Assembly (NCBI GenBank): GCA_016190145.1
Contig: JACPRD010000130.1
Coordinates: 6,528-70,527 of the forward strand
Length of the DNA stretch: 64,000 nucleotides
Direction of reading: 5' to 3'
DNA from: Planctomycetota bacterium
GTDB taxonomy: Bacteria > Planctomycetota > MHYJ01 > WSZJ01
Shown here: piece by piece, positions 1 to 64,000 of the stretch
Layout of the letters: every line of letters starts with the position of its first letter
How positions within the stretch are numbered: the stretch's first letter is position 1
Translations under genes and position numbers: made by a program
The notes under the pieces: generated by a model
Databases searched by the model: none
What the model was told of the DNA's origin: nothing
The model's input: the letters and a program-made list of their open reading frames with translations, nothing else

Positions 1-164
1 GTCAGTTCCCGCTGCACGGCGCCGTGCGCGGATCCTGTTCGGCGGACGATTTCGCGGAAGTGGAAGTCCCCGTCGGGATGACTAAGGAGCCATCCGAGGA
101 CACGTCGGCGCGTGAGGCCGAACAAGACTGCGGCGGGATCCGCGACACCCCGATGTGGAAAATG

Positions 165-207
165 AGTTGTACTCATTTCGAGTACGAATGTACTCAGTTT
201 AGTACAT
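165..207. promoter_or_regulatory. AT-rich GTAC-repeat region upstream of the DUF433 gene (possible operator/promoter)
   Basis: Local GC drop. TGTACTCA occurs twice (168-175, 189-196). Inverted GTACTC/GAGTAC at 169-174 and 180-185, and GTAC at 202-205. Lies about 75 nt upstream of ATG 281. Confidence 0.25.
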
Positions 208-280
208 GCTGTCAAGTTCGCCTCAGCCTAAGCGGACCTGGTCGGGACGATCCTGTAACCGATGTAGAATCGCCAATTCG

Positions 281-541
281 ATGGCGACCATCGGCGAAGA
301 CAAACTGATCGAGCGCATCACATGGGACCCGAGAATCTTCCGGGGAAAACCCACTATCCGCGGACACAGGCTCGCGGTCGAACACGTGCTCGGGATGCTC
401 GCCGCGGGAGACGACTTCGCAACGCTGCTCGAGGGCTACCCCTGGCTGGAGCGGGAGGACGTTCTCGCCTGTCTGGCATATGCGCGCCGGGTCGTCGGGC
501 ATGAGCGCGTCGAGTCGAGGTCTGCCACGGGCAGCCCCTGA
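281..541 (+). CDS. DUF433 domain protein (antitoxin-like small DNA-binding protein)
   Basis: ORF 206..541 trimmed to internal ATG 281 (MATIGEDKLIERITWDPRIFRGKPTIRGHRLAVEHVLGML...). Sequence pattern is typical of DUF433. No PIN/DUF5615-type partner gene is adjacent. Confidence 0.65.
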   Translation: MATIGEDKLIERITWDPRIFRGKPTIRGHRLAVEHVLGMLAAGDDFATLLEGYPWLEREDVLACLAYARRVVGHERVESRSATGSP

Positions 542-549
542 CCTTCCGC

Positions 550-1947
550 TCAGGCCTCGACCGCCGCGCCGATGACCCGCCCATGCAGGTCGTACCCCTC
601 CGCGCGCGTCACGCGGACCGTGACGATCTCGCCGATCGGGATGTCCTTCCCCGTGAGGTAGATGACGCCGTCGATGTCGGGCGCGTCGCCGGCCGTGCGG
701 CCGACGGTGCGGCGGCCCTGGTGCGACTCGACGAGGACCTCGATCTCCTTGCCCAGCCACTTCTTCTGATGCTCGAACGCCACGGCCTGCTGGGCGCGCA
801 TGAGACGGTCGTAGCGGTCTTCCTTGACCGCGTCGCTCAACTGACCCTCGAACCGACCCGCGGGGGTGCCGCGCTCGGGCGAGTACTTGAACGCGCCGGC
901 GCGGTCGAACTTCGCTTCCTTCACGAACGCCAGCATCTCCTCGAAGTCCTCCTCGGTTTCGCCGGGGAAGCCGACGATGAAGGTCGTGCGCAGGACGAGG
1001 CCCGGAACGCGCTCGCGCAGGCGCCGGAGGAGATCCAGCGTCTCGGCCTTCGTGATGTTGCGTTTCATCGCTTTCAGCATGGGGTCGCTGATGTGCTGAA
1101 GCGGCATGTCCACGTAGCGGAGGACGTTCGGGGTGGCGGCGAGGGCGTCGATCATCTCGTCGGTGAAGAACGACGGGTACGCGTACATGAGGCGGACCCA
1201 GCGCACGCCGGGGACCGCGGCGACTTCGCGCAGGAGCCGCGGCAGCTCGAACGACTCGTAGAGGTCTTTGCCGTAGCTCGTCGTGTCCTGCGCGATGAGA
1301 TTGATCTCCTTCGCGCCGTCCGTCGCGAGCTCTCGCACCTCCTGCACGACCATCTCCACGGGCTTCGATCGGTGGCGCCCGCGGATTTTCGGGATGATGC
1401 AGAACGTGCAGACGTTGTCGCAGCCCTCGCTGATCTTCACGTAGGCCGTATGCCGCGGCGTCAGGCGCAGGCGGCCGACGTCTGCCTGGCACTTGCGGTC
1501 GTTGCGCTCGACCTGGTACTTCGACGGCGACTTGCGCCGCTTCGACTTGACTTTCGCCGTGAGGTCCGCGCAGAGCGCCGCGATCTTCTCCTCGCCCATG
1601 ATGCCCAGGAACCCGTCGACCTCCGGCAGGAGCTGAATCAGCGATTCCTTGTCCCGCTGCGCGAGGCACCCCGCCACCACCACGCCCGAAGCCTCGCCCT
1701 TCCGCTTGTGCTCGCACGCCTCCCGGATCACCGCGATCGACTCCTGCCGCGACGCCTCCAGAAAGCCGCACGTGTTGACGACGATGATGTCGGCGTCTTC
1801 GGCCTTCTCGCAGACCGCGAAATCCTCGAGCACGAGCCGGCCGAGCAGCACCTCGCTGTCGACGAGGTTCTTGGGACAGCCGAGCGAAATGAAGTGGATG
1901 GTGCCTGCGGGCAAGGGGGGCTCTCTGAAAAGCGGGGGAAAGATCAT
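550..1947 (-). CDS. rimO: ribosomal protein S12 methylthiotransferase RimO (radical SAM, TRAM C-terminus)
   Basis: ORF 550..2013 trimmed to ATG 1947. N-terminus IHFISLGCPKNLVDSEVLLGRL, radical SAM motif CDNVCTFC, C-terminal TRAM-like segment IEVLVES...VTVRVTRAEGYDLHG. Confidence 0.85.
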   Translation of the reverse strand: MIFPPLFREPPLPAGTIHFISLGCPKNLVDSEVLLGRLVLEDFAVCEKAEDADIIVVNTCGFLEASRQESIAVIREACEHKRKGEASGVVVAGCLAQRDKESLIQLLPEVDGFLGIMGEEKIAALCADLTAKVKSKRRKSPSKYQVERNDRKCQADVGRLRLTPRHTAYVKISEGCDNVCTFCIIPKIRGRHRSKPVEMVVQEVRELATDGAKEINLIAQDTTSYGKDLYESFELPRLLREVAAVPGVRWVRLMYAYPSFFTDEMIDALAATPNVLRYVDMPLQHISDPMLKAMKRNITKAETLDLLRRLRERVPGLVLRTTFIVGFPGETEEDFEEMLAFVKEAKFDRAGAFKYSPERGTPAGRFEGQLSDAVKEDRYDRLMRAQQAVAFEHQKKWLGKEIEVLVESHQGRRTVGRTAGDAPDIDGVIYLTGKDIPIGEIVTVRVTRAEGYDLHGRVIGAAVEA

Positions 1948-1967
1948 ACCGGTTGCCGGGGCGGGAC

Positions 1968-4900
1968 TCAAGACAGGACCGGATTGTCCGATTCCCCGGC
2001 CTGACCGCCGCACCGGGCCAGGAAAGCGCGCAGACGCGTCTCGGATACCGGGAGACCCCGCGCCCGCGCGAATTCCAGCGCCTCCCCCGCCGCGAGGCGC
2101 GCCCGAACGCGATCGCCCAGCTCCAACCAGGCGACGGCCTCCTGCTCACGGAACTGCGCGAGCGCCAGGGGTCCGGCGCTCGAGGGATAGGCGCCCGCCA
2201 TCGCGGCGAGATCCGCGGCGGCAGCGGCCGAGGGCTCGGCGCGCGCCACGGCCACCGCGGCGACCGCTGTGAACAGCGCCGAACCGCACTCGCGGGCCGC
2301 GCACAGCGCCTCCCGCGCGCGCCGTGCCGACTCGGGAAGCCCCGCGTCCACGCAGACCCTCGCCCTCACCGTCATCGCTTCAAGCCGCTCCGACATCCAT
2401 CCCTCCTTCTCCGCCCGGTCGCAGATTCCCCCGAGCCGGACTACCGCCTCCTGCGCTCGCCCCCTGGCCGCAAGATTCGAGGCCACCAGGATGGCGGCAA
2501 AGGCGGCCGCGGGAGCGTCGCGCACGTCCGCCATCGCAACATCCGCTTCGTCGTAAAGCCCTGCCGCCGTTGCGTCGTCGTCCATGTCCCCGCAGATCGT
2601 GCCGAGCTCCTGCAGCCGGAACGCCAGCACCGTCCGGTCGTTCTGCTCCCGCGTCAGCGCGAGCGATTCCTCGGACGCCGCCCGGGCCTCCCGGAGACGC
2701 CCGACGGCCCGGAGACACCATGCGAGCGAGGAAAGGGCCGGCTGCAGGCCGGATCGGTTGCCGACTTCGCGCTGAATCGCCGTCGCCTCCGCGAAAGCCT
2801 CGAGCGCCTCGTCGAACCGCCCCATGCCGCGCAGGACGATTCCTCTTCCCTGAATCGGATCGGCGAGAAGCGCGCGGCTCCCGACACGCCGGGCGGTGTC
2901 CGCCGATTCCTGGTAGAGCTTGAGCGAGGCCTCGTGCTCCCCCCGCCTCGAGTGCACCAGCGCGAGATTAGACGCCGTGGAGATCGACCCCGCCAGGTCT
3001 CCGAGCTCCCCCCGGATGCGGTGCGACTCGCTCCACGACCGCCACGCCGCATCGAGATCGCGCAGGAAGAACTGCGAGTTTCCGATGTTGTTCAGGATCG
3101 CGCCCTCCTGCTGCCGGTCGCCGGCGTAGAGGGCGAGGGGAAGAGCTTCCCCGTAAGCACGAAGCGCTCCCTCGTAGTCTCCGAGGCGGTTCCGGATGAT
3201 GCCGATGTTCGAGAGGGTGACCATGACGCCGCGGCGCGAGCCGAGCTCGCGCTGGAGGCGAAGGGCGTTCTCGAGGTGCGCCTGGGCTTCCGGGTAGCGA
3301 CCGTCGTAGAGCCGGATGAGCCCGAGGGCGTTTTCCAGGCGCGCGGGGAAGTCGCGCTCCGGGGCCGGTTCGCCGGGGGCGCGGGGCAGAGCGGCCGCGG
3401 CGCCCGCCGCCTCGTACGCCTTGAGCGCGTCGGCGAGGCGGCCCAGCCGGAACAGCGCGCTGCCGCGGCACCACGCGGCCTCCGCGCGCAAGCCGCCTCC
3501 CGCACCCAGCGCGAGCGCGACGTCCGCTTCCGAGAGGGCTTCCTCGAACGCGCCCCTGCGTTCGTGGACGACGCTGAGGAGGATGCGTGCGCGGGCCGCG
3601 TCCACGGTGACAAGTCCGGGGATACCCGCGGCGGCGCGCCCCTCCTCCAGCGCTTCCGCGTGCCGGCACAGCCCGGTGAGCGCACGCGCGGCGATGAGGC
3701 GCGGCTCGACGCCCGGGGCGGAGCGGCTGGCCTCGCGTGCGTACTCGAGCGCCTCGAGGCCGGAGGCGTCCTGGAGGGCTTCGCGCGCCGAGGCGAGCCA
3801 GAGGGCCGCGGCGGCGGGGGCGTCCCCGGCCTGCGCGCGTTGCCCGGCGGCAAGCGCGCGGACGCGCCGGCCGCCGCGCGGGACCAGGTCCTCGAGACGC
3901 CCGGCGATGGCGCCGTGCAGGCGGAGGCGGTCCTTGCGGGGGAGAAGGGCGTAGGCGGCGTCGCGGAGGAGGGCGTGGCTCCAGGCGTATTCTTCGTCGC
4001 CTGGAACGAGCGAGGTTCCCCGGAGTACGAGCAGACTGCGCCGCCGGCACGACTCGAGGTCCGCGCGGACGTCGCGCCCGGTCGCCGCGGAGAGGAGCTC
4101 CGCCCAGACCGCGCCGCCGGCCGCGCTCGCGGATTTCAGCGTTTCCTTTTCGGCGGGGGGAAGGGCGTCGAGCCGGGCGACGAGCAGGCCGTGCAGCCCG
4201 TCAGGGAGGCGCGTGGGCGGCGCGGCAAGCGCGGCGGGATCGCCGGCGAGCAGACCCTGCTCGTCGAGCCAGCGCGCGAGTTCGAGGACGTAGAACGGAT
4301 GGCCGCCGGCCTGGCTGAAGAGAAACTCGCCGAGGGCGGGCGCGGCTGGCCGGCGGAGGGCGCGCTCGGCGAGCAGGGCGGCGTCTTCGCGGGCGAGCGG
4401 CGAAAGGAAGATCCGCTCGAATCCCGCGGGCGCCGGCCCGCCGGGCCGCGAGGTTGCCAGCAGCACGACCGGCGCTTCCGCGAGCGCCGGCGCCAGGTCC
4501 TCCATCAGGGCGGGCGTGCCGGCGTCGGCCCACTGCAGGTCCTCCAGGCAGAGCACCGCCGGGCCCTCCGCGGCCCGCCGGTGGAGCAGCCGCGCCCACG
4601 CCCGCGCCGTCTCGCGCTGCCGCGCGTCGGGTGGCAGGTCCCGGGCCCGGTCGTCGGGCGCCTCCTCCCCGATGGACGACAGCACGAGGTGCGGCGCGAG
4701 CGACCCCGCCTCCTCGCCCAAGCCGTCGGCGACCCAGGCGCGAAGCGCGGATCCTGCGGGGGCGGCGGAGCGAAGCGCCTCCCCGAACGCGCCGAGCGGC
4801 AGGTGGGCGCCCTCGAGGGCGCGGCCCGCGGTGACCCAGGCGCGGGCGTGCCGCTCGCGCGCGCGCCGCCTGAATTCGGCGAGCAGGCGCGTCTTGCCGG

Positions 4901-5567
4901 AGCCCGCCTCGCCCTCGACCACGAAGAATCCGCCGCGGCCGCCCTCGAGCGCGCCCAGGAGCCGGTCGAGCTCCGCGGCGCGGCCGACCATCGGGAGCCC
5001 TTTCGCCGCTTCGCGCACGACCGTGCCGCCCTCGCGCTCCCGCTCGACGCGGTGCACCTCGATCGGCCGCTCGCGCCCGCGGAGCCGGAGAGTCTCGGGC
5101 TCGCCGAAGACGATGTCGGCGCCCGCGGCGCGCGCGATCTCGCCTGACGCCAGGATCTCCCCCGGCGCGGCCTCTTCCTGCAGCCGCCGCGCGACGTTCA
5201 CCGGGTCGCCCATCACGGTCGGCCGGTCGCCGCCCACGCTTCCGTACAGAACCTCCCCCCGGTTCACCCCCGCGCGCATGTCCATCGCCGCCCCGCGCGC
5301 CGCCGCGAACGCGCGAGTTTCGGCGACGAGAGCGAGCGCCGCCCGGATCGCACGCGCCGGGTCGTCCGCGTGCGCGACGGGCGCGCCGAAGACGGCCATC
5401 ACGACGTCGCCGATGAACTTGTCGACCACCCCGCCGTGGCGCTCGACGACGGCGCGGAGGCGCGTGAAGAGCTCGTTGGCGGCCGCGGCGTCGTCGGCAA
5501 GTCCCGTGGCCTGCGCGAAGACGACGCAGACGACGCGGCGTTCTTCGGGAACCGAGGCGGCGTGCAT
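1968..5567 (-). CDS. class III adenylate/guanylate cyclase domain fused to AAA ATPase and TPR repeats
   Basis: 1199-aa ORF. N-terminus VVCVVFAQ...GGVVDKFIGDVVMAVFGAP...GDPVNVARRL (cyclase), Walker A GEAGSGKTRL, long C-terminal TPR-like repeats. Paralog of the CDS at 61338. Confidence 0.8.
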   Translation of the reverse strand: MHAASVPEERRVVCVVFAQATGLADDAAAANELFTRLRAVVERHGGVVDKFIGDVVMAVFGAPVAHADDPARAIRAALALVAETRAFAAARGAAMDMRAGVNRGEVLYGSVGGDRPTVMGDPVNVARRLQEEAAPGEILASGEIARAAGADIVFGEPETLRLRGRERPIEVHRVEREREGGTVVREAAKGLPMVGRAAELDRLLGALEGGRGGFFVVEGEAGSGKTRLLAEFRRRARERHARAWVTAGRALEGAHLPLGAFGEALRSAAPAGSALRAWVADGLGEEAGSLAPHLVLSSIGEEAPDDRARDLPPDARQRETARAWARLLHRRAAEGPAVLCLEDLQWADAGTPALMEDLAPALAEAPVVLLATSRPGGPAPAGFERIFLSPLAREDAALLAERALRRPAAPALGEFLFSQAGGHPFYVLELARWLDEQGLLAGDPAALAAPPTRLPDGLHGLLVARLDALPPAEKETLKSASAAGGAVWAELLSAATGRDVRADLESCRRRSLLVLRGTSLVPGDEEYAWSHALLRDAAYALLPRKDRLRLHGAIAGRLEDLVPRGGRRVRALAAGQRAQAGDAPAAAALWLASAREALQDASGLEALEYAREASRSAPGVEPRLIAARALTGLCRHAEALEEGRAAAGIPGLVTVDAARARILLSVVHERRGAFEEALSEADVALALGAGGGLRAEAAWCRGSALFRLGRLADALKAYEAAGAAAALPRAPGEPAPERDFPARLENALGLIRLYDGRYPEAQAHLENALRLQRELGSRRGVMVTLSNIGIIRNRLGDYEGALRAYGEALPLALYAGDRQQEGAILNNIGNSQFFLRDLDAAWRSWSESHRIRGELGDLAGSISTASNLALVHSRRGEHEASLKLYQESADTARRVGSRALLADPIQGRGIVLRGMGRFDEALEAFAEATAIQREVGNRSGLQPALSSLAWCLRAVGRLREARAASEESLALTREQNDRTVLAFRLQELGTICGDMDDDATAAGLYDEADVAMADVRDAPAAAFAAILVASNLAARGRAQEAVVRLGGICDRAEKEGWMSERLEAMTVRARVCVDAGLPESARRAREALCAARECGSALFTAVAAVAVARAEPSAAAAADLAAMAGAYPSSAGPLALAQFREQEAVAWLELGDRVRARLAAGEALEFARARGLPVSETRLRAFLARCGGQAGESDNPVLS

Positions 5568-5710
5568 CGCGCGATGGTAACGAGGAACGGCAGGACTTAG
5601 GAGTGAGTGATGAGGGGTGAGGATCGTCTGGGGGTGGGGAGAGCGGCAGGCGGAGGCTCTCGCCTTTCCTCACCCCTCACCGCTAACTCCCAATTCCTGC
5701 AGGTCCGGAC

Positions 5711-7018
5711 CTACGGATACCGGAATTTCAGCGTGGTCCGGTACGAACCGCCTTCGCTCGGCTCCCACGTCACGATCACCAGGCCCCACGCCGCGCCGCC
5801 GACGGTCGGAAACGTTTCGTTGTCGACGCGGATCTTCCGGCCGGACTTGACCTCGGTCCACTCGAGCAGGGTGACCTCGTTCACGGAGCGGTCCTTGTGG
5901 CGGTCCTCGGATGCCCCGGTCACGCGGATCCGGCCGTCCCACGGCGCGCGGTAGTGGACGAGCCCCACGAACCGGACGCCCTCGTAGCGGACGCCGGAAG
6001 CGGGATCCGTGAGCGGGATTCCCTTGTCCATGCGGCCGTTCGCGTCCGGGAGAATCGTGCCGTTGATCTCCCCGATGCTCAGGCCCTGTTTCTTCGGGTG
6101 CTCCGGATTCTCGAACAGGTTCTCGAGATGCTTGTCCCAGCCCGCCTGCATCTTGTCCGCGCCGCCCAGCACGCCGGTCACGAGCAGATCCCCGTACCGG
6201 TAGAGATCGTTGATGACGCCGGGCAGCTTGTCCACCGCGTCCCCCTCGAGCTGCGCCAGCGCCGCCACGATGTTGTTCAGCGTCAGGTTCGAGTGCGTGA
6301 TCATCATGTGCACCAGCACCCACGCGGCGTCCGCATGCGCGCGCTTGAACGATTCCTTCCGGACGCGCAGGAGATCGCGGGGCGCGGGCAGCGTCTTCGC
6401 GTCGCGCGCCGCCTTCAGCCGCTCGAGCCGCTCCCCGAACCCCTTCGTCTCCGCCACCTTCACCCGCTTGTTCCCGTACGCGAAATACTCCGCGAGCCCC
6501 TCGTTCAGCCACGCGGGCGCCCCCGTGAACAGCACGAGATGGAAGAACTGGTGCGTGAAATCGTGCCAGAGCCCCGACCAGCCCTCCGGCGAAATTTTCC
6601 CGGCGTCCAGCCAGACGCCGATCGTGTTCCGGAACTCCGCGGCGTAATGCTTCTCCCCGTCGATCCCCGCCTTCGCCGCCCACGCGTCGTGGTGCGCCTT
6701 GTCGTCGAACACCACGAGGTGCATCGCCCCCCGCTTCGTGTTCTTGAACAACCCCGTGCGCCCTACCCCCGCGACCAGCGCTTCCCCACCCAGCCCGAAC
6801 TGCTTCTGCAGAACCTCGTACAGTTCCTTGAGCCCGGCCTTGAGGTCGGTGCGGAGCGGCGGAACCCACGCCTTGCGGTCGCGCAGGTAGATCGTGACGG
6901 TCTCGACCCGGTCCACCGCGATCCAGCCCTCGGGAATGTCGGGCTTCGCTTCGGCGACGGGCGCCTGCGCGCGGGCGGCGAGCGCCAGGAGCGGAAGCAG
7001 TGCCAGCGAGCGGAGCAT
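5711..7018 (-). CDS. secreted DUF1570-like putative metallopeptidase
   Basis: ORF 5711..7420 trimmed to ATG 7018, which gives signal peptide MLRSLALLPLLALAARAQA. Contains WHDFTHQFFH and NEGLAEYF motifs resembling the DUF1570/MA-clan pattern. The upstream ORF extension is Arg/Gly-rich junk. Confidence 0.6.
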   Translation of the reverse strand: MLRSLALLPLLALAARAQAPVAEAKPDIPEGWIAVDRVETVTIYLRDRKAWVPPLRTDLKAGLKELYEVLQKQFGLGGEALVAGVGRTGLFKNTKRGAMHLVVFDDKAHHDAWAAKAGIDGEKHYAAEFRNTIGVWLDAGKISPEGWSGLWHDFTHQFFHLVLFTGAPAWLNEGLAEYFAYGNKRVKVAETKGFGERLERLKAARDAKTLPAPRDLLRVRKESFKRAHADAAWVLVHMMITHSNLTLNNIVAALAQLEGDAVDKLPGVINDLYRYGDLLVTGVLGGADKMQAGWDKHLENLFENPEHPKKQGLSIGEINGTILPDANGRMDKGIPLTDPASGVRYEGVRFVGLVHYRAPWDGRIRVTGASEDRHKDRSVNEVTLLEWTEVKSGRKIRVDNETFPTVGGAAWGLVIVTWEPSEGGSYRTTLKFRYP

Positions 7019-7068
7019 CGGACCTCCCTCGATCGAGCCCCCCCGGGCTTCGCGCCCCAGTATATCTC

Positions 7069-7515
7069 CTACCGGTTCAACTCCCCCGCGCGATGATCCA
7101 GCCCGTCGAACACCCGCTTCATCAGCCGCGACACCCTCGCCGAGAAGTCCTTCGCGCTCAGGAAATGCTCTCCGATCAGCACCGGGTGCACCGTCACGTC
7201 GAGCGCGAACTTCACCCGCACGTGGTCCTCCACCGGCTCGAGCGACCATTTCGCGCGCCCGCGCCACGCGCCTTCCCGGAGCGCCCAGTGATACCCCCGC
7301 AGCAATTCGACCCTCTCGAGCTCCGCAGAAAACGACAGCCCCCCCAGCAGCACCTCGAACTTCGACCCCACCCCCTGCGACGAAAGCTGCACGATCCGGA
7401 AACGGACTTCGCGCGGCCACCAGAGGTTCCAGCCCTCGAGATCCGCGAGCACCGCCGCGACCTGCGCGGCGCGGCGCTCGAGAACACGGCTGTCGTCGGT
7501 GGCGTAACGGTACAT
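7069..7515 (-). CDS. SRPBCC (START/polyketide cyclase-like) family protein
   Basis: 148-aa ORF with high GC3 and a SRPBCC-like pattern (family call from memory of the fold family; not searched). Confidence 0.55.
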   Translation of the reverse strand: MYRYATDDSRVLERRAAQVAAVLADLEGWNLWWPREVRFRIVQLSSQGVGSKFEVLLGGLSFSAELERVELLRGYHWALREGAWRGRAKWSLEPVEDHVRVKFALDVTVHPVLIGEHFLSAKDFSARVSRLMKRVFDGLDHRAGELNR

Positions 7516-7611
7516 GGTTCAGCCGAGGAAGCGGGTGGAATTCGAGGAGACCATGCGTCCCGCGATTGTACCGGCCTATAATCCCGGAAACATCATCGAG
7601 GGAGGCGGGCC

Positions 7612-8166
7612 ATGGCGCTGGAAGAACTGTTCTTCTCCGTCGACGTCGAAGCGAGCGGCCCGATCCCGGCGGAGTACAGCCTGCTCTCCATCGGCTGCGC
7701 CCTCGTGGGCCGCCCCGAGGCGACCTTCTACGCGGAACTCAAACCGGTCAACGGCAACGCCGTCCCCGAGGCGCTCAAGGTCGCCGGCCTCGACATGGAG
7801 AAACTCCGCGAGAAGGGCGAAGAGCCCGCGGCCGCCATGAAACGCTTCGCCGCCTGGATCAGGGAAACCTGCGGCGCCACCCACCGCCCCGTCTTCGCCG
7901 CGTTCAACGCGACGTTTGACTGGATGTTCGTGCACTGGTACTTCGTCAAGTTCACCGGCGCAAGCCCCTTCTCCATCAGCGGACTCGACATGAAGGCCTA
8001 CTACATGGGGATGATGGGCACCGGCTGGGGCGGCACGAAGAAGGAGCACGTGACGAAGAAGTTCCCGACGAAGGCGCAGCACACGCACAATGCGCTCGAC
8101 GACGCGAAGGAGCAGGCGGAGCTGTTCGGGCAGATGCTCGAGTATCAGAAGTTGCGCAAGGGGTGA
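7612..8166 (+). CDS. DEDDh-type 3'-5' exonuclease
   Basis: 184-aa ORF. Exo I FSVDVEASGP, Exo II FNATFDWMF, Exo III HNALDDAKEQA. Confidence 0.7.
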   Translation: MALEELFFSVDVEASGPIPAEYSLLSIGCALVGRPEATFYAELKPVNGNAVPEALKVAGLDMEKLREKGEEPAAAMKRFAAWIRETCGATHRPVFAAFNATFDWMFVHWYFVKFTGASPFSISGLDMKAYYMGMMGTGWGGTKKEHVTKKFPTKAQHTHNALDDAKEQAELFGQMLEYQKLRKG

Positions 8167-8217
8167 CGGTCGGGCGGTTCGGAGTTCGGAGTTCGGCGTT
8201 CGGCGTTGACGGTCGGG
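8164..8217. repeat. GTTCGGN heptamer tandem repeat flanked by direct repeat TGACGGTCGGG
   Basis: Four full GTTCGG(A/C) units at 8177-8204, plus a partial one. TGACGGTCGGG occurs at 8164-8174 and 8207-8217. Fills the gap between convergent genes. Confidence 0.7.
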
Positions 8218-8218
8218 C

Positions 8219-8539
8219 TCAGGATTTCCGCAATTGGCGGACGGCGTCGGCCAGGTTGCGGCGCGCGGGCGCTTCGAGCCTGGCGTGGAAGTGGTCGGTC
8301 AGATAGAGGCGCGGCCGGGCGAGGAAACCTTCGAGCAGCTCGGCGCGCTTGCGGCGGAAGAGCAGGCCTGGGACCAGTCGGTACTCTCGCCGGATCGCGG
8401 TTTCGTAGCGGCGGTACGCCTCCGGATCCGCCCCCAGGATCCCCAGGTCGATGTCCACCAACCACCGCGCGTCCGGGTCGGACGGCGCCTCCGCATGCCG
8501 CGTCGCCAGGATGAGCGCGACCACGCGCCCGACCGTCAC
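8219..8539 (-). CDS. C-terminal fragment of an HD-superfamily (COG4339-like) protein; possibly a truncated remnant
   Basis: Only the last 107 codons of ORF 8219..9244 look protein-like (VVALILATRHAE...WLVDIDLGILGADPEAYRRYETAIRREYRLVP...). The H..HD catalytic N-terminal half is absent. GTG 8539 overlaps the upstream TGA (GTGA). Confidence 0.4.
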   Translation of the reverse strand: MTVGRVVALILATRHAEAPSDPDARWLVDIDLGILGADPEAYRRYETAIRREYRLVPGLLFRRKRAELLEGFLARPRLYLTDHFHARLEAPARRNLADAVRQLRKS

Positions 8540-10632
8540 TCCTGGAATTCTCTCGCCCGATCCGCGCTCCCGCAGAACTCCTCCGCTCCGCACACCTTCG
8601 CGCATCCCTCCGACGCCACGCCGTCCAGGAACTCCACGAAGTCCAGCTCGCGGTCCTCGCGCCCCCGCTCGCGCGCGAACTTGCGGACGATCTCGATCGC
8701 GGGAAGGGTGTCGCGGCCCATGACGTGCTGGAGCTGGAAGTGGAGGACGCCTTCGTAGGAGCGGTAGACGACCTCGGTGCAGACGAGCTTGTCGGCGCTG
8801 AAGAAATCGAACTCGTAGTCGTACGGCTTCCCGTGGTGCCCGAAGGCCTTGAGGATCGCCTGCGCCTTCTTCTCCTTCGACACGCGCGGGCGCAGGACGG
8901 CGACGTGGTCGGCGTGCATCGAGTGTTCGAGCGAGTTGAAGATGACTCCCTCGCTCACCGCCTCGATCACGTTGCACCGCTTTCCGTCCGGCGCCGGCCG
9001 CCGGAACTCCTCGAGCTTGGACTTGATGGCGGGATCGTCGGCAATCCCGAGCGCACGCAGGTCCTCTTCGGTGCCGACGTAAAGCGCGGCGTGCGGCCAG
9101 AAACCCGGGAGGAAGGCGTTCGAGAGGAAGAAACTCCGGCGCTCGAGCAGGATGTCGCCGGGTTCGAGCTTCGTCTTCAGCATGCCGATCTGCTCGTGGG
9201 AGATGAACGGCTTTCGCGTCACGATGCGCGTGTCGCCGATCCACTCCGACAGCTGCGACTGGATCGCGTAGACCGGCGAGTACGCGTCGTCCTTCACCCG
9301 GTCCACCATCCGCCGCAGCCAGTTGCGGTGCGTCTGGATGTCCAGCCCGCGCGCCGTCGCGATCCCCCGCTTCAGCCTCTCCTCGAACCAGTCCAGCTCC
9401 TCACGCGGCCACACCTCCTCCGCGCGCCACCCACCCAGGCGCTCCTCGAAGTAGGCGGCCATCTCTTCGAAGCGCTCGACGTTCCGGTCAGCGGAAATGC
9501 CGGCGGCGATCCGGTCGAACATCCCGGCCGCGATGCCGAACGTCGGGTCGGGCTCGTTGAGCTTCCGCCGCCCCTCGCTCCAGTCCTGCCACGCCACCAC
9601 GACGCGCCCGCTCGACTCGCAGACGAGCGTCGCGGCGCCGAACGCCAGGAGGAAGCAGCGCGCGCGCAGGAGCGGGTCCTTGACCGCATCGAACCCGGCG
9701 TAGATCGCCAGGATGCGCAGGAGCGCCGACCGGCACGACAGGTACGTCATGTACGTCGCCTTGAGCTCGTCGTCCTCCTCGGGCAGCAGGACCTTCCGCT
9801 CGCGGCCGTTCACGGCGGCCTCGAGGCGGGTGCGAAGCGGCTGCATCCGCGCCGCGGAAGCCTCCGCGCCGTCCGCCGCCGCGCGCAGCCGCTTGTAGTC
9901 GGTCTCGACCTGCGCCCGGATCTCTTCGTCCGTCAGCCCGGCCAGCGCGGAAGGAAACGCCTCGTAGATCGCGTCCCCGAAACCCGTGATGCGGCCGACG
10001 TAGAGGCCGCCGAGGAACAGGAGCGCCTGCGAAGCGCCGAACGCGGAGTACCGGAGCCACGCGGGGAGTTTCGGGGGAAGGGCGTAGTTCGCGACGCGCC
10101 AGCGATGGAAGACGATGACGGTGCATCCGACCACGACGGCGGCCGCCACGGCGATCATCGCGACATACCACGTCGGCGGGTCGGAGAGGATGTCTTTTCG
10201 CGCCACGAGCGCGATCCACAGGAGCCCGTGCACCACGATCGAAACCGCCGTGACGCGCCCCAGCCGCGTCTTCCACTCGATCCCCAGCAGCCTGAGCGCC
10301 CGCAGGTGCGCGGCCGCGAGCGACGGCACCGCCGCCGCCCACCAGAGCCGCCAAAGGTCGGCCTCCTGCTTCGCGTCCGTCCAGACCAGCAGCACGAACG
10401 CGAACTGCGATGCCGCGACGAAGACCAGCCCCGCGGCGCCCATCCCGGGCCGCGGCGGCGGCGGCCGCAGATAAATGGTCGTGATCCACGCCCCGATCGC
10501 CAGCGCGACCGCCGTAAGCATCGACTGCGCGAGCCCCGCCGTGAACGCCTTGCCGAGCACGCCGTACGCGAACATCACCGCCGCGACGGACGTGAGGAGC
10601 CAGGCCACGCGCGAGACGAGCTTGAGCGCCAT
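8536..10632 (-). CDS. polytopic membrane protein with C-terminal YiiX-like permuted papain-fold (NlpC/P60 superfamily) domain
   Basis: 698-aa ORF. N-terminal hydrophobic helices. C-terminus GDILLERRSFFLSNAFLPGFWPHAALYVG ... KLVCTEVVYRSYEG has His before Cys, as in permuted papain-like enzymes. Confidence 0.6.
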   Translation of the reverse strand: MALKLVSRVAWLLTSVAAVMFAYGVLGKAFTAGLAQSMLTAVALAIGAWITTIYLRPPPPRPGMGAAGLVFVAASQFAFVLLVWTDAKQEADLWRLWWAAAVPSLAAAHLRALRLLGIEWKTRLGRVTAVSIVVHGLLWIALVARKDILSDPPTWYVAMIAVAAAVVVGCTVIVFHRWRVANYALPPKLPAWLRYSAFGASQALLFLGGLYVGRITGFGDAIYEAFPSALAGLTDEEIRAQVETDYKRLRAAADGAEASAARMQPLRTRLEAAVNGRERKVLLPEEDDELKATYMTYLSCRSALLRILAIYAGFDAVKDPLLRARCFLLAFGAATLVCESSGRVVVAWQDWSEGRRKLNEPDPTFGIAAGMFDRIAAGISADRNVERFEEMAAYFEERLGGWRAEEVWPREELDWFEERLKRGIATARGLDIQTHRNWLRRMVDRVKDDAYSPVYAIQSQLSEWIGDTRIVTRKPFISHEQIGMLKTKLEPGDILLERRSFFLSNAFLPGFWPHAALYVGTEEDLRALGIADDPAIKSKLEEFRRPAPDGKRCNVIEAVSEGVIFNSLEHSMHADHVAVLRPRVSKEKKAQAILKAFGHHGKPYDYEFDFFSADKLVCTEVVYRSYEGVLHFQLQHVMGRDTLPAIEIVRKFARERGREDRELDFVEFLDGVASEGCAKVCGAEEFCGSADRAREFQE

Positions 10633-10641
10633 GGGCGCCGA

Positions 10642-11058
10642 TCATAGCAGGTGGTGTACGACGAGGCTCCCGTAGACCGCCGTCTGGAAACTGAACAACG
10701 CGACCAAGAGCACGTGCCCGACCGCGACCGCGCGCCCCGGTGGCCAGTCCGCATGGCTGAAATAGAAGACGTCGACCCCGAGCCGCGCCGCCCAGAAGAC
10801 GGCGATGAACGCCGCGATCGCCACCGCCGCGCGGTCGCCCCGCAGCATCTCCTCCCGCAGCCCCAGCGTCATCACACCGAACGCCACGATCGTGAGCACC
10901 GTAAACGCCCCGTACACCCACATCAGCTTGCGGTTCAGCGGACGCAGCCGCGGCAACTCCTCCGCCCACCCCAGCCGCGACGGCACCTGGAAGGAAGCGG
11001 CAAGCACGAGAAAATGGCCGAGCCCGGCGAGGAGCAGAAGGGTGCGGAAGGTGAGCAT
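10642..11058 (-). CDS. small integral membrane protein, unknown function
   Basis: 138-aa ORF with four hydrophobic segments and high GC3. Confidence 0.5.
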   Translation of the reverse strand: MLTFRTLLLLAGLGHFLVLAASFQVPSRLGWAEELPRLRPLNRKLMWVYGAFTVLTIVAFGVMTLGLREEMLRGDRAAVAIAAFIAVFWAARLGVDVFYFSHADWPPGRAVAVGHVLLVALFSFQTAVYGSLVVHHLL

Positions 11059-11207
11059 GGCTCCCTCCTAAGCGGGTCCGGGGAAGTCCATGCGGATCCG
11101 CGAAAACGTCTTGTGGACCCGCTTACCCCGAGCGAGCGAAGCGAGTCGAGGGGTAGGCCGGCCCGGCGACAAGCCCCACTCCGAAGGAATTTCCCCGATC
11201 CGTTTGG

Positions 11208-12473
11208 CTAAAGCGCCCCCAGGACCCTCAGCATCGGTGTGACCACGTTCTCCACGAACGGCGGATGGAACAGGATCGGCGCGGGAAGCGCGACGAGCGC
11301 CCACGCGAACGCCCGCCCCGAAAGCCCGCGGTCCAGCCCGAGCCGCTTCCCCACCGCGGACTTCTCCAGCGCCACGCCGAGCCCCTGCGCGACGAAGTAC
11401 AGCGTGGGCAGCCCCCAGCCCGCGCGGGCGGGAAGCGAGACGACGAGTTCATGGATGAGGCCGGACGCCAGGAACACGAGGAGCATCGGTGCCGCCGGCC
11501 CGAGGCGCCTCAGAGGCCGCACCACGAGATCGCGCGCAAGGTCGCTGAACGCGAGGTTCCACCGGCCGCGCCAGAAATCGGCGGGCGACGCGGCGAGGAG
11601 CGGCGCGTTCATGAGCGGGCGTGCGTCGGCGCCGCGCGCGCGCCAGCCGCACGAGAGAGCGTGGAAGAGGCCGCAATGAAGGGCGAGAATGATCCCGGCC
11701 ATCGCGGTCCACGGCGCAGCCGGGCCGGGAAGATGCCGTGCGACGCCCCAGAGGAGCGCGGCGCCGAGCATGATCTTGAGCGCCGCCGCGCCCCACTCGC
11801 CCGCGCCGGGCCGCGCGGGCGCGGGCGCGCGCAGGAATCGCGCGGCGTCCATCCCGGGCCAGAGGAAGAGGTACGCCAGCGACCGCCCGAGCGGCGCGCG
11901 CGGCACGCGCCACCACGTGAGCCACTTGAACCCCGCGAAGAACGCGCCCGCCACCGCTGCCATCACGATCCACCCGGGGGCGCGCAGCGTCGCCGCCACC
12001 GCCGCGGCCGGAAGCACGGCCAGCGGGATCCAGCCCGGCGCCGCGGGCGGCGCATGTTCGACCCCGCATTCGCCTCCAAGACAGTGCCGCCGGGCCGAGA
12101 ACCACCCATACGCCGCGCCCAGCATCCGCGCGACGACCGGCACCCGCGACGCGAGCCACAGCGGCCACGCCCACCAGATCCCGCGCGCAATCTCCGACAC
12201 GGCCTCCGCCCCGCCGAACGCGCGCCCGCCGCCGGCCAGGAAGGCCATTTCGGAAGGGGGTTCGCCGGGGCGCAGGCCGAGCCGGCGCCGGACCCAGGGG
12301 ACCTGGATCGGCTCGAACAGGTAGCCGTAGTTGCACAGAAGGGGCGCGAAGCGGCCCGCGATGCCCCGGCAGGCGCGGCAATCCGCGTCGTAGCAGATCC
12401 AGCCGGCGAACGGCCGGGGATCGGCCTCGGGGTCGCTGTAGAACCAGGCGCTTCGGGCTCTCGTTGCGTTCAT
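11208..12473 (-). CDS. DCC1-like thiol-disulfide oxidoreductase (DUF393) fused to MBOAT_2/wax-synthase-like membrane acyltransferase
   Basis: ORF 11208..13508 trimmed to ATG 12473 (MNATRARSAWFYSD...). N-terminus WICYDADCRACRG (CxxC). C-terminal multi-TM region with FWRGRWNLAFSD and GLIHE motifs. Confidence 0.6.
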   Translation of the reverse strand: MNATRARSAWFYSDPEADPRPFAGWICYDADCRACRGIAGRFAPLLCNYGYLFEPIQVPWVRRRLGLRPGEPPSEMAFLAGGGRAFGGAEAVSEIARGIWWAWPLWLASRVPVVARMLGAAYGWFSARRHCLGGECGVEHAPPAAPGWIPLAVLPAAAVAATLRAPGWIVMAAVAGAFFAGFKWLTWWRVPRAPLGRSLAYLFLWPGMDAARFLRAPAPARPGAGEWGAAALKIMLGAALLWGVARHLPGPAAPWTAMAGIILALHCGLFHALSCGWRARGADARPLMNAPLLAASPADFWRGRWNLAFSDLARDLVVRPLRRLGPAAPMLLVFLASGLIHELVVSLPARAGWGLPTLYFVAQGLGVALEKSAVGKRLGLDRGLSGRAFAWALVALPAPILFHPPFVENVVTPMLRVLGAL

Positions 12474-12523
12474 GACCGTTCTTTCTGTAAAAGAAGAAAT
12501 CCCCTTCGAAAAAAAGGGGCGAC

Positions 12524-13045
12524 CTACGCCCCCCCCAGCAGCTTCTGCAGCTTTCCCCCGTACTTCACCACCCGCTTCATCGCCGCCGGCGACATCCTCA
12601 TGTACTCCTCGTGCGCCAGCGTCGCCGTCTCGAAGAATTCCAGCATGTCCCCCAGCCGCTTCTGCACCTCGAGCTCCGATCCCTTCCCCGCCTGCGCCAC
12701 CGCTTCCCGCAAGAGCTCCACCGTCGGGTCGATCTCGCGCCGCTTGCGCTCGTTCAGGACGACTTTGAACATGGCCCAGACGTCGCGGAAAGTCTCGAAA
12801 TGATCGCGGCGGTCGCCGAGGACGTGGACGACCTTCGCGAGGCCCCAGGCCTGGAGTTCGCGGAGAGACGTGGAGACGTTGGAGCGGGCGACGGAGAGGG
12901 TCGCGGCGATTTCCTCGGCGGCGAGGGGTTTGGAGGAGATGAAGAGGAGGGCGTGGATCTGGGCGACGGTGCGGTTGATGCCCCAGCGGGTGCCCATTTC
13001 GCCCCAGTGGAGGACGAACTTCTGCGTGGTGGGTGTGAGGTTCAT
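12524..13045 (-). CDS. GbsR/MarR-family winged-helix transcriptional regulator
   Basis: 173-aa ORF: FVLHWGEMGTRWGINRTVAQIHALLFISSKPLAAEEIAATLSVARSNVSTSLRELQAWGL. Divergent from the tRNA array. Confidence 0.75.
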   Translation of the reverse strand: MNLTPTTQKFVLHWGEMGTRWGINRTVAQIHALLFISSKPLAAEEIAATLSVARSNVSTSLRELQAWGLAKVVHVLGDRRDHFETFRDVWAMFKVVLNERKRREIDPTVELLREAVAQAGKGSELEVQKRLGDMLEFFETATLAHEEYMRMSPAAMKRVVKYGGKLQKLLGGA

Positions 13046-13061
13046 GATCCGCCTTCTGTTG

Positions 13062-13079
13062 TTTCTGTCTGTACAGAAA
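13062..13079. promoter_or_regulatory. palindrome TTTCTGT-N4-ACAGAAA next to an AT-rich patch (candidate GbsR operator / divergent promoter)
   Basis: 7-bp inverted arms at 13062-13068 and 13073-13079, 17 nt upstream of the regulator ATG. Direct TTCTGT copy at 13054-13059. ATATATGACA follows. Confidence 0.3.
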
Positions 13080-13469
13080 TATATGACACAATCCCGCCCC
13101 TGTCAAGCTCCCGCCTGGTCCCACGGATTCCCCCGAACCTTTCCACCCCCGCCCGCGATGAACTCTCTGTCGCCCGGCGCCACGGGACCGTAGGTCAACA
13201 GGAGATCGCCCGGCTGTGGCCCAGGAGACGTCGGTGCAACCCCGACCGGTCCCTTGAAAGGACGGCGCATGCCAGACGACGGAAGTGCGAATCGCCCCGA
13301 AGCGATCCCGCACCAACGATTGTCCAGACGCAGGTCCCGAAACCCGCTCGTTTGCGGGTCGAGAGGCTCTTTGACATCCGGCGGACTTTCCCAGGGCCGG
13401 CCCCCGGCCCCCATTCTCTCCCCTTCTCTCGGGGCCGGGGACCGGTCCGATTCTCTCTCTTCCCTCGCC

Positions 13470-13542
13470 TGGGGTGTCGTCTAACGGCTGAGGACGGCGG
13501 CCTCTCACGCTGCAGATGCAGGTTCAACTCCTGTCACCCCGA
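13470..13542 (+). tRNA. tRNA-Glu(CUC)
   Basis: Manual cloverleaf. Acceptor TGGGGTG/CACCCCG; D GTCT/GGAC; AC GCGGC-CTCTCAC-GCTGC (anticodon 13504-13506); T GCAGG-TTCAACT-CCTGT. No CCA. Confidence 0.8.
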
Positions 13543-13652
13543 TTCGGGAAGCGGAACGGAGGCCCGCGCTGCGGCGCCGGAGCGATGTCCCGGTATTCCC
13601 GAGGCAGTCCACCGGCGCCTCCGCGCGGGCCCCACGTTCCGCTTCCCGAATC
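13541..13652 (+). repeat. inter-tRNA GC-rich extended hairpin element H1
   Basis: 18-bp basal stem GATTCGGGAAGCGGAACG / CGTTCCGCTTCCCGAATC. Inner stems GGCCCGCGC/GCGCGGGCC and GGCGCCGG/CCGGCGCC. First nt is nt 72 of tRNA-Glu. Confidence 0.75.
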
Positions 13653-13671
13653 GGCGTAAAAAGAAAAGCAC

Positions 13672-13744
13672 GTCCTGGTAGCTCAACCAGAAGAGCGCCA
13701 GTCTCCGAAGCTGGAGGGTGCAGGCGCGAATCCTGCCCAGGACA
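13672..13744 (+). tRNA. tRNA-Arg(CCG), atypical T and D loops
   Basis: Acceptor GTCCTGG/CCAGGAC; AC CCAGT-CTCCGAA-GCTGG (anticodon 13705-13707); T GCAGG-CGCGAAT-CCTGC (C54 G55). D loop AACCAGAA lacks GG. Confidence 0.65.
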
Positions 13745-13748
13745 TCTC

Positions 13749-13819
13749 TGCGGGATGGATCAGGAGTTGATCGGCGGTCTCATAAGCCGCAAAGGAGGGT
13801 GCAAGTCCCTCTCCCGCTA
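13749..13819 (+). tRNA. tRNA-Met(CAU), initiator-like
   Basis: Acceptor TGCGGGA/TCCCGCT with a 1:72 U.U mismatch; D stem GATC/GATC (A11:U24); AC GCGGT-CTCATAA-GCCGC (anticodon 13781-13783); T GAGGG-TGCAAGT-CCCTC (G55); A73. Confidence 0.65.
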
Positions 13820-13822
13820 TCT

Positions 13823-13919
13823 TCAATTCGGGAGTCGTGAGACGCGCGCTGGACGCGAGAGGCGCGCGCAAGGTGCGCGCCTCGAGCGGCCGGCGCACGG
13901 CTCGCGACTCCCGAATTGA
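13823..13919 (+). repeat. inter-tRNA GC-rich extended hairpin element H2
   Basis: Basal stem TCAATTCGGGAGTCG / CGACTCCCGAATTGA. Inner hairpin GAGGCGCGC-GCAAGGT-GCGCGCCTC. Ends 1 nt before tRNA-Cys. Confidence 0.75.
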
Positions 13920-13920
13920 G

Positions 13921-13994
13921 GCGCGTGTGCCCGAGTGGTCGAAGGGTCCGGTTTGCAAAATCGGAATCCGCTGGTTCGAATCCAGCCGCGCGCT
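13921..13994 (+). tRNA. tRNA-Cys(GCA)
   Basis: Acceptor GCGCGTG/CGCGCGC; AC CCGGT-TTGCAAA-ATCGG (anticodon 13955-13957); T GCTGG-TTCGAAT-CCAGC. Confidence 0.85.
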
Positions 13995-14002
13995 TTCTCG
14001 CA

Positions 14003-14074
14003 CGGGCTGTAGCGCAGGGGAAGCGCGCTTCGTTGGGGTCGAAGAGGTCGGAAGTTCGAACCTTCCCAGCCCGA
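14003..14074 (+). tRNA. tRNA-Pro(GGG)
   Basis: Acceptor CGGGCTG/CAGCCCG (C1:G72); D GCGC/GCGC; AC CTTCG-TTGGGGT-CGAAG (anticodon 14035-14037); T GGAAG-TTCGAAC-CTTCC. Confidence 0.85.
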
Positions 14075-14080
14075 TATTTC

Positions 14081-14154
14081 GGGGGCGTCGTCTAGGGGCT
14101 CAGGACACCGCCCTGTCACGGCGGAGACCACGGGTTCAAATCCCGTCGCCCTCG
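14081..14154 (+). tRNA. tRNA-Asp(GUC)
   Basis: Acceptor GGGGGCG/CGCCCTC; D GTCT/GGAC; AC CCGCC-CTGTCAC-GGCGG (anticodon 14115-14117); T ACGGG-TTCAAAT-CCCGT. Confidence 0.85.
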
Positions 14155-14156
14155 TT

Positions 14157-14257
14157 TCGATGCGCGCAGCGCTCCGCAGAGGCGGCGGTCGCACGTCGGC
14201 CCGGCTGCGCCGGGCCTCGCGCGACCGCTCGCCCCTGCTACGCGCCGCGCGCATCGA
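14157..14257 (+). repeat. inter-tRNA GC-rich extended hairpin element H3 (same subfamily as H8)
   Basis: Basal stem TCGATGCGCGC / GCGCGCATCGA. Apical hairpin GGCCCGGC-TGC-GCCGGGCC. Shares the CGCTCGCCCCTGCT segment with H8. Starts 3 nt after tRNA-Asp. Confidence 0.75.
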
Positions 14258-14278
14258 CGGAACGGCAAGGAAATGCAA

Positions 14279-14351
14279 AGGGGTGTGGGCTAACCGGTAA
14301 GTCACCTCCCTGTTAAGGAGGTTGATCCAGGTTCGAATCCTGGTGCCCCTG
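14279..14351 (+). tRNA. tRNA-Asn(GUU)
   Basis: Acceptor AGGGGTG/TGCCCCT; AC CCTCC-CTGTTAA-GGAGG (anticodon 14312-14314); T CCAGG-TTCGAAT-CCTGG. Confidence 0.8.
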
Positions 14352-14363
14352 TTCGTTTTCGAA

Positions 14364-14453
14364 GGGATTCGCGCGGGTCCAGGACTGCCTGTGCCTTCGT
14401 TGAGCCAAGTTGGACCGTGACCCTGACGGGCGACGCACGGCCCGCCGAATCCC
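14364..14453 (+). repeat. degenerate inter-tRNA hairpin element H3b
   Basis: Basal stem GGGATTCG(C)GCGGG / CCCGC(C)GAATCCC with one bulge on each strand. Interior pairs only partially (GGTCC...GGACC). Confidence 0.45.
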
Positions 14454-14465
14454 CACGCAAACCAC

Positions 14466-14556
14466 GGATGGTTGGCAGAGCCCGGCTTAATGCGCCTGTC
14501 TCGAAAACAGGAGCTCCTGAAACACGGAGCCGGAGGTTCGAATCCTCCACCATCCT
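14466..14556 (+). tRNA. tRNA-Ser(CGA), class II
   Basis: Acceptor GGATGGT/ACCATCC; AC CCTGT-CTCGAAA-ACAGG (anticodon 14502-14504); long variable arm GCTCC...GGAGC; T GGAGG-TTCGAAT-CCTCC. Confidence 0.85.
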
Positions 14557-14560
14557 TCCA

Positions 14561-14649
14561 GGGGAGATGGCCGAGCGGTTGAAGGCACCGCGGTGCTAAC
14601 GCGGCGGGCCCCCTCGGGGGCCCCGAAGGTTCGAATCCTTCTCTTCCCG
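14561..14649 (+). tRNA. tRNA-Ser(GCU), class II
   Basis: Acceptor GGGGAGA/TCTTCCC; AC CCGCG-GTGCTAA-CGCGG (anticodon 14595-14597); long variable arm GGGCCCCC-TC-GGGGGCCC; T GAAGG-TTCGAAT-CCTTC. Confidence 0.85.
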
Positions 14650-14660
14650 TCCAATCTCCC

Positions 14661-14732
14661 GGGGGCGTGGCCGACCGGCAAGGCACCTGCCCGGCAGGCA
14701 GGACCACGAGGGTTCAAGTCCCTCCGCTTCCA
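14661..14732 (+). tRNA. tRNA-Ala(GGC) with C33
   Basis: Acceptor GGGGGCG/CGCTTCC including G3:U70; AC CCTGC-CCGGCAG-GCAGG (anticodon 14693-14695, position 33 = C); T GAGGG-TTCAAGT-CCCTC. Confidence 0.7.
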
Positions 14733-14744
14733 TCCGCTCGACAA

Positions 14745-14816
14745 GGGGGTGTGGCCTAACGGCAAGGCACCTGCGTCGCAAGCAGGAGTATGAGGGTTCA
14801 AATCCCTCCACTTCCA
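14745..14816 (+). tRNA. tRNA-Ala(CGC)
   Basis: Acceptor GGGGGTG/CACTTCC including G3:U70; AC CCTGC-GTCGCAA-GCAGG (anticodon 14777-14779); T GAGGG-TTCAAAT-CCCTC. Confidence 0.8.
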
Positions 14817-14821
14817 TCCGA

Positions 14822-14892
14822 AGGGGCGTCGTTCAGCAGGAGGACCCCGGTTTCCAAGTCCGGTGACGAGGGTGCAATTCCTTCCGCCCCTG
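14822..14892 (+). tRNA. tRNA-Trp(CCA), atypical T loop
   Basis: Acceptor AGGGGCG/CGCCCCT; AC CCGGT-TTCCAAG-TCCGG (31:39 U.U; anticodon 14854-14856); T GAGGG-TGCAATT-CCTTC (G55). Confidence 0.65.
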
Positions 14893-14911
14893 TTGTCAGC
14901 CCGCCGTTCCT

Positions 14912-15013
14912 CCAATTCGAGGCTTGCGGAGAGGGACGGCACGAGCGCGCCCCCGAGCGCGCAGCACGAGGGGCGTGCGCGAGCGCCGGGCCTCGCAGCG
15001 AGTTTCGAATTGG
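14912..15013 (+). repeat. inter-tRNA GC-rich extended hairpin element H4 (same subfamily as H5)
   Basis: Basal stem CCAATTCGA / TCGAATTGG, extended by G.U-rich pairing. 50-nt core at 14938-14987 is 49/50 identical to 15446-15495. Last nt is nt 1 of tRNA-Glu(UUC). Confidence 0.75.
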
Positions 15014-15083
15014 GGCGCGTCGGCTAGTGGAAGGCCCCCAGGCTTTCATCCTGACAGCGCGGGTTCGATTCCCGCCGCGCCTA
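15013..15083 (+). tRNA. tRNA-Glu(UUC)
   Basis: Acceptor GGGCGCG/CGCGCCT; AC CCAGG-CTTTCAT-CCTGA (27:43 C.A; anticodon 15045-15047); T GCGGG-TTCGATT-CCCGC. Confidence 0.8.
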
Positions 15084-15090
15084 TCTGTGA

Positions 15091-15163
15091 AGGAGCGTCG
15101 CTTAGTGGTTGAGCACCGGTTTCTTAAACCGGACGAGGAAGGGTTCGAATCCCTCCGCTCCTA
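15091..15163 (+). tRNA. tRNA-Lys(CUU)
   Basis: Acceptor AGGAGCG/CGCTCCT; AC CCGGT-TTCTTAA-ACCGG (anticodon 15123-15125); T AAGGG-TTCGAAT-CCCTC with a 49:65 A.C mismatch or a bulged A. Confidence 0.75.
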
Positions 15164-15167
15164 TCCC

Positions 15168-15239
15168 GGGGTTGTAGCTCAAAGGCCGAGCACCTGTTTT
15201 TTAAGCAGAGAGATGTGGGTTCGATCCCCACCGGCCCCA
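15168..15239 (+). tRNA. tRNA-Lys(UUU)
   Basis: Acceptor GGGGTTG/CGGCCCC; D GCTC/GAGC; AC CCTGT-TTTTTAA-GCAGA (anticodon 15200-15202); T GTGGG-TTCGATC-CCCAC. Confidence 0.8.
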
Positions 15240-15250
15240 TTCGGTCCAAG

Positions 15251-15322
15251 AGGGGAGTCAGGTAACTGGTAACCACCGAGTCCCTGAAACTCGCCATGCT
15301 GGTTCGAATCCAGCCTCCCCTA
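15251..15322 (+). tRNA. tRNA-Gln(CUG) with C33
   Basis: Acceptor AGGGGAG/CTCCCCT; AC CGAGT-CCCTGAA-ACTCG (anticodon 15284-15286, position 33 = C); T GCTGG-TTCGAAT-CCAGC. Confidence 0.7.
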
Positions 15323-15332
15323 TGAAAAACGC

Positions 15333-15403
15333 GGGCACGTAGGCTAACGGCAGGCCACCAGGTTCTCAGCCTGACAGCGAGGGTTCGATTCCCTCCGTGC
15401 CTA
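15333..15403 (+). tRNA. tRNA-Glu(CUC), paralog of the tRNA at 15013
   Basis: Acceptor GGGCACG/CGTGCCT; AC CCAGG-TTCTCAG-CCTGA (anticodon 15365-15367); T GAGGG-TTCGATT-CCCTC. Confidence 0.8.
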
Positions 15404-15419
15404 TCTGAAAGCCCTTCCT

Positions 15420-15521
15420 CTCGATTCGAGGAGCGGGAGGTGAAGGGCACGAGCGCGCCCCCGAGCGCGCAGCGCGAGGGGCGTGCGCGAGCGCCCTTCA
15501 CCGGACGCTCCTCGAATCGAG
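15420..15521 (+). repeat. inter-tRNA GC-rich extended hairpin element H5 (same subfamily as H4)
   Basis: 16-bp basal stem CTCGATTCGAGGAGCG / CGCTCCTCGAATCGAG. Inner stem GGTGAAGG/CCTTCACC encloses the conserved 50-nt core at 15446-15495. Last nt is nt 1 of tRNA-Phe. Confidence 0.8.
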
Positions 15522-15593
15522 GTGAAGTAGCTTAGACGGTCTGAGCGCCTGGTTGAAAACCAGGAGGCGGAGGTTCGATACCTCCCTTCACCA
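15521..15593 (+). tRNA. tRNA-Phe(GAA)
   Basis: Acceptor GGTGAAG/CTTCACC; AC CCTGG-TTGAAAA-CCAGG (anticodon 15555-15557); T GGAGG-TTCGATA-CCTCC. Confidence 0.85.
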
Positions 15594-15597
15594 TTGC

Positions 15598-15670
15598 GCG
15601 GGCGTCGTCCAACGGACCAGGACCCGAGACTACGAATCTCGAGATGAGGGTTCGATTCCTTCCGCCCGTA
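15598..15670 (+). tRNA. tRNA-Arg(ACG)
   Basis: Acceptor GCGGGCG/CGCCCGT; D GTCC/GGAC; AC CGAGA-CTACGAA-TCTCG (anticodon 15632-15634); T GAGGG-TTCGATT-CCTTC. Confidence 0.85.
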
Positions 15671-15673
15671 TCG

Positions 15674-15745
15674 CGGGGCGTGGCCGAGAAGAGAGGCTCC
15701 CGTTTCCTAAACGGGACCACGCAGGTGCGACTCCTGCCGTCCCGA
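15674..15745 (+). tRNA. tRNA-Arg(CCU), atypical T and D loops
   Basis: Acceptor CGGGGCG/CGTCCCG; AC CCCGT-TTCCTAA-ACGGG (anticodon 15706-15708); T GCAGG-TGCGACT-CCTGC (G55). D loop GAGAAGAGA has no GG. Confidence 0.65.
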
Positions 15746-15749
15746 CTTG

Positions 15750-15820
15750 GCTCCCGTCGTCCAGCGGAAGGGCCCCCGTCCTCTAAACGGGCGACGCAGG
15801 TTCGACCCCTGCCGGGAGCG
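15750..15820 (+). tRNA. tRNA-Arg(UCU) with C33
   Basis: Acceptor GCTCCCG/CGGGAGC; AC CCCGT-CCTCTAA-ACGGG (anticodon 15782-15784, position 33 = C); T GCAGG-TTCGACC-CCTGC. Confidence 0.7.
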
Positions 15821-15828
15821 TCATCCAA

Positions 15829-15909
15829 GGGCGTGTACGGAATGGGATAACCGCGCCGGCCGTAACCCGGCAGCCTCGCGCTTAGAAGGTTCGAGTCCTT
15901 CCGCGCCCA
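15829..15909 (+). tRNA. tRNA-Tyr(GUA), class II, with C33
   Basis: Acceptor GGGCGTG/CGCGCCC; AC GCCGG-CCGTAAC-CCGGC (anticodon 15862-15864, position 33 = C); 13-nt variable arm; T GAAGG-TTCGAGT-CCTTC. Confidence 0.75.
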
Positions 15910-15947
15910 TTGATCACGAGAGACTTCCAGGAAATGCTTTGCCTCCC

Positions 15948-16066
15948 AGAGTTTGAGAGAAAACCGGGATGGGGGGCGGAGTCGGCCGGCTCGTCCAGTC
16001 CCGGCCGCATCGTGGGCCTTCCTGCCGGCCGACGGAGCATCCCAGCCCGGTTTTCTCTCAAACTCT
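15948..16066 (+). repeat. inter-tRNA extended hairpin element H6
   Basis: Perfect 21-bp basal stem AGAGTTTGAGAGAAAACCGGG / CCCGGTTTTCTCTCAAACTCT. Inner stem GTCGGCCGG/CCGGCCGAC. Ends 1 nt before tRNA-Gly(GCC). Confidence 0.8.
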
Positions 16067-16067
16067 T

Positions 16068-16139
16068 GCGGCTGTAGCTCAACGGCAGAGCGCCACGTTG
16101 CCAACGTGGATACTGCGGGTTCAAGCCCCGCCAGTCGCT
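16068..16139 (+). tRNA. tRNA-Gly(GCC)
   Basis: Acceptor GCGGCTG/CAGTCGC; D GCTC/GAGC; AC CCACG-TTGCCAA-CGTGG (anticodon 16100-16102); T GCGGG-TTCAAGC-CCCGC. Confidence 0.85.
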
Positions 16140-16145
16140 TTCTTT

Positions 16146-16219
16146 CAGGACGTAGCGGAGCCTGGTAACGCGCTTCGTTCGGGGCGAAGAGACCGGTGGT
16201 TCGAATCCACCCGTCCTGA
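16146..16219 (+). tRNA. tRNA-Pro(CGG)
   Basis: Acceptor CAGGACG/CGTCCTG (C1:G72); AC CTTCG-TTCGGGG-CGAAG (anticodon 16180-16182, G37); T GGTGG-TTCGAAT-CCACC. Confidence 0.85.
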
Positions 16220-16235
16220 TTTTCTCGGCAGACGC

Positions 16236-16308
16236 GCTTCTGTAGCCCAACGGAAGAGGCACCAAGCTCAGAACTTGGCGAGTGGAGGTTCGAATCCTCC
16301 CGGAAGCA
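16236..16308 (+). tRNA. class I (short variable arm) tRNA with Leu anticodon CAG
   Basis: Acceptor GCTTCTG/CGGAAGC; D arm TAGCCCAACGGAAGAGGC; AC CCAAG-CTCAGAA-CTTGG (anticodon 16269-16271); variable region only 5 nt (CGAGT); T GGAGG-TTCGAAT-CCTCC; A73. Confidence 0.7.
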
Positions 16309-16324
16309 TTTTGAATCTCAGAAC

Positions 16325-16395
16325 GGTCTCGTAGCTCAAAGGCAGAGCGCCGGTCTCACATACCGGTGACGGAGGTTCGAGTCCTTCCGGGACCA
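16325..16395 (+). tRNA. tRNA-Val(CAC)
   Basis: Acceptor GGTCTCG/CGGGACC; D GCTC/GAGC; AC CCGGT-CTCACAT-ACCGG (anticodon 16357-16359); T GGAGG-TTCGAGT-CCTTC. Confidence 0.85.
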
Positions 16396-16405
16396 TGGAC
16401 ACACG

Positions 16406-16477
16406 GCTCCTGTGGTCTAGCGGCCGGGCACCAGCGCGACATGCTGGGCAAGGCAGGTTCGACTCCTGCCGGGAGCA
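16406..16477 (+). tRNA. tRNA-Val(GAC) with G32 C33
   Basis: Acceptor GCTCCTG/CGGGAGC; AC CCAGC-GCGACAT-GCTGG (anticodon 16438-16440, position 33 = C); T GCAGG-TTCGACT-CCTGC. Confidence 0.7.
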
Positions 16478-16483
16478 CTTCAT

Positions 16484-16554
16484 GCCTCTCTAGTTCAATG
16501 GGAGAACCCCTGCTTCCCACGCAGGTGACGAGGGATCGATACCCTCGAGAGGCT
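16484..16554 (+). tRNA. tRNA-Gly(CCC), A54 T loop
   Basis: Acceptor GCCTCTC/GAGAGGC; D GTTC/GAAC; AC CCTGC-TTCCCAC-GCAGG (anticodon 16516-16518); T GAGGG-ATCGATA-CCCTC. Confidence 0.75.
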
Positions 16555-16558
16555 CTTG

Positions 16559-16629
16559 GCGCCTGTAGCTCAAGGGGAGAGCCCCCGCCCGATAAGCGGG
16601 AGATGCAGGTTCAAGTCCTGACTGGCGCA
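16559..16629 (+). tRNA. tRNA-Ile(GAU) with C33; two stem mismatches
   Basis: Acceptor GCGCCTG/CTGGCGC (6:67 U.U); AC CCCGC-CCGATAA-GCGGG (anticodon 16591-16593, position 33 = C); T GCAGG-TTCAAGT-CCTGA (49:65 G.A). Confidence 0.6.
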
Positions 16630-16673
16630 TTGAGACCCGGGAGGAGTTCCCGGACCGACTGCCTCGGCATCCC

Positions 16674-16775
16674 AGAGCGCGTGAACGATTCGATTGGAGG
16701 CGCGCGGCCGGGGCGAGCGACGCGAAGCGGCGCCAGGTCCGGCCCCCGCCGGAGATCGAGTCGTTCACGCGCTCT
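16674..16775 (+). repeat. inter-tRNA GC-rich extended hairpin element H7
   Basis: 15-bp basal stem AGAGCGCGTGAACGA / TCGTTCACGCGCTCT, continued by TTCGAT/ATCGAG pairing. The 3' arm overlaps the first 5 nt of tRNA-Thr (16771-16775). Confidence 0.75.
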
Positions 16776-16841
16776 TGTAGCTCAACGGTGAGCACCTGCC
16801 TCGTAAGCAGGGGGATGTGGGTTCGATTCCCACCAGGAGCT
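16771..16841 (+). tRNA. tRNA-Thr(CGU)
   Basis: Acceptor GCTCTTG/CAGGAGC; D GCTC/GAGC; AC CCTGC-CTCGTAA-GCAGG (anticodon 16802-16804); T GTGGG-TTCGATT-CCCAC. Confidence 0.85.
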
Positions 16842-16843
16842 TC

Positions 16844-16938
16844 GGAATCGCGCGCGCTTCGCAGGGGCGGCTCGCGCACGGCGGCCGGGCTTCGCCCGGC
16901 CTGGCGCGCTCGCTCGCCCCTGCTGCGCGCGCGATTTC
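16844..16938 (+). repeat. inter-tRNA GC-rich extended hairpin element H8 (same subfamily as H3)
   Basis: Basal stem GGAATCGCGCGCGC / GCGCGCGCGATTTC. Also GCAGGGGCG/CGCCCCTGC. Apical hairpin GGCCGGGC-TTC-GCCCGGCC. Starts 3 nt after tRNA-Thr. Confidence 0.8.
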
Positions 16939-16967
16939 GAAAAGGGAAAGGCGCCGGGAAGGAGAAG

Positions 16968-17040
16968 GCTCTCGTAGCCCAACGGCAGAGGCGGCGGTCT
17001 CAAGAACCGCGCGGTGCAGGTTCGAATCCTGCCGGGAGCA
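16968..17040 (+). tRNA. class I (short variable arm) tRNA with Leu anticodon CAA
   Basis: Acceptor GCTCTCG/CGGGAGC; D arm TAGCCCAACGGCAGAGGC; AC GCGGT-CTCAAGA-ACCGC (anticodon 17001-17003); 5-nt variable region (GCGGT); T GCAGG-TTCGAAT-CCTGC; A73. Confidence 0.7.
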
Positions 17041-17050
17041 TCGAAGAAAC

Positions 17051-17125
17051 GCCCTCGTAGCCCAATCTGGCAGAGGCCCATGGTTGAGGGCCATGGTGGT
17101 GATGGTTCGATTCCATCCGAGGGCA
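17051..17125 (+). tRNA. class I (short variable arm) tRNA with Leu anticodon GAG
   Basis: Acceptor GCCCTCG/CGAGGGC; D arm TAGCCCAATCTGGCAGAGGC; AC CATGG-TTGAGGG-CCATG (anticodon 17086-17088); 5-nt variable region (GTGGT); T GATGG-TTCGATT-CCATC; A73. Confidence 0.7.
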
Positions 17126-17248
17126 TCAGCCTGAGCAGTCTGAATTCGAACAAGACATCTGGCACTTCCTGAGGGGAAACCGTCGGAGAGTTCGGAAGTA
17201 GCCTGAGGTGCTCTCTGCAGGGAACGAACTATCCGCTTCGGCGAAGCC

Positions 17249-19810
17249 CTAAAGCCGCGGATCGACCGGCTCGCTTTCCAGTGCCAGGACGCCGAAAACA
17301 CATTCGTGGACGCGGCGAAGCGGCTCGTTGCGGACGAAACGCTCGAGCCCCTCGACTCCGAGGGCGAACTCCCTCATCGCAAGAGAACGCTTCGCGCCGA
17401 GGCCGCGGGAGCGGAGCCGACTCAGGTTCGCGGGGATCGAGTAGTCCGGGCCATAGATGATGCGGAGGTACTCGGGTCCGCGGCACTTGACGGCTGGTTG
17501 AGCGACTCCCCTCCGCCCCCGCGCGACGAAGTCCAGCGGCTTTACGACCATTCCCTCTCCACCGCGCGAAGTCAGTTCCTCCCACCAGCGGATCCCCGCC
17601 TGTTCGCTGGCCTCATCTGTGACATTGACCTCGATGAAACCGGTCTCGATGAGGATCTTGCTTCCCTTGCAGAATCGGGAGATGGCGCTCATGTGCCACA
17701 GGTGGTTCTTGTCGAAATACGTTTTCCCCTCGGTGGCCAGCACGTGGAACGGCGCCAGCTTGATGTCCGCCAGCGTCTTGACCGGCCAGCAGTACCCGCG
17801 ATAGGCGGTCACGTATTTCTCGGCGAGAGAAGCGCGTTCGACCGAGCGTTCCAGCAGCGAGGCGACGTCAGCTCCCCGCGCTGCTGCCGTTTTCAGTGTT
17901 TCGACCGAGTCCCTCAGCGCTGCCCCTGACGCCGCCCCGACGGCCGCGTACTGCCGCTTCACCAGCTCCTGGGCCTTCGCCGACCATGGCATCAGTTCGC
18001 AATCGAGGCAGACCCAATCCGTGTCGAATTCCTTCCAGGATTCTGAGCGGTCCAGCGCTTCCCGCAGATGCGCCAGCAGCTCTGTCTCAAACGCGAGATC
18101 TTCGAAGAAGCGGCGCCCGGTGCGAGTCACGCAGATGCCGCTTTCACTGACGATTCCGAATCTGCGACGGGCTGCGTCTTCATTGCGACAAAGCACCACG
18201 ACGACCCGTGATCCCATGTGCTTCTCTTCGCACAGCACCTGCGGAATTCCCTCGTGCCGGAAGTACGCGAAGGCCTGCGCCGGATGCTCCAGCAGACTCC
18301 CCTCCTGCGAGGTCTCCGGCGGCGACATGGTCGGCGGAAGGTAGATCAGCCACTTCGGGTTGGCTGCAAAGCGGCTCATGACCTCGAGCGCGGCGATCGC
18401 GTTCTCTTCGCGGATCGTCACGTTGTGATGGAGGCGCGTCGTCACGATCCTCTTCCCGATCACGTCCGCGAGGTCGAGCAGGTCGTCGTGGGCCTGCTGC
18501 GGGGAGAGCGCCTGAGTCTGGAATTCCGCCGGATGGAAGGGCTTCGCCGGTTTCGCGTACATGGCGCCCGCGGGGACTGAAACAAGCTCCTTCTCCGGGT
18601 AGCGAAGCGCCGTGAGCTTGCCGCCGAAAACGCAGCCGGTATCGATGTTGATCGTGTTGTTGAGCCACTCGGGCGCCGGCACGGGCGTGTGTCCGTAGAC
18701 GACCATGGACGGCCCGCGATACTCCGCGGCCCAGTTGTTGCGGACCGGCAGGCCGAATTCGTCGGTCTCCCCCGTCGTCTCGCCGTAGAGTGCGAACTCC
18801 CGCACCTTGCCGGAGCCTCGACCCTGCATGGTCTCTTTCATCCCGGCGTGCGCCACGACGAGCCCGTTGTCGTCGAGCACGTAGTGGGAGACCAGGTCGT
18901 CAATGAAGGCGGCCGTCTTCTCGCGAAATGCCGCCGGTTCGCGGTCCAGCTGCGCGAGGGATTCGGCAAGACCGTGGGTGATCTGCACGTCCTTGCCGCG
19001 GAGTTTCCGGAGCAGCTTGACGTCGTGGTTTCCCGGGACGCAAAGCGCGGTCCCGGCCTCCACCATGCCCATCACGAGCCGCAGCACGTCCGGAGTGTTC
19101 GGTCCACGATCGACGAGATCGCCCACGAAGACTGCTTTGCGATTCCCGGGCGGCTTCGCGGCAATTGTGCGCTCCCCAGTCGTCGTCACGTCGACGACAT
19201 ACCCGAGACGCTCAAGAAGCGCCTTCGTCTCGTCGAAGCAGCCGTGAATGTCCCCGATGATGTCGAACGGGCCATGATCGCTCTTCCGGTTGTTCCACAA
19301 CGGCTCTCGCTCGATGGTTGCCGCATCGATCTCTTCCGGGCTTGCCAGAACGTGGACGTGCCGGAAGCCTTCAACCTGAAGGTTCCGGAGCGATTTGCGA
19401 AGCTGCTGCGACTGCTGCCGGATGACATGTGGACCGAACGTGCGCTCACTACGCCCGCGGTTGCGGTCCTGGCACAGCCGTTCCGGAAGGTCCAGCACGA
19501 TCGCGACGGGCAGGCAATGGTAGTCCCGGGCCAGCGCGACGAGGGGTTTGCGCGCTTCGGCCTGGACGTTCGTCGCATCGATGACGGTGAGCTTGCCCGC
19601 CGCCAGGCGTTTTCCGGCGATGTAGTGCAGCACCTCAAAGGCCGCGTTCGTGGCAGCTTGATTGTTCTCGTCGTCCGACACGAGGCCGCGGCAGAAGTCT
19701 GAGGACAGGATCTCCGTCGGGAGAAAGTGCTTCCGCCCGAACGTGGACTTCCCGCTGCCCGAGGGGCCGATCAGGACAACGAGGGACAGCTCAGGTATTT
19801 TCAGTTTCAC
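17249..19810 (-). CDS. pnkp: polynucleotide kinase-phosphatase/ligase Pnkp (RNA repair)
   Basis: ORF 17249..19918 trimmed to GTG 19810, which overlaps the hen1 TGA (GTGA). Kinase P-loop GPSGSGKST. Metallophosphoesterase motifs GDIHGC, GDLVDRGP, GNHD. Nucleotidyltransferase-type Lys motif EEKHMGSR in the C-terminal ligase-like domain. 853 aa. Confidence 0.85.
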   Translation of the reverse strand: MKLKIPELSLVVLIGPSGSGKSTFGRKHFLPTEILSSDFCRGLVSDDENNQAATNAAFEVLHYIAGKRLAAGKLTVIDATNVQAEARKPLVALARDYHCLPVAIVLDLPERLCQDRNRGRSERTFGPHVIRQQSQQLRKSLRNLQVEGFRHVHVLASPEEIDAATIEREPLWNNRKSDHGPFDIIGDIHGCFDETKALLERLGYVVDVTTTGERTIAAKPPGNRKAVFVGDLVDRGPNTPDVLRLVMGMVEAGTALCVPGNHDVKLLRKLRGKDVQITHGLAESLAQLDREPAAFREKTAAFIDDLVSHYVLDDNGLVVAHAGMKETMQGRGSGKVREFALYGETTGETDEFGLPVRNNWAAEYRGPSMVVYGHTPVPAPEWLNNTINIDTGCVFGGKLTALRYPEKELVSVPAGAMYAKPAKPFHPAEFQTQALSPQQAHDDLLDLADVIGKRIVTTRLHHNVTIREENAIAALEVMSRFAANPKWLIYLPPTMSPPETSQEGSLLEHPAQAFAYFRHEGIPQVLCEEKHMGSRVVVVLCRNEDAARRRFGIVSESGICVTRTGRRFFEDLAFETELLAHLREALDRSESWKEFDTDWVCLDCELMPWSAKAQELVKRQYAAVGAASGAALRDSVETLKTAAARGADVASLLERSVERASLAEKYVTAYRGYCWPVKTLADIKLAPFHVLATEGKTYFDKNHLWHMSAISRFCKGSKILIETGFIEVNVTDEASEQAGIRWWEELTSRGGEGMVVKPLDFVARGRRGVAQPAVKCRGPEYLRIIYGPDYSIPANLSRLRSRGLGAKRSLAMREFALGVEGLERFVRNEPLRRVHECVFGVLALESEPVDPRL

Positions 19811-21204
19811 CGCGAGAACACCGCCATCTGGGTAGGCGCGCCGACGACGGCGTCCTCGGGGCCGACCGGAAGAATCCGAACTTGATACCCGGCACGGCTG
19901 GCGACACGTTCCGCCCACGCTCTGAAATCAACGCGCGACCATTCGAACCGGTGGTCCTTGTGACGAAACTGGCCGGCAGGAAGCGTCTCGAACTTCACGT
20001 TGTAGTCCGAGTTCGGCGTCGTGAGGACTACGAACCTGGGCTTCGCGTGCTCGAACAGCACGCGCTCGAACGCGTCGAGGCGACCCGGGTCCAGATGTTC
20101 CACGACCTCGATCAGTGCCGCGGCGTCGAACCCCTCGAGACGCTTGTCGCGATAGGTCAGCGATCCCTGGATGAGCTGCAGGCGCGCCTTCTGGATGTCC
20201 GGCATCCGCTCGAGCTTGAGCTTGTCACTCGCGAACTCGAGCGCGCGATGCGAGACGTCCATCCCCAGCACGCGCTCGAAGGTCTTGTCGGCCAGCAGGT
20301 CTCTGAGAAGACGGCCCTCGCCGCATCCGAGGTCCATGACGCTTTTCGCGCCCACTTCTCGAAGCACGGCGACGACTGCCCCCATCCGATGATCGTGAAG
20401 CCGGATCTTCTCTTCCAGCCCAGCTTCCTGCCTTGCCTGATTCTCCCGTGTCGATTCCAGTTCTTCGAGATCGTCGTCCACCAGCCGGGACAACGCGTCG
20501 CGACACAGGTCCCGCCGGTGCTTGAGGTAGCGACGGGCAATCGCGTCCTTCTCCGGATGCCCCGCCAGCCAGCCCTCGCCATGACGAAGCAGTTTCTCGA
20601 CCTCGTCCTCACCGACCCAGTAGTGCTTTGAGTTGTCCAGCACCGGAACCAGCACGTAGAGGTGGCTCAGCAGCTCTTGGAGCATGCGCGTGCCCTGGAG
20701 GTGGAGCGTGAAGTACACACTGTCGCCCCATTCCGGAAAGGTCGGGTCGAGGGAGTGCGGTTCGACGCTGACACGATAGCCGAGCGGCTCGAAGAGAGAC
20801 CGCAGGAACGCCTCGCCGCCGCGGCAGGGGATGACCGAGAGCGTGGCTTCAAGTTTCAGGGGCTTTGACGCCAGCTCCGGCCTCTCCTTGCTTCGCCCGG
20901 CGAGCGCGGAGCCGAAGATCTGCGCGATCGCGACGCTCAGGAACGAAGAAGCAACGTAGGGCCGATCATTCACGTACTGGTCGAGCGAGTGGCCTTCGCC
21001 GCTGCCGGGCTTCCCCCGCACGAGGCCGATCGGGTCGATCTCGAGCAGGAGCGCTGCCGTGCAGCGCTGCTCCGCCGCTTCGGGGTAGAAGACGTGCGCT
21101 TTGCCGAATGAAAGGTCGAAGGACTGCGCGCGAGCAGGATTCTTGTGAAGGAGAAACCCCAGATCCGTGGCTGGAAACGTGGAAGTGGTGATGGTGAGCA
21201 ACAT
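19807..21204 (-). CDS. hen1: RNA 3'-terminal ribose 2'-O-methyltransferase Hen1
   Basis: 465-aa ORF. N-terminus MLLTITTSTFPATDLGFLLHKNPAR is typical of bacterial Hen1. C-terminal SAM motif VMDLGCGEGRLL. Immediately upstream of, and coupled to, pnkp. Confidence 0.85.
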   Translation of the reverse strand: MLLTITTSTFPATDLGFLLHKNPARAQSFDLSFGKAHVFYPEAAEQRCTAALLLEIDPIGLVRGKPGSGEGHSLDQYVNDRPYVASSFLSVAIAQIFGSALAGRSKERPELASKPLKLEATLSVIPCRGGEAFLRSLFEPLGYRVSVEPHSLDPTFPEWGDSVYFTLHLQGTRMLQELLSHLYVLVPVLDNSKHYWVGEDEVEKLLRHGEGWLAGHPEKDAIARRYLKHRRDLCRDALSRLVDDDLEELESTRENQARQEAGLEEKIRLHDHRMGAVVAVLREVGAKSVMDLGCGEGRLLRDLLADKTFERVLGMDVSHRALEFASDKLKLERMPDIQKARLQLIQGSLTYRDKRLEGFDAAALIEVVEHLDPGRLDAFERVLFEHAKPRFVVLTTPNSDYNVKFETLPAGQFRHKDHRFEWSRVDFRAWAERVASRAGYQVRILPVGPEDAVVGAPTQMAVFSR

Positions 21205-21450
21205 GGGGGCAGAGTGTAATCGAGCGAGACTGTATTACGGTTCAGACCTTCCGGGTCGAGCAACGTCGAATGCGTGTCTGGCCTGTTCGATCGGAAGCTC
21301 TGGCGGAGGCGGGCGCGCGGGGATTCGAGTCCGTCCCACACTCGGCCAGAGTCGCGGCGAGGAGCGTCGCGAAGACACAGGAAGACCGGGGAATCATGTC
21401 GGGGATGAACGATGCGGCTATTTGGAAGTTCTCGACGAACTGCGGGGGAA

Positions 21451-21963
21451 TCAGGCCTTGCCCCGCGCTTTGCCAGCGCGCGCCTTCTTCGCCGCCGGCT
21501 TCCCCTTCTTTCTGCCCGCCAGCATCCCCTCGACCGCCGCGACGTACTTCTTCGCGGGCACCCGCCGGATCGCCTTCCCGATGACGTCGAGCGGAATGTC
21601 CTCGACGCTCGTGAACCGGATGCAGGCCTTGCCCATGTCGAGCTTCTTGCCCGATTTCGCCCAGGCCTCGCGGAACCACGCGGCCTCGCCGGCGTTGCCG
21701 TAGACGGACATGAGGTAGAGAGACAGGTAGTTTTTCTGGGAAGCGAGCATGGCGAACCCGAGGGGCTGCTTCGGGTCGCAGTGGTATCCGGCGGGATAGA
21801 CGCGGTGCGGCACGTAGTAGCAGATCATGCCGTACTGCATTCCCTCCTCGTAGTCCTTGTCGAGGTTGGCGAGGATCAGCTTGCGGACGGCCTCGAGCGC
21901 CTTGCGCCGGTCGGCAGGAAGCGCGGCGAGGTAGGCGGCGACGGTCTTCGCGGACGAAGGCAT
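21451..21963 (-). CDS. DUF1801 (YdhG-like) domain protein with Lys-rich tail
   Basis: C-terminal part of ORF 21451..24723 from ATG 21963 (MPSSAKTVAAYLAALPADRRKALEAVRKLI...). The upstream part of that ORF is an out-of-frame shadow of the molybdoenzyme gene. Confidence 0.65.
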   Translation of the reverse strand: MPSSAKTVAAYLAALPADRRKALEAVRKLILANLDKDYEEGMQYGMICYYVPHRVYPAGYHCDPKQPLGFAMLASQKNYLSLYLMSVYGNAGEAAWFREAWAKSGKKLDMGKACIRFTSVEDIPLDVIGKAIRRVPAKKYVAAVEGMLAGRKKGKPAAKKARAGKARGKA

Positions 21964-21974
21964 GGGCAGGGCTC

Positions 21975-24803
21975 CTATTCGGGGGGCCTCTTCTCGATAA
22001 CGAAGGCCTCCTTCGCGGGAGAATACGGCCGCGGCAGCCAGAGCGGCCGACGGAGCCCGCCGGGGCCGGGCGCGGGGCGGACCTTCTCCATCCACTTCCG
22101 GTAGACCTCCATCGACTTCGCAGTGTCGACGAAGACGTCGCCGTAGCGGTCGCCGGCGGCCGGCTTCTCCACGCGCACTTTCTGGTGCCAGCAGTGCTGG
22201 CCGGAGATCGGGTCGGGCTGGACGGGGAAGGTGAGGTTCTGGTGGACGCCGGCGTCCTCCCAGTTGATGCGTTCGGAGTCGGGGTCGGAGGACTTGAAGG
22301 GGCGGATGCCGTGGAGCGTGCGCATCAGCCATTTGCCGGGGGAGGTCTGCCGGAGGTCGACGAGGGCGGTGGACCAGCGCTCGCCGCCGGTGTCTTCGAA
22401 GAGGCGCCAGCGGCCGAGGTGGTGGGAGCAGGCGAGGATGCCGGGGCGGATGGACTCGGTGGCCCAGACTTTGTCGATGAACCAGCCGATCTCGGTGTGG
22501 ACCTTGAGGAGGTCGCCGGTCGTGACGCCGAAGCGGGCGGCGTCCTTCGGGTGGAGCCAGAGCGGGTTGTTGTGGGAGATTTCGTAGAGCCATTTCGCGT
22601 TGCCCGAGCGGGTGTGGATGAGCGTGGGGAGGCGGAAGGTGGGGAGGAGGAGCATCTCGCCTCTGGCGATGTCGAAATTCGAGGGGTGGACGTGGCTCCG
22701 GATGTAGCCGGGGGTCGCGTGCTCGGGCCATTTCCAGTCCTTGAGCGTGCGCGACCAGAATTCGAGGCGGCGGGTCGGCGTGGGGAATCCGGCCACAGGG
22801 ACGCCGTCGATCTCGACGCCGAGCGGCGCGCCGTTTTTGGTGACGACCTTCGTCGCGGGGTCGGTCGCCGCGCCCTCGAGCTGCGCCGGCGTCAGCGGCT
22901 TCTCGTGCGAACGGTGCACCGCGCCTTCGACCTGGAACGCGCCGTGGCGGCGCATGTACTCGAGCGGCGTGAGGTTTTCTTTCTTCGCCGCCTCCGGCAG
23001 CCCCGGCACGCTGTTCTCGAAGATCCAGCGGTAGAACTCCTCGATCCGCAGCTTCTCGCCCGGCCGGTACGGCGACTCGAAATACTTCCGGATCCCCAGC
23101 GACCCGTCGGGGTCGATCCGCCACGACAGCTCGATCCAGAATTCGTCCTCTTCCCAGATCTCGCCCAGGCCCGCCTCGCGGTGCGCTTCCCACGTCGTCT
23201 CGAACTTCTTCCCCTGCCGCTCGAGCACGACGCGCAGGACGGGCTGGCGGAATCCGATCCAGCGCGCGTTGTGGGTCTCCTGGCTCATGAGGTCGTGGCG
23301 TTCGGAAGCATGGCCCATCGGGAGGATCCAGTCGGCGTACCAGGCGGTTTCGCTCCAGGTGGGGGTGAGGCAGGCGTGGCACTCGACCTTCGACTCGTCG
23401 GTGAGCATTTCGAGCCACGAGAGGCCGTCGGGGTTGGTCCAGACGGGGTTGTAGACGCGGGTGAAGTACGCGGCGAGCTTGCCGCGGCCTTCCTTGAGGA
23501 AATGCGGCAGCAGGAACGACATCTCGAAAAACGCGAGCGGGAACTCGCGCGGGTAGAGCAGCTCGCTCCAGACTTTCGACGGCGGAGGCATCGACGGCGG
23601 CTTCGGGATGAACTTGTTCCACGCGTTGGGCGTCGTGCCCCCCGGCGTGCCGACCGCGCCCGCGAGCACGACCAGGAACTCGAGGCAGCGCGCGATCTGC
23701 CACCCGCCCAGGTTCCCCGCGGCGCCGTTCCGCCAGACGTGCGTCGCGAATCCCGAGCCCGCGCGGCCGATCTCGCGCGCGACCTGCCGCACCATGTCCG
23801 CCGCGACCCCCGACTCCTTCTCCGCGAACTCCGGCGTGAACGAGGCGTACATCTCGCGGAGCGCCGCCTCGAACTCCTCGAACGTCCCCGGCCGCCCCGG
23901 CCGCTCCTCCCGCAGGTACTCCTCCCAGTTCACCCACCGACGCACGAACTCCCGGTCGTACAGATTCTCCTCCAGCATCACGTGCGCCATCGCGAGAAGC
24001 AGCGCCGACTCCGTCCCCGGCCAGGTCGAGAGCCACCAGTCGGCCATGGAAGCGGTGTTCGAGAGCCGCGTGTCGATCACGCACAGCTTCGCGCCCTTCT
24101 CCTTCGCTTCCATGATCCGCTGCGCGTGCGGATTGAAGTAGTGCCCCGTCTCGAGGTGCGACGACATGAGCAGCATGAACCGGGAGTTCGCATGGTCCGG
24201 CGACGGCCGGTCGATCCCCATCCAGAACGCGTACCCCGCCCGCGCCCCCGCGCTGCAGACGTTCGTGTGCGAATTGTGCGCGTCCACACCCCACGCGTGC
24301 ATCACCCGCTGGTGATAAACCAGCTCGTGCCCCGGCCGCCCCACGTGGTACATCACCTCGTTCTGCCGCCCCTCCACCAGCGCCTTCCGGATCCGCCCCG
24401 CCAGGTCGTCCAGCGCCTCGCCCCAGCTCGCCCGCACCCACTTCCCTTCCCCGCGCTTCCCCGCCCGCTTCAGCGGATGCCGGATCCGCTCCGGGTCGTA
24501 CACCTGGTTCAGCGTCGCCGGCCCCTTTGCACAGTTCCGCCCGCGACTCCCCGGATGCTCCGGATTCCCCTCGAACTTCCTGATCTGAAGCGTCTTCGGG
24601 TCCACATACGAAATCAGCCCGCACGCCGCCTCGCAGTTGAAACAGATCGTCGGCACGATCGTGTACCGCCGCTCGACCTTCTTCGGCCACGCCTCCGCGT
24701 CGAACTCCACCCAGTCGTCCCACTTCGCGAACGGCGGAAAGCTGGCGAGCCCCCCGGGCGGGGGATCGAGGTCGCGTGCGGCGGGGTGAAGGGGTTCGTT
24801 CAT
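21975..24803 (-). CDS. molybdopterin-dependent oxidoreductase catalytic subunit (Psr/Phs/Ttr-like complex iron-sulfur molybdoenzyme family)
   Basis: ORF 21975..25454 trimmed to ATG 24803 (MNEPLHPAARD...). N-terminal FeS motif CFNCEAACG. Long MopB-like body. No twin-arginine motif visible in the N-terminus. Confidence 0.8.
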   Translation of the reverse strand: MNEPLHPAARDLDPPPGGLASFPPFAKWDDWVEFDAEAWPKKVERRYTIVPTICFNCEAACGLISYVDPKTLQIRKFEGNPEHPGSRGRNCAKGPATLNQVYDPERIRHPLKRAGKRGEGKWVRASWGEALDDLAGRIRKALVEGRQNEVMYHVGRPGHELVYHQRVMHAWGVDAHNSHTNVCSAGARAGYAFWMGIDRPSPDHANSRFMLLMSSHLETGHYFNPHAQRIMEAKEKGAKLCVIDTRLSNTASMADWWLSTWPGTESALLLAMAHVMLEENLYDREFVRRWVNWEEYLREERPGRPGTFEEFEAALREMYASFTPEFAEKESGVAADMVRQVAREIGRAGSGFATHVWRNGAAGNLGGWQIARCLEFLVVLAGAVGTPGGTTPNAWNKFIPKPPSMPPPSKVWSELLYPREFPLAFFEMSFLLPHFLKEGRGKLAAYFTRVYNPVWTNPDGLSWLEMLTDESKVECHACLTPTWSETAWYADWILPMGHASERHDLMSQETHNARWIGFRQPVLRVVLERQGKKFETTWEAHREAGLGEIWEEDEFWIELSWRIDPDGSLGIRKYFESPYRPGEKLRIEEFYRWIFENSVPGLPEAAKKENLTPLEYMRRHGAFQVEGAVHRSHEKPLTPAQLEGAATDPATKVVTKNGAPLGVEIDGVPVAGFPTPTRRLEFWSRTLKDWKWPEHATPGYIRSHVHPSNFDIARGEMLLLPTFRLPTLIHTRSGNAKWLYEISHNNPLWLHPKDAARFGVTTGDLLKVHTEIGWFIDKVWATESIRPGILACSHHLGRWRLFEDTGGERWSTALVDLRQTSPGKWLMRTLHGIRPFKSSDPDSERINWEDAGVHQNLTFPVQPDPISGQHCWHQKVRVEKPAAGDRYGDVFVDTAKSMEVYRKWMEKVRPAPGPGGLRRPLWLPRPYSPAKEAFVIEKRPPE

Positions 24804-24805
24804 GG

Positions 24806-26377
24806 TCAGCTCAACGGGGGCGCCTGGCCGGCCTTGATCCAGAGGTGCTCGTAGATGTAGAGGCCGGCGAGGGCGAGGAGGGAAGCGGCCGCTTCGACGA
24901 TCGTGTCTTGACGGAATGTGGCGATCAAGAAGATCGGACCCAGGTGCCCGGCGAGGACGACGCCCAACCAGAAGGGAATCCTCCAGCGACCGCGGGTCAG
25001 CATGCAGGCCGCCCGGTGTGAGTCCGTCGAACCGTGAGGGACGAGAAATTCGCCGGCGAGGACGACAAGGCCGGCCATGAGGAACAGCACGAGCATCCCA
25101 CGAACGGATTGTCCGATAACCCGCTCCATCGAGACGTAGATGCAGCGCGTCATGGCGACCGATTCTCCGGAATCCACAATGAGTGCGAAGGCCATGAGTG
25201 ATGCTGTCCCCGCGATCCCTGCCGCGACGACAAGCTGGCCGAGGAGAAGAGGGCTCCGCCAGAAGGCCCGGCCATTCGCCTGACCGAACAGGAAGGCCGA
25301 GTAACCGGCGGCGCCGACGGAGGCAATGAAGGTGGGCCACGCGAGCATCCTGATCCAGTCTGGCTGGCCGAAAGCGCCCGCCGCGAGCCACGCGAGCGTC
25401 AACGCACCAAAAACCATCAGGACGATCGTCCCCCAGACGAGCCACGATCGCCAATTCGGCCTAAGCAGGATCAGGTAGAAACGTTCCGGTCTCTTGAGAT
25501 CGGCGATGAGTAGGAGTGCCGTGATCGCTGTGAATGCGAGCGCGATCGCCGGAGCCACTAGTGTGCTCACGAAACTCAGGCCATCGGGATTGAGGATGGC
25601 CTCTCCGGCCACAATCATCATCACCCCCGCCGCGATCGACTTCGTCCACAGGTAGGCCGCGACTTTCCAGCCCCACGGCGCGCGGTTTTTCGGCGTGTCG
25701 TAGACGGTGCGCGCCATGGCGTCGACGGGGTTGTGGTCGCGGGCCTGCGAGCGGGCGAACTCGGCTTCGGAGGCCGTCGGCGTCGACCACATCTGCTGGC
25801 TTTCGGCCTGCGTCATCGAGGGCGTGAGCGTCGCGGCGTCGGCGCCGAGGTAGAAGACCTTGGGCTGGGTGCCCTGCTCGGGCTTGCGGACCTGGACTTC
25901 CTTTTTCGCGACGAGCTTCGCGATCCGGCTCGCGGGGTCGTCGAGGTCGCCCGTGATGATCGCCTGCTCGGGACACACGATCACGCACGCGGGCTCGAGG
26001 CCGACCTCGACGCGGTGCGCGCAGAAGTTGCACTTGGCCGCGGTGTCGGTCGCGGGGTCGATGTAGAGCGCGTCGTACGGGCACGCCTGCATGCACGCCT
26101 TGCAGCCGATGCAGGCGTCGCGGTCGAAGTCGACGATGCCGTTATTGCGGCGGAATAGCGCCGAGGTGGGGCAGATCTCGATGCAGGGCGCGTTGTCGCA
26201 GTGGTTGCAGCGCAGAACCGCAAAATGCCGGGACGTGTCGGGGAAATGGCCCTTCTCCACGTACTTCACCCACGTCCGAAACGTCCCGAGCGGGACGTTG
26301 TTCTCTTCCTTGCAGGCGACGGTGCAGGCGTGGCAGCCGATGCAGCGGTTCTGATCGAGAACGAAACCGTAGCGCAT
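24806..26377 (-). CDS. 4Fe-4S ferredoxin subunit (NrfC/DmsB-like) fused to NrfD/PsrC-like membrane subunit
   Basis: ORF 24806..26512 trimmed to ATG 26377, preceded by GGAGGGG. Contains CIGCHACTVAC, CNHCDNAPC, CIGCKACMQACP and CNFC...CVIVCP clusters. About 8 hydrophobic helices follow. Confidence 0.75.
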   Translation of the reverse strand: MRYGFVLDQNRCIGCHACTVACKEENNVPLGTFRTWVKYVEKGHFPDTSRHFAVLRCNHCDNAPCIEICPTSALFRRNNGIVDFDRDACIGCKACMQACPYDALYIDPATDTAAKCNFCAHRVEVGLEPACVIVCPEQAIITGDLDDPASRIAKLVAKKEVQVRKPEQGTQPKVFYLGADAATLTPSMTQAESQQMWSTPTASEAEFARSQARDHNPVDAMARTVYDTPKNRAPWGWKVAAYLWTKSIAAGVMMIVAGEAILNPDGLSFVSTLVAPAIALAFTAITALLLIADLKRPERFYLILLRPNWRSWLVWGTIVLMVFGALTLAWLAAGAFGQPDWIRMLAWPTFIASVGAAGYSAFLFGQANGRAFWRSPLLLGQLVVAAGIAGTASLMAFALIVDSGESVAMTRCIYVSMERVIGQSVRGMLVLFLMAGLVVLAGEFLVPHGSTDSHRAACMLTRGRWRIPFWLGVVLAGHLGPIFLIATFRQDTIVEAAASLLALAGLYIYEHLWIKAGQAPPLS

Positions 26378-26594
26378 CGCTCCGCCGCCCCCCTCCGTGG
26401 ATTCGCTCCAGAGGGTGCCAGCGCGTCGGGCCGGCGTCCACGATTTCGTACCCGGAGAGTCCTGTTTCCGGCCCACATCCCGAACAAAAATCGGCGGGCG
26501 GGGGAACCGCATCGCGGGCGCGTCGGCACTGTCGCATAGCGCGCGCGCCCCTTCACCTGCTTCACGAATCGTGCGGTTCCCCGCCGGCCGGGAA

Positions 26595-27704
26595 TTACCG
26601 GATCTCCCACTCGAAGCCCAGGTCGTCCTTCAATGCGTTCAGCCACGCGAGCCGGTTCTCGGCCGACGGCTCGATGCCTTCCTTTCCGAACTTCGCCTCC
26701 GCGAGGTTTTCGGCGATCGTGCGCTCGTAGCCCTGGCGCAGTTCGGCGAACCGCCGGAGCTCGCCCGCCAGGTGGTCGCGGCGGCGCCGCTGGTCCTTCG
26801 TGAGCCCTTCGCCCAGCGCGCGAAGCTCTTCGATCTCCGCCGCCCACGCGGCGGCGTCGCCGAAGGCCTGCGAGTGGACGGCGTCCTGCAGAAGGAGCAT
26901 GTTGAGAAGCGCGGAGTTCAGGCACTCGTGGACGCGGGGGAGGCTGACCCAGACGAGGGAAGCGCTGCGGCGGCGCAGGGGTCCCTCGACGCCGGTCCAG
27001 TCGTCGCGCCAGCGGTTGTACCAGGCGCGGGGGTCGGAGGCGTCGAACGTGCCCGCGCCCGGCGCGGGGGGGCGGACTTTCATGAGGCCGCTGAAGAGTT
27101 CGGCGGCGGCGTCGGCGCCGTCGCGGAGCAGGGCGGCCTCCTCGGCGCGGTCGCGCTCGGCGTCTTCGGGGGAGCCGACTTCGAGGAAGCAGCTGCCGGA
27201 CTGTTTCTTTCCGATGCAGCGGCCGCCGTTGGCCTTGATTTCCTTCATGAACTGCTCGTACTTCTCGGGGTTGTCCTTCTTGTACTTCGCCTGGAATTCC
27301 GGGTTGTTGACCAGGCACTGCGCGATGTCCTCGTGAGACTGAAGCGTATCCTGCATTCCCTTCGACTGGTCCTCGAACTCGAACTCAACGATGACGGGGT
27401 AGCGGCCGGGGGGGAAGTGCTGTTCCCAGGGGCCGATTTCGGCCATGAAGAGCCGTTTGGAGACGCGGACCTGGACGGACTTGAGGTAGGTTTCGACGTT
27501 GGGGTGGCGGATGCCGACGCGAAGGAGGGTCCCGTCGGGGTAGTGGGCGTGTCCCTCGACGTAGACCATGGCGAACTCGCCCTTGCCGCGCTGGACCTTC
27601 TTCAGGCCGGCCTTGAGCTCGAACTTGTACCCGTCATGGGCGCGCGCGGCCTGTGAAAACAAAAACACCATGGCCGCGGCGGCCGCCGGAATGAGGCGCC
27701 GCAT
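26595..27704 (-). CDS. secreted protein, unknown function
   Basis: 369-aa ORF with signal peptide MRRLIPAAAAAMVFLFSQAARA and high GC3. Confidence 0.55.
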   Translation of the reverse strand: MRRLIPAAAAAMVFLFSQAARAHDGYKFELKAGLKKVQRGKGEFAMVYVEGHAHYPDGTLLRVGIRHPNVETYLKSVQVRVSKRLFMAEIGPWEQHFPPGRYPVIVEFEFEDQSKGMQDTLQSHEDIAQCLVNNPEFQAKYKKDNPEKYEQFMKEIKANGGRCIGKKQSGSCFLEVGSPEDAERDRAEEAALLRDGADAAAELFSGLMKVRPPAPGAGTFDASDPRAWYNRWRDDWTGVEGPLRRRSASLVWVSLPRVHECLNSALLNMLLLQDAVHSQAFGDAAAWAAEIEELRALGEGLTKDQRRRRDHLAGELRRFAELRQGYERTIAENLAEAKFGKEGIEPSAENRLAWLNALKDDLGFEWEIR

Positions 27705-27900
27705 GGTTATCCGTCCTTGCGTGCGTGTTGCGCGACAGTTCGCGTGGACACGGATGCAAGAAGGGTGCCGCGCGCGGCGCCGCGGCGCGATCGACGCAAG
27801 TCGAGACGGGAAAGGAGGCTCCGCGATCCGTCACCGGCGGGTGACGCGGCGTGGAGCGTTTCCCCCGGCGCTCATGTGCAGTCCCGGTAACGGACGCGCC

Positions 27901-27932
27901 AAAAAAAGAGGCCGCGCCCCGAAAGCGCGGCC
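27901..27932 (-). terminator. rho-independent terminator
   Basis: On the minus strand: GGCCGCGC-TTTCGGG-GCGCGGCC followed by TC and TTTTTTT. Lies 24 nt downstream of the stop at 27956. Confidence 0.65.
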
Positions 27933-27955
27933 CCTGTATCGCAACGGCAATCCGA

Positions 27956-28750
27956 CTAGTCGTCGTCGTCCCCCGTCGAAGGCGTGCTCTCCGACGGCAG
28001 CGACGACCTCGTCCGGAACGGCTTGGCATACCCGCACTCCGCCGCCACCTTCGCCTCCGCGGTCACGAGCGCCTGCCACAGCCGCCGGTCGGACGACACC
28101 AGCCGCAGCAGTTCCTCCGTCTTCACGGAGCCCGGAAACATCCCGGAACCCCGGTTTTTCTTCTTCAGCTCCTGCCACTCCCCCTTCACGGACCTCCACA
28201 GCTCCTGCTCCCTCGCGCTCCGACCCGCAATGCCGGTGTCGATCTCAGTCTCGAGCGCCGAGTACTGCCTGCCCTCCATCTCGACGCGGATCGCCTCCAT
28301 CTCCTTGATGTCCTTGGCCGCCGCGGCGCCGGCCACTCCGACCACGCCGGCCGCGAACACGAAGAAGAGGACGAAGGCCACGCAGGCGAGAAGTCCCAGC
28401 AGCACGTTGATCGCCGCGATCCAGAACGCGAGCTGCGACTGCGACAGCCCGTTCGGGTTGTAGCGACCTTCGCGGCACCCCCGGATGTCCGAACGCGCGA
28501 TGAACATCGCCGGAAGGCTGAGAAGCGGCCCGCCGAGCACCCACGCGGCCGCTGCGAGGATGATCGCCAGCGGCGAAACGTCGGGAAGCACCATTCCCCC
28601 CTGGAAAGGAGGAGGCGAGTAGCTCGCCGGGCTCGGCATCGACACCACGGGCGGCGGCGGCGCGGAGGATGCCCCGCCCGACGCCCCGCACTTCGGACAC
28701 GACGCCGACCCCGCCGCCAGCGCGGAGCCGCAACTCGGACAGAAAGCCAT
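27956..28750 (-). CDS. zinc-ribbon membrane protein (DUF4190-like) with C-terminal coiled region
   Basis: 264-aa ORF. N-terminus CPSCG...CPKCG, Pro-rich linker, two or three TM helices, acidic tail. Confidence 0.55.
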   Translation of the reverse strand: MAFCPSCGSALAAGSASCPKCGASGGASSAPPPPVVSMPSPASYSPPPFQGGMVLPDVSPLAIILAAAAWVLGGPLLSLPAMFIARSDIRGCREGRYNPNGLSQSQLAFWIAAINVLLGLLACVAFVLFFVFAAGVVGVAGAAAAKDIKEMEAIRVEMEGRQYSALETEIDTGIAGRSAREQELWRSVKGEWQELKKKNRGSGMFPGSVKTEELLRLVSSDRRLWQALVTAEAKVAAECGYAKPFRTRSSLPSESTPSTGDDDD

Positions 28751-28762
28751 GGTCCCTCCCCC

Positions 28763-29644
28763 TTATTTCGCGCGCTCGATCGTCAGCGTCCCGCCCATGT
28801 CCATGTCGATGTCCAGCTCGAACTCCTGCCCGTTCGCCTCCGCCGTCCGCTTGCCCTTCATCCCGGCGTCGATCTTCATCGTCCCGGTCGGCTCCGTCGC
28901 GTCGATGCAGACGTCGAGCGTCAGCTTGAACTTCAGCTTGAGCGGCTTGTTCAGCTGAACCGGACCCATCTTCTCCGCCACCAGCTCGATCTCGCCCTCG
29001 ATCTTCCCGAACTGCGCCCCGCCGCGCTTCTCGACGGAGATCAGCGTCATCGAACCCTTCGATTTCTCCAGATCGAACGACTCCTCGTCGTCCATCATCC
29101 CGGAGGCGAATTTCTTCGGATCCAGGTCCCAGGACTCTCCGACCTTCACGGGCTTGCCGGGAGAAAGAGCCTCCTCGACCCCGGGCTCCCCCTCCTTCTT
29201 GTTCTTCTTTTTGCTCAGCGCGTCCTTCACGCCGGCCACGTCCTCTTCCGCGAGCTCCGACCCGTCCTCGTACGTGAATTCCCAGCCGTCTTCGCCTTTC
29301 TTCCCGAGGACGGTCTTGCCCTTGAAGGCGTAGTCCGTATCTTCGCCTTCGACTTCGTGCGTGGCTTCCTGGAACGTGTACTTGCCTTCCGAGACGTCGT
29401 CCCCGGCGACCTTGACGACCTCTTCCGTGTACTGGAACGACTTCTTCTCCTTCTGATCCTGTTCCTGGACGACGGCGCCGCCGGAGGAGACCGTCATCTT
29501 CATCGCCATCTTTTCCTTACTTGTATGGTTCGTCTTGTCGCCAACCTTTGGAGTGTATTTCAATTTCAGGTCGTAGGTTTCGTCGGCGCGGACGGCGGTC
29601 GCGAGCACGAACGCGAAGGCGAGCGAAGTCACGAGCGTCTTCAT
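28763..29644 (-). CDS. secreted Lys/Glu-rich protein, unknown function
   Basis: 293-aa ORF with signal peptide MKTLVTSLAFAFVLATAVRA. Confidence 0.55.
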   Translation of the reverse strand: MKTLVTSLAFAFVLATAVRADETYDLKLKYTPKVGDKTNHTSKEKMAMKMTVSSGGAVVQEQDQKEKKSFQYTEEVVKVAGDDVSEGKYTFQEATHEVEGEDTDYAFKGKTVLGKKGEDGWEFTYEDGSELAEEDVAGVKDALSKKKNKKEGEPGVEEALSPGKPVKVGESWDLDPKKFASGMMDDEESFDLEKSKGSMTLISVEKRGGAQFGKIEGEIELVAEKMGPVQLNKPLKLKFKLTLDVCIDATEPTGTMKIDAGMKGKRTAEANGQEFELDIDMDMGGTLTIERAK

Positions 29645-29713
29645 AGAACTCCTCTGTCAAAGGGTTTATGGGCGCTGTGTGGAAGCCGCGGATTGTAGCA
29701 GAACCCGAAGAAT

Positions 29714-31339
29714 CTACTTCGGACGGGTGATTTTCCAGCGCAGGAGCCCGTCGCCGGGTGCGCCGAAGGCGCCGACGACCATGCGGCCGGTCACCAGCTC
29801 ATCGGCGCCGTCCCCGTCGAGGTCCGCGGCGTCGAGCGTGATGAGGTGGGAAGGGGAAGCGGGGACGTCGTGGCGGGCAAAATTCTGCGCGCCGTCGTTC
29901 TCGTACCAGAGGAGACCGGCGGCGCCGGGATCGGACCAGGGGCCGAACAGCACCGCGACCGCCACGTCCAGGTCGCCGTCGCCGTCGAGATCGCTCGCCA
30001 CCGCGCGGTACGGGCCGTAGCACCGCCCGATCTCGCGCCACTCGAACGCCAGCTTCCCCTTGTTCTCCAGCCACTGCACCCCGTGGTAGGGCCGCGGCGG
30101 CGCCTGGGGGTCGTCGAGGGAGTCGCCGTTGGTGAAGAGAACGTCCAGGTCGCCGTCGCGGTCGAGGTCGACGAGTTCGAGGCCGGAGGATCCGTAGAGA
30201 GGATTGCGGGCTTCGAAGAGCGTGACCGGCTCGAAGGTGCTGCCGCGGTTTAGCCAGGCGGTGATCGTCTCGGACTCCTGCGCGACGAGCGCGACGAAGT
30301 CGGGGCGCCCGTCGGCATCGAGGTCCGCGACCGGCACGTGGATCGCTCCGGGCCGCTCGGAGACCGTCAGGCGCGTCCAGGTCGCGCCGTCGTTGCGCCA
30401 TACGGCGATGAATCCCGTCTTCCGCCACCCGAACGCCGCCACGACGTAGTCCATGTCGCCGTCGCCGTCGAAGTCCGCGGGCTCCACGTCCGCGACGCGG
30501 GGCAGGCCCTGGGCCAGGTCGCGGCGGGTCCAGCGCCCTCCGCCCTCGTTGACGAGAATCGACACGTATCCGGTGGGGTCGTCGGAGGGCGCGTAGTTCC
30601 CGAGCCCGGCGACGGCCACATCGAGGTCGCCGTCGCGGTCCGCGTCGACGACGGCCGTATGCCCCGCCGCCGGGCACTCCGCGAGCACGTCTTCCGCCCA
30701 CGCCTCGCCCGTCCGGCGGAACCGCAGCACCGCGTTGGCCCCGCCGTCGCAGACGAGCAGCTCCGGCGCCCCGTCGCCGTCGAGATCCGCGACGTTCACG
30801 TTCGCGACGCGGGCTTCCAGCGGCCGCTTCCCCACGGCCTGTCGCGCGAACGCGGGTGCCCCGGGCGACTCCGCGGCGGGAAGCGGCGCGAACTGTTCCG
30901 GCGCATTCTCCACGTAAAACGCCCGGATTCTGCGGAACAGAATTTCGTCCGGCGACTTGCCGGCGGTCTTGAGAATGTCGGTCATCTCGCCCATCACCCG
31001 GTCCCATTCGCGCGCCCGAAGGCTGTGGGGGGCGGGGACCGCGTGGCACTCGCCGCACGCAGCCTTGAGCTCGACGGGTCCGGCGCTGAAGACGTGGTAC
31101 CAGTTGTCGCCGAAACGCCAGCCGCGGGCGGGGTCGTAGTCCGGGCGCGGCCCGTTGGGGTGCAGAATAGAAGGGTCCTCCGTGGGGGGCGGCTGGCGGC
31201 TGACGGCCCGGTCGAAAGGAATCGGCGCCGGAAGGCCCGTCCCTCGCCGCACCCGCGCGGGAGTCACCGCCTGGTAGAGCAGGAACCCGATGCCGAGCAG
31301 CGCCAGGATTCCCCCCGCCACCGCCGTGCGCGTCCGCAT
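29714..31339 (-). CDS. membrane-anchored FG-GAP/VCBS repeat protein with N-terminal CxxCH motif
   Basis: ORF 29714..31402; likely start ATG 31339 (MRTRTAVAGGILALLGIGFLL). CGECH heme-binding-type motif. Repeated DxDGDGxxD FG-GAP calcium-loop motifs. Confidence 0.7.
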   Translation of the reverse strand: MRTRTAVAGGILALLGIGFLLYQAVTPARVRRGTGLPAPIPFDRAVSRQPPPTEDPSILHPNGPRPDYDPARGWRFGDNWYHVFSAGPVELKAACGECHAVPAPHSLRAREWDRVMGEMTDILKTAGKSPDEILFRRIRAFYVENAPEQFAPLPAAESPGAPAFARQAVGKRPLEARVANVNVADLDGDGAPELLVCDGGANAVLRFRRTGEAWAEDVLAECPAAGHTAVVDADRDGDLDVAVAGLGNYAPSDDPTGYVSILVNEGGGRWTRRDLAQGLPRVADVEPADFDGDGDMDYVVAAFGWRKTGFIAVWRNDGATWTRLTVSERPGAIHVPVADLDADGRPDFVALVAQESETITAWLNRGSTFEPVTLFEARNPLYGSSGLELVDLDRDGDLDVLFTNGDSLDDPQAPPRPYHGVQWLENKGKLAFEWREIGRCYGPYRAVASDLDGDGDLDVAVAVLFGPWSDPGAAGLLWYENDGAQNFARHDVPASPSHLITLDAADLDGDGADELVTGRMVVGAFGAPGDGLLRWKITRPK

Positions 31340-31420
31340 CGGCGAAGTGTACCGCCCTTCATGAAACAGGGGAGGGCCGGTTTGGCCCTCCCCTGGAGAC
31401 ATTCCCCATCGTCCCGACAG

Positions 31421-33757
31421 CTACCCCGCGTGAACCTGCTCCGCCTCCGGCACGTGCCTCGCCTGCCACGCCTGGATCGACATCCGCACCTCGCGCGGCT
31501 TCGATCCCACCTGCGGACCTACGATCCCCGCCTTCTCGAGCGCGTCCATCAGCTTGCCCGCGCGGCTGAACCCGATCTCCAGCTTCCGCTGAAGCAGGCT
31601 GACCGACCCGCGCTGCTCGCCGATCGTGATCTCGGCGGCCTTCTCGAACAACGGGTCGTCGCAGGGACCGCCATCGCCGTCCTCGCCGCCCGACGGCGCC
31701 TCGTTGATCTGGATCAGCTCGGCATCGAAGGTCGCCGCGCCGCCCTTCTCCTTGAGCCAGCTGATGACGTTCTTCGCCTCGTCGTCCGTCACCCACGTGC
31801 ACTGCCCGCGCTGAAGCTGCATGCACCCGTTGATCATGAGCAGCATGTCGCCCTTGCCCAGAAGCTTCTCCGCGCCCTGCTGGTCGAGAATCGTCCGGCT
31901 GTCCACCATCGCCGATACCTTGAAGGAAATCCGGCTCGGCATGTTCGACTTGATGAGCCCCGTGATCACGTCCACCGACGGCCGCTGAGTCGCCAGCACC
32001 ATGTGGATCCCCACCGCCCGCGACTTCTGCGACAGCCTCGTGATCGCCGCCTCCACTTCCTTCGCCGAAACCATCATCAGATCCGCCAGCTCGTCGATGA
32101 TCACCACGATGTACGGAAGATGCGTCGGCACATCCGGCGGCTCCTCCCCGTCCACCTGCAGCTTCTCCATGATCTTCTTCTCGCCCAGCCCGTTGAACTG
32201 CTCGATCTTCTTCACCCCGACCGAGGCGAACAGCGAGTACCGTTCCTCCATCTGCCGCACCACCCAGTCGAGCACGATCGGCGCACGCTTCATGTCCACC
32301 ACCACCGGCGACATCAGGTGCGGGATGTCCTTGAACGCCGAGAGTTCGACCATCTTCGGGTCAACCAGGATCAGCTTCAGATCCTCGCTCGTCCGCGTGA
32401 GCAGCATCGACAGGATCATCGTCGTCAGACACACGCTCTTCCCGGACCCCGTCGTCCCCGCCACCAGCAGGTGCGGCATCTCCTGCATGTCGCAGACGAT
32501 CGGCTTGCCCGTCGCGCCCTCGCCGAAGAAAAGCGGCAGGTGCATCTTCCGCCACGAGTCCTCGTGGCTCGTGATCAGGTTCCGCAGGCGGACCTGCGTG
32601 GCGCGGGGGTTCGGGACCTCGATGCCGATCGTGGTTTTGTTGGGAAGGGGATACACGATGCGGATCGTCGGGACGGCGAGGTGGATGGCGAGGTCGGAGG
32701 CCAGCCCGATGATCTTGGCGACCCGCGTGCCGGGCGCGAGCTCGAGTTCGTAGCAGGTGACGACCGGGCCGGCCTCGTAGGCGAGGACCTTGGCCTGGAC
32801 TTCGAAGGCGAGGAGGGCGTTCTGAAGTGCGACCATGCGGGCGTCGTGGTTGATCTCAGCGGGTTCGACGACGACCTCGTCGAGAAGGGTGAGCGGAGGA
32901 AGCTCGGGATTCGGCTTGTGGATGACCTTTTTCGGCTCGGGGCGCGGCTCGGCCTTCTGGACGGGCGCGAGGGCGAAGGCCGCGGCCGGCGCCGCCGGCT
33001 TCGGAGCCGCAAACGCCGGTTCCCCTTCGATATCGTCGGCGACGACCTCCCCCAGGATCGGCTTCGCCTCGCGCCGCGGCGCCGCGGCCTCCGCCGCCTT
33101 CGCGACCGCCGCTTCGCGCCGGAACATCCCGCGCAGGCGCTCCGCCAGGCCGCTCCACGAAACGCGTCCCCAGGTCTGGTCGAACGACCCCTCGAGGGCC
33201 TTCGTTCCGCGGAGGAGGAAGGTGAGGAGCAGCCAGTCCGTGGCGATGAGCGCGCTGGTGCAGAGCGCGAAGATCACGGCCATCACGGCGCCGGCCGTGC
33301 CGAGGTTGCTCCTGAGGGCGCGGGCGCCGGCCTCGCCGTAGAGCCCGCCGAGCGACGTCATGGTGTTGTGCCAGCGCGAGTCGGCGGCGACCACCGGCAT
33401 CGCGAGCGAGGCGAGGATCGCGGTCGAAAGCACCACGACCGCCGCCCCGAAGAACTTGAAGAACGGGTCGCTCGTGCGTTTCCGCACGAACATCACGCCG
33501 CCCCACGTGCCCGCGAGCGCGGCGATGAGCCAGGAGACGACGCCGAAATGCAGGTAGAGGAACCACGACAGCGCGGCCCCGGCTTTAGACCCGCGGTTGA
33601 CGATTTCGGCGTTCGGCGGCCACACCATGCCGCCCCAGTCGCCGGGGTCGTGCGAGGCGAGCGCGACGAGCGTGAAGGCGGAGCCGAAGAGGGCGGCGAT
33701 GCCGGCCCATTCGCAGATCTGTTCGGTTTTCGTGGACGGCGTGTCGGTCTTGGCCAT
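31421..33757 (-). CDS. ftsK: DNA translocase FtsK/SpoIIIE
   Basis: ORF 31421..33874 trimmed to ATG 33757, preceded by GGAGG. N-terminal TM helices. Walker A GTTGSGKS. C-terminal winged-helix gamma domain (...GSVSLLQRKLEIGFSRAGKLMDALE...). Confidence 0.85.
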   Translation of the reverse strand: MAKTDTPSTKTEQICEWAGIAALFGSAFTLVALASHDPGDWGGMVWPPNAEIVNRGSKAGAALSWFLYLHFGVVSWLIAALAGTWGGVMFVRKRTSDPFFKFFGAAVVVLSTAILASLAMPVVAADSRWHNTMTSLGGLYGEAGARALRSNLGTAGAVMAVIFALCTSALIATDWLLLTFLLRGTKALEGSFDQTWGRVSWSGLAERLRGMFRREAAVAKAAEAAAPRREAKPILGEVVADDIEGEPAFAAPKPAAPAAAFALAPVQKAEPRPEPKKVIHKPNPELPPLTLLDEVVVEPAEINHDARMVALQNALLAFEVQAKVLAYEAGPVVTCYELELAPGTRVAKIIGLASDLAIHLAVPTIRIVYPLPNKTTIGIEVPNPRATQVRLRNLITSHEDSWRKMHLPLFFGEGATGKPIVCDMQEMPHLLVAGTTGSGKSVCLTTMILSMLLTRTSEDLKLILVDPKMVELSAFKDIPHLMSPVVVDMKRAPIVLDWVVRQMEERYSLFASVGVKKIEQFNGLGEKKIMEKLQVDGEEPPDVPTHLPYIVVIIDELADLMMVSAKEVEAAITRLSQKSRAVGIHMVLATQRPSVDVITGLIKSNMPSRISFKVSAMVDSRTILDQQGAEKLLGKGDMLLMINGCMQLQRGQCTWVTDDEAKNVISWLKEKGGAATFDAELIQINEAPSGGEDGDGGPCDDPLFEKAAEITIGEQRGSVSLLQRKLEIGFSRAGKLMDALEKAGIVGPQVGSKPREVRMSIQAWQARHVPEAEQVHAG

Positions 33758-33894
33758 GGAGCCTCCGGAGGCACGGGACACAGAGAGTCTTCCGCCTTCT
33801 TTTTCGGCTGGAGAAGGGGCCGGGGCTGAGGAGAATTGGAACCCGGGGCGGCGGGGAGCGTCCAACAGGGGCACATATAAGGAAGGAGCGTCGC

Positions 33895-34605
33895 ATGAAC
33901 CGGGTGCTGTGTGTCGTGGTCGCGGCGGCCGTGGCGGCGGCCTGGGCCGGGGCGGAAGACGAGCCGGAGGGGAAGCCGATGCGCGAGCCGGCGCCCGTCT
34001 GCACGTGCGGCGGATGCCGCGGCATGGCGGAAACGACCGACACCCGCCAGTGCGAGCGCTGCGACGGGTGGACCTCGACCGGAGCCCACCCGATCTGCTC
34101 CGCCTGCGCGCACGCGCTCGACCTGTGCCAGCACTGCGGGAAAACCCTTCCCGTGACGGGCCCCATGATGATCCTGCGCGGACGGATCTCGCTGGTGGAC
34201 AAGCAGCCGGAAAAGGACCTGCGCTACTACGTGATCGAGACGGAAGGGGGCGGGAACCAGGGAGTCTACCTGGACCCGAACCGCCCGATCGGGTGCGAGG
34301 CGTCGGGAAGGGTCCTCGTGCGGGCGATGGACGACGGCGGAAAGGGCGCGCGCGTGCTCGTCAGGGAGATGTTCGCGCTGGGGCCGCTGGGTGACGATAA
34401 GGAGGTGAAGGTCAAGAGCGACGTCGAGGTGTGCTGGCGCGCCGGCGGGATCGTCGGGCCCGCAATCGCCCCGAAGGACGGCGAGTGCGCTCTGACGCTG
34501 CCCGCGGTGAAGATCGGGAAGATCTACGTCATGGCGGGTCGGAAGATCCTGAAGACGTACGTCTACGACCTCGGAACGTGGACGGAGGAGGCCTCAGGAA
34601 AGTAG
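33895..34605 (+). CDS. secreted multi-CxxC protein, unknown function
   Basis: 236-aa ORF. Signal peptide MNRVLCVVVAAAVAAAWAGA, then CTCGGC, CERC, CSAC and CQHC motifs. Confidence 0.5.
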   Translation: MNRVLCVVVAAAVAAAWAGAEDEPEGKPMREPAPVCTCGGCRGMAETTDTRQCERCDGWTSTGAHPICSACAHALDLCQHCGKTLPVTGPMMILRGRISLVDKQPEKDLRYYVIETEGGGNQGVYLDPNRPIGCEASGRVLVRAMDDGGKGARVLVREMFALGPLGDDKEVKVKSDVEVCWRAGGIVGPAIAPKDGECALTLPAVKIGKIYVMAGRKILKTYVYDLGTWTEEASGK

Positions 34606-34637
34606 GCGCCGCGCCGGTCCTTCCATAGAATTCCGGC

Positions 34638-35129
34638 ATGTCCCGCCTCCTCGGGTATCTCCGCAGCCTCAAACGCCCGCCGGCCCCCGGCCGCGTCGCC
34701 GCGACCGCCGAGGCGGTCGAGGGATTCGAGGGCGCCGAGCGCGTGTGGTCGATCCCCTGGACCGGCATCCGCCGCGTCGGCTACGTCCGCGAAGAATCCG
34801 GGCTCGAAAACGACGAGGACCGCTTCCTGGCCCTGCACGCCGCCGAAATGCTCACGCTGATCTCCCTCGCAGCCGAGGGCGCGGCCTCGCTCTCGCGCCG
34901 AATCCCCCTGAAATTCTCCTGCGTTTTCGGCGAGAAAGGGGATCTCGGGCACGTCACGGCGGACGACTCGGTCATCGTCTGGCCGCCGGAGGAGGCGGGG
35001 AAGGACCTGTTCGCCACGATCGGCGCGGTTCCGCTTCGGTTCCTGGTCCGGACCGAGTGGGGATTCAAGGCGCAGGGGCCGAAGAAGATCGAGGGGACGG
35101 AGCTGATCGACCCGAAGGACAAACTCTGA
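34638..35129 (+). CDS. hypothetical protein
   Basis: 163-aa ORF with high GC3 and no recognisable motif. Confidence 0.4.
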   Translation: MSRLLGYLRSLKRPPAPGRVAATAEAVEGFEGAERVWSIPWTGIRRVGYVREESGLENDEDRFLALHAAEMLTLISLAAEGAASLSRRIPLKFSCVFGEKGDLGHVTADDSVIVWPPEEAGKDLFATIGAVPLRFLVRTEWGFKAQGPKKIEGTELIDPKDKL

Positions 35130-35130
35130 T

Positions 35131-35814
35131 TTAGTCGTCGAGCACGTCCTCCCCGCGCCAGTAGGCCGCTCCGGGGCCTCCCGCCCCCCCGGGATCGAGC
35201 GCGAGGAACGCGTCCATCAGCGCGGGATCGTCGAAGATTGCCAGGTCATGCTCCATCGCGAACGCCGCCCCCTCGAGAAGCTTCGCAAATCCCGAAAAGA
35301 CCACCGGCGAGACCTGCTCCTCGTCCGCGTCCCAGAAAACCACCGGCGGCTCGGGGTGCCGTTCCCTCAGGTCGAGGCAGAGCGGTCCCGCATCTCGCAG
35401 CCCCTCGTCCCCGATCGGGAAAAGCTGCCGGGTGCGGATCATCGGCACTTCCCATTCGAGCAGCTCCTCCAGGTCCGCGAACGGCTTGTTCGACGGCGAG
35501 ACCGCAAGCCGGAGAAGACCGCAATCCAGCGACAGCGTGTGACGCGCGAGAAACCAGGTCCGGAACGAATCGGGAAGCCGCACGCCGTGCGCGTCCTCCC
35601 ACTGCCGGAAGGCGGGAAGCGAGACGCCCCCCGGGATCAGCTTCCACGACGTCCAGGGCGGCGTGACGGGGGCGTCCCCGAGCATGGCCGAAGGAAAATC
35701 CTGCGCCCGGGGAATGCGAAGCCGGTCCGGGTCGCGCTCGAAAGCGGCGTAGAACCGATCGATGAGTTCCTGCACGCGGGCAGGATATCGCGGGAGCCCC
35801 GCGGCGGCGACCAT
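35131..35814 (-). CDS. SMI1/KNR4 (SUKH-1) family protein
   Basis: ORF 35131..35880 trimmed to ATG 35814. The pattern ...LPAFRQWEDAHGVRLPDSFRTWF... ...FPIGDEG... resembles SUKH immunity-type domains (from memory; not searched). Confidence 0.5.
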   Translation of the reverse strand: MVAAAGLPRYPARVQELIDRFYAAFERDPDRLRIPRAQDFPSAMLGDAPVTPPWTSWKLIPGGVSLPAFRQWEDAHGVRLPDSFRTWFLARHTLSLDCGLLRLAVSPSNKPFADLEELLEWEVPMIRTRQLFPIGDEGLRDAGPLCLDLRERHPEPPVVFWDADEEQVSPVVFSGFAKLLEGAAFAMEHDLAIFDDPALMDAFLALDPGGAGGPGAAYWRGEDVLDD

Positions 35815-35845
35815 TCGAAGGGCCACGCCCCCCCTAGCGAGGCTG

Positions 35846-36487
35846 TCAGCAGGCCGGCTTCGCCGCCCCGCGCCGCGCACCCTCGATGAACTTCACGATC
35901 CGGTCCGAAAGACGCGCCTTGGTCATGCGGGGAAGCGGCTCTTCGCGTCCGTCCGGCGTGAGGAACGTCGGCCCGATCTCGCGCGACCCGAACGACTCCG
36001 GCGAATTCAGAACCACGAGGTCGAGGTTCTTGCGGCGGAGCTTCTCCGCCGCGTTCTCGAGACCGCAGCGGACCTCGAGCGCGAACCCGACGAGCACCCG
36101 CCGGCCCTTCGACTTCCCGCAGGTCGCGAGGATGTCGGGGTTCCGGACGAGTTTGAGGGCCATCCGCTTCGGCCCCTTCTTGATCTTGTCGTCCACCACC
36201 CGCTCGGGCCTGTAGTCGCTCACCGCGGCGCTGCCGATCATCGCGTCGCAGGCTCCGTACGCGCGCTTAACCGCCCCGGCCATTTCGACCGCGCACACGA
36301 CGCGCACGACGCGGACGCCGGGGGGGTCGGGAAGCACCGTCGGCCCGGTGACGAGGGTGACCTGGTGGCCGCGCCGGCGCGCGGCGCGGGCGAGTTCCAT
36401 GCCCATGCGTCCCGTGGAGGGGTTGGTCAGGCAGCGGACGCGGTCGAGGTACTCGTGGGTGGGGCCTCCCGTGATCAGCACCCTCAT
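35846..36487 (-). CDS. coaB: phosphopantothenate-cysteine ligase (CoaB)
   Basis: C-terminal part of ORF 35846..37003 from ATG 36487 (MRVLITGGPTHEYLDRVRCLTNPSTGRMG...AVSDYRP...). ATGA overlap with the coaC stop. Confidence 0.75.
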   Translation of the reverse strand: MRVLITGGPTHEYLDRVRCLTNPSTGRMGMELARAARRRGHQVTLVTGPTVLPDPPGVRVVRVVCAVEMAGAVKRAYGACDAMIGSAAVSDYRPERVVDDKIKKGPKRMALKLVRNPDILATCGKSKGRRVLVGFALEVRCGLENAAEKLRRKNLDLVVLNSPESFGSREIGPTFLTPDGREEPLPRMTKARLSDRIVKFIEGARRGAAKPAC

Positions 36488-37059
36488 CCCTTCTGCCCCT
36501 CCGCAAACTTCCGCCCCTCGCCCGGTCCGAGAAACTTTTCCACGGCCGCGACGATCACCTCGGGCGCCGGCAGCCGCCCGGCCCCGACGCGGTCGCAGGC
36601 GAGGTACCCGACGTCCGGCGCCACGCACATCGCCCCCCGCGAGCCGAGCGCCGCGAGATTCGTGCGGACCGTCGGATGGTTCCACATGTTGTCGTTCATC
36701 GAGGGCGCGATCATGACCGGCGCCTTGAGCGCCAGCACGCACGTGGTGAGCAGGTCGTCGGCGATCCCCACGGCCATCTTCGCGATCACGTCCGCCGTCG
36801 CCGGCGCGATCAGCAGCAGGTCCGCATGGTCCGCCAGGTAGATGTGCGACGGATCGTACGACCCCTCGTCGAACAGGTCCGTGTACACCTTCCGGTGCGA
36901 CAGCGTCTGGAACGTGAACGGCGTCACGAACTTCTGCGCCGCCCGCGTCATGATCACCGTGACGTCGAATCCCCGCTGGTACAGCAGGGAAACCACGTCG
37001 CACACCTTGTAAGCCGCGATGCCTCCGGTGACGCCGATCACGACGCGCTTCATGCTCAC
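36484..37059 (-). CDS. coaC: phosphopantothenoylcysteine decarboxylase flavoprotein (CoaC)
   Basis: 191-aa ORF: VVIGVTGGIAAYK...LLIAPATADVIAKMAVGIADDLL...PSMNDNMW. Confidence 0.8.
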   Translation of the reverse strand: MSMKRVVIGVTGGIAAYKVCDVVSLLYQRGFDVTVIMTRAAQKFVTPFTFQTLSHRKVYTDLFDEGSYDPSHIYLADHADLLLIAPATADVIAKMAVGIADDLLTTCVLALKAPVMIAPSMNDNMWNHPTVRTNLAALGSRGAMCVAPDVGYLACDRVGAGRLPAPEVIVAAVEKFLGPGEGRKFAEGQKG

Positions 37060-37268
37060 CCCTGCAGCAACTGCTGCTTCAGCTCCTCCTCCGTCACCAG
37101 CGCGATCTTGTCCTGGAGAATCTCCTCCAGCACGACCTCGATCATCGGCCGGCCCGGAAGCTCCACCAGCGCCGGAGCCCCCTTGTTCAGCTCCTGAAGA
37201 CGCTTCTGGATCAGCGTCGTCAACTTGAAGCGACCCCCGGCCTTCCGGATCGCGTCCTCGATCTTCAT
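37056..37268 (-). CDS. rpoZ: DNA-directed RNA polymerase subunit omega
   Basis: ORF 37056..37319 trimmed to ATG 37268 to avoid overlapping gmk. Small acidic protein in the conserved gmk-rpoZ-coaBC context (...GGRFKLTTLIQKRLQEL...). Confidence 0.6.
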   Translation of the reverse strand: MKIEDAIRKAGGRFKLTTLIQKRLQELNKGAPALVELPGRPMIEVVLEEILQDKIALVTEEELKQQLLQG

Positions 37269-37275
37269 CTTGTGC

Positions 37276-37863
37276 TCAATCACGTCGGCCTCCTTGAAGT
37301 TCACGGTCGAGGATGGCAAGGACCTCGGCGAGCGCGCGTTCCACGACGTCGTTGACCACCACGTGGTCGTAGAGGTCCTTCCGGTTCATTTCCTGCTCCG
37401 CCACCTTCATCCGCCGCTCGATGACCTCGGGGGCCATCGCGCCGCGTTTCTCCAGCCTCCTGCGCAGATCGTCGAGCGAGGGCGGCGCGAGAAAGACGTA
37501 AATCCCGTCCCACCCCAGCTTCCGGAGCTGCTCCACCCCCTGCACCTCGATCTCGAGCAGCGGGCAGTACCCTCTCTCCGTCTCGGCCTTCACGAACTCC
37601 TTCGGCGTGCCGTACAGGTTCCCCGCGTATTCCGCCCACTCCAGGAAACCGCCCCTCTCCCGCCTCGCGACGAAATCCTCCCTCGACAGGAAAAAGTAAT
37701 CGCGTCCGTGCACCTCGCCCGGCCGCGGAACGCGCGTCGTCGCCGACACCGACCGCACGATCCGCCCCCTCCCCCGCAGGGCGTGGCAGATCGTCGTCTT
37801 CCCGACCCCGCTGGGCCCGGAGATCACGATCAGCCGCCCCTTCGCTTCCCCGTTGCCCGTCAT
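37276..37863 (-). CDS. gmk: guanylate kinase
   Basis: 195-aa ORF: GRLIVISGPSGVGKTTI, TTRVPRPGEVHGRDYFF, EIEVQG. Confidence 0.85.
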   Translation of the reverse strand: MTGNGEAKGRLIVISGPSGVGKTTICHALRGRGRIVRSVSATTRVPRPGEVHGRDYFFLSREDFVARRERGGFLEWAEYAGNLYGTPKEFVKAETERGYCPLLEIEVQGVEQLRKLGWDGIYVFLAPPSLDDLRRRLEKRGAMAPEVIERRMKVAEQEMNRKDLYDHVVVNDVVERALAEVLAILDRELQGGRRD

Positions 37864-38741
37864 TCGATGTTCTGAATCTGCTCCTTCAACTTCTCGATCT
37901 CCGCCTTCATCGCCACGATCCTCTGCGTGAGCCGCGCGTCGTTCGCCTTCGCGCCCATCGTGTTGGCCTCGCGGAGCATCTCCTGCGAAGTGAAATCCAG
38001 GCGGCGGCCGACGTCTCCGCCGGCGGTCATCACGCTGTCGAATTCCTTGAGGTGGGACTCCTGCCGCGCGATTTCCTCGCTGATGTCGCAGCGGTCGGCG
38101 AAGAGGGCGAGCTCGCGGCCGAGGTCGGCGGGGGGCACCGGGGCCTCCGATCCGTCGAGCAGCCGCGCGATGCGCTCCTTCAGGCGGTCGCGGTAGTGCT
38201 CCACGACCGTGGGCGCGAACGCCCGGACTTCCTTCAGCTGCTTCGCGATCTCCTTCAGGATCTCCTTGAGCGGCTTTCGCAGCCTTTCGCCCTCGCGCTT
38301 GCGGGACGCCTCCAGGTCCTCCAGCGCCTTCCGGATCGCTTTCTCCACCTTGGGCCAGATCCGTTCGGCGCCGTTCCTCTCACCGTCGGGACTGCGGACG
38401 ACGCCGGGAAGGGACAGGAGCGCGTCCATGGAGATCGGCGCCTGGATGCCCAGGTCCTTCTGAAGCTGCGACAGTCCCCGGTGGTACTGCTTCATGAGCT
38501 CCCGGTCGAACGGCTCCTCTCGCGCCTCCACGCGCGTCACCACGCGCACGTCGACGTCCACGGTGCCGCGTTTCACGAGCTCCCGCACGCACTCCTCGAC
38601 CGCCGCTTCACGCGCGGCCAGCCGCTCCGGAAGGTGCGTGTGCACCTTGAGATAGCGGTGATTGACGCTGCGGACTTCGACCTCGATCGCGTCCTGCGCG
38701 TCCCGGGCGCGGGCCTGGCCGTAGCCGGTCATGCTTCTCAA
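37860..38741 (-). CDS. yicC: YicC-family stress-induced protein
   Basis: 293-aa ORF. N-terminus MRSMTGYGQA. C-terminus EMLREANTMGAKAND...EIEKLKEQIQNIE. Confidence 0.8.
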   Translation of the reverse strand: MRSMTGYGQARARDAQDAIEVEVRSVNHRYLKVHTHLPERLAAREAAVEECVRELVKRGTVDVDVRVVTRVEAREEPFDRELMKQYHRGLSQLQKDLGIQAPISMDALLSLPGVVRSPDGERNGAERIWPKVEKAIRKALEDLEASRKREGERLRKPLKEILKEIAKQLKEVRAFAPTVVEHYRDRLKERIARLLDGSEAPVPPADLGRELALFADRCDISEEIARQESHLKEFDSVMTAGGDVGRRLDFTSQEMLREANTMGAKANDARLTQRIVAMKAEIEKLKEQIQNIE

Positions 38742-38745
38742 GCGG

Positions 38746-39045
38746 CTATTTCTCCGCCGGCTGGCTGGAGCCCTGGCCTTCCATGATCGAGCGCGTCTTC
38801 TTGGCGGGCCCGATCTTGTTGATGGTGATGGCGAGGGAGACGATGAGCACGGCCAGGACGATCGTGACCTTGCCGGCCATGGTCATCGCCTTGGTGCCGA
38901 AGAACGAGTCGCCGCCCGCGCCGATGAAGGCTCCCGCGAGCCCCGTCCCGCCGTCGGAGTGCGGCGGCTGGATGAGAACGAGGAACGTGATCAGGATGCA
39001 GGCGATGACGAAGACGAGGGTCAGGATCACGACGAGCGCGCCCAT
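38746..39045 (-). CDS. secG: preprotein translocase subunit SecG
   Basis: 99-aa ORF with two TM helices flanking a Gly-rich loop (GGTGLAGAFIGAGGDSFFG). Lies downstream of tpiA. Confidence 0.7.
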   Translation of the reverse strand: MGALVVILTLVFVIACILITFLVLIQPPHSDGGTGLAGAFIGAGGDSFFGTKAMTMAGKVTIVLAVLIVSLAITINKIGPAKKTRSIMEGQGSSQPAEK

Positions 39046-39058
39046 CGAATGTCTCCTC

Positions 39059-39808
39059 TCAATGCCTCACGATCTTGACGAAGCTCTCCGCCTTCAGGCT
39101 CGCGCCCCCTACGAGCGCGCCGTTCACGTCGGCCTGGTCCATCAGGCCCCGGATGTTCTCGGGGTTCACGGACCCGCCGTACAGGATCCGCACCTCCCGC
39201 GCCGCCGCGTCGCCCGCCAGCTTCGCGAGGCGCGCGCGGATGAACGCGTGCACCTCCTGGGCCTGCGCCGGCGTCGCGACCTTGCCCGTCCCGATCGCCC
39301 ACACCGGCTCGTAGGCGAGCGTCAGTTTCAGCACATCCTCCTTCGACAGCCCGCCGAGCGCACCGTCGAGCTGGCGCCCCACCGTCTCCTGCGTCACGCC
39401 GCGCTCGCGCTCCTCCAGCCGCTCCCCCACGCACACCACGGGTTCGAGCCCCGCCTTCTGCGCGGCCCGCAGCTTCTTCCCCACCGACTCGTCCGTCTCG
39501 CCGAAGAACTGCCGGCGCTCGCTGTGCCCCACCAGCACGTACCGGCACCCCGCGTCCGCCAGCATCGACGGCGCCACCTCTCCGGTGAACGCCCCCGACT
39601 CCGCCCAGTAACAGTCCTGCCCGCCGACCGCGATCTCCGATCCCTTCAGCGCCTCCGCCACCGCCCCCAGCGCCGTGAACGGCGGACACACCAGCACCTC
39701 GCACCGCTTCTCGCCGGCCAGCCCCGACCGAAGCGCCGCGACCAGGTCGACGGCGCCCGCGCGAAGCAGGTTCAGCTTCCAGTTCCCGGCGATCAGAGGT
39801 CTGCGCAT
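39059..39808 (-). CDS. tpiA: triose-phosphate isomerase
   Basis: 249-aa ORF: PLIAGNWKLN, VLVGHSERR, AYEPVWAIGTG, ILYGGSV. Confidence 0.9.
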   Translation of the reverse strand: MRRPLIAGNWKLNLLRAGAVDLVAALRSGLAGEKRCEVLVCPPFTALGAVAEALKGSEIAVGGQDCYWAESGAFTGEVAPSMLADAGCRYVLVGHSERRQFFGETDESVGKKLRAAQKAGLEPVVCVGERLEERERGVTQETVGRQLDGALGGLSKEDVLKLTLAYEPVWAIGTGKVATPAQAQEVHAFIRARLAKLAGDAAAREVRILYGGSVNPENIRGLMDQADVNGALVGGASLKAESFVKIVRH

Positions 39809-39966
39809 GTTTCGTGCCTCGTGCTTCGTGCCTCGTTCCGAGACCCCGACTCCAAGGAATGGGGGAGCTCCGTAGTTTAGGGTGGTGCGCCGGAAAGATC
39901 AACCAATACCGGACTTAGGGGCGTCGCGATCCGGACGGATCAACGCCCCGGACTCCCCGGCCCCGC

Positions 39967-41001
39967 CTACTTCGCGGCAGCCTCTTCCTGCTTCTTCAGA
40001 TCCTCCGGATCCGGCGCGAACCTCAGATCGTCCTCCCAGAGGATCAGCTTCGTCGTCGCGTTGATCCTCTGTACGATCGCGCTTCCCCAGCGCTGCACCG
40101 AACCCGTGCGCGCCAGCATCTTCAGCCGGAACCAGCTCGACCGGACCGCGATCCGGCCGGAAATCGTGTCGTACGTCTCCTCCGTCATGCCGCTTCGGCT
40201 CAGCTCCTCGTAGGAAGTGTTCTGGAAGACCTCCGGGTTGTCCTCCTCGTCCGTCTCTTCCCGCGCGTTCACGATCCCGTCGACGTCCGATTCCTTCATC
40301 GCCGTGGAGAGCGACCGCAGGACCGCGCGGGGCGCCGTGTTGACGTTGACCCTGCCGGAACCGTACAGCGTCAGCAGGTCCGTCAGCCCCGGCTGCTTCT
40401 CGTCGTCCACCGTCTTCCCGTAGAAGTCCTCGTCCGTGATCCCCGGCACCGAAAGCAGCTCCTTGATCGTGTAGAACTTCCGGTTCGGCACACCCTCGTC
40501 GAACGCCCCCGCCTCCTCGGCGTCCATCGCGCCGGAAATCCGCCGCGCCGTGTCCGCGTCCCCGATCGCCGCGAACTCCAGCATCTCCGTCAGCCGCTCG
40601 AGCTGCTCGTCCACTACCACACCGTTCTGGTCGACCAGCGCCGGCAGGTAGAACTTCCCTTCCTCGTCCTCGATCTTCATGTACAGCTTCGTCGGCTCTT
40701 CCAGGTCCTCGTTGAAGTCGAACGGATCCAGGTCCACCAGCATCGACTCCCCCAGGTGGTCGAGCGGCGGCGTCGGCGCCTCCGCGAGGTCGCCCTCGAT
40801 GTCCGCCTTGATGTAGAGGCGGCCGATGGAGAGGCCGGCGCGAAGCGCCGACTGGTTGGAGAGGTCGCGCGAGAGGTTTCCCGCCGCCCTGTGGGCCACC
40901 TGGGCCGAAAAGGACAGCTGGAGCACGACGATGGCCAGCACCATCAGGACCAGCATGGTGAGCAGCAGCACGACCCCCCGGTCCCGGCGGTTCTTTCGCA
41001 T
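39967..41001 (-). CDS. gspK: type II secretion system minor pseudopilin GspK-like protein
   Basis: ORF 39967..41079 trimmed to ATG 41001 (MRKNRRDRGVVLLLTMLVLMVLAIVV...). VNVNTAPRAVLRSL helix-hairpin-helix-like motif is typical of GspK. Confidence 0.6.
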   Translation of the reverse strand: MRKNRRDRGVVLLLTMLVLMVLAIVVLQLSFSAQVAHRAAGNLSRDLSNQSALRAGLSIGRLYIKADIEGDLAEAPTPPLDHLGESMLVDLDPFDFNEDLEEPTKLYMKIEDEEGKFYLPALVDQNGVVVDEQLERLTEMLEFAAIGDADTARRISGAMDAEEAGAFDEGVPNRKFYTIKELLSVPGITDEDFYGKTVDDEKQPGLTDLLTLYGSGRVNVNTAPRAVLRSLSTAMKESDVDGIVNAREETDEEDNPEVFQNTSYEELSRSGMTEETYDTISGRIAVRSSWFRLKMLARTGSVQRWGSAIVQRINATTKLILWEDDLRFAPDPEDLKKQEEAAAK

Positions 41002-41136
41002 ATCGCTTAAACGACCCACTCTCCCGGACGTTGAGGCCTTCCCGAACCCCCGATTGGCCTTGACTTTCCTGCAATCCAATCTAAATTGAAACCCCGCATA
41101 CGGGGTCTTTATTTCTCACTCGGGGGATACCGCGCG

Positions 41137-42117
41137 ATGATCATGCCGCGACTGTCCGTTGCCCTTATCCTCGGCCTTGCCCTCTCCGGCACCAGCCGGG
41201 CCGACGACGACGAGTACGCTCACGTCTCACTGCGTGAAATCCGGCACAACGCCACGTCGTTCAAGGCGACCAAGGTGGCCTTCAAGTGCCGCCTGAACAA
41301 GACCGAAAACCTCTATGCCCCGTTCTACACTCCGTTCACCCCCGACCGCTACGCCCAGGTCTCCGCCTGGGGCCCCGAGTCGCAGGTTTTCCGCGAGAAA
41401 GACCGCCTCGATCTGTTCCCCAACCTGTTCGCACGCCGGGACGCCAAGTGGCTCCCCGAACTCCTCGAGACGCCGCGCTACTCCTGGATCTATGTCTGGG
41501 GCGAAGTCGTGAACGACTTCAACGACCAGCCCTGGATCGAGATGTTCGACATCGAAGTCCTCAGCGACAAGCACTACACCGATCACTCCCTCGGAGCCGC
41601 CATCCGCGGATACGAGGCGTTCGAGACGGGCGACATGGAAGGGACGCTCGCGGAGCTCTCGCGGGTCTCCGACTACGGCCTTCCGAAGACGGACCGGTTC
41701 CACGTCGTCAAGATGAAGGCCAAGGCCGCCTGGGCGCTCGGGCGGGACGAGGAGGCGAAGCGGTCGGCGGTGCGCGGGTTGCGGATCCGGCCGCGCGACT
41801 CCGAGTTGAACGCGATCCTCGAGGGCGTCGCGCCGCGCGCGCTGCCCGAAGAGGGCGAAAAGACCGAGGGCGAAGGCGGGACGAAGGAAGGCGAAGGCGT
41901 CAAGAAGGAAGGGGAAGGTGAAGGCGAGAAGAAGGAAGGCGAGGGCGAGGGCGAGAAAAAGGACGGCGGCAGCCTGAACGAGCTGCGCGAGCGCGTCGCC
42001 CGCCTGGAACGGGAGAACGAGAAGCTCCGCCTCGAGCTCGACGCCGCGAACGAGGAACTCTCGATCTCGAAGGAAATGCCGCTTCGCGTCGCCGGCGAGG
42101 GCAAGGAAGGCCGCTAG
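41137..42117 (+). CDS. secreted protein with KKEGEGEGE low-complexity repeats and C-terminal coiled coil
   Basis: ORF 41086..42117 trimmed to ATG 41137, which gives signal peptide MIMPRLSVALILGLALSGTSRA. Confidence 0.5.
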   Translation: MIMPRLSVALILGLALSGTSRADDDEYAHVSLREIRHNATSFKATKVAFKCRLNKTENLYAPFYTPFTPDRYAQVSAWGPESQVFREKDRLDLFPNLFARRDAKWLPELLETPRYSWIYVWGEVVNDFNDQPWIEMFDIEVLSDKHYTDHSLGAAIRGYEAFETGDMEGTLAELSRVSDYGLPKTDRFHVVKMKAKAAWALGRDEEAKRSAVRGLRIRPRDSELNAILEGVAPRALPEEGEKTEGEGGTKEGEGVKKEGEGEGEKKEGEGEGEKKDGGSLNELRERVARLERENEKLRLELDAANEELSISKEMPLRVAGEGKEGR

Positions 42118-42139
42118 TTCACAGGATTAAAATCATCAA

Positions 42140-42171
42140 CCGCCGGCCCCACGGGCCGGCGGTTTTGTTTT
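42140..42171 (+). terminator. rho-independent terminator
   Basis: CCGCCGGCCC-CAC-GGGCCGGCGG followed by TTTTGTTTT, 23 nt after the stop at 42117. Confidence 0.7.
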
Positions 42172-42214
42172 GGGCGCAAGTGTCCCTTGATCCACGCGGC
42201 CTCCGCTTCGCATC

Positions 42215-43510
42215 ATGTTACCCATGAGCGACGATAACCTAGTTCACTGCCCGGGCTGCCAGGCCGAGTACGACGCCACGGGGTACGACCCCGGCGACCG
42301 CTTCCAGTGCCCCTCCTGCCAGGAAATCGTGACGGTCGGCGGGGAGGCCCCTGCCGCAGCGGCGGCGGGCGGGCCGAAGGTGGCGAAGATGCCTTCGCGC
42401 GGGACGACGCGCCGGTCGCGCCCGATGGCGCCTCCGCGCGAGCGGTCGACGGCGAAGATGCGGGTGGTGAGCGACGCCGTGGGGATGGGGGCGCTCAATC
42501 CGAACCTGGACCCGAAGGCGGGCCGGCGCGGGGTGGGGACGCCGCCGGCGGCGAATCAGGGCCCGGACAAGACGATGATGATCGTCGCGGCGGTCCTGGG
42601 CGGGATCATGATCCTGGGCGCGGTGATCTACCTGGCGAAGCAGCCGAGCAAGGAGGACAAGAAGAAGGCCGCGGTCGAAGCCGCGCGGAAGGAACAGGAG
42701 AAGAAGAACAAGGCGGAGGCGGACAAACCCAACGCGGGTACGACCGGCGAAACGTCGAAGCCGCCGCCGACCAAGACCGGGTGGGACCTGGACTCGAAGA
42801 TCGAGGCCCACGTCAGCCAGATCCTCACGCTTCTGAAGTCGCATCCCGTCGACTCCGTGTTCTGGAAGACGGCGGCGCCTCTGCTCCAGTACGGGCGCGA
42901 AGCGATCCCGCCGCTCGTCGAGCGGTGGACCGACACGGATGCGGAGATCGCGATGGCGTCGCGGACGATCGTGGAGAGGGCGACGAAGAAGTCCCTGCCG
43001 GAGGAGCTTTTTGCGACGGTGACGCATCGGGCCGCGATGCTGGCGGAATTCCGGACGTGGTGGCTGACGACCGGCGTGAATGCGCAGCTGGTGAGCGAGG
43101 CTGAGTTCCTCGGGGGCGCTTCCGAATCCCCCGGTCCAGGCCCGGGTCCCGGCCCCGGGCCCGGGCCCAGGCCCGACGGCGTCGGCGGACCTCCCAAGCC
43201 GGTCGGCGGGGGAACGTCGGAGGCCGCGATGCGGCGCGATCTGCCGCAGCACCTGGCCAACTACGCGACCGGGACGGGCGAGCAGCGGGACCAGGTGATC
43301 GTCGAGGTACGGAAGTACGGAAAGGCGGTGATTCCGGCGCTGATCGGCTACCTGAAGAGCGAAGACTACGGCTGGGGGAAGGCGGCGAACTCGCTGCTGG
43401 AGCAGTTCACGAAGCAGCAGATGGGGACCCTGCCGTCCGAGGGGCGCGAGGCGTTCATCAAGAAGTGGGAAGACTGGTGGACGGCGAACCAGGCGACGTT
43501 TTCGATGTGA
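42215..43510 (+). CDS. zinc-ribbon / single-TM protein with HEAT-like C-terminal region
   Basis: 431-aa ORF. N-terminus CPGC...CPSC, TM segment MMIVAAVLGGIMILGAVIYL, Lys-rich linker. Confidence 0.5.
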   Translation: MLPMSDDNLVHCPGCQAEYDATGYDPGDRFQCPSCQEIVTVGGEAPAAAAAGGPKVAKMPSRGTTRRSRPMAPPRERSTAKMRVVSDAVGMGALNPNLDPKAGRRGVGTPPAANQGPDKTMMIVAAVLGGIMILGAVIYLAKQPSKEDKKKAAVEAARKEQEKKNKAEADKPNAGTTGETSKPPPTKTGWDLDSKIEAHVSQILTLLKSHPVDSVFWKTAAPLLQYGREAIPPLVERWTDTDAEIAMASRTIVERATKKSLPEELFATVTHRAAMLAEFRTWWLTTGVNAQLVSEAEFLGGASESPGPGPGPGPGPGPRPDGVGGPPKPVGGGTSEAAMRRDLPQHLANYATGTGEQRDQVIVEVRKYGKAVIPALIGYLKSEDYGWGKAANSLLEQFTKQQMGTLPSEGREAFIKKWEDWWTANQATFSM

Positions 43511-43610
43511 GTGGCCTGTGACCAGTTGCCTGTGACCAGTTGCCTGTGACCAGTTGCCAGTGACCAGTTGCCAGTGACCAGTTGCCAGTGACCAGTTGCC
43601 AGTGACCAGC
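43511..43610. repeat. tandem 14-nt repeat (T/A)GTGACCAGTTGCC, about 6.7 copies (reverse-complement heptamer pairs)
   Basis: Units start at 43517, 43531, 43545, 43559, 43573 and 43587, with a partial at 43601. Begins immediately after the stop codon at 43510. Confidence 0.9.
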
Positions 43611-43670
43611 ATGCAGTGAACAGGGCAGGACCAGGACTTACCCGCAGCTTCCGGCTGGTCAATTTTCCTT

Positions 43671-43775
43671 GTCACTGGCCACTGGCCACTGGCAACTGGC
43701 CACTGGCCACTGGCCACTGGTCACTGGCCACTGGTCACTGGCCACTGGCCACTGGTAACTGGTAACTGGTAACTG
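43671..43775. repeat. tandem heptamer repeat (C/A)ACTGG(C/T), 15 copies, inverted relative to 43511-43610
   Basis: GTCACTGGCCACTGGCCACTGGCAACTGG...TAACTGGTAACTG. Ends 1 nt before the stop codon of the ABC permease (43777). Confidence 0.9.
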
Positions 43776-43776
43776 T

Positions 43777-45216
43777 CTACAGGCTCCGGAGGGCTTCTAC
43801 AGGGTCGAGCCTCGCCGCCCGGAACGCAGGGTAGAGGCCCGCGATGACGGCGACGACCACGGCGAAGGCGAGCGTCGCGCCCGCCAGCGCGGGGGAGACG
43901 AGGAAAAGGCTGACGTCCTCGGGGCCGCCGCGCTGCTTCACGAACCACTGCGCGAGTTCGTTCAGGCCCTGGCCGAACGCCCAGCCGATCGCAATGCCCA
44001 GGACGGCGCCGAGGAAGCCGATCGCGGCCGCCTCGAGGAGAAACAGCCGCCGGATTTCGCGGTTGCGCGCGCCGAGGGCCTTCATGATGCCGATTTCGCG
44101 CGTCCGCTCGAGAATCGCCATCACCATCGTGTTGGCGATGCCGAAGAACGAGACGATGAGCCCGATCGAGGCGACGGCGCCGAGCACCGCCTGGAGGGTC
44201 ACGAAAACGTAGCCGATGACTTCGACGATGTCGTTGATCGTGAGCGTCCCGTACCCCATCGACTCGAGATCGCGGCGGACGGCGTCCGTCTGCGAGGCGT
44301 CGGCGACCTTGACGATCAGTGCCTGGTAACCGGCATCGGCCCCCGCGGCGCGCGCGCCCCGATATTTCGCCAGTTCCTTGCCGTGCGAGAGCGGGATGAA
44401 TACCGCGGGCGCCCAGGGCATGCCGATGTTCCGACTGTCGTAGACGCCCACGATGCGGTAGCGGCGCGTGACCTTCTTCGTCCGGACTTCCTCGTCCTTC
44501 TCCTCTTCCGGATCCGGCTCCTCCCCCTCCTTCGGCGGGTCCTTCGCTTCCTCCGTCGTCACCGGCATGTTGAACGTCAGCTTCACCGACTTCCCGATCA
44601 CCGCGTTCCACACCGGGTCGCCCTTCGCAGGGTCCAGCTCCCCCCCGTCGGCGGTCGTGAAACGCTTCACAAGCCCCATGTCCAGCACCGCGTCCGCCGG
44701 AACGACGGCGAGTCGCTCTTCCGTCGCGTCCCCGGTCCAGAAGCCGCCGGCGACGAGAGAGGCGCGGTAGAGGGGGGTCATTCCGGACTCGGGAAGCCCG
44801 ACGAATTCCACGTTCTGGCCCAGGACGTCCTTCTTCTTGCCGTCGACCTCCGACTCGATCATGAGGCGCGAGAACACGTTGATGGCGGGGTATACGGTCG
44901 CGATCCCGGGCCGGACGCGCAGTTCCTCGATGACCGCGTCGTCGAGTTTTTTAGAAGGGCCGCCGAGGGGGCGGCCGAAGTTCATGAAGTTGCGGCTGCG
45001 TTTCTGGGGGAAGACGCGGATGGTGGTGAGGTAATCGACCTGGTTGAAGAACTCGACGGTCTGGGCCTGGAGGCCGATGCCGAGGGAGACCATGAGGACG
45101 ATGGCGCCGGTGCCGACGACGACGCCGAAGACGGTAAGGAGGGTGCGGACTTTCTGGCGGCCGAGGCTGCCGAAGGAATAGCGGAACAGGTCGGCCGCGC
45201 GCATGGTGCCGCTCAT
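43777..45216 (-). CDS. ABC transporter permease, FtsX/MacB-like
   Basis: 479-aa ORF. N-terminal TM helix, large periplasmic domain, C-terminal three-TM FtsX-like module (...REIGIMKALGARNREI...). Confidence 0.8.
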   Translation of the reverse strand: MSGTMRAADLFRYSFGSLGRQKVRTLLTVFGVVVGTGAIVLMVSLGIGLQAQTVEFFNQVDYLTTIRVFPQKRSRNFMNFGRPLGGPSKKLDDAVIEELRVRPGIATVYPAINVFSRLMIESEVDGKKKDVLGQNVEFVGLPESGMTPLYRASLVAGGFWTGDATEERLAVVPADAVLDMGLVKRFTTADGGELDPAKGDPVWNAVIGKSVKLTFNMPVTTEEAKDPPKEGEEPDPEEEKDEEVRTKKVTRRYRIVGVYDSRNIGMPWAPAVFIPLSHGKELAKYRGARAAGADAGYQALIVKVADASQTDAVRRDLESMGYGTLTINDIVEVIGYVFVTLQAVLGAVASIGLIVSFFGIANTMVMAILERTREIGIMKALGARNREIRRLFLLEAAAIGFLGAVLGIAIGWAFGQGLNELAQWFVKQRGGPEDVSLFLVSPALAGATLAFAVVVAVIAGLYPAFRAARLDPVEALRSL

Positions 45217-45941
45217 CGCGGGGTCTCCGGAAGGGCCGCGACGGCGGCCGAGTCGAAGACGATCCGGCCGTCCCTGAGCTCGACGACGCGCCGGCAGCAG
45301 GAGTCGGCCAGCGGGCGCTCGTGCGTCACGAGGAGAATGGTCTGGCCCTCCTCGTTCGTGCGGCGCAGGAGATCCATCACGCTTCCCGCGGTCGCCGAGT
45401 CGAGATTCCCCGTCGGTTCGTCGGCCAGGAGGATCGCAGGGCGGTTCGCCATCGCGCGCGCGATCGCGACGCGCTGCTGCTCGCCGCCGGAAAGCTCCGT
45501 CGGGCGGTGGCCGCTTCGCGGACCCAGCGCGACCTTCTCCAGCAGTTCCTCCGCGCGGCGGCGGCGGACGGCCGGCGCGACGCCCGCGAAGACGAGGGGG
45601 AGTTCGACGTTCTGAAGGGCCGTCATGGAGGGGATGAGGTTGAACTGCTGGAAGATGAAGCCGACTTTCTCGCGGCGGTAGCGGGCGAGGGTGTCGGTAT
45701 CCGCGTCGGTGATGAGGGTGCCGCCGATTTCGACCGAGCCGGAGGAAGGGGTATCCAGGCCGCCGAGGAGGTTCAGGAGGGTCGATTTCCCGGAGCCGGA
45801 GCGGCCGACGATGCCGAAGAACGCGCCTTCTTCGACCTCAAGGTTCAGCCGGTCGAGCGCCGTGACGATTCCCCCGCCCATGCGGTAGACGCGCGTGAGG
45901 TCGCGGGTGCGGACGATGGGCGATCGGGGAGACGTATCCAA
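45213..45941 (-). CDS. ABC transporter ATP-binding protein (MacB/LolD-like)
   Basis: 242-aa ORF with apparent TTG start at 45941. Walker A GRSGSGKST, signature LSGGEQQR, Walker B ILLADEPT. 4-nt overlap with the permease gene. Confidence 0.85.
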   Translation of the reverse strand: MDTSPRSPIVRTRDLTRVYRMGGGIVTALDRLNLEVEEGAFFGIVGRSGSGKSTLLNLLGGLDTPSSGSVEIGGTLITDADTDTLARYRREKVGFIFQQFNLIPSMTALQNVELPLVFAGVAPAVRRRRAEELLEKVALGPRSGHRPTELSGGEQQRVAIARAMANRPAILLADEPTGNLDSATAGSVMDLLRRTNEEGQTILLVTHERPLADSCCRRVVELRDGRIVFDSAAVAALPETPR

Positions 45942-45963
45942 GTCATTGGAATTCTAACAGCGG

Positions 45964-45997
45964 GTGGCCAGTTGCCGGTTGCCTGTTGCCAGTGACC
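45964..45997. repeat. degenerate CCAGTTGCC/GTGACC heptamer block (left arm of second inverted pair)
   Basis: GTGGCCAGTTGCCGGTTGCCTGTTGCCAGTGACC. Related to the 43511-43610 units. Confidence 0.7.
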
Positions 45998-46047
45998 GGC
46001 AGGCGGTTGCATCCCGGAGCGGCGAGTGGGCGGAAGCTGCAGTTCCT

Positions 46048-46079
46048 GGCCACTGGCCACTGGCAACAGGCCACTGGCC
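46048..46079. repeat. CACTGGC heptamer block (right arm of second inverted pair)
   Basis: GGCCACTGGCCACTGGCAACAGGCCACTGGCC. Ends 4 nt before the stop of the GT2 gene (46084). Confidence 0.75.
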
Positions 46080-46083
46080 CTTC

Positions 46084-47601
46084 CTACGCGGAAGCCTTCT
46101 CCAGCGCCTTCGCCGCAGGAACCGGCACCGCCTTCTTCCCCGCCCCGAACGCCTGCGCGAACGAGAGGCCTGACACGTAGAAGAAGCCGATCGGGAAGAG
46201 CGCGAGGAACGGCAGCGCCCCGTACATTTCGAACTGGTACGCGAAGCCGCAGACGAAGGTGAAGTACACGCCGAACAGCAGCTCGATGACCGCGAGGACG
46301 TTCGAGCGGCCGCGGTACTTCATGCCCTTGAGCGATCCCTTGTTCCCGATGCCGTGCTTCGGCGTCCGCACGAAGCCGGTCCGGTGTCCGACGAGCGCCT
46401 CGAGCACGGCCTTGGCGTTGTTCAGGCACATCCCGACGCCCACCGCCAGCATCAGCGGGAACATCAGGAACCGGCGCATCCAGCCCTTCCCCAGCTGCTG
46501 CTCCGTGTACCCGTAGAACACGAACACGGAGAGAAACGCCGCGATGAAGACCGCGGAGTCGAGGTAGCGGAGAGTGCCGTACCAGCCCATGTCGTGCCGG
46601 ACCATCATCGAGGGCAGGATCAGGAGGCAGAGGAGCACCATGCCGAGGAACGACACGTAGTTCCCCAGGTGCTGCGTCGCCTCTAGCTTGACTTTGAGCG
46701 GCGCTTTCGATCCCCAGATCGTCGGGAGCAGCTTGAAGGCCGTCTGCACGCCGCCCTTGGCCCAGCGGTGCTGCTGCGTTTTGAACGCGTTGATGTCGCC
46801 CGGCAGCTCCGAAGGCGAAGCGAGGTCCACGAGGTACACGAACCTCCAGCCCTTGAGCTGCGAGCGGTACGACAGGTCGAGGTCCTCCGTCAGCGTGTCG
46901 TGCTCCCAGCCGCCGCCGTCCTCGATCGCCTTGCGGCGCCAGATGCCGGCGGTGCCGTTGAAATTGAAGAAGCGGCCGCTGCGGTTCCGGGCGGTGTGCT
47001 CGAGGACGAAATGCGCGTCGAGCATGATCGCCTGGATTCTCGTGAGCCAGGACCAGTCGCGGTTGATGTGCTCCCAGCGGGCCTGCACCATGCCGATGCC
47101 GGGGTCGGTGAAGAAATGGACCGTGCGATTGAGGAACTCCTTCGCGGGAAGGAAGTCCGCGTCGAAGACCGCGACGTAGTCCGCCGTCGCTTTCCGGAGT
47201 CCGTTCTCCAGCGCTCCTGCCTTGTAACCCGTGCGGTCGGTCCGGTGGATGAAATGGATGTCGAACCCCTGGGCCCGCTTCTCGGCGACCTTGCGCCGCG
47301 AGATCTCCACCGTTTCGTCCGTCGAGTCGTCGAGCACCTGGATCTCGAGCTTCTCGCGCGGATAATCCAGCTGGCAGACCGCGTCGATCAGCCGCTCGGT
47401 GACGTACATCTCGTTGTAGATGGGCAACTGGACGGTCACCCGCGGCAGATCTTCGAAGCGCGCCCTGGGCTTGGGCGCATCGTTCCGGTGGCGCCAGTAC
47501 AGCAGCACCATCAGGTACCGGTGCGCGCCGCAGAGGGCCAGCACGCCCAGGACCGAGAAGTAAAGCGCGACGACCACGATGTCGATAATGCCGACGCTCA
47601 T
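46084..47601 (-). CDS. family 2 glycosyltransferase, processive membrane-embedded (CslA/cellulose-synthase-like)
   Basis: ORF 46084..47793 trimmed to ATG 47601 (MSVGIIDIVVV...). Motifs QLPIYNE, VLDDSTD, FDADF, TEDLDLS, QQHRWAKG. C-terminal TM helices. Confidence 0.8.
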   Translation of the reverse strand: MSVGIIDIVVVALYFSVLGVLALCGAHRYLMVLLYWRHRNDAPKPRARFEDLPRVTVQLPIYNEMYVTERLIDAVCQLDYPREKLEIQVLDDSTDETVEISRRKVAEKRAQGFDIHFIHRTDRTGYKAGALENGLRKATADYVAVFDADFLPAKEFLNRTVHFFTDPGIGMVQARWEHINRDWSWLTRIQAIMLDAHFVLEHTARNRSGRFFNFNGTAGIWRRKAIEDGGGWEHDTLTEDLDLSYRSQLKGWRFVYLVDLASPSELPGDINAFKTQQHRWAKGGVQTAFKLLPTIWGSKAPLKVKLEATQHLGNYVSFLGMVLLCLLILPSMMVRHDMGWYGTLRYLDSAVFIAAFLSVFVFYGYTEQQLGKGWMRRFLMFPLMLAVGVGMCLNNAKAVLEALVGHRTGFVRTPKHGIGNKGSLKGMKYRGRSNVLAVIELLFGVYFTFVCGFAYQFEMYGALPFLALFPIGFFYVSGLSFAQAFGAGKKAVPVPAAKALEKASA

Positions 47602-47726
47602 GCGTCCCCTGATTAACCCCGTTGAAGGAGCGACGATTATAGGAGCGGAAGGGCCGCCTTCAAGAGGTAAAGATGAACCGGGGCCTTTGCGGCCGGAGCG
47701 TGCGACAATCCGCAAGTCCCGCCTCC

Positions 47727-49328
47727 ATGCCTGTTTCCGAGGAGAACCGTCTGGCGAACCCGCGCGGCCCGACCCTGGCCTGCCTGCTGGCACTCCTGGC
47801 GGCGGCCGGAATCCTCTTCTGGCGCTCCCCGTTCCAGGCCTCCCACCTCGGCATCACGCCGGACTCCGTCGAGTACGCGACCGCCGGCTACCGACTGGCT
47901 CACGGGCAGGGTTGCGGACTCGAGATTGAAGGGAAGGGGCTTCCATCGCGCTATCCGCCCTGGTTTTCGGTGTTCGCGGCCGCGCCGGCGTACCGGCTGC
48001 TGGGCGACGAGCCGGGGAACCCGGTGGTCTCCGTGCTCCTCCTCTCCCTGCTCGGCGTCGCCGCCGCCTGGGGGGTCGGCCTGCGCGCTGCCGGAATGCC
48101 CGGAGCGGTCGTCAGCGCGGGCATGGTCATGGCGCTTCCTCTTTATCGCCTTTACGCCGGCGAGATCATGACCGATGCGCCGGGCGCCGCGCTCATGCTG
48201 GCCTGCCTGTTCCTGTACCTGCGGGCGCGCGCGCAGCCCGGCGACCGGACGGGCTGGGAGTGGCCCGCTGCAGGACTCGCCCTCGCCCTGGCCACGGCTT
48301 TCCGCGCGCCGCTCGCCGCGCTCGCCGTACCTTTCGCCATTTTCGGTCTTCGCAGTCCGGGGGCGGCGCGCTGGAAGCGGCTCTCGTGCCTCGCGATCCC
48401 GCTCGCCGCGCTTTTCGTCGCGAACGCGTTTTACAACCGGGCGGTCTTCGGTTCCGCGTCGCGGACCGGCTACAACTTCTGGTGCGGCGTCCCGTTCGAC
48501 TACCCGCATCTCGCGTTCTCCGCCGCGTTCGTGCCCGCGAACCTCCGCGCGGCGCAGGCCGCGTGGCTGCTGTTTCCGGGGCTCGTCGCCGTCGCAGCCC
48601 TCGTCTTCCTCGTTCGCCGCGAGCGCGCGGCGGCGCCGGATCGCGAGCGCCCTCTCGCCGGAATCGGCGCGTTCGGCCTGCTCAGCCTCCTGCCGCTCTT
48701 CGCCCTCCACCTCTTTTACTTCTTTCCGGATCCGCGGCTCTTTCTACCCATCCAGGTCTGGGTCGCCGTCGCCGCGGCCGCCTGCCTTTCCGTCCCCCTG
48801 CGGATTGTCCGCCCCTCCGCCGCGGTGGCCGCCGCGGCCGCCGTCCTCCTCGCCGCCGGCCTCTTCCGCATGCACGAATCCCGCGAAGTCCCCTGGCGCC
48901 GCCTGGGCGCCGACCGGATCCGGCTCCGCACGCCGGCGGACGCCGTGGTGCTTTCGGGGCTGGACCCCGTCTATCTGAATCTTGTCCTGGGTCCCGACAA
49001 TCGTCGCCGGGTCGTGCCACTCTCGCGCGAAGTGGAATTCGCCTCGAAGGTGATCACGCCCATGAAAGTCGTGGCGCCGGATCCGTACCCCGTGAGCGCC
49101 TGGGATCACCGGTGCCGTGGCCTGCTGGCCGGAGGGGCGCAGGAGGCGGTGGCCGTGGTCGTGGCGGAGCAATCCGACCTGGTCCGGCGCTGGCTAAAGG
49201 AGGGCAAGGCCGTCTACCTGGACCTGACGTCCCTGCAACCCGCCGACCGCGAAGTCATCCACCGACTCGAGACCGAATTCACCCTCCAGGAAGTCGAGCC
49301 CGGCCTCCACCTCATCCGCCCCCGCTGA
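47727..49328 (+). CDS. ArnT/PMT_2-like membrane glycosyltransferase (GT-C fold)
   Basis: ORF 47673..49328; likely start ATG 47727. Many TM helices with an N-terminal ...DSVEYATAGYRLAHG... loop. Divergent from the GT2 gene. Confidence 0.55.
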   Translation: MPVSEENRLANPRGPTLACLLALLAAAGILFWRSPFQASHLGITPDSVEYATAGYRLAHGQGCGLEIEGKGLPSRYPPWFSVFAAAPAYRLLGDEPGNPVVSVLLLSLLGVAAAWGVGLRAAGMPGAVVSAGMVMALPLYRLYAGEIMTDAPGAALMLACLFLYLRARAQPGDRTGWEWPAAGLALALATAFRAPLAALAVPFAIFGLRSPGAARWKRLSCLAIPLAALFVANAFYNRAVFGSASRTGYNFWCGVPFDYPHLAFSAAFVPANLRAAQAAWLLFPGLVAVAALVFLVRRERAAAPDRERPLAGIGAFGLLSLLPLFALHLFYFFPDPRLFLPIQVWVAVAAAACLSVPLRIVRPSAAVAAAAAVLLAAGLFRMHESREVPWRRLGADRIRLRTPADAVVLSGLDPVYLNLVLGPDNRRRVVPLSREVEFASKVITPMKVVAPDPYPVSAWDHRCRGLLAGGAQEAVAVVVAEQSDLVRRWLKEGKAVYLDLTSLQPADREVIHRLETEFTLQEVEPGLHLIRPR

Positions 49329-49376
49329 TCCGAAGGCCCCCGCTGGCGATCGCTTATGGCTTATGGCTCCCCTCCC

Positions 49377-50885
49377 CTATCCGTCCACCTTCCGATTATC
49401 TATCTGCGCCCTTTGCAGTTTCCCGCTGTAGTCCACGTACACGGTCCGCGTCTCGCTGTAGATGTCGTACGCCGTCCAGCCGCCTTCGCGGTGGCCGTTT
49501 CCCGTGTCTTTCATCCCGCCGAACGGGAGGTGGTTCTCCGCGCCGATCGTCGAGCTGTTCACGTAGAGGATGCCGGTCTCGACGTCGCGCATCGCGCGGA
49601 AGGCGCGGTTCACGTCGCGGGTATAGATGGAAGCGGAGAGGCCGTAGCGCGAGTTGTTGAGTGCGTCGATCGCCTCGTCAAAGGACCTGACCGTGATGAC
49701 GGAGAGAACCGGCCCGAAGATCTCCTCCTGCGCGAGCACGTCGCCGGCCTTCACGTTGTCGAAGATCGTCGGCTCGTAATACCAGCCCTTCTTCAGCACC
49801 CCGTTCGTCGCAGGCTTCCCTCCGCAGAGAAGCTTCGCCCCCGACGCGAGACCCTTCTCCACCCAGCCGTGCACTTCCTTCACGCGCCCCGCGTTCACGA
49901 GCGGCCCGACCTTGACCGTTTCGTCGAGCCCGGGCCCGAGCTTGAGCTTCTTCACGCGATCCAGCATCCGCGACAGGTACTCCGCTTTCACTTTCTCGTG
50001 CACGATGATCCGGCTCGTCGCGGTGCACCGCTGCCCTGTGGTCCCGAACGCGCCCCAGATCGAGCCGTCCACCGCGAGATCGAGGTCCGCGTCGTCCATC
50101 ACGATCGAACCGTTCTTGCCGCCGAGCTCGAGCGAGCAGCGCTTCAGGTTCTTCCCGCACGACTCCGCGATCGCCCTTCCCACCTCGCTCGACCCGGTGA
50201 ACGAAATCAGCGCGACGCCGGGATGGTTCACGATTCCCATGCCGACCTCGCCGCCGCCGCCGTGCACGAGATTCACCACCCCGCCCGGCACCCCCGCCTC
50301 TTCCAGGATCTTCACCATCTCCGTCGCCACGATCGGCGTGTCGCTGGCCGGCTTGAACACCACGGTGTTGCCGCACGTGAGCGCGGGGAACAGTTTCCAG
50401 CTCGGGATCGCGGTCGGGAAGTTCCACGGGCTGATGAGCCCGCACACGCCCAGGGGCGCGCGCACCGTCATCGCGAACTTGTCCGGCAGCTCCGAGGGCA
50501 CCGTCTCGCCCATGAGCCGCGTGCCCGCGCCGAGCGCGTACACCGCCGTGTCGATCGACTCCTGCACGTCCCCGCGCCCCTCCTCCAGCACCTTGCCCAT
50601 CTCGCGCGTCAGGAGCTTCGACATCTCCTCCTTCCGTTCCCGCAGGATCGCCGCAGCCCGCCCCATGATCTCCCCGCGCTTCGGCGCCGGCACCAGCCGC
50701 CACGATTTGAACGCCTTCTGCGCCGCCTTCACCGCCGCGTCCACGTCCCCCGCGTCGCTCCTGGGGACTTCGCCCAGGACGTCGCCGTCGTCCGCCGGAT
50801 TGCGGTCCTCGGACCACTTGCCGGTCCGCGATTCGACCCATTTTCCGGCGATGAAGTTGAGGTAGCGGGAAGTCGTTTTCGGCAT
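49377..50885 (-). CDS. NAD(P)-dependent aldehyde dehydrogenase
   Basis: ORF 49377..51389 trimmed to ATG 50885. Motifs ISPWNFP, FTGSSEVG, LELGGKN, catalytic Cys in GQRCTA, EEIFGPV. Confidence 0.85.
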   Translation of the reverse strand: MPKTTSRYLNFIAGKWVESRTGKWSEDRNPADDGDVLGEVPRSDAGDVDAAVKAAQKAFKSWRLVPAPKRGEIMGRAAAILRERKEEMSKLLTREMGKVLEEGRGDVQESIDTAVYALGAGTRLMGETVPSELPDKFAMTVRAPLGVCGLISPWNFPTAIPSWKLFPALTCGNTVVFKPASDTPIVATEMVKILEEAGVPGGVVNLVHGGGGEVGMGIVNHPGVALISFTGSSEVGRAIAESCGKNLKRCSLELGGKNGSIVMDDADLDLAVDGSIWGAFGTTGQRCTATSRIIVHEKVKAEYLSRMLDRVKKLKLGPGLDETVKVGPLVNAGRVKEVHGWVEKGLASGAKLLCGGKPATNGVLKKGWYYEPTIFDNVKAGDVLAQEEIFGPVLSVITVRSFDEAIDALNNSRYGLSASIYTRDVNRAFRAMRDVETGILYVNSSTIGAENHLPFGGMKDTGNGHREGGWTAYDIYSETRTVYVDYSGKLQRAQIDNRKVDG

Positions 50886-51035
50886 CGGGGGACTCCTTGA
50901 GGGAAAGCGGGCGTTCGGGGGCGCCATCGTGCCGGGCTTGCGAAGATGTGTCAATGCGTCCGGACGGCTGCGGATTATTTCTGCGGACTTTTCGCGGCTC
51001 CGCCGTCGTATAGGCATCAACCCGGGAGGAACGAG

Positions 51036-54000
51036 ATGACGGAATATGAACGCCTGGTTCGGGACCATCACGGGCTCGTGTACCGGCTCGCGCTGGGTGT
51101 CCTGAGGGACGGTCCGGCGGCCGAGGACGTCGCCCAGGAGGTCTTCCTGGACATCCTGCGGCGGCCCGCGGCGTGGAAGGACGTCCGGGATCCGAAGGCT
51201 TTCCTCGGGCGCGCGGCGATCAACCGCGCGATTCAGGCGATCCGGGAGCGGAGCCGCCGGGCGCGCCGCGAGCGGGAGGCCGGGGAGAGGAGGGCGGAGA
51301 TGGCAAACTCGGAGAGTCCTTTCCGCAGCGAGGTGCGCACGCAGGTGGCGGGCCTCCCCGCGGAGGAGCGGATGGTCGTCGAGCTGCACTTCATGGAAGG
51401 ATTCACTCTTCGCGAGACGGCCGCAACACTCGAAATCTCGGAGCGGACCGTGTCAACCCGGGTCGCGGACGCGCTCGCCCGGCTGCGGCGGCTGCTGGCG
51501 GCGGGGGCTTTCGCGGGAATGCTGGCGATGCTGGAGTCGGAGCTCGCGAACTGCGCCGCAGCGCCGCCGGCCGGGCTTTCGGAAAGGCTGCGGAAGCTGG
51601 AGTCGGGGGCGGGGCGGAGCCGCGCGCACCGCATCACGCGGGTCGCCGGTGTCGCGGTGGCCGTGTCGGTGATGGTCGCGCTGGTCTCGTGGCTGGCGAT
51701 GCGCGGAGGGACCGGCCGCGGCGGCGAAGGCCCGGCGATTTCGGACCTTGGAGGCGAAGCGGATCGGGACGCCGCCGCGCGCGCGGTGGTCGCGGGCGGT
51801 CCGGGCGCGGCGGAGCCGGGAAGCGGCGGGACCGGGGATCCGAGGGAGAGTGCGCCGGGCGTGGCCGTCCGCGTCCAGGTCGTCGACGCGGAAGGACGGC
51901 CGCTTCCAGGACGCGAAGTCGACGTGTGGCGTGACGGCGGGGCCGGCGCGAGTGGGGTGCTGGGGCGGTCGAAGACGGACGCGGCCGGCCTCTGCGAGGT
52001 GGAGGAGATTCCGCCGCTGACGCAGATCTCGGTGGAGGTGAGTCTGGGCGCCGGGACGGTTCGTGACGGCGCCCGGCGTGTGGCCACGCCGGAGAGCGGC
52101 CGGATCGAGGTTCGTATCCAGTTGCGCGTGCGCCGGATCAGGGGGCATGTGGCGGACATTCGGACGGGGGCGCCGATTCCAGGGGCCGAGGTCTGGATGG
52201 GCCTCCAGGGCGGGGGGCTGGAATTCGTGCGGGAGTCCTCGCGGGTCCTGACCGATGCGGAGGGCCGGTACGGAATCGAGACGGCGATGGACGAGAATAG
52301 CTGGTTCAAACTGTTCGCGCGGGCCGAGGGATACGCGACAAGGCCGGATAATCTCATGCACTTTCACTCGGGAGCAGACGAGGAGATCGTGGACCTCATG
52401 CTCGCGCGCGGCGCGGCGGCTCGGGGACGGATCGTCGACGGTTCGGGAACGCCGATCGCGGGGGCGCGACTGCTGTGCCAGAGAACGCCGGGCTGCCACG
52501 AGATCCCGGCGCACGTCGCGGAATCGGAGCAGGATGGAGGATTCGTGCTCGAGGGGCTGGCGGCCGGGCAGGACCACGTCGTTCACGTCCGGGGCCGAGG
52601 ATTCGCGGGCGTCTCAATTCACTTCAAGTCGCCGGAAGAGGGCGGTGACGTGGCTGACCTGGGGGATCTGGCCGTCGGGGCCGCCGGCTGGGTCGGAGGG
52701 AGGGTGCTCACGGCGTCCGGCGAGCCGATGCCGGGCATCGCGGTGACTCTCGGGGGATTTCCGCAGATCCTGTCGCGCGCGGACAAGTCCATTTCAGGCG
52801 AGGTGAGCGGAAGCGCGCGGACCCGCGACTCCGGATCGACGGACGCCTCCGGGCGGTTCAGGTTTGAAGATCTCCCGCCCGGGACCTACGTGCTGATGAC
52901 TGCCCAGCCGGGATTGCCGGCGTACCGATCCGAGTTGAGTCTGCCGCCCGGGGGACACCAGGATGGAATTGAGATCCGCATGCCTGCCGGCCGATTCGTC
53001 ACCGTCCATGTCCTCGACGACCATGGGCGCCCGCTGCCGGGAATCGTCGTCTCCTGTTCGCGGCCCTGGCTCGAGGCGCGCACGGATGTTCTCGGCGACG
53101 CCCGATTCCTGGTCTCAGGCTCCGAAGCCGAATTCGACCTCGGCCGGATCGAAATCGTCAGCGTTCTCGACGGTCGCGGGCCGGACCAGGTCCCGATGTT
53201 CACTCCTCCCGCGCAGCGGCTCCCGGCCGGCGCCCGCGAGCTCACGTTCGTCTTCCGTCGCGCCGGGATGACGGAAGGATTCGCTCTGGACCCCGACGGC
53301 AATCCCCTCGCGTTCGCGGAGCTGGACGTCTTCGCGGGAGGCCGCCGGCTCCGGACGCTCCTGACCGACGAAGCCGGCAGATTCCAGGTCCTCTCCACCG
53401 CCGGCGAAGCGGTGGACTTCATCCTCGCCGGACGGGTCGAAGGCCCCGCCAACGGGTTCCGTCTGGTCGACGGAGAAGTCCGGGGCGTCGCGTGCGGAAC
53501 CGAGAGAGTCCGCCTGCAGGCCCGCTGGGCGGCCACTCGGACGCTGCGGGTCCGGGTCCGGGACGGCAACGGCAGTGCCATCGCCGGCGCACGGGTCCAC
53601 CCCGTCCTCCCGGGCGAAAACGAGTCCGGAATGCGCCACTACGCCGTCTGGACCCGCGAATACCCGTTCATCCGGGGCCTCTCCCGCAATTCCTGGAAGT
53701 CGGCCGAAGGCACCGGTACTCTGACCGACGATGAAGGGCTGGCCGTTCTCCACGATCTCCCGGATCGTGACCTGGCGATCCACGCCGTCCTCGCGGACGC
53801 CTCATGGCTGCCGGCATCGCTGGCGGGCGTCCGGCCGGCCGGACAGGAAGTCGAACTCCGGATGAGGCCGGGGCTGGTCGTCTCCGGACAGGTCGTGAGC
53901 GGCGACGGAGCGCCACTCGAAGATCCCTGGGTGTCCGCCTGGGCCGGACAATCCAAGGTCGCCGGCGTCCGCTGCGACAAGGACGGCTTCTTCCGATTCC

Positions 54001-54146
54001 TCGTCGACCCGGCAATCGGCACGCCCCTGGCGGTTTTCGGCGAGGACTTCCGAAAGGGGGGCCGACCGGTCCAGGCGTGCCTGGAAAACGTCGAGGCCCC
54101 CGCGGGCAATCTCAGGATCGTCGTGCAGGAACTGCCCGGGAAGTAG
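51036..54146 (+). CDS. ECF sigma-70 factor fused to a TM segment and extracytoplasmic carboxypeptidase-regulatory-like (CarboxypepD_reg) repeats
   Basis: ORF 50946..54146 trimmed to ATG 51036. Sigma region 2 (VAQEVFLDILRR) and region 4 (FTLRETAATLEISERTVSTRV). TM helix VAGVAVAVSVMVALVSWLAM. More than 8 repeats of the type GRVVD..G.P..GA.V.....TD..G.F. Confidence 0.7.
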   Translation: MTEYERLVRDHHGLVYRLALGVLRDGPAAEDVAQEVFLDILRRPAAWKDVRDPKAFLGRAAINRAIQAIRERSRRARREREAGERRAEMANSESPFRSEVRTQVAGLPAEERMVVELHFMEGFTLRETAATLEISERTVSTRVADALARLRRLLAAGAFAGMLAMLESELANCAAAPPAGLSERLRKLESGAGRSRAHRITRVAGVAVAVSVMVALVSWLAMRGGTGRGGEGPAISDLGGEADRDAAARAVVAGGPGAAEPGSGGTGDPRESAPGVAVRVQVVDAEGRPLPGREVDVWRDGGAGASGVLGRSKTDAAGLCEVEEIPPLTQISVEVSLGAGTVRDGARRVATPESGRIEVRIQLRVRRIRGHVADIRTGAPIPGAEVWMGLQGGGLEFVRESSRVLTDAEGRYGIETAMDENSWFKLFARAEGYATRPDNLMHFHSGADEEIVDLMLARGAAARGRIVDGSGTPIAGARLLCQRTPGCHEIPAHVAESEQDGGFVLEGLAAGQDHVVHVRGRGFAGVSIHFKSPEEGGDVADLGDLAVGAAGWVGGRVLTASGEPMPGIAVTLGGFPQILSRADKSISGEVSGSARTRDSGSTDASGRFRFEDLPPGTYVLMTAQPGLPAYRSELSLPPGGHQDGIEIRMPAGRFVTVHVLDDHGRPLPGIVVSCSRPWLEARTDVLGDARFLVSGSEAEFDLGRIEIVSVLDGRGPDQVPMFTPPAQRLPAGARELTFVFRRAGMTEGFALDPDGNPLAFAELDVFAGGRRLRTLLTDEAGRFQVLSTAGEAVDFILAGRVEGPANGFRLVDGEVRGVACGTERVRLQARWAATRTLRVRVRDGNGSAIAGARVHPVLPGENESGMRHYAVWTREYPFIRGLSRNSWKSAEGTGTLTDDEGLAVLHDLPDRDLAIHAVLADASWLPASLAGVRPAGQEVELRMRPGLVVSGQVVSGDGAPLEDPWVSAWAGQSKVAGVRCDKDGFFRFLVDPAIGTPLAVFGEDFRKGGRPVQACLENVEAPAGNLRIVVQELPGK

Positions 54147-54173
54147 GCGGGAATTCCGGCCCGTCGCACGCGT

Positions 54174-56243
54174 ATGATGGGCCGCCTTCCGATGAAAACC
54201 GCGCTCATCTACCCGCCCACCTGCGACCCCACGGCGCCGTATCTGTCGGTGCCGGCGCTCGCCGCGTGGCTCCGGAAGCACGGGTTCGAGGTGCTCCCGG
54301 TGGACGCGAATCTCGAAGCGTGGGAGTGGCTGCTGCGCCCGGCGTCGCTGACCGCGCTCGCGAAGCGGATCGAGGAGCGGCTGGCGGTGCTCGAGAGGCA
54401 GCCGGCGCTGTCTCACGTCGAGCAGCTGGACTACGCGGCGCTCTGGGCGGCGCGCGGCGACGCCGCAGCGGCTCCGAGCGCCATCGAGGACGCGCTCGCG
54501 ACGCTTCGCGACCCGGAGCGGTTCTACGATCCGGACTCGTACGGCGCCGCAGTGGCGGTGGTGGAAGCGGCGCAGCGGGTCGTGAGCGCCGCGCACGCGC
54601 CGCTCGTCCTGGATTTCGTGTCTTACCGCACACCGTTTTCGCTGCTCAGCGCGGAGGAGATCGCGCGCGACGCCGCGCCCGGACGCGATCCCTTCCATGA
54701 GTACTTCGAGTCGCTGGCGAAGCGGCTTTGTGAAGCGGGGGTCGGCCTGGTAGGCGTCTCGGTGGCGTTCCCCGGGCAGATCCAACCGGCGTATTCGCTC
54801 GCGCACGTGCTGCGGGAGCGGCTGCCGGGGGTGCACGTGACGGTGGGCGGCCCGGCGCTGACGCAGATGCTGCTGCGGCTGACCGGCGATCGGCTGGAGC
54901 GGGCCATCGGGCCGTTTTCCAGCGCGGTCGTGTTCGAGGGTGAGGTCGCGCTGCTCGAGCTGGTGCGGGCGCTCGAACGCGGCGATGAACCGAGCCGCGA
55001 CGGCCGGCTCATCCGCGGCAGGATGACCGAGGACCTCGGAACGCTGCCGCCGCCGGACTTCGACGGCATGCCGCTCGACCGGTACCTCGCGCCGGCACTC
55101 GTGCTCCCCTACGACCCGACGCGCGGCTGCTACTGGGGAACCTGCACGTTCTGTCATTACGGGCTGGCGGAGGTCGGCACCGCGCGCTACCGGCAGCGGC
55201 CCGTCGCGACGGTGCTCGATCACCTGGCCGGGCTTTCCGCGAAACACGGCGCGAAATTCATCTACCTCTCGCAGGACGTGTTCCCGCCGAAGGTCGCCGG
55301 CGACATCGCCCGCGGGATCGCGGCGCGCGGGCTCGACCTCCAGTGGGGCACCGATATGCGCCCCGAACCCGCCCTCGACCCTGCGCTGTGCGACGTCCTC
55401 GTCCGCGGGGGCCTCCTCAACACGGCGCTCGGCGTCGAGTCCGCCGCTCCGCGCGTCCTGAAACTCATCGACAAGGGCATCGCCCCCGACGACGTCGCCC
55501 GCGTCGTCCGCAACCTCGCCGCTGCCGGCGCCGCCGTCGAGGCCATGTGCTTCACGGACTTCCCCACCGAGTCCTGCACCGAAGCCCTCGAGACCGTCCG
55601 CTTCTGCACCGACCTTCGTGACTCCCTCTCCCTCTTCATCGTCGGCCGCTTCGACCTCACCCACGGCTCCCTCGTCGCCCAGCGCCCCGGCGAGTTCGGG
55701 ATCAGGGAAGTCTGGCAGGTCGAAGGCGACGAACTCGGCACCGGCCTCTTCTTCGCTGAACGCCGCCGCGCGAAAAACGCGGCCCAGCAGGCGCGCGTCG
55801 ACCGCGCCGTTGCGAACCTCGCCTCCGGCTGGCGCCTCCGCCGCTACCCCTGGGCCGGCGCCCTCTCCACCGCACACACGATGCTCTGGTACGCGCGCCA
55901 CGGCGCCGACGTCTTCCGCACTCTCGGTCCCGCCGCAGCGCCCGGCGTCCCCCGCGCCCGCCCGCGCACGCGAAACGCCCGCTTCAATGTGGCACGCCTC
56001 GCCCGAACGAGCGCCGCCCGCGAAGCCGCGATCTGGGAGCGCCTCGTCCACACCGACCGGCGCGTCGGCCGCGAGGCCTATGTGGCGCTGTCGGAAGCGG
56101 CGCCGCGCGCGAAGCCGGCGCCCGGAATGTACCGGGTGGTTTCGGGAAGCGAGCCCGAGCCGGCCGCCGATTCGCAGACCGGCGCGCGACGAGCCCACTC
56201 CGGGCGCCGCCCTTCGCACGCCGCGAACGCGACGCGGCCTTGA
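54174..56243 (+). CDS. B12-binding-domain radical SAM protein (non-canonical CX4CX2C cluster motif)
   Basis: 689-aa ORF; alternative start ATG 54192. N-terminal Rossmann-like region (ALIYPP...) and the cluster motif RGCYWGTCTFCHYG. Confidence 0.65.
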   Translation: MMGRLPMKTALIYPPTCDPTAPYLSVPALAAWLRKHGFEVLPVDANLEAWEWLLRPASLTALAKRIEERLAVLERQPALSHVEQLDYAALWAARGDAAAAPSAIEDALATLRDPERFYDPDSYGAAVAVVEAAQRVVSAAHAPLVLDFVSYRTPFSLLSAEEIARDAAPGRDPFHEYFESLAKRLCEAGVGLVGVSVAFPGQIQPAYSLAHVLRERLPGVHVTVGGPALTQMLLRLTGDRLERAIGPFSSAVVFEGEVALLELVRALERGDEPSRDGRLIRGRMTEDLGTLPPPDFDGMPLDRYLAPALVLPYDPTRGCYWGTCTFCHYGLAEVGTARYRQRPVATVLDHLAGLSAKHGAKFIYLSQDVFPPKVAGDIARGIAARGLDLQWGTDMRPEPALDPALCDVLVRGGLLNTALGVESAAPRVLKLIDKGIAPDDVARVVRNLAAAGAAVEAMCFTDFPTESCTEALETVRFCTDLRDSLSLFIVGRFDLTHGSLVAQRPGEFGIREVWQVEGDELGTGLFFAERRRAKNAAQQARVDRAVANLASGWRLRRYPWAGALSTAHTMLWYARHGADVFRTLGPAAAPGVPRARPRTRNARFNVARLARTSAAREAAIWERLVHTDRRVGREAYVALSEAAPRAKPAPGMYRVVSGSEPEPAADSQTGARRAHSGRRPSHAANATRP

Positions 56244-56315
56244 TTCAGAGTTTGAAACGAATCGGTCCGGGGTGCTCCGTCGGCTGGCAATAAGGCGCCC
56301 GAAGTCGCCGCGGAC

Positions 56316-56531
56316 GTGAAGTGCGATTTCAAGTCGAAGGGCAAGCCGGTTTCCGGGACGACGCACGTCGTCGAGGCAGGCCGCGGAAACCCGAAGTCCT
56401 CGGAGTGCCGGAAAATGAAGCTGATGCTGGCGGGGACGATGAAGCTGGTCCTCGCGAACGGCCAGGAAGTGACTTTCGAACTCGAGGTGACGACGAGGGC
56501 ATCGTCGAAGATCACGTGGAAGCGGGAGTAG
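56316..56531 (+). CDS. small Lys-rich protein (71 aa from GTG; 38 aa if from the internal ATG)
   Basis: Third-codon positions are almost all G/C in this frame. The overlapping minus-strand ORF 56078..56515 lacks that bias. No recognisable motif. Confidence 0.4.
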   Translation: MKCDFKSKGKPVSGTTHVVEAGRGNPKSSECRKMKLMLAGTMKLVLANGQEVTFELEVTTRASSKITWKRE

Positions 56532-56600
56532 CGGGAGATCGGGCGGTCGGCGCTGAACTCGGATCACCGGCCACTGGTTTTCGGCGTAGAATCGTCGTCC

Positions 56601-59234
56601 ATGTCGCGACGCCTCCTCCTGGTCACATGCGGTCTCGCGATTTTCGCGGTGGCGGTGATCGCATGGCGCCTGCGCGCGGCGAAGTCGCTCCCCGATCATG
56701 GCACCGGCTCGCACAGGGCGACGGCTGCGGATGCCGCGGCGGAGGTTTCCCCCGATGCCGCGGCACAACCCGGCGACATCCCGACTCCGGACCGCGAGCG
56801 CGATCTTCACGGAATCGTCGTCGCGCCCCCTGGGCGGCCCCTCGCGGGAGCACGGGTGCGGGCGCTGGAGTCGCCGCTCCGGCGGGTGTACGCGAAGGAC
56901 TACCGCGAGTGGCCGTCGCGGGAAGTCGCCGCCGGCGTCACGGACGCGGAGGGCGCCTTCCGGCTCCGGCTGCGACCCGGCCAGGTGGTGACGCTGCGCG
57001 CGGAAGCCGACGGATTCGCTTCGAGAGAATTCCCGGGCTGCCTCGCAGGACGGCGCGTCCGGATCGAGATGTCGGCTGGGGCGCGGGTGATCGCGGTCGT
57101 GACTTCCAACGCGGGGAAGCCGGTCGATGGCGCGATCGTGGAGCTGGAGTCCGAAGAAGAAGGCCGGTTTGAGCGGCGATTTCAGCGGAAGCGGACGGAC
57201 GCGGAGGGGAAGGCGGCGTTCGAGGGGGTGCCGTCTTCCGGGGACGCGAGACTCGACGTGTGGCATCACGTCGCGGGCGCCGGATTCAGGAGGGTCGATC
57301 TGAAGGCGGACGGAGACGTGCGGGTGGAGATCGAACTCGAGCCGACGATGACCGTGCGCGGGCGCGTCACGGAAGCGAAGTCGGGGGCGCCGATCGCGGG
57401 CGCGCGCGTGCGGCAGGACCGCTTTCCCCGCGAGTCGACGCTGACCGATGCGGACGGCCGCTATTCGCTCTCCGGCGTCCATCCGCCGCGGAAGCAGGAT
57501 CCGGACTCGGAGGAAACGGTCTGCCTGAGCGGCGAGGGCGGGCTCGTCGCGGAAGCCAGGGGCCTCCGGCCCGAGCACCATTACCCGGACGAGGACGGCA
57601 TCACCGACTTCGCTCTCGAGCCGGCCGCGCGCGTCGAGGGGCGCGTCGTCGATCCGGGCGGGAACCCGGTGGGCGGGGCCTCCGTCGCGGCCGCGCGGGA
57701 CCAGTTGTCCCCGGACGACTACCGGACAACGGGCGCCGACGGCCGCTTCTCGATCGACGGACTCTACGCCGCCACGGTCTACCTCCTCCTCGTGAACGCC
57801 GACGGGTTCGGCCTCGTGGCGCTGGAATTCGACGCGCCCGCCGAGGGGGAATCGCGGGACCTGGGGGACCTCCGCCTCGCGCTCCCGTGCACCCTGGCGG
57901 GACGCGTCGTGAGCGCGACCGGCGAGCCCGTCGCGGACGTTCGGGTCGAACTCGAGGGATCGCCCGACGACCGCTGCCGCCTGCGTCCCGGCGAACCGAG
58001 CGAATCGGAGCCCGAAGAGGGCGCGGTCACCGACAACTCAGGCAGATTCAGCTTCCCCGGCCTCGCTCCCGGCGAATTCACGGTCCGCGCCGACGGCGAC
58101 TGCGACAGCGCCAAGGCGACCATCCGCGTCGCCGAGGGCACCCGCGCGGACATCGAGCTCCGCCTGCCCGCCGTCATCCGCTTCCGCGCCGTCGTCGTGG
58201 ACGAAACCGGCGCCCCGCAGGCGGGCGTGACCGTCGAAGCTGAGTACGGCGGGACCGCGCGCGGTTACGGGGGAAGCGGCCGGCGGGGGCTGACGGACGC
58301 CGCCGGGGGCGTCTCCTTCACGGTCGGCACGAAGCGCCCGAACGTGCGGGTCCACTCGGGCCCGGCGGGGTGGGAGTTCGTGGCGCCGGGAGCGGTGCCG
58401 GTCCCGGTTGACGCGACCGAAGTGCGGATCGTCGTCAAGCCCGGGCTCCGCACGGGGGGCATCGTGGTCGACGAGGCGGGCAAACCTGTGGGCCACGCGC
58501 AGGTCGAAGCCTGGCGCGACGAGGAGTCGGTCGCGAGCGTGTTCTGCAACGAGGCGGGCGAGTTCTCGTTCCTGGCGACCGACGGGCCGCCGGTCGACCT
58601 GTTCCTCACGGGCGAAGTCTACCTGCCGGACGAATACCGGCGCGAAACGCAGCTCCTCCAGGGCGAACTTCGCGGCGCGCGCCCCGGCGACACCCGCCTC
58701 CGGATCCCCGCCGTCCGCCCGCCGCGCGACACGACGCTGGACCTCCGGATCGTCGGCCCGGGCAAAGTCCCCGCGGGCGGCTGCACGGTGCGGCTCCGCG
58801 GCCCGCAGGTCGACGAGGACCGCGAACTCGGCGCCGACGGGTGCGCGCGCTTCACGGAGATGCCGCGCGTCGAACTGCACCTCACGGTTTTCCCGGCCGA
58901 CGACAGCGGGCTCTGCTGGTGGGCCGGCCGCGTGACCCCGGCGGGCCGGGAATTCCTCGTGGAGCTGGCGCGCGAACTGCGCTTCACGGGCAAGGTAGTC
59001 GAGAACGGCGGCCCGCCGTCGGACACCTTCAAAGTCGAGATCCGCTCGGGAGACTGCGTTCTGGACTGGACGCGTACTGAGGATGAAGGGAGTTTCGTGC
59101 TGTCGATCCCGGAGGGATCCGCAGGCCCGTTCACGCTCGTGGCCTGGGACGACAACAGCGACCTCACCGGGCGCGTCGAGAACGTGAAGGCCGGCGACTC
59201 TCCCGTGACGGTGCCTCTCGCGCCGACGGAATAG
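56601..59234 (+). CDS. membrane-anchored protein with multiple CarboxypepD_reg-like repeats
   Basis: 877-aa ORF. N-terminal anchor LLLVTCGLAIFAVAVIAW. Repeats of the same type as the C-terminus of the sigma fusion (e.g. VEGRVVDPGGNPVGGASV...TGADGRFSIDGL). Confidence 0.6.
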   Translation: MSRRLLLVTCGLAIFAVAVIAWRLRAAKSLPDHGTGSHRATAADAAAEVSPDAAAQPGDIPTPDRERDLHGIVVAPPGRPLAGARVRALESPLRRVYAKDYREWPSREVAAGVTDAEGAFRLRLRPGQVVTLRAEADGFASREFPGCLAGRRVRIEMSAGARVIAVVTSNAGKPVDGAIVELESEEEGRFERRFQRKRTDAEGKAAFEGVPSSGDARLDVWHHVAGAGFRRVDLKADGDVRVEIELEPTMTVRGRVTEAKSGAPIAGARVRQDRFPRESTLTDADGRYSLSGVHPPRKQDPDSEETVCLSGEGGLVAEARGLRPEHHYPDEDGITDFALEPAARVEGRVVDPGGNPVGGASVAAARDQLSPDDYRTTGADGRFSIDGLYAATVYLLLVNADGFGLVALEFDAPAEGESRDLGDLRLALPCTLAGRVVSATGEPVADVRVELEGSPDDRCRLRPGEPSESEPEEGAVTDNSGRFSFPGLAPGEFTVRADGDCDSAKATIRVAEGTRADIELRLPAVIRFRAVVVDETGAPQAGVTVEAEYGGTARGYGGSGRRGLTDAAGGVSFTVGTKRPNVRVHSGPAGWEFVAPGAVPVPVDATEVRIVVKPGLRTGGIVVDEAGKPVGHAQVEAWRDEESVASVFCNEAGEFSFLATDGPPVDLFLTGEVYLPDEYRRETQLLQGELRGARPGDTRLRIPAVRPPRDTTLDLRIVGPGKVPAGGCTVRLRGPQVDEDRELGADGCARFTEMPRVELHLTVFPADDSGLCWWAGRVTPAGREFLVELARELRFTGKVVENGGPPSDTFKVEIRSGDCVLDWTRTEDEGSFVLSIPEGSAGPFTLVAWDDNSDLTGRVENVKAGDSPVTVPLAPTE

Positions 59235-59326
59235 GAATCCGTGGCCGGCTGGAATCACTTCTGGATGCTGGAAATCCGGTTAATGTGCTTCAGTAAGTGC
59301 GGCGCGCAGATTCGGAAGGAGGCCAG

Positions 59327-61273
<1,947 letters not shown>

Positions 61274-61337
61274 AGCGGAGCTCCGCACCGGCCCCGCGCG
61301 GGCCGGCCGGCGACGGTTTCGTGCTAGCATCCGGTGC

Positions 61338-64000
61338 ATGCCGGTCGACGCCAGCGAGCGCCGCCACGTCGTCGTCCTCTTTGCGGGCCTTTCGGACTTC
61401 GCCGCTGCCGCGGCGGGACGCTCGCCCGAGGATGCCCGGGACCTCCTGGACGAGCTGTTCGCGCGATTCCGCGCCGAGGTCGAGGCGGAAGGCGGAGCGG
61501 TGGACAAGTTCGTGGACGATACCGTGATGGCGCTGTTCGGGGCGCCGGTGGCGCACGCGGACGACGGCGCGCGGGCCGTGCGGGCGGCATTCCGTCTGCA
61601 GCAGGCGGCGCGCGAAGTCGGCGCGGAACGCGGCGCGACGCTCGCGCTCAGCACGGGAATCAACTCCGGCGAGGTGCTCTGGGGCTCGGTGGGCGGCGAT
61701 CGACCGACCGCGATGGGCGACCCGGTCAACGTCGCGCAACGGCTCAAGGCGGCGTCGGCGCCGGGAACCGTTCTGGTGTCGGCCGCAGTCGCGCGCGACG
61801 CCCCGCGCGCCGCCCGGTTCCGCCCCGTCCCGCCCCTTCACGTCAGGGGCCGCCAGGAGCCCGTCGACGCCTTCGAGGCCGCCGAATTGCCCTCCGCCGT
61901 GACGGAATTCCACGCGATTGGCGGGCGCGAAGCCCGGTTGATCGGGCGCGACGGCGAACTGGCGCGGCTCCTCGCGCGCGCCGTCGAGCCGGGCGGGACT
62001 GTGATGGTGGTGGAGGGGGAAGCGGGGATCGGAAAGAGCCGGCTCGTGACGGAGCTGCGGCGGGCGTTTCGCGGGCGGAATCCTGAGACCTGGGTTGCCG
62101 CGGGGCGGGCGCTCGAAGGCGCGCACATGCCGCTGGGCCCTTTCGGCGACCTGCTCCGGCAGGGCGCGGAGTCGCAGGAAGCCAGGTGCGTCCTGGCGGC
62201 GGCGCGCAGGGTGCTCCAGGCGGCGGGCGCGGCGCCGCGCGATGCCGAGAACATGGCGCACCTCGTCGGATCGTCCGCGGGATTCGCGGAGCCTGGAGCG
62301 CGCGTCGCGCAGCTGGACCCCGCGCGCCGCGCTGCGGAAACCGTCCACGCCTGGCAGCGCTGGATCGAGGGCCGCGCGGCCGGGCGGCCCGCGCTGATCT
62401 GCCTGGAGGACCTCCACTGGGCCGACGACGAAACGTGGCGGCTCCTCGCGGCGCTCAAGCCGCTTCTCGCCGGCCGCCCCGTTGCGCTCGTCGGTACGCG
62501 CCGCCCCGGAGCGGCACTTCCCGCGAACCTCGAAGTCCAGCGGTTGGGCGAGCTGGCCGGCGCCGCGGCAGCGGAGCTGGCGGAGGACGTGCTCGGCGGG
62601 CGCGTTACGGAAGAGCTGGGCGCGTTCCTGGCGGAGCAGACCGGCGGCAACCCGTGCTTCGTGCAGGAGCTGGCCGCGTACCTGCGGGAACAGGGCCTCG
62701 TCGAGGGCGTCCCGATCCGGTTGCGCGTGCGCCCCGACCGGATTCCTTCGGGACTGAACGGACTCCTCGTCGCGCGGCTCGATGCGCTTCAGCCAGAGGA
62801 CAAGGAAGCCGTGAAGGGCGCGAGCGTGGCGGGCCGCGAGTTCTGGGAACGGTTGCTCTCGGCGATGATCGAACGTGAAGCGGGCGGCTCGCTGCGGGCC
62901 GCCGAGGGGCGCGATCTGGTGCGGAGGCAGGCCGAGTCGCTTCTCCCCGGCGACACGCAGTTCTCGTTCCGGCACGCGCTCCTCCGCGACGCCGCCTACT
63001 CGATCGTCACGCGGCGCGAGCGGACGCGACTTCACGGACGCGCGGCCGCCGAGCTGGAGAGGAGCGGCGGGCGGCGGGTGCGGGCGCTCGCGGCAGGGCA
63101 CCACCTGGCCGCGGGTCGCGGCGGGCCGGCCGAGGAACTCTGGCTGTCGGGCGCTGCTGAGGCTCTGGCGGCTTCCGCGCCGGGCGAGGCGCTCGGGTAC
63201 GCGCTGAGCGCGCGGTCGGTGCGCGGCAGCGCCGCCTCCGCGCTCGCCGCGTCGCGCGCGATGGGGCAGCTCGCGCGCTACGAAGAGGCGCTCGCGACCG
63301 CCCGCGAGGCGGCGGCGGCGCCGGACGCGAGTCCCGCGGACCGGCTCGCGGCCTCGCTCGAGGCCGGTTTCGCCCTGCGCGGCCTCAGTCGGTTCGCCGA
63401 AGCGCTGGAAGCCGCCGCGCCGGCGCTCGACCCCGCCGCCCCGGACTCGATCCGCGGCCCGGCGACCGTCCTGAAGACACAACTCCTCACGAGGCTCGCG
63501 CGCTATCCCGAGGCGGCGGAGGCGGCGCGCGAGGCGCGCAGGGTGGCTGCGCGCTGCGGAGAGGAGAAGCACGGGGATCTCGACCTCGCCGACGGCGTGC
63601 TCCACGAAATGGCCGGCCACATCGACGCCGCCGTCGCCTCCTACGAGTCCGCCCTCGCGCAGTTCCGCGCACGCGGCATTCGCTCGGGTGAGGCCTCCGC
63701 CCTCATCAATCTGGGGTCGCTTCACACGCTCCGCGTAAACCCCGCCGCCGCACGGGCCGCCCTCGAGGAGGCCCTCGAGCTCAAGCGGGCGATGGGCGAC
63801 CGCCTGGGCGTCGCCGCCGCGCTCAACAACCTCGGACTCGCGCATGCGCGGCGAAACGATCCGAGGGCGGCGCTCGCCTGTCAGGAGGAAGGACTCTCGC
63901 TTGCGCGCGCGGTGGGCGACCGGCACCTGGCGGCCTACTGCCTCTCGGCGGCGGGGAACGTCCACCTGATGGAAGGGCGGATCGAGAGAGCGCGGGCCTC
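61338..64000 (+). CDS. adenylate/guanylate cyclase domain - AAA ATPase - TPR protein (3' end outside window)
   Basis: Open frame from ATG 61338 to the window edge, so absent from the ORF track. HVVVLFAGLSDF...GGAVDKFVDDTVMALFGAP...GDPVNVAQRL, Walker A GEAGIGKSRL. Paralog of 1968..5567. Confidence 0.75.
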   Translation, partial: MPVDASERRHVVVLFAGLSDFAAAAAGRSPEDARDLLDELFARFRAEVEAEGGAVDKFVDDTVMALFGAPVAHADDGARAVRAAFRLQQAAREVGAERGATLALSTGINSGEVLWGSVGGDRPTAMGDPVNVAQRLKAASAPGTVLVSAAVARDAPRAARFRPVPPLHVRGRQEPVDAFEAAELPSAVTEFHAIGGREARLIGRDGELARLLARAVEPGGTVMVVEGEAGIGKSRLVTELRRAFRGRNPETWVAAGRALEGAHMPLGPFGDLLRQGAESQEARCVLAAARRVLQAAGAAPRDAENMAHLVGSSAGFAEPGARVAQLDPARRAAETVHAWQRWIEGRAAGRPALICLEDLHWADDETWRLLAALKPLLAGRPVALVGTRRPGAALPANLEVQRLGELAGAAAAELAEDVLGGRVTEELGAFLAEQTGGNPCFVQELAAYLREQGLVEGVPIRLRVRPDRIPSGLNGLLVARLDALQPEDKEAVKGASVAGREFWERLLSAMIEREAGGSLRAAEGRDLVRRQAESLLPGDTQFSFRHALLRDAAYSIVTRRERTRLHGRAAAELERSGGRRVRALAAGHHLAAGRGGPAEELWLSGAAEALAASAPGEALGYALSARSVRGSAASALAASRAMGQLARYEEALATAREAAAAPDASPADRLAASLEAGFALRGLSRFAEALEAAAPALDPAAPDSIRGPATVLKTQLLTRLARYPEAAEAAREARRVAARCGEEKHGDLDLADGVLHEMAGHIDAAVASYESALAQFRARGIRSGEASALINLGSLHTLRVNPAAARAALEEALELKRAMGDRLGVAAALNNLGLAHARRNDPRAALACQEEGLSLARAVGDRHLAAYCLSAAGNVHLMEGRIERARA

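Follow-up and report, generated by a model that had tools for sequence, protein, structure and literature searches.

The DNA analysed here, a 64,000-nt stretch of a Planctomycetota genome referred to as the window, holds 33 tRNA genes in a single array (13184–17125), all on the + strand and together covering all 20 amino acids. The array was delimited from ARAGORN calls, Rfam tRNA matches and a spacer table: ARAGORN called 31 of the genes, and Rfam added tRNA-His (13184–13254) and tRNA-Trp (14822–14892). CCA is not encoded in the tRNA genes of the array, and the native spacers between them measure 3–16 nt, with T as the first base. With so many genes in 3.9 kb, on one strand and with very short native spacers, the locus is a typical long tRNA array (L-array), a type of locus reported in Planctomycetes (PMC8421152, PMC4758250). 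Neither of these two surveys mentions hairpin-filled spacers; this array contains long hairpins that cut it into blocks of 1–7 tRNAs, a partition on which the spacer table and the original prediction agree.

Long hairpins in the spacers of the array

All nine spacers that had been singled out as long hairpins are present at their predicted positions, and eight of them fold as single long hairpins, while the ninth (14364–14453) is degenerate, as the original prediction itself had said. The eight have minimum free energies (MFE) of −69 to −88 kcal/mol and z-scores of −7.7 to −11.3, with none of 200 dinucleotide shuffles folding as well, against a z-score of −1.9 for 14364–14453. In a GC-corrected scan of the whole 64 kb in 120-nt windows, these hairpins fill the first seven places among the outliers and eight of the first nine; outside the array, the longest inverted repeats in the window belong to two unrelated loci. 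No U-tract follows any hairpin, as had been claimed. The proposed basal motif is real in about half of the elements (ATTCGNG...CNCGAAT, often with T(C)GA at the very foot) but not in the rest, and the idea of one family of nine holds only for two related pairs, 14912/15420 (cores 92% identical) and 14157/16844 (83% identical); the other elements differ in sequence and the set is not homogeneous. No match to a known Rfam family was found.

The elements have an asymmetric layout, in which a pyrimidine-rich leader of 15–40 nt (core about GCCGTTTTCC) is followed by an imperfect hairpin of 85–120 nt, whose foot, often T(C)GA or ATTCG, lies exactly at the boundary of a tRNA gene; both orientations occur. 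In class 2, the upstream tRNA is succeeded first by the leader and then by the hairpin, which directly adjoins the downstream tRNA at its 5' end. Class 1 is the reverse complement: the upstream tRNA ends in its discriminator base, the hairpin starts just behind it and a purine-rich tail comes last.

Three elements lie on the − strand. Element 1 (13541–13671) comprises a hairpin (13541–13652, z −9.5), which begins inside the final 2 nt of tRNA-Glu(ctc) and extends by four additional pairs into the tRNA end, and a purine-rich tail (13653–13671); its MFE is −94.7 on the − strand, which carries the G-type mismatches, versus −88.4 on the + strand. The hairpin of element 3 (14156–14278; hairpin 14157–14257, z −8.1) begins 1 nt past tRNA-Asp, is followed by the tail CGGAACGGCAAGGAAATGCAA (14258–14278) and has an MFE of −99.0 (−) versus −85.1 (+). 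Element 3 belongs to the subfamily of element 9, with 83% identity to 16854–16930. Its paralogue, element 9 (16842–16967), has a hairpin (16844–16938, z −7.7) that begins directly after tRNA-Thr and a purine-rich tail (16939–16967); the two match the covariance model with 45.5 and 39.1 bits, respectively.

Five others are on the + strand. The hairpin of element 2 (13820–13919; hairpin 13823–13919, z −11.3) runs right up to the 5' end of tRNA-Cys, its leader being nearly gone (TCT); the MFE is −83.8 (+) versus −74.7 (−), with + strand mismatches G.T 3, A.G 4 and A.C 1. Element 5 (14893–15013) has the leader TTGTCAGCCCGCCGTTCCT (14893–14911) and a hairpin (14912–15013, z −7.8) ending at the first base of tRNA-Glu(ttc), with an MFE of −69.3 (+) versus −56.8 (−) and + strand mismatches G.T 4 and A.G 4. 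Element 6 (15404–15527), with which it shares the related core, consists of a leader (15404–15419) and a hairpin (15420–15521, z −10.2) whose stem runs 7 nt into tRNA-Phe, to 15527, as part of the inverted repeat I9 (arms 15414–15462 and 15479–15527; + strand mismatches A.G 6, G.T 1, A.C 1). The hairpin of element 7 (15910–16066; leader 15910–15947, hairpin 15948–16066, z −7.7) stops 1 nt short of tRNA-Gly(gcc), with + strand mismatches A.G 4, G.T 3 and A.C 0, whereas the final 5 nt of the hairpin of element 8 (16630–16775; leader 16630–16673, hairpin 16674–16775, z −8.0) are the first 5 nt of tRNA-Thr. Element 8 has an MFE of −75.4 (+) versus −67.9 (−), and alignment shows its core to be common to the L012 Ile|Thr element, in opposite orientation, and to L011 elements. 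Element 4 (14364–14453), to which no strand is assigned, has the foot GGGATTCGCGCGGG / CCCGCCGAATCCC; its centroid structure retains this 15-bp foot only, the interior is non-palindromic, and it resembles the 'family A' elements of other arrays.

One specific strand of each element folds better

With classes 1 and 2 assigned by position alone, their mismatch spectra on the tRNA-sense strand are mirror images: A.C 40, C.T 31, G.T 13 and A.G 1 in class 1, against G.T 16, A.G 16, A.C 4 and C.T 1 in class 2. Read on the leader-first strand, the stems carry 150 G-type mismatches (G.T 71, G.A 62, G.G 17) versus 22 others (A.C 12, C.T 6, C.C 4), a bias seen in 29 of 30 informative elements (sign test, p 6e-8). 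This strand also gives the more stable fold in 26 of 31 elements (p 2.5e-5), the mean difference being 6.6 kcal/mol, and all eight window hairpins obey the rule. In the 22 elements of class 1 it is the antisense strand that folds better in 19, by a mean of 7.5 kcal/mol. The asymmetry appears under both ssDNA and RNA energy models, and at least 8 of the 10 positions of the motif GCCGTTTTCC are matched in 12 of the 31 oriented leaders and in none of their 31 reverse complements, against a mean of 1.1 leaders in shuffles. The better-folding strand thus tracks the orientation of the element and not the direction of tRNA transcription; since the leader-first strand is antisense to the tRNAs in most elements, a hairpin in the sense pre-tRNA is not what is conserved, and on the tRNA-sense strand G.U is not in excess over A.C (32 versus 45).

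The hairpin itself is conserved through compensatory changes, which affect 5 of 41 pairs among three orthologues and, in a subfamily represented by seven copies from four arrays, 17 of 32 pairs. Cores are better conserved than feet, the reverse of classical MITEs, and the stems reach into the tRNA acceptor end by a mean of 2.1 extra pairs versus 0.66 by chance, in some cases by 3–7 nt.

Copying between junctions and turnover between genomes

Four further Planctomycetota genomes have this array too, with their tRNAs in identical order, and the comparison covered these five arrays and ~100 kb of non-array DNA. At almost all junctions a long spacer occurs in some arrays and is missing from others: across the five arrays, the Ile|Thr spacer measures 141 / 3 / 64 / 5 / 130 nt, Thr|Leu-caa 126 / 12 / 2 / – / 106 nt and Arg-ccg|Met 4 / 197 / 191 / 28 / 190 nt. 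One and the same junction holds unrelated subfamilies, and elements in opposite orientations, in different genomes, related cores are found at different junctions in opposite orientations relative to the tRNAs, and paralogous copies are present inside a single array. The elements have therefore been copied between junctions in both orientations and turn over between genomes, each of the five arrays holding from 5 to about 20 hairpins. The closest pair of copies is 91.5% identical and no two are identical, which gives no hint that any element moved very recently.

A covariance model trained on a single subfamily also picks up the other hairpins, absent from its training set; run with filters off on the ~100 kb of non-array DNA, it returned nothing better than E 0.23, and blastn agrees with this picture. 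In the DNA covered, the elements are nearly confined to the arrays, the exception being a single decayed, truncated relative of element 7 in an intergenic region of the window (56247–56324, − strand; 73% identity over 79 nt, E 8.5e-9, compared with 1.7e-5 for the best match of shuffled queries). It begins 6 nt past the stop codon of ORF 54174–56243, has no tRNA nearby and is no longer a stable hairpin (z −0.5). Neither the window ORFs scanned against Pfam nor the flanks of the other arrays yielded a transposase, integrase or HUH gene, and no target-site duplication or fixed cleavage motif could be defined at the elements.

Origin of the hairpins and comparison with known systems

Variable junction occupancy, switches of subfamily and orientation, paralogous copies and the copy outside the array support the MITE-like insertion at tRNA ends that was among the roles originally proposed. 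We consider it probable that the hairpins are small palindromic mobile elements, non-autonomous and REPIN- or MITE-like, which form a heterogeneous family and target tRNA-gene ends in the array of this Planctomycetota lineage. Movement or copying would pass through a single-stranded hairpin intermediate, most likely ssDNA, with tRNA gene ends as the preferred target. The mobilising enzyme would be encoded elsewhere in the genome, an obvious if hypothetical candidate being a HUH/Y1-type transposase such as RAYT or the IS200/IS605 TnpA. The elements are probably passengers in the polycistronic precursor, in which an RNase Z cut after the discriminator base and an RNase P cut at +1 would free a hairpin RNA of ~100–130 nt, expected to be degraded by RNase III; released and degraded in this way, an insertion between tRNAs would cost little. 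Several hairpins are kept in every array, which could also mean that they are useful, a point against the mobile reading.

The RNA-centred roles of the original prediction (RNase III processing sites, insulating modules and Hen1-linked precursors of small RNAs) may be side effects, but are disfavoured as the reason for the elements' existence because the folding strand follows element orientation, positions are not conserved and Pnkp/Hen1 flanks only two of the four arrays with a readable 3' flank. It seems unlikely that the hairpins are functional modules of the tRNA precursor, selected whatever their origin as RNase III cuts or exonuclease shields that split or insulate blocks. Their great stability exactly at tRNA ends, their retention in all five arrays, the compensatory changes and the above-chance entry of stems into the acceptor end would fit such modules, as would the reported effects of co-transcribed Correia and ERIC hairpin repeats on mRNA stability and RNase cleavage (PMC3184786). 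However, the lack of a G.U excess on the sense strand, the better antisense folds of class 1, the differences in occupancy between close relatives and the occurrence of both orientations with an oriented leader motif all argue against them, and base pairs between the leader and the acceptor strand should hinder tRNA folding rather than help it. Such hairpins are missing from the best-studied array, that of Nostoc pCC7120delta, which works without them, so they are unnecessary for array expression (PMC8421152).

Local palindrome growth by intrastrand template switching during replication, with spread by recombination or gene conversion between the similar flanking tRNA genes, would need no dedicated transposase, in keeping with the failure to find one and with the near confinement to arrays. 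The outer stems are site-specific and enter the adjacent tRNA end, the spacer side matching the tRNA side, and short hairpin remnants resemble centre deletions of longer hairpins. We nevertheless regard this origin as quite unlikely: template switching and arm-to-arm conversion are symmetric and do not predict strand-specific G-type mismatches that flip with orientation, recombination at tRNA genes in direct repeat has no way of inverting an element together with its leader, and the related copy at 56247–56324 lies outside the array with no tRNA near it.

Precursors of small duplex RNAs, released by RNase Z and RNase P and tied to the neighbouring Hen1 methyltransferase, are very improbable. 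The class 1 layout does place a hairpin immediately after a tRNA, Hen1 and Pnkp adjoin the array both in the window and in L002, and there is a weak likeness to the miRNA-precursor models of Rfam; yet these matches are sub-threshold (at most 44 bits versus gathering scores of at least 90), orientation and mismatch asymmetry speak against a sense-RNA product, and the window yielded no gene of the Dicer or Argonaute type. The link to Hen1 is not conserved, the flanks read for the L009 and L012 arrays holding different genes, and bacterial Hen1 with Pnkp repairs ribotoxin-cut RNA (PMC4411300). That the hairpins are attC-like sites at which an integron-type integrase shuffles tRNA blocks as cassettes is scarcely credible: variable sequence with constant hairpin size (~90–120 nt) and one better-folding strand do recall attC bottom strands, but the reading is already contradicted by a tRNA order that is conserved while the hairpins move and by mixed orientations inside one array, the feet are T(C)GA or ATTCG and not RYYYAAC/GTTRRRY, and no integrase was found in the window.

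Among known systems, the tRNA-linked pre-miRNA hairpins of murine gammaherpesvirus 68 are eukaryotic, Pol III-driven and miRNA-yielding. They likewise directly follow a tRNA(-like) gene, so that maturation of the tRNA 3' end would release the hairpin's 5' end, whereas the array hairpins have roughly double the length, are found in either orientation and have nothing indicating small-RNA production. IS200/IS605 elements share a functional imperfect hairpin on one strand with single-stranded sequence adjoining it; they have two different end hairpins of about 20–30 nt and a defined 4–5 nt target, unlike the single hairpin of ~100 nt seen here, with no defined target motif and no TnpA nearby. Target duplication is not expected in IS200/IS605 single-strand transposition.

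Correia/NEMIS of Neisseria (104–157 bp), ERIC of enterobacteria (about 127 bp) and RUP of pneumococcus (107 bp) are of the same size class (PMC3184786). They too are long imperfect palindromes, co-transcribed with neighbouring genes and variably present between related strains, but they have conserved terminal inverted repeats, TA target duplications and a genome-wide scatter, in contrast to the array elements, in which no target duplication is seen, the feet are variable, the fold is strand-specific and the location is specific to tRNA boundaries. REPINs, RAYT-mobilised REP doublets, differ from the array elements in their conserved REP 16-mers, GTAG/CGTC heads and dispersal in extragenic space; the array copies vary in sequence, keep their cores better than their feet, hardly occur outside one tRNA array and have the foot exactly at tRNA gene ends, and no RAYT was found. 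Both are nevertheless non-coding, hairpin-forming sequences (about 70–110 nt in REPINs) that occur in both orientations and keep their stems by compensatory change, and in both the single-stranded fold seems to be what matters, the putative REPIN intermediate being likewise asymmetric in that the hairpin carries a single-stranded 5' tail (PMC3116915).

The tRNA array and its hairpin-filled spacers

The plus strand of the window carries a tRNA array (13184–17125) of 33 genes representing all 20 amino acids, 31 of them detected by ARAGORN and two, tRNA-His (13184–13254, +) and tRNA-Trp (14822–14892, +), added by Rfam; none of the 33 genes encodes the CCA end. Long tRNA arrays (L-arrays) have been defined by at least 20 tRNA genes at a density of at least two per kb on a single strand (PMC4758250), and the locus, with 33 genes in 3.9 kb, belongs to this class. 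The native spacers measure 3–16 nt and their first base is nearly always T. Nine spacers are long, and eight of these are single imperfect hairpins of 95–119 nt with minimum free energies of −69 to −88 kcal/mol, lying 7.7 to 11.3 standard deviations below dinucleotide shuffles, none of which (0 of 200) equals them. The extended hairpins of the original prediction are thus confirmed in eight cases; in the ninth spacer (14364–14453) only a 15-bp foot, the stem base at the tRNA boundary, is left (z −1.9). When all 64 kb were scanned in 120-nt windows with GC correction, the array hairpins are the top seven outliers and eight of the top nine. The sole other strong hairpin of the window, a stable intergenic structure of about 130 nt at 5577–5710 with two minus-strand ORFs around it (z −5.1 on the plus strand and −6.9 on the minus strand), is unrelated in sequence and was rejected as an array element.

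The nine spacers had been regarded as one family. The hairpins 14912 and 15420 (designated here by their start coordinates) indeed share a core with 92% identity, and 14157 and 16844 are 83% identical, but the remaining ones differ in sequence and the set is not uniform. Because of this heterogeneity, the covariance model was built from one subfamily rather than from all elements together; with filters off, it recovered the window hairpins absent from its training set at E values of 0.0045 to 0.16. Searches of Rfam at permissive and gathering thresholds, covering the window region and four other arrays, assigned no hairpin to a known family: tRNA alone passed the gathering threshold, and the top non-tRNA match, mir-2545, scored 43.9 bits against a gathering score of 94.

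Outside the arrays, these elements are scarce. The arrays contain about 45 long-spacer elements in some 20 kb, whereas a blastn comparison of every long spacer with about 100 kb of DNA outside them returned one convincing match only (56247–56324). The covariance model gave E values of 0.23 (window) and 0.31 (other loci) for its best non-array matches and found nothing in the Nostoc array or in locus L006. The blastn match is intergenic, starts 6 nt past the stop codon of the ORF 54174–56243 and aligns with one arm and the apex of hairpin 15948 in reverse complement (73% over 79 nt, E 8.5e-9, compared with 1.7e-5 for the best of the shuffled queries). Its good fold is lost (z −0.5), and we read it as a decayed copy, which would make the family strongly enriched in arrays rather than strictly confined to them. 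The isolated tRNA genes Leu-gag of L002, the locus of a related genome, and Ser-tga of L006 have no element. No long inverted repeats are present in the well-studied tRNA array of Nostoc PCC 7120, where 24 tRNAs were detected; such hairpins are therefore no general need of tRNA arrays. No hairpin relatives were found in the JGI metagenomes, viral contigs, phage records and plasmid records scanned: a 34-mer of tRNA-Asn is absent from the viral contigs and a 26-mer from the JGI metagenomes, a 22-mer of a conserved hairpin apex gave only two chance matches in coding DNA and none in the viral contigs, and blastn of the whole array against phage and plasmid collections matched single tRNAs only. 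A separate repeat of the window, unrelated to the tRNA hairpins, is built of tandem units 7 or 14 nt long (AGTTGCCAGTGACC and CACTGGC) at 43510–43784 and 45974–46079, two facing arrays of which form a large imperfect palindrome with a smaller copy 2.4 kb away.

Turnover of the hairpins among five arrays

Four further arrays were traced through a 94% identical Pnkp and the invariant tRNA-Asn, whose 34-mer matched four genome contigs in public collections. All belong to Planctomycetota MAGs: H51-bin301_1 (L002, the same as L010), X3_MetaBAT.40 (L009), Ca. Brocadiia MAG_16 (L011) and the Lake Fargette MAG (L012). The tRNA order is essentially alike in the five arrays and, when every spacer of at least 50 nt was folded, long hairpins were found in all five, but the junctions they occupy differ. 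In the order window, L002, L009, L011 and L012, the spacer lengths are 4, 197, 191, 28 and 190 nt at Arg-ccg|Met; 100, 6, 112, 3 and 131 nt at Met|Cys; 141, 3, 64, 5 and 130 nt at Ile|Thr; and 5, 2, 2, 11 and 137 nt at Gly-gcc|Pro-cgg. At two junctions without a value for L011, they are 7, 115, 8 and 124 nt (Cys|Pro) and 126, 12, 2 and 106 nt (Thr|Leu-caa).

The hairpin cores fall into at least five subfamilies, and related cores occur at differing junctions. One core is common to Ile|Thr of the window (sense), Ile|Thr of L012 (antisense), Asn|Ala of L011 (sense) and Lys|Phe of L011 (antisense) (alignment A1). Conversely, unrelated subfamilies are found, depending on the genome, at Met|Cys, upstream of Phe, at Thr|Leu-caa and at Asp|Asn. 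Related cores at differing junctions, and unrelated or flipped elements at the same junction, are not explained by differential loss from an ancestor with a hairpin at all junctions, and this reading is rejected. The elements have been copied between junctions in both orientations, with turnover among related genomes.

The stems are maintained through sequence change. Among the three orthologous Arg|Met hairpins, 5 of 41 pairs show two-sided compensatory changes and the broken cells are all G.A or G.G; in one subfamily with seven copies, from four arrays and five junction types, compensatory changes affect 17 of 32 consensus pairs. Cores and apical loops are more conserved than outer stems.

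The arrays contain several other features. Between tRNA-His and the next tRNA, three arrays carry a conserved block, TCTTTGA(C/T)A(A/T)CCGGCGGA(C/T)(C/T)T(C/T)CCC, followed by a GC-rich hairpin (window 13369–13395; L002 about 21925–21955, minus strand; L011 about 3135–3165). It includes a TTGACA-like hexamer and may be an array promoter or regulatory site, in which case tRNA-His would lie upstream of it. At the start of the Arg-ccg|Met spacer of three arrays (L002 21138–21334, L009 115–305 and L012 7539–7728), a terminator-like hairpin, CCGGCCCGGGC...GCCCGGGCCGG, followed by TTCTTTT, lies ahead of a hairpin element of class 2 (defined below) and may divide these arrays into two transcription units; the window spacer is only 4 nt long. 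A branched, non-hairpin element of about 80–140 nt, starting TTCGACTCGCCCCGTGAGAGGCGC...GCGCCTCTCACGGGGGCTCGCTCATGGCGGAGCC, occupies varying junctions of the other arrays (L002 19044–19227 and 20006–20109; L009 1926–2097; L012 6239–6350 and 4551–4630); it has no counterpart in the window or among Rfam families. Short hairpins of about 27–39 nt occupy some spacers (L012 3481–3518, 3590–3628, 3370–3406 and 2782–2840; L002 20410–20436; L011 3298–3325), three near-identical copies (TCCGCCTTCGCTCCTTCGGAGCTTCGGCGGA) being found in L012, and the one at Ser|Ser of L002 resembles what a deletion of the centre would leave of the long hairpin at the same junction of L009 and L012. Between tRNA-Tyr and tRNA-Gly(tcc), where the window has no gene, ARAGORN reports an odd tRNA in two arrays: one with a four-base anticodon (tatg) in L002 (18879–18954) and an 82-nt 'tRNA-Gln(ttg)' in L012 (4381–4462).

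Orientation, strand-specific fold and contact with tRNA ends

The elements form a heterogeneous family of oriented hairpins with their feet at tRNA gene boundaries. In class 1, the hairpin directly follows the discriminator base of the upstream tRNA and precedes a purine-rich tail of 16–40 nt; in class 2, the order is a pyrimidine-rich leader after the upstream tRNA and then the hairpin, whose last base is position −1 of the downstream tRNA. Mismatches within the stems show that either class is the reverse complement of the other. Read in the tRNA sense, the 22 class 1 elements carry 40 A.C, 31 C.T, 13 G.T and one A.G, and the nine class 2 elements 4 A.C, one C.T, 16 G.T and 16 A.G. Read with the leader first, which defines the element's own strand, the stems contain 71 G.T, 62 G.A and 17 G.G versus 12 A.C, 6 C.T and 4 C.C, and the bias towards G mismatches is seen in 29 of 30 informative elements (sign test, p 6e-8). 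Within a single strand, G-containing mismatches are the most stable and C-containing ones the least, an order with which the leader-first spectrum agrees. Mutational strand bias does not explain the asymmetry, since it flips between neighbouring elements of one array.

Each element conserves its fold on one particular strand. Under RNA parameters, 26 of the 31 elements fold better when read leader-first (by 6.6 kcal/mol on average, p 2.5e-5), and under DNA parameters 25 of 31 do. The rule holds for all eight hairpins of the window: 13823, 14912, 15420, 15948 and 16674 adjoin the downstream tRNA and fold better on the plus strand, and 13541, 14157 and 16844 adjoin the upstream tRNA and fold better on the minus strand. 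A weak leader motif, GCCGTTTTCC, matches at least 8 of its 10 positions in 12 of the 31 oriented leaders and in none of their 31 reverse complements; 1000 shuffles gave 1.1 such matches on average and 6 at most. A loose regular expression for this motif showed no enrichment in the arrays because it was too loose; the consensus match confined to oriented leaders is significant.

The outer stems often extend into the adjoining tRNA end, by 2.1 extra pairs on average, whereas permuting the partners 2000 times gave a mean of 0.66 and never more than 1.43, and at least four extra pairs are formed by 8 of 31 elements versus 1.0 expected. For example, the stem of 15420–15521 extends 7 nt into tRNA-Phe, and the first 5 nt of tRNA-Thr are also the last 5 nt of 16674–16775. 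The Pro|Leu element shows covariation of the base that follows the discriminator with its partner on the far side of the stem, C-G in L002 and T-A in L012. Seen leader first, each hairpin is followed by a sequence resembling the 5′ strand of an acceptor stem, either a real tRNA 5′ end or the complement of a tRNA 3′ end, which suggests possible structure-guided targeting. Purely local growth of palindromes would account for stems that extend into tRNA ends; it leaves unexplained why the strands are asymmetric, why copies occur inverted together with their leaders and why a presumed copy lies outside the array.

Origin of the elements, neighbouring genes and comparison with known families

We infer that these are mobile DNA elements of REPIN/MITE type, non-autonomous and moved by an enzyme with its gene elsewhere, which would act on a single-stranded hairpin intermediate. 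As parts of the precursor RNA they would be passengers that RNase Z and RNase P release and RNase III probably breaks down afterwards. This would explain why they are tolerated in the spacers of a tRNA array: tRNA-processing enzymes excise whatever lies between tRNAs, so insertions there come at low cost.

Hairpins in a polycistronic precursor may also serve as RNase III sites or insulators as a side effect. As the reason for the hairpins, such a role is contradicted by the strand, orientation and position data: unlike RNase III processing stems of rRNA operons, their positions are not conserved and in most elements it is the antisense strand that folds better. Over all elements, G.U does not exceed A.C on the tRNA-sense strand (32 versus 45), so selection is not directed at the hairpin of the sense pre-tRNA. 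If the mobile-element reading is right, it cautions against taking conserved-looking hairpins of tRNA operons for processing signals, and whether the mismatch type flips with element orientation offers a simple means of telling a selected RNA structure from a mobile DNA hairpin.

Intrinsic termination is dismissed, as originally proposed, because the hairpins lack a U-tract and are followed by purine-rich tails or a tRNA, and a terminator scan calls none of the nine; a promoter scan detected no sigma-70-like antisense promoters within the array. An integron attC or cassette origin is rejected on the grounds of feet that are not RYYYAAC/GTTRRRY, the use of both orientations, the conserved tRNA order and the lack of an integrase among the scanned ORFs of the window.

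Pnkp (17249–19918, −) and Hen1 (19807–21204, −) are convergent to the 3′ end of the window array, and the Pnkp protein is identical to that of a 'Planctomycetes bacterium' MAG. In L002 the pair (8607–12499) has tRNA-Leu(caa) on one side and a displaced tRNA-Leu(gag) on the other. The speculation that the adjacent Hen1 marks the hairpins as small-RNA precursors has lost its main support, since the array flanks of L009 and L012, as read, carry other genes, and the Hen1 link is rejected as a general feature. Bacterial Hen1 acts with Pnkp to repair cleaved RNA (PMC4411300), and translational stress in Anabaena induces the tRNA array as well as hen1-pnkP (PMC8421152). By analogy, the physical link may reflect a shared part in coping with tRNA damage; two genomes now add such a link between a long tRNA array and Pnkp/Hen1 RNA-repair genes, which fits the reports of a shared translational-stress response. 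Elsewhere in the window, the scanned ORFs encode ordinary chromosomal functions, FtsK, triosephosphate isomerase and YicC among them, and include no transposase, integrase or HUH protein. An RNase T-family 3′-5′ exonuclease (7612–8166, +) and a YicC-like endoribonuclease (37860–38741, −) could act on tRNA precursors; we found no evidence linking their genes to the array.

A bolder reading, which we regard as improbable, is that the elements are moved by machinery recognizing the cloverleaf of a tRNA gene in single-stranded DNA, and/or that the freed hairpin RNAs of about 100–130 nt have been co-opted as decoys or regulators in the tRNA-damage response served by the array and Pnkp/Hen1. Its first part stems from the acceptor-stem 5′ strand, real or as the complement of a tRNA 3′ end, that always follows each hairpin on its own strand, and would, if true, constitute a new structure-guided mode of target choice.

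Returning to the REPIN/MITE-like reading, its correctness would mean a bacterial family of mobile hairpins whose niche and target are unusual, namely the precise ends of tRNA genes within a long tRNA array, and a natural system in which to study target choice by palindromic elements and how they maintain a single-strand fold. Two surveys of tRNA arrays record arrays in Planctomycetes and do not mention hairpin-filled spacers (PMC4758250, PMC8421152), and in searching the literature for palindromic elements within clusters of tRNA genes we met no description of this kind. Classical MITEs, derived from DDE-transposase insertion sequences, have conserved terminal inverted repeats and a target-site duplication; here the ends are inverted repeats by construction, and comparison of filled and empty junctions reveals no direct duplication, a negative made less firm by the rapid evolution of the spacers. 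Like REPs and REPINs, the array elements are hairpins of two inverted arms in the 70–110-nt class (approximately) with stems kept by compensatory changes. They differ in lacking conserved REP cores with GTAG or CGTC heads, their feet being variable, T(C)GA or ATTCG, and in lacking many dispersed extragenic copies in the roughly 100 kb of non-array DNA examined; no RAYT (Y1/HUH transposase) was found among the Pfam-scanned ORFs of the window or in the flanks of the other arrays. REPINs, which form a hairpin, have a putative intermediate with a 5′ single-stranded tail and show compensatory changes (PMC3116915), are the closest parallel in these three respects. We regard the array elements as REPIN/MITE-like; they stand out by their niche in a tRNA array, the precision of their placement at tRNA gene ends and a clear strand-specific fold signature.

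Follow-up and report, generated by a model that had tools for sequence, protein, structure and literature searches.

Hairpin-bearing spacers of a planctomycete tRNA array resemble polar palindromic repeats with fast turnover

REP sequences and their doublets, the REPINs, which are mobilised by RAYT HUH transposases, are extragenic imperfect palindromes, REPIN hairpins being about 100 nt long; a short tag motif lies beside the palindrome on one strand, copies occur in both orientations, sub-families carry complementary stem changes, target duplications are lacking, and turnover within a lineage is quick (PMC3733652, PMC3116915, and in part general background). The hairpins described here, which occupy spacers of a tRNA array in a Planctomycetes MAG, are alike in each of these respects. 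They differ in that the GTAG/CGTC tag is absent, the box being GCCGTTC-like and outside the stem, and in that the arms are not evidently built from two small REPs. Moreover, all copies lie inside the tRNA array, with no dispersed high-copy distribution seen, and the window (the 64,000-nt stretch of DNA that was analysed) yielded no RAYT gene.

Stem-loop MITEs (Correia/NEMIS, ERIC, RPE, YPAL) are likewise intergenic in either orientation, measure 100-170 nt, fold on transcription into a single long hairpin and terminate in semi-conserved inverted sequences, for which the counterpart here is ATTCGRG...CYCGAAT. Correia RNA is cut by RNase III. MITE families, however, are dispersed, with a whole-length consensus that is well conserved and with target duplications (TA for Correia), whereas the array elements are very diverse, have cores better conserved than ends in two families, show a strand-specific mismatch bias and no visible duplication, and are confined to one locus.

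Among mitochondrial mobile hairpins, the yeast GC clusters, the Allomyces double-hairpin elements and the repetitive hairpin-forming elements of sponges (PMC2800124) resemble the array hairpins in being GC-rich, in invading short intergenic spacers, often beside tRNA genes, in lacking a known transposase, in varying in presence between close relatives, and in having several families per genome. They are organellar rather than bacterial, and shorter. To our knowledge, no description of them mentions a polarity coupled to a leader box.

Integron attC sites are imperfect palindromes of 57-141 nt with conserved structure and variable sequence; strand-specific folding is typical, the strand that folds is the active form, and the sites mark cassette boundaries in strain-variable arrays. 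The hairpins here are also imperfect palindromes with one favoured strand in a variable array, but no R''/R' core sites were seen, both orientations occur in one array, no IntI gene lies nearby, and tRNA genes would have to play the part of "cassettes". In rRNA and phage tRNA operons, RNase III processing stems share with the array hairpins a long dsRNA helix adjoining a stable RNA in a polycistronic precursor, but their helix pairs both sides of the mature RNA at a conserved position, whereas the array hairpins are self-contained, dispensable and, in half of the cases, in the "wrong" orientation.

The tRNA array and its hairpin spacers

The 33 tRNA genes of the array cover all 20 amino acids, and CCA is not encoded. 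The spacers have a bimodal length distribution (22 measure 3-16 nt, 10 measure 100-215 nt), and across the three arrays compared, one of which is a 1.2-kb fragment, no spacer falls between 28 and 57 nt. Eight of the 10 long spacers of the array hold one clear hairpin of 92-119 nt. Compared with dinucleotide shuffles, eight of nine spacers folded as RNA have z-scores of -3.6 to -12.8, the weaker S4 standing at -2.0. Type A elements abut the upstream tRNA and type B elements the downstream one.

13184..17125, plus strand: tRNA array of 33 genes (31 called by ARAGORN; 13184-13254 and 14822-14892 added by Rfam), host of the hairpin elements
13543..13671, minus strand: H1, type A; hairpin 13543-13650 abuts the tRNA-Glu 3' end, purine-rich tail 13651-13671
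13823..13919, plus strand: H2, type B; hairpin occupies the whole Met-Cys spacer and abuts the tRNA-Cys 5' end
14157..14278, minus strand: H3, type A; hairpin 14157-14257, tail 14258-14278, in the Asp-Asn spacer
14352..14465, no strand assigned: S4, degenerate hairpin in the Asn-Ser(cga) spacer; mismatches G:T 4, A:C 4
14893..15012, plus strand: H4, type B; leader 14893-14912, hairpin 14913-15012 abutting tRNA-Glu(ttc), core 14938-14987
15404..15520, plus strand: H5, type B; leader 15404-15420, hairpin 15421-15520 abutting tRNA-Phe, core 15446-15495
15910..16067, plus strand: H6, type B; leader 15910-15947, hairpin 15948-16066, ending 1 nt before tRNA-Gly(gcc)
16630..16775, plus strand: H7, type B; leader, then hairpin 16679-16770, core box GCGCGGCCGGGGCGAGCG on the plus strand
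16842..16967, minus strand: H8, type A; hairpin 16842-16940 abuts the tRNA-Thr 3' end, purine-rich tail 16941-16967, core box on the minus strand
17249..21204, minus strand: RNA-repair operon of pnkp (17249-19918; Pfam PNKP_ligase, 1.9e-178) and hen1 (19807-21204; Hen1_L, 1.3e-115)

The pnkp-hen1 operon is convergent with the array and lies outside the hairpins, as genomic context; it is likewise linked to the array in L081/L082.

Strand polarity, shared boxes and hairpin ends

In each element, G:T rather than A:C arm mismatches on one strand make that strand the better-folding one. The nine type A copies hold 27 A:C and seven G:T mismatches, with the minus strand folding better in 9/9, and the seven type B copies hold 17 G:T and four A:C, with the plus strand folding better in 7/7 (Fisher p=1.6e-5; p=1.4e-5 with one copy per paralogous pair removed). 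The polarity is the same under RNA and DNA folding parameters. For instance, RNA parameters favour the minus strand of H3 by 13.9 kcal/mol, and DNA parameters favour it too (z-score -7.0; A:C 4, G:T 0), and the minus-strand MFE of H1 is lower by 6.3 kcal/mol (z-score -8.0). It is the plus strand that is more stable in H2 (by 9.1 kcal/mol; z-score -12.8; G:T 3, A:C 1), H4 (12.5; G:T 4, A:C 0), H5 (5.0; z-score -7.7) and H6 (3.6). S4 is probably an old, decaying copy.

The boxes follow the same polarity. Allowing at most one mismatch, GCCGTTC occurs on the better-folding strand of 10/15 leaders, against a maximum of 7 across 100 shuffles; the pyrimidine-rich leader of H4 carries the GCCGTTCC box, and the tail of H3 contains GGAACGGCAA, which is GCCGTTCC on the minus strand. 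Box GCGnnGCnGGGGCGAGCG is carried by the plus strand of H7 and of the Lys-Gln hairpin in a related array (L088), and by the minus strand of H3 and H8. Furthermore, hairpin similarity is higher in the inferred common orientation for 23/25 best pairs and for 13/15 opposite-type pairs. Thus, elements of a single kind point both with and against tRNA transcription, which speaks against a function as sense RNA and in favour of array-restricted REPIN/MITE-like palindromic repeats.

The competing idea that these are host-selected pre-tRNA stems, acting as RNase III entry sites, insulators or exonuclease blocks that split the array into blocks of 1-10 tRNAs with sequence and orientation left free, is unlikely. 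It is favoured by the sense strand of every copy also folding strongly (-62 to -97 kcal/mol) and by the hairpins directly abutting tRNA ends. However, the nine type A copies have A:C rather than G:U in the sense RNA, and their antisense folds better; the same boxes are reverse-complemented between types, which a function at the RNA level would not preserve; and spacers of 2-16 nt suffice at most junctions.

In 6/16 elements the stem runs 4-5 bp into the tRNA end, taking in 4 bp of the tRNA-Glu end in H1 and 5 bp of the tRNA-Thr 5' end in H7, and in one paralogous pair the stem partner base tracks the local tRNA end. Host-selected stems of this reach would compete with tRNA folding at the acceptor end, and simple cut-and-paste is not what the arrangement points to, but rather templated palindrome growth or site-specific selection. 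A search for ATTCGRG placed 7 of the 16 sites of the 64 kb at the bases of H1, H2, H4 and H5, with ATTCGGG at both ends of H1 and of H2.

It is conceivable, though doubtful, that the palindromes are immobile and grew locally by intrastrand template switching during replication (quasipalindrome correction or extension), with cores shared through gene conversion or unequal recombination. Near-perfect palindromes such as that at Cys-Pro in L081, where 40/43 aligned arm positions are complementary, agree with local growth, as do outer stems that vary among copies yet pair, stems that enter constrained tRNA termini with a partner base following the local end, and the failure to find either a transposase or a target duplication. 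Left unexplained by local growth are the leader and core boxes that recur at unrelated junctions of two genomes, the way the G:T versus A:C asymmetry depends on orientation, the origin of about 100 nt in spacers that otherwise measure 2-16 nt, and an H7-like core at a new junction in L088.

Paired copies and the preservation of pairing

An earlier note, made from the sequence alone, had singled out two pairs of similar hairpins, and both descriptions held. H4 and H5 share a 50-nt core, GGCACGAGCGCGCCCCCGAGCGCGCAGC(A/G)CGAGGGGCGTGCGCGAGCGCC, with 49/50 identical positions (14938-14987 and 15446-15495), a 23-nt piece of which has exactly two occurrences in the window, where 0.02 would be expected. 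With the H4 fold as structure, 77/77 cells of the alignment pair and the 15 core pairs are invariant. The flanking stems differ yet pair, as claimed: in the two outer helices seven pairs are changed on both sides, three on one side and none is broken, against at most two in controls where the 3' partner is slid by 1-3 columns.

H3 (14157-14257) and H8 (16842-16940) are paralogues with 83% identity across 77 nt. Their apical stems, GGCCCGGC-TGC-GCCGGGCC in H3 (14198-14216) and GGCCGGGC-TTC-GCCCGGCC in H8 (16883-16901), differ by one C-G to G-C swap, the helix-preserving change that had been noticed; together with a G-C to U-A replacement this makes two two-sided changes in all, alongside three broken pairs. 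With two sequences per family, the pair counts of H4/H5 and H3/H8 are not a covariation statistic in the R-scape sense. The two-sided changes count in favour of host-selected stems; kept pairing is equally expected of selfish palindromic DNA or of repair of one arm on the other as template.

The alternative that the note itself had named, very recent segmental duplication of tRNA-plus-spacer blocks, draws on Glu(ttc) beside H4 and Glu(ctc) beside H5 being 84% identical paralogues. It is highly improbable, and alignments of both pairs with their flanks refute it. Homology between H4 and H5 spans leader and hairpin alone and stops at the tRNA borders, and that between H3 and H8 likewise excludes the flanking tRNAs, which are unrelated. 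The junctions differ (Trp-Glu(ttc) for H4 and Glu(ctc)-Phe for H5; Asp-Asn for H3 and Thr-Leu for H8), so that H4 lies upstream of Glu(ttc) but H5 downstream of Glu(ctc), and the hairpin core is 98% identical where the nearby tRNAs are 84% identical.

Turnover between related arrays and a mobile-repeat reading

Hairpin positions are not conserved between arrays, and turnover is fast relative to the tRNA genes. The tRNAs of L088 are 96-100% identical to those of the window, and S4 is 95.6% identical there. The H4 hairpin, however, is absent from L088, where a box-like 11-nt spacer, TGCCTGTTTCC, remains, and the Lys-Gln junction of L088 carries an H7-like hairpin (90% identity to the H7 core across 42 nt) where the window has 11 nt. 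Before Asn, the L088 hairpin differs from that of the window. In the more distant L081 array (Pnkp 94% identical, tRNA order the same), S4 is absent, with a 1-nt spacer in its place, spacers are short at the H2, H7 and H8 junctions, and the junctions of H1, H4, H5 and H6 are either rearranged or occupied by additional tRNA genes. About nine other L081 junctions carry hairpins of its own. Asp-Asn is the sole hairpin-bearing inter-tRNA junction common to the window and L081, and the hairpins there cannot be aligned.

The earlier note had read kept pairing and a conserved core as selection for a functional element. What stands is that the hairpins are not neutral spacer and that pairing is kept through two-sided changes. 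The comparison gives no support to a conserved functional RNA transcribed together with the tRNAs: hairpins are present or absent between arrays with 96-100% identical tRNAs and occupy mostly different junctions in L081, and a polar element occurs in both orientations, half of the copies having A:C rather than G:U in the sense transcript. The hairpins look like fast-turnover palindromic DNA repeats with strand direction instead. Because presence varies between near-identical arrays, individual copies are dispensable, a further point against host-selected stems. The similar density in both arrays (about 9-11 long spacers per 33-34 tRNA genes, or about one hairpin per 3-4 tRNA genes) despite turnover could reflect selection, as host-selected stems would have it. 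So might confinement to the arrays: no hairpins of this class were found in the 60 kb of the window that lie outside the array, in 17.9 kb of L081 or in 13.5 kb of L085, and in this limited DNA local function or local generation fits no less than targeted insertion does.

Where the window and L081 differ in tRNA content, the difference tends to fall at a long-spacer junction. In L081 the H6 junction accommodates two additional tRNA genes (tRNA-??? and Gly(tcc)), the H1 junction a hairpin-Gln(ttg)-hairpin arrangement, and the position of Arg(tct) in the window a 184-nt spacer; H4 and H5 bracket a block that is rearranged relative to L081. Folded single-stranded recombination sites (cf. integron attC, Xer-type), by which tRNA genes or blocks would be inserted, excised and shuffled to give array plasticity, might account for this, as for the attC-like strand-specific folding and for most L081 blocks ending in a hairpin of one same type; we consider this improbable. 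The breakpoint association is not significant (4/8 vs 6/24, p=0.22; 6/7 vs 12/24, p=0.19), R''/R' core sites (RYYYAAC / GTTRRRY) were not seen at hairpin ends when the sequence was read by eye, both orientations occur within one array, and no integrase was found in the window.

The reading we prefer, at a probability of roughly one half, is that each long spacer represents a member of a small superfamily of polar palindromic repeats resident in the spacers of the array; they are not one high-copy family, because many copies have unique sequences. The unit is a pyrimidine-rich leader (~12-50 nt, with a GCCGTTC-like box) followed by an imperfect palindrome of 86-119 nt; between the tRNA genes it may face either way, its hairpin end lying against a tRNA terminus. 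Anatomy, polarity, both orientations, presence/absence differences, array restriction and copying without the flanking tRNAs are all observed. Cores far better conserved than outer stems are not predicted by a mobile repeat, no transposase or recombinase was found among the ~40 window ORFs scanned, and no target-site duplication is visible at the hairpin elements.

HUH-type enzymes, RAYT and IS200/IS605 TnpA among them, recognise this arrangement of a hairpin with a tag motif beside it. Mobile repeats of this kind may be mobilised by an enzyme whose gene lies elsewhere, by way of a single-stranded intermediate, and lost by ordinary palindrome deletion, with gain, loss and within-array copying of units far outpacing change in the tRNA genes. 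Pairing would then persist because a copy must fold for propagation, most likely as single-stranded DNA, or alternatively because one arm is repaired on the other, and not because the sense pre-tRNA transcript needs a hairpin. Each transcribed copy would yield a dsRNA of 35-50 bp to be cut by RNase III, a side effect that the host may have co-opted.

The tRNA array and its long spacers

The array lies in a chromosome segment of high GC content (64-75%) and comprises 33 tRNA genes in 3.9 kb (13184-17125), all on the plus strand. The genes cover 20 of 20 amino acids, and none of the 33 encodes its CCA. ARAGORN called 31 of them, and Rfam added two:

13184-13254, plus strand: His-like tRNA gene, found by Rfam and not by ARAGORN
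14822-14892, plus strand: Trp-like tRNA gene, found by Rfam and not by ARAGORN

The locus is a tRNA array unit, or L-array, in the published sense of at least 20 tRNA genes at a density of at least 2 per kb, on the same strand and with short intergenic distances (PMC4758250, PMC8421152). Its spacers fall into two length classes with nothing intermediate, 22 of the 32 measuring 3-16 nt and the other ten 100-215 nt, and bimodal spacer lengths are also found in two related arrays. Every one of the 32 spacers starts with a T directly 3' of the discriminator base. This T and the absence of an encoded CCA fit RNase Z-type 3' processing and suggest that the tRNAs of the array are both expressed and matured.

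Eight of the ten long spacers contain one clear hairpin each (H1-H8), with 33-45 complementary arm positions per hairpin and RNA folding z-scores of -3.6 to -12.8 for the spacers that hold them. The remaining two are S4, a degenerate hairpin spacer, and the His|Glu spacer. The latter is the first spacer of the array and is long both in the window (13255-13469) and in the related array of L081, a groundwater metagenome contig (21838-22015). Within it a GC-rich stem of 18 bp closes a pyrimidine-rich loop of 19-22 nt, and a CT-rich run follows, a feature that a terminator scan called terminator-like at 13432-13448 in the window; the spacer may set tRNA-His apart from the main array, or may house a promoter or regulator.

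Intrinsic terminators, in which a U run comes after a GC-rich hairpin, were rejected as an identity for H1-H8, none of the eight being called in the same scan; on the plus strand the hairpin tails are purine-rich and the leaders mixed C and T. At the gathering threshold Rfam 15 reported tRNA only, and below it generic long-hairpin (miRNA precursor) models that we regard as noise. Y RNA-like RNAs were likewise rejected, the sub-threshold YrlA matches falling on tRNAs. The hairpins on which the comparisons turn are the following:

14157-14257: H3, paralogue of H8
14352-14465: S4, degenerate, between tRNA-Asn and tRNA-Ser(cga)
14913-15012: H4, paralogue of H5
15421-15520: H5, paralogue of H4
16842-16940: H8, paralogue of H3

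Paired changes, polarity and element ends

H4 and H5 share a 50-nt core (14938-14987 and 15446-15495) that differs at one position, and a 23-nt part of it occurs exactly twice in 64 kb, with 0.02 occurrences expected. When the two hairpins are aligned all cells pair: 15 core pairs are invariant, and the outer helices have seven two-sided and three one-sided pair changes with no pair broken, slid controls yielding at most two. H3 and H8 are 83% identical over 77 nt and differ by an apical C-G to G-C swap, one other two-sided change and three broken pairs. With two sequences in each family, these figures are counts and not a covariation test. They nevertheless bear out the earlier note's description of a near-identical core flanked by stems that differ yet still pair, which is real and beyond chance, as they do the homology of H3 and H8 with its apical swap; the view that the hairpins are not neutral spacer is also supported. 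Of the functional RNA or DNA element that the same note proposed, the RNA reading, which calls for orthologous positions and covariation across lineages, is not supported. DNA palindromes that are selfish or self-templating give the same signal, so compensatory pair changes alone do not point to a functional RNA.

Sixteen clear elements from the compared arrays were assigned to two types by geometry alone. Type A (H1, H3 and H8 in the window) adjoins the 3' end of the upstream tRNA and has a purine-rich tail of 18-30 nt, whereas type B (H2 and H4-H7) begins with a leader of up to about 50 nt and its hairpin adjoins the 5' end of the downstream tRNA. Exceptions in leader length are H2 (3 nt) and the Arg|Met element of L081 (109 nt, including a second small hairpin). 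Alignment of each 5' arm to the reverse complement of its own 3' arm yielded 27 A:C and 7 G:T mismatches in type A, as against 4 A:C and 17 G:T in type B (Fisher p=1.6e-5; p=1.4e-5 after removal of one member per paralogous pair). A regional strand-specific mutation bias was rejected as the cause of this asymmetry, because its sign flips with element orientation within the 4-kb array. The minus strand folds better in nine of nine type A elements, by 0.4-18.9 kcal/mol, and the plus strand in seven of seven type B elements, by 3.6-14.9 kcal/mol; three hairpins, H3, H4 and L081 Ser|Ala, were also folded with DNA parameters, and each kept its better strand.

Ten of 15 leaders have a GCCGTTC-like box, with at most one mismatch, in the 25 nt that precede the hairpin on its better-folding strand; among 100 shuffles the highest number was 7. 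Over the window as a whole the exact 10-mer GGAACGGCAA shows no enrichment, and the leader box is supported solely as a degenerate 7-mer within leaders. A second box, GCGnnGCnGGGGCGAGCG, is found on the plus strand in two type B elements, H7 and the Lys|Gln hairpin of the short contig L088, and on the minus strand in the type A elements H3 and H8. Similarity between hairpins is higher in the common orientation for 23 of the 25 best pairs and for 13 of 15 opposite-type pairs. Since the fold, mismatch, box and similarity measures agree, the two types are one kind of polar unit, a leader box plus a hairpin, placed in opposite orientations to tRNA transcription.

The ends of the units are less uniform. 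The window has 16 ATTCGRG sites, of which seven lie where the stems of H1, H2, H4 and H5 have their bases, a subfamily in L081 and L088 has the ends TTCGACTCG...CGAGTCGAA, and other copies have unrelated ends. Six of the 16 elements have stems that run on into the neighbouring tRNA terminus by 4-5 Watson-Crick pairs (mismatched-flank null 1.25%, p ~3e-8), and between the members of one paralogous pair the partner base changes with the tRNA end beside it. Such extensions, and the near-perfect arms, are what local generation by template switching without any mobility might produce; that origin leaves both the polarity and the sharing of boxes between unrelated junctions unexplained, and we consider it improbable.

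Turnover between related arrays

None of 80 Pnkp loci in species-representative genomes (60-72% identity) has a tRNA array, and closer relatives came from a protein search. L081/L082, groundwater metagenome contigs whose Pnkp is 94% identical to that of the window, have a homologous array in which 34 tRNA genes follow nearly the order of the window, the tRNAs being 76-92% identical. Two more contigs were found with a spurious array-spanning ORF as protein query, a second such ORF giving no matches: L088, of 1.2 kb, has tRNAs 96-100% identical to window 14279-15324, and L089 is 99.9% identical to the window and represents the same strain.

Even between arrays this close the hairpins differ in position. 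The Trp|Glu(ttc) spacer of L088 is only 11 nt, so H4 is absent there, while at Lys(ttt)|Gln(ctg), where the window spacer measures 11 nt, L088 contains a 116-nt hairpin with a core 90% identical to that of H7; the spacer preceding its tRNA-Asn has a hairpin unlike the window's, whereas the weak S4 matches its window counterpart at 95.6% identity. Where the window has H2 (Met|Cys), H7 (Ile|Thr) and H8 (Thr|Leu), the spacers of L081 are 3-12 nt, the junctions of H1, H4, H5 and H6 are rearranged or have extra tRNA genes, and about nine other junctions have hairpins of their own. Asp|Asn is the sole hairpin-bearing inter-tRNA junction common to the window and L081, with hairpins that do not align. 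Hairpin position is not conserved between arrays. Between tRNA-Tyr and tRNA-Gly(gcc), where the window has H6, L081 has Gly(tcc) and a tRNA-like gene (18879-18954, minus strand) with an irregular anticodon loop, to which ARAGORN assigned the 4-base anticodon 'tatg'.

Paralogous pairs occupy unrelated junctions (H3 and H8; H4 and H5; L081 Asp|Asn and Ser|Ala; L081 Ala|Ala and Arg|Tyr), and their homology takes in the hairpin with its adjacent leader or tail and ends at the tRNA borders. Duplication of tRNA-plus-spacer blocks, which the earlier note had set against its own reading, is thereby refuted.

Beyond the array, 60 kb of the window showed no hairpin of the array class, nor did the 17.9 kb of L081 and 13.5 kb of L085 (a contig of another Pnkp lineage) that were covered, a small fraction of each genome; the other inverted repeats in these stretches are heptamer-repeat arrays. 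The latter are inverted tandem arrays (window 43510-43784 and 45974-46078, CCAGTGA/CCAGTTG; L081 3228-3315, GTGCCTC-type) that are intergenic, form long imperfect hairpins and constitute a distinct class, present in both genomes. Two minus-strand genes flank an imperfect inverted repeat at window 5584-5706, whose arms of 40 nt are 83% complementary; it starts with GGAACGGCAG, which resembles the tail box of the array elements, although the 10-mer shows no enrichment over the window. An RNA-processing or insulating role selected by the host would suit the array restriction of the hairpins and their similar density in both arrays. Individual copies are dispensable, and antisense-oriented copies bear A:C mismatches, so that we regard such a role as unlikely.

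Searches elsewhere with array sequences returned no matches to tRNA-Asn and the H4/H5 core in viral contigs, single-tRNA matches only in phage and plasmid blastn, and no matches to the tRNA-Asn pattern in JGI metagenomes. A JGI profile search with the spurious array ORFs recovered only an unrelated AT-rich tRNA cluster, L090 (Ga0315298_1101737, 1-1798), which has GC-rich hairpins between its tRNA genes too, and a cysteine-rich ORF that by eye is possibly HNH-like; hairpin-bearing spacers may thus be more general in mobile tRNA clusters.

Element class, mechanism and the Pnkp-Hen1 neighbourhood

Our preferred reading, at roughly even odds (about 0.5), is that the hairpins make up a superfamily of palindromic repeats that are polar and restricted to the locus, with REPIN or stem-loop MITE elements as their closest likeness. 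The resemblance to either class is partial. Unlike REP/REPIN sequences, all 16 elements lack a GTAG/CGTC end tag, the recurrent motifs being the leader GCCGTTC and ATTCGRG (four copies); and they are not dispersed in many copies, with none outside the arrays in the DNA examined. REP/REPIN genomes encode a RAYT (Y1 HUH transposase), and none was found among the approximately 40 window ORFs, the part of the genome covered. Members of a MITE family share terminal inverted repeats; of the array elements, H1, H2, H4 and H5 have ATTCGRG ends in common and a subfamily in L081 and L088 its own, the ends of other copies being unrelated. Unlike MITEs, the elements show no direct target-site duplication at their flanks or at filled-versus-empty junctions. 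No transposase or recombinase domain was found in the approximately 40 window ORFs.

Integron attC sites were rejected: the elements lack R'' (RYYYAAC) and R' (GTTRRRY) ends and have stem ends of the TTCG/ATTCG type, they stand in both orientations within the array, and the window ORFs encode no integrase domain, whereas attC sites share a single orientation with intI nearby. Recombination sites of a merely attC-like kind are suggested by the tendency of tRNA-content differences to fall at hairpin junctions, but the association between hairpins and synteny breakpoints is not significant (p ~0.2) and the defining attC features are absent, which makes this a very unlikely account.

As polar repeats, the elements would insert, copy and disappear in the inter-tRNA spacers. 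Two causes could keep their pairing: a need for each element to fold as one given strand, in the simplest case as single-stranded DNA, or correction of one arm against the other. Enzymes of the HUH type recognise a hairpin beside a tag motif on one strand; such an enzyme, none being found in the window ORFs, may mobilise the array hairpins. Loss might occur by palindrome deletion, which fits the box-like 11-nt spacer TGCCTGTTTCC in place of H4 in L088. All copies, if transcribed, would be RNase III substrates, a predicted consequence that establishes no function.

In the window a pnkp-hen1 RNA-repair operon lies downstream of the array on the opposite strand and converges on it (13184-21204 overall), and a MarR-type gene lies upstream; a Planctomycetes MAG has an annotated Pnkp at 100% identity to that of the window, while exact look-ups of the window MarR and Pnkp gave no record. 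In L081/L082 (L081 4798-22086) a hen1-pnkp-DUF4132-KAP NTPase block is inside the array, between tRNA-Leu(caa) and tRNA-Leu(gag). Array and Pnkp-Hen1 are thus physically linked in two lineages, the 80 array-less Pnkp loci serving as negative control; a lineage with 88%-identical Pnkp (L085-L087) has no adjacent array in the two contigs scanned, L085 and L086. Other genes of RNA metabolism in the window encode a MiaB-like radical SAM/TRAM enzyme (550-2013), an RNase T-like 3'-5' exonuclease (7612-8166) and the endoribonuclease YicC (37860-38741).

In the literature, tRNA arrays have been described in a few Planctomycetes, and horizontal spread and a role under translational stress or in anti-defence are proposed for them (PMC4758250, PMC8421152, PMC12803027); in Anabaena a hen1-pnkP operon is induced late in the same translational-stress response that induces the tRNA array (PMC8421152). 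By term search, PMC4758250 and PMC8421152 contain no mention of hairpins or palindromes, and PMC12803027 uses 'stem-loop' for plasmid telomeres only. The array and Pnkp-Hen1 may form a combined island of spare tRNAs plus tRNA repair against ribotoxins. Conservation that is higher in cores than in outer stems, stems running into tRNA ends and array restriction keep a more novel mechanism open, to which we assign little probability: the hairpins would be array-specific guided or folded single-stranded DNA elements whose leader and stem base pair with tRNA termini and so choose insertion sites, recombination would gain, lose and shuffle tRNA genes, and together with the coupled Pnkp-Hen1 they would form an island of 'tRNA backup plus repair' that remodels itself and counters tRNA-cleaving toxins.

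The conserved linkage of array and Pnkp-Hen1 is a separate, testable lead, in a setting where tRNA arrays are now discussed as counter-measures to tRNA-cleaving defence systems and toxins (PMC8421152, PMC12803027). Polar palindromes that are confined to the array, turn over between near-identical arrays and sometimes include tRNA termini offer a concrete handle on array plasticity, and as hairpin elements restricted to one locus they would be unusual in bacteria.

Follow-up and report, generated by a model that had tools for sequence, protein, structure and literature searches.

The chromosome of an uncultured planctomycete carries a dense array of 33 co-oriented tRNA genes (13184..17125, + strand; 3,942 bp, 8.4 genes/kb), six of which have cytidine in place of the near-universal uridine at position 33, with T33 in the remaining 27. 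All positions refer to the 64,000-nt stretch of DNA that was analyzed, termed the window. Judged from sequence comparison and by analogy to a known system, the reading we favor, with about even credence, is that these six genes function within a chromosomal L-array-type array inherited by a Planctomycetota clade, where they would supply a supplementary tRNA pool.

C33 tRNA genes and their array

ARAGORN identified 31 of the tRNAs (+ strand, 13470-17125), to which Rfam adds tRNA-His (13184-13254) and tRNA-Trp (14822-14892). Spacers range from 3 to 215 nt, gene order lacks a repeating pattern, every gene lies on the + strand and the anticodons, many of them with C34 or G34, serve all 20 amino acids. 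Gene number and density surpass the values defining a tRNA array unit (at least 20 tRNA genes at a minimum of 2 genes/kb; PMC4758250), and the long, co-oriented, non-periodic and potentially co-transcribed layout fits the known class of long tRNA arrays, or L-arrays (PMC8421152). No HNH homing endonuclease was seen with the array. Its genomic context is chromosomal (ftsK, tpiA, gmk and a molybdopterin oxidoreductase gene), and phage, plasmid and viral-contig collections yielded no copy or homologue. A MarR-family regulator gene (12524..13045, - strand) is divergent from the first array tRNA, and a near-consensus promoter (13106-13078, - strand) lies next to a palindrome; a consensus sigma-70-type promoter was not found on the + strand.

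Position 33 was scored in loops taken at ARAGORN anticodon positions. C33 was found in tRNA-Ala(GGC) (14661..14732; C33 at 14692 in loop CCGGCAG, 14691-14697), tRNA-Gln(CTG) (15251..15322; 15283 in CCCTGAA, 15282-15288), tRNA-Arg(TCT) (15750..15820; 15781 in CCTCTAA, 15780-15786), the class II tRNA-Tyr(GTA) (15829..15909; 15861 in CCGTAAC, 15860-15866), tRNA-Val(GAC) (16406..16478; 16437 in GCGACAT, 16436-16442) and tRNA-Ile(GAT) (16559..16629; 16590 in CCGATAA, 16589-16595), all on the + strand. Each loop comprises 7 nt on a stem with 5/5 Watson-Crick or GU pairs, and all six agree exactly in position with the loops listed in a preliminary description of this DNA. For Arg-TCT and Gln-CTG, the loop register given there was borne out by the Rfam tRNA covariance model (RF00005), along which both align in full from 1 to 71, C falling in the U33 column. 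Five of the six genes match this model full length at 39.7-54.9 bits, with a gathering score of 29 (Ala-GGC 49.8, Val-GAC 39.7 and Ile-GAT 54.9 bits), whereas tRNA-Tyr was identified by its ARAGORN call and fold and has no Rfam match. The same scoring of comparator arrays returned a single non-U33 tRNA in 74 (Anabaena 0/23, phage T5 0/22, mycobacteriophage Myrna 1/29). At this rate, the probability of at least six in 33 is 5e-6, which excludes C33 by chance; at a rate of 2% it is 4e-5.

Further universal tRNA features are replaced in a conserved manner, with A18/G55 in five tRNAs and A54 in Gly-CCC; the initiator-like tRNA-Met of the array retains U33. The tRNA-Leu genes are short and class-I-like, without the long variable arm, a form that bacterial housekeeping tRNA-Leu is not known to take. 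As the Anabaena L-array shares this short form, standard Leu genes with a long arm are likely to reside elsewhere. Moreover, Thr-GGU, Ser-GGA/UGA, Ala-UGC and elongator Met are missing from the array, so that other tRNA loci must exist, and a stand-alone canonical tRNA-Ser(UGA) is present in one relative. Standard copies of the isoacceptors that the array does encode are likewise presumed to be located elsewhere in these genomes.

Inheritance and structural constraint

Homologous syntenic arrays were identified in three other Planctomycetota MAGs (L001/L009, L008 and L010); a search of 185,579 species genomes with a 41-nt array probe gave matches in only 3. C33 counts across the four arrays amount to 6/33, 11/35, 8/30 and 9/33 (34/131 in total; 18-31%), and the replacement at position 33 is always C. 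Since C33 states are repeated in three independently assembled MAGs, a sequencing artefact can be dismissed. Wherever the gene is present, C33 is fixed in Tyr-GUA, Val-GAC and Ile-GAU (4/4 arrays each) and in Ala-GGC (3/3 arrays having the gene). Seven other isoacceptors toggle between T and C, including Gln-CUG, which has C33 only in the window and T33 in L001, L008 and L010, and a tRNA-Arg(TCT) gene occurs only in the window's array. In tRNA-Ile(GAT), C33 persists despite N32 being C/T/T/A, with the anticodon stem rebuilt by compensatory changes, while the tRNA-Val(GAC) loop reads CCGACAT in phage Myrna as well as in the other three arrays. With 82-84% identity to those three, which are 88-92% identical among themselves, the array of the window is the outgroup; C33 states common to all are therefore older than the deepest split. 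The order ftsK, a gene for a 369-aa protein, array is common to the window and L001 and partly to L008, and within the clade the array looks syntenic and vertically inherited. The MarR-family gene was not found at the other loci, the L008 and L010 sequences ending short of the region upstream of their arrays.

Between arrays, tRNA bodies can be aligned and spacers cannot. Among 142 variable stem pairs in 30 ortholog groups, 74 show compensatory double changes, 34 one-sided changes and 34 are broken; per C33 family, compensatory and broken pairs number 4/0 (Tyr), 3/0 (Ala-GGC), 2/1 (Val-GAC) and 2/1 (Ile). C33 and T33 groups are equally conserved (0.865/0.871 versus 0.862, p=0.74), variable positions make up 23% of the loop flank, 19% of stems and 32% of other loops, and tRNA-Asn is near-invariant over all four arrays (0.99). 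The preliminary description had allowed for unexpressed pseudogenes, an alternative contradicted by the compensatory stem evolution and by the matching conservation of C33 and T33 genes. Some members do score low in Rfam (Val-GAC) or need a relaxed ARAGORN threshold, and a few odd tRNA-like genes lie within the relatives' arrays. That the genes are decaying or silent pseudogenes, or that assembly produced them as an artefact, is nevertheless exceedingly improbable, as every C33 family shows compensatory evolution at an evolutionary rate equal to that of T33 genes, identity elements such as the G3:U70 pair of tRNA-Ala(GGC) and the long arm of tRNA-Tyr are kept, and position-33 states are identical in four independent assemblies.

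The Pnkp/Hen1 repair module

Downstream of the array and convergent with it lies a gene for Pnkp with kinase, phosphatase and ligase domains (17249..19810, - strand; 853 aa as deposited; PF13671, PF00149 and PF16542, the last at 594 bits), its stop codon 123 nt from tRNA-Leu(GAG). The adjoining hen1 gene (19807..21204, - strand), encoding a Pnkp-associating N-terminal domain (PF12623, 385 bits) and methyltransferase domains, shares 4 nt with the start of pnkp. Both the full domain set and the adjacent gene layout are those of the bacterial Pnkp/Hen1 operon, a system whose biochemistry has no known specific tie to C33. The preliminary description had placed the array next to a tRNA-repair operon; this holds for the window and L001 (2/4 cases), but the module is absent from the locus sequence examined for L008 and L010, so that the adjacency is not conserved. 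Between the window and L001, Pnkp and Hen1 are 93-94% and 92% identical, far above FtsK (72%) and neighboring genes (33-41%), which points to a recent move or transfer of the repair module. In L001, the module and a PifA-like defence gene together make up a block inserted between two array tRNAs. The PifA-like gene accompanies Pnkp/Hen1 in L001-L004, and in L005 the module adjoins an integrase gene and a tRNA-Ser. The array-repair adjacency could stem from insertion at tRNA genes; att-like repeats for such an insertion were not found.

A proposed supplementary tRNA pool and its alternatives

In the favored reading, an array inherited at a locus near ftsK would be constrained at position 33 to a pyrimidine, not to uridine, for about a third of its isoacceptors, with C33 as the fixed, ancestral state of Tyr-GUA, Val-GAC, Ile-GAU and Ala-GGC. 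A pyrimidine at this position would keep the loop usable, whereas C, lacking the N3-H of the U-turn, would not be read by U33-requiring enzymes. E. coli TsaBCDE forms no t6A on a U33C tRNA, and C33 counts as an anti-determinant for the t6A enzymes of bacteria and yeast (PMC8887486); Tgt needs U33-G34-U35 (UGU), as cited in PMC1635277. The expected consequences for C33 tRNAs are loss of t6A37 in Ile-GAU and Arg-UCU and, probably, of queuosine in Tyr-GUA. If the t6A and Tgt enzymes of the lineage are relaxed like human KEOPS, this under-modification would not occur. With these modifications lost, the array would most likely represent a pool of differently or under-modified tRNAs, alongside or replacing the standard set. 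High-GC mutational bias with weak selection could also generate T-to-C changes at a tolerant site without any pay-off, against which stands the single C33 among 29 tRNAs of the high-GC phage Myrna.

The closest parallel is the trn operon on plasmid delta of Anabaena/Nostoc sp. PCC 7120 (PMC8421152, PMC10272220), which likewise comprises dozens of co-oriented, dense, non-periodic tRNA genes for most amino acids, among them short tRNA-Leu without a long variable arm. The tRNAs of this operon become charged in vivo, and translational stress induces them together with rtcB (PMC4758250, PMC8421152, PMC10272220); expression and charging of the planctomycete tRNAs are presumed by analogy, a stress-pool role being taken from this one cyanobacterial model. 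An RNA-repair ligase is linked to both arrays, by co-regulation of rtcB in Anabaena and by adjacency of Pnkp/Hen1 here. They differ in C33 content (none in Anabaena, 18-31% in planctomycetes), in location (plasmid-borne versus chromosomal and syntenic across divergent genomes) and in the regulator, an RHH repressor (TrcR) in Anabaena and a MarR-type neighbor in the window. L-arrays have been reported in Planctomycetes; the class is characterized by a patchy distribution with horizontal spread and by silence until translational stress induces expression (PMC8421152).

That C33 might be an escape from tRNA-cutting enzymes was proposed in the preliminary description. C33 is indeed real, recurrent and, in the window, located beside a repair operon, but no anticodon nuclease was found among genes near the arrays. 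The proposal that C33, perhaps with other lost universal nucleotides, was selected to evade tRNA-targeting ribonucleases, making the array a cleavage-resistant back-up set cooperating with Pnkp/Hen1 repair, strikes us as possible but doubtful. Phage tRNAs diverge from their host counterparts where nucleases recognize them (PMC10264068), an anti-defence function has been discussed for tRNA array units (PMC12803027), and anticodon-loop changes have been proposed to serve this role in phages (PMC12803027, PMC10264068). Conservation of C33 in particular isoacceptors, the coordinated and conserved loss of universal recognition nucleotides, the position of Pnkp/Hen1 beside or within two arrays and the PifA-like gene point in the same direction. 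So does tRNA-Val(GAC) of Myrna, with an identical C33 anticodon arm (ACCAGC-CCGACAT-GCTGG). Mycobacterial and mycobacteriophage array units (PMC5966550, PMC12803027) resemble the planctomycete array in high GC and about 30 or more tRNAs; unlike it, they reside on phages or plasmids, Myrna has C33 in only 1/29 tRNAs, and its overall tRNA identity to the array is at background (about 0.62). Against evasion, U33C protects neither from colicin E5, which cuts YGU equally (PMC1635277), nor from K. lactis gamma-toxin, which cuts a C33 stem-loop with wild-type kinetics (PMC2275089), both in vitro; the former is among the nucleases first invoked. The C33 set is confined to 18-31% of array tRNAs and fits no known nuclease's targets; an arms-race signature is missing, loop flanks being not unusually variable and C33 states stable; and the Pnkp/Hen1 link is inconsistent and looks recent. 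The phage-tRNA parallel is weakened as well, since nuclease-evading tRNAs are encoded by mobile elements (PMC10264068) and the array is chromosomal, vertically kept and without viral, phage or plasmid homologue. In phage T5, supplementary tRNAs do counter tRNA-depleting defences (PMC11555353, PMC11464382), tRNA-Tyr acting against Retron-Eco7 and tRNA-Lys against PARIS/PrrC, but 22/22 of them have U33 and protection by tRNA-Tyr is attributed largely to strong-promoter expression (PMC11555353). A broader version, which we hold to be unlikely, is that the clade keeps a complete parallel tRNA set as chromosomal immunity, with U33 changed to C33, G18/U55 to A18/G55, U54 to A54 and the tRNA-Leu arm removed. 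Such a set would function on the ribosome while invisible to enzymes reading universal features, among them broad-spectrum tRNases (toxins, HEPN nucleases, CDI toxins) together with the modification enzymes on which these depend.

A lineage quirk, in which the array holds the clade's ordinary genes for these isoacceptors and translation and modification machinery co-evolved to accept C33, would suit the conserved chromosomal locus, the agreement with the host's GC-rich codon preference, a tRNA divergence (about 82%) that is not extreme given 72% FtsK identity, and the near-invariant tRNA-Asn expected of a sole copy. We consider it quite improbable given the short class-I-like tRNA-Leu, the several indispensable tRNAs missing from the array and a relative (L005) without an array in roughly 3 kb downstream of Pnkp; in addition, L-arrays add supernumerary genes in surveyed phyla including Planctomycetes (PMC8421152). 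Editing of C33 to U33 after transcription would restore the universal base and is suggested by the replacement always being C, the sole base convertible to U by a deaminase, and by its conservation in genes under otherwise strong structural constraint. C8-to-U8 conversion in Methanopyrus tRNAs by CDAT8 offers a parallel. We nonetheless judge editing highly unlikely: to our knowledge, no such activity acts at tRNA position 33, the neighboring proteins scanned contain no deaminase-like domain, and tolerance accounts for the free T/C interchange between orthologues more readily than a dedicated enzyme would.

C33 also occurs in a natural, working tRNA, the cytoplasmic initiator tRNA-Met of multicellular eukaryotes (PMC8887486). 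There, C33 belongs to one P-site initiator, whereas the planctomycete C33 tRNAs are of the elongator type and cover many specificities.

C33 in a family of chromosomal tRNA arrays

The window (68% G+C) carries 33 tRNA genes in a single orientation at 13184-17125, 31 of them predicted by ARAGORN and two, His (13184-13254) and Trp (14822-14892), added by the Rfam tRNA model. Anticodon loops were cut out gene by gene at the ARAGORN anticodon position. C instead of the near-universal U before the anticodon (C33) was found in exactly the six genes named in the preliminary description, with full agreement of coordinates: Ala-GGC, Gln-CUG, Arg-UCU, Tyr-GUA, Val-GAC and Ile-GAU; the remaining 27 have T33. 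Each of the six loops is 7 nt long and sits on a stem of five standard pairs. Full-length Rfam matches were obtained for Ala-GGC, Val-GAC and Ile-GAU, and the C of Arg-UCU and Gln-CUG falls in the U33 column of the covariance-model alignment. Three comparator clusters were scored by the identical procedure, yielding C33 in 0/23 tRNAs of the Anabaena 7120 long tRNA array (L-array), 0/22 of phage T5 and 1/29 of the high-GC mycobacteriophage Myrna. As these clusters together have 1/74, the 6/33 of the window (P about 5e-6) lies far above chance.

The Pnkp encoded beside the window array has 100% identity to a protein of a Planctomycetes MAG. Relatives were recovered via contigs encoding close Pnkp relatives and via a 41-nt tRNA-Asn probe searched against a collection with one genome per species. 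Three more Planctomycetota MAGs hold an array with the gene order of the window: L001/L009 (JBBTCT010000022, Hainich groundwater), L008 (WSZJ01000097) and L010 (JAIOPR010000106, Lake Pavin). The window array is the outgroup, with 82-84% identity to the other three, which share 88-92% among themselves. The locus is chromosomal, its genes including ftsK, tpiA, gmk, a coaBC-like flavoprotein gene, yicC, a molybdopterin oxidoreductase gene and NrfD. The order ftsK, 264-aa gene, 369-aa gene, array is common to the window and L001, and in L008 the homologue of the 369-aa gene lies ~2.5 kb beyond the array end. No homologous array was detected in phage, plasmid or IMG/VR collections or in JGI metagenomes: the Asn probe matched three genomes and nothing in JGI metagenomes or IMG/VR, and a Tyr probe with position 33 left free and a Trp G55 probe had no matches. 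A phage or plasmid origin was rejected, the matches being single tRNAs of 77-98% identity without an array. Common descent with the Myrna, Anabaena and T5 arrays was likewise rejected, same-anticodon identity (0.58-0.63) being at background.

The observation of C33 thus extends to three related arrays, with totals of 6/33 (window), 11/35 (L001), 8/30 (L008) and 9/33 (L010), or 34/131 against 1/74 in the comparators (Fisher p = 1e-6). Tyr-GUA, Val-GAC and Ile-GAU have C33 in all four arrays, and Ala-GGC and Pro-UGG in every array having the gene (3/3 each; Pro-UGG is missing from the window). Cys-GCA, Ala-CGC, Glu-UUC and Leu-GAG have C33 in the three relatives and T33 in the window. C33 is confined to the window in Gln-CUG and Arg-UCU, the latter gene being found in the window array alone, and to L001 in one Glu-CUC copy and Gln-UUG, while 20 ortholog groups have T33 in all arrays. 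Of the standard 7-nt loops, 129/130 have a pyrimidine at position 33 (95 T, 34 C, 1 A); one tRNA-like gene beyond these 130 has an 8-nt loop with G at this position. Two odd tRNA-like genes occupy an equal array position between Tyr and Gly-UCC in L001 (18879-18954) and L010 (4381-4462), one with the 8-nt anticodon loop CGTATGAG, the other an 82-nt 'Gln' with the loop CATTGGC (A33).

GC pressure alone as the cause of C33 is weakened by high-GC Myrna, with only 1/29. By inspection of the isoacceptor list, tuning to strong anticodons was rejected, C33 occurring with weak (GUA, GAU, UUC) and strong (GGC) anticodons alike. The sole C33 tRNA of Myrna is Val-GAC (L017 9791-9863, corresponding to NC_011273 95075-95147). 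Its entire anticodon arm, ACCAGC-CCGACAT-GCTGG, recurs unchanged in Val-GAC of the Planctomycetota arrays, to which the Myrna array is otherwise unrelated.

Structural constraint and further non-canonical features

The preliminary description had considered that C33 genes might be unexpressed pseudogenes. Among 142 variable stem pairs in 30 ortholog groups, 74 have changed on both sides with pairing preserved in all sequences, 34 show a one-sided change and 34 fail to pair in one or more sequences. Groups with fixed C33 follow suit, with four compensatory and no broken pairs in Tyr, three and none in Ala-GGC, and two and one in both Val-GAC and Ile. The Ile anticodon stem reads CCCGC/GCGGG in the window and GCCGG/CCGGC in L001, with C33 unchanged inside. 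Between genomes the tRNA bodies can be aligned and most spacers cannot. Faster decay of C33 genes was rejected, since their mean pairwise identity (0.865 and 0.871) is as high as that of T33 groups (0.862, p = 0.74). Identity elements are retained, with G3:U70 in all Ala genes and the long variable arm and A73 in Tyr. Compensatory pairs, conservation and identity elements together exclude pseudogenes and artefacts at the sequence level.

Other positions depart from the canon just as stably. G55 replaces U55 in His, Arg-CCG, Met, Trp and Arg-CCU wherever these genes occur (window 13184-13254, 13672-13744, 13749-13819, 14822-14892 and 15674-15746, with orthologues in L001, L008 and L010). The D loop has AG, not GG, in 15/18 G55 genes, and GG in 112/112 T55 genes, a conserved pattern indicating covariation of the 18/55 tertiary pair. 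tRNA-Gly(CCC) (window 16484-16555; L001 18138-18208; L008 3270-3340; L010 3297-3369) has A54 instead of T54 in the four arrays and T at position 58 in the three relatives, where the T54-A58 reverse-Hoogsteen pair is apparently swapped. Bacterial tRNA-Leu normally has a long variable arm; all array Leu tRNAs measure 73-75 nt and lack it (window 16236-16308, 16968-17040 and 17051-17125), and the Leu genes of the Anabaena 7120 L-array are likewise short (75-78 nt; L013 553-627, 752-829, 849-923 and 1012-1089). C33 is thus no isolated oddity but one among several stable non-canonical solutions of the array family. Over ~64-71 nt, array Leu-CAA is matched by genes annotated as 'tRNA-Leu' in Streptomyces and Corynebacterium phages.

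The sole CAU tRNA of the array has a 1-72 mismatch, and its anticodon arm is that of canonical, also 1-72 mismatched tRNA-Met in viral contigs, suggesting an initiator-like tRNA. The only matches of a 22-nt Met anticodon-arm probe were single tRNA-Met genes of viral contigs, canonical and unrelated. tRNA-Asn(GUU) (window 14279-14351) and its orthologues are near-invariant (mean identity 0.99; other members average 0.86), and these genomes may have no other Asn tRNA gene. An imperfect, G+C-rich hairpin of 100-130 nt fills each of the longer array spacers and abuts the adjacent tRNAs (window 13529-13664, 13823-13919, 14157-14257, 14912-15013, 15414-15527, 15948-16066, 16674-16775 and about 16845-16965), several of these hairpins sharing ATTCGAG/ATTCGGG at the base; they may serve as sites of processing or represent small palindromic repeats.

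Array type and possible consequences of C33

U33 is among the most invariant nucleotides in biology, and tRNAs of elongator type that naturally lack it are therefore rare test cases. Within the array, C33 has stayed fixed through deep divergence in four isoacceptors and alternates with U in seven more, in genes that also show the conserved 18/55 covariation and a tRNA-Leu without long arm. Its sequences bear on whether the U-turn requirement is ribosomal or imposed by modification enzymes (t6A, queuosine), on the purpose of long tRNA arrays, and on whether losing universal nucleotides can shield tRNAs from tRNA-targeting toxins.

With respect to the latter, C33 in an array beside a tRNA-repair operon had been proposed to fit nuclease evasion. 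Such an escape from a U33-specific nuclease is plausible, but no finding here speaks directly for it, and the published U33C data speak in part against it: colicin E5, which requires YGU, is equally active on a U33C and a wild-type minihelix (PMC1635277), and K. lactis gamma-toxin cleaves a C33 stem-loop with wild-type kinetics (PMC2275089). Pfam and PADLOC searches identified no anticodon nuclease near the arrays, and no deaminase in their neighbourhood. Anticodon-loop flanks are not unusually variable (23%, compared with 19% for stems and 32% for other loops), and the C33 isoacceptor set agrees with the target list of no known toxin. E. coli TsaBCDE places no t6A37 on U33C tRNA, on which yeast KEOPS likewise fails, unlike human KEOPS (PMC8887486), and Tgt requires the sequence UGU (cited in PMC1635277). 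Escape from U33-dependent modification is therefore the best-founded consequence of C33, by which Ile-GAU and Arg-UCU would lose t6A, and Tyr-GUA queuosine.

By its gene number, density, orientation and non-periodicity, the array qualifies as a tRNA array unit (PMC4758250) and as an L-array (PMC8421152), a kind already known and occurring in Planctomycetes (PMC8421152); what sets this one apart is members stably lacking U33 and other universal nucleotides. L-arrays add supernumerary genes (PMC8421152). In Anabaena, 23/26 array tRNAs are charged in vivo (PMC8421152, PMC10272220), and translational stress jointly induces the operon, whose repressor is TrcR, and rtcB, which encodes a repair ligase (PMC10272220). 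The C33 tRNAs may be a housekeeping quirk of the lineage. ARAGORN found no Thr-GGU, Ser-GGA/UGA, Ala-UGC, Val-UAC or elongator Met in the window array, which therefore cannot be a complete tRNA set, and a stand-alone tRNA-Ser(UGA) of canonical type is present in one relative. Should canonical copies exist elsewhere in these genomes, the array would be the clearest case yet of a bacterium with a second, structurally distinct set of tRNAs.

The Pnkp/Hen1 operon and neighbouring genes

The repair operon next to the window array is complete, with Pnkp (17249-19810) and Hen1 (19807-21204) overlapping by 4 nt; the adjacency does not hold as a conserved linkage. No Pnkp/Hen1 was found within the array flank examined in L008 (4.3 kb) and L010 (2.7 kb), and the repair genes are far more alike between window and L001 (Pnkp 93-94%, Hen1 92%; window 17249-21204 versus L001 8607-12499) than FtsK (72%; window 31421-33874 versus L001 1-2034) and neighbouring genes (33-41%). 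This divergence pattern suggests that the repair module was recently acquired by horizontal transfer, and its linkage to the array looks secondary. In L001 and three further contigs with Pnkp relatives (L002-L004), Pnkp/Hen1 reside in a ~13-kb block with a PifA-like KAP-family NTPase (PADLOC PifA 1e-84; L002 5169-7490, minus strand) and a DUF4132/DUF7737 protein, inserted between array tRNA-Leu(CAA) and tRNA-Leu(GAG) (L001 4798-4872 and 17904-17977); in another, L005, they are flanked by an integrase and tRNA-Ser. A mobile repair/defence island that inserts at tRNA genes accounts for the adjacency no less well than functional coupling, although no convincing att-like repeats bound the block. 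The PifA gene of L001 appears disrupted.

A MarR-family gene in the region 12524-13183 of the window diverges from the first array tRNA, with a near-consensus promoter TTGACA-17-TATATT (13106-13078, minus strand) beside the palindrome TTTCTGTCTGTACAGAAA. As a conserved array partner this regulator was not found at other loci, the L008 and L010 sequences excluding the region upstream of the array. Further upstream, a 184-aa DEDDh exonuclease (7612-8166, plus strand) matches PADLOC 'Effector Exonuclease' nearly end to end (3.5e-69), ~2 kb from a nucleotide cyclase-AAA-TPR protein (1968-5567, minus strand) with a weak PycC-like match (2e-13); the two may form a defence-type pairing. A MiaB/RimO/MtaB-type radical-SAM methylthiotransferase (UPF0004, Radical_SAM and TRAM domains; 550-2013, minus strand), ~11 kb from the array, is possibly a tRNA A37-modifying enzyme.
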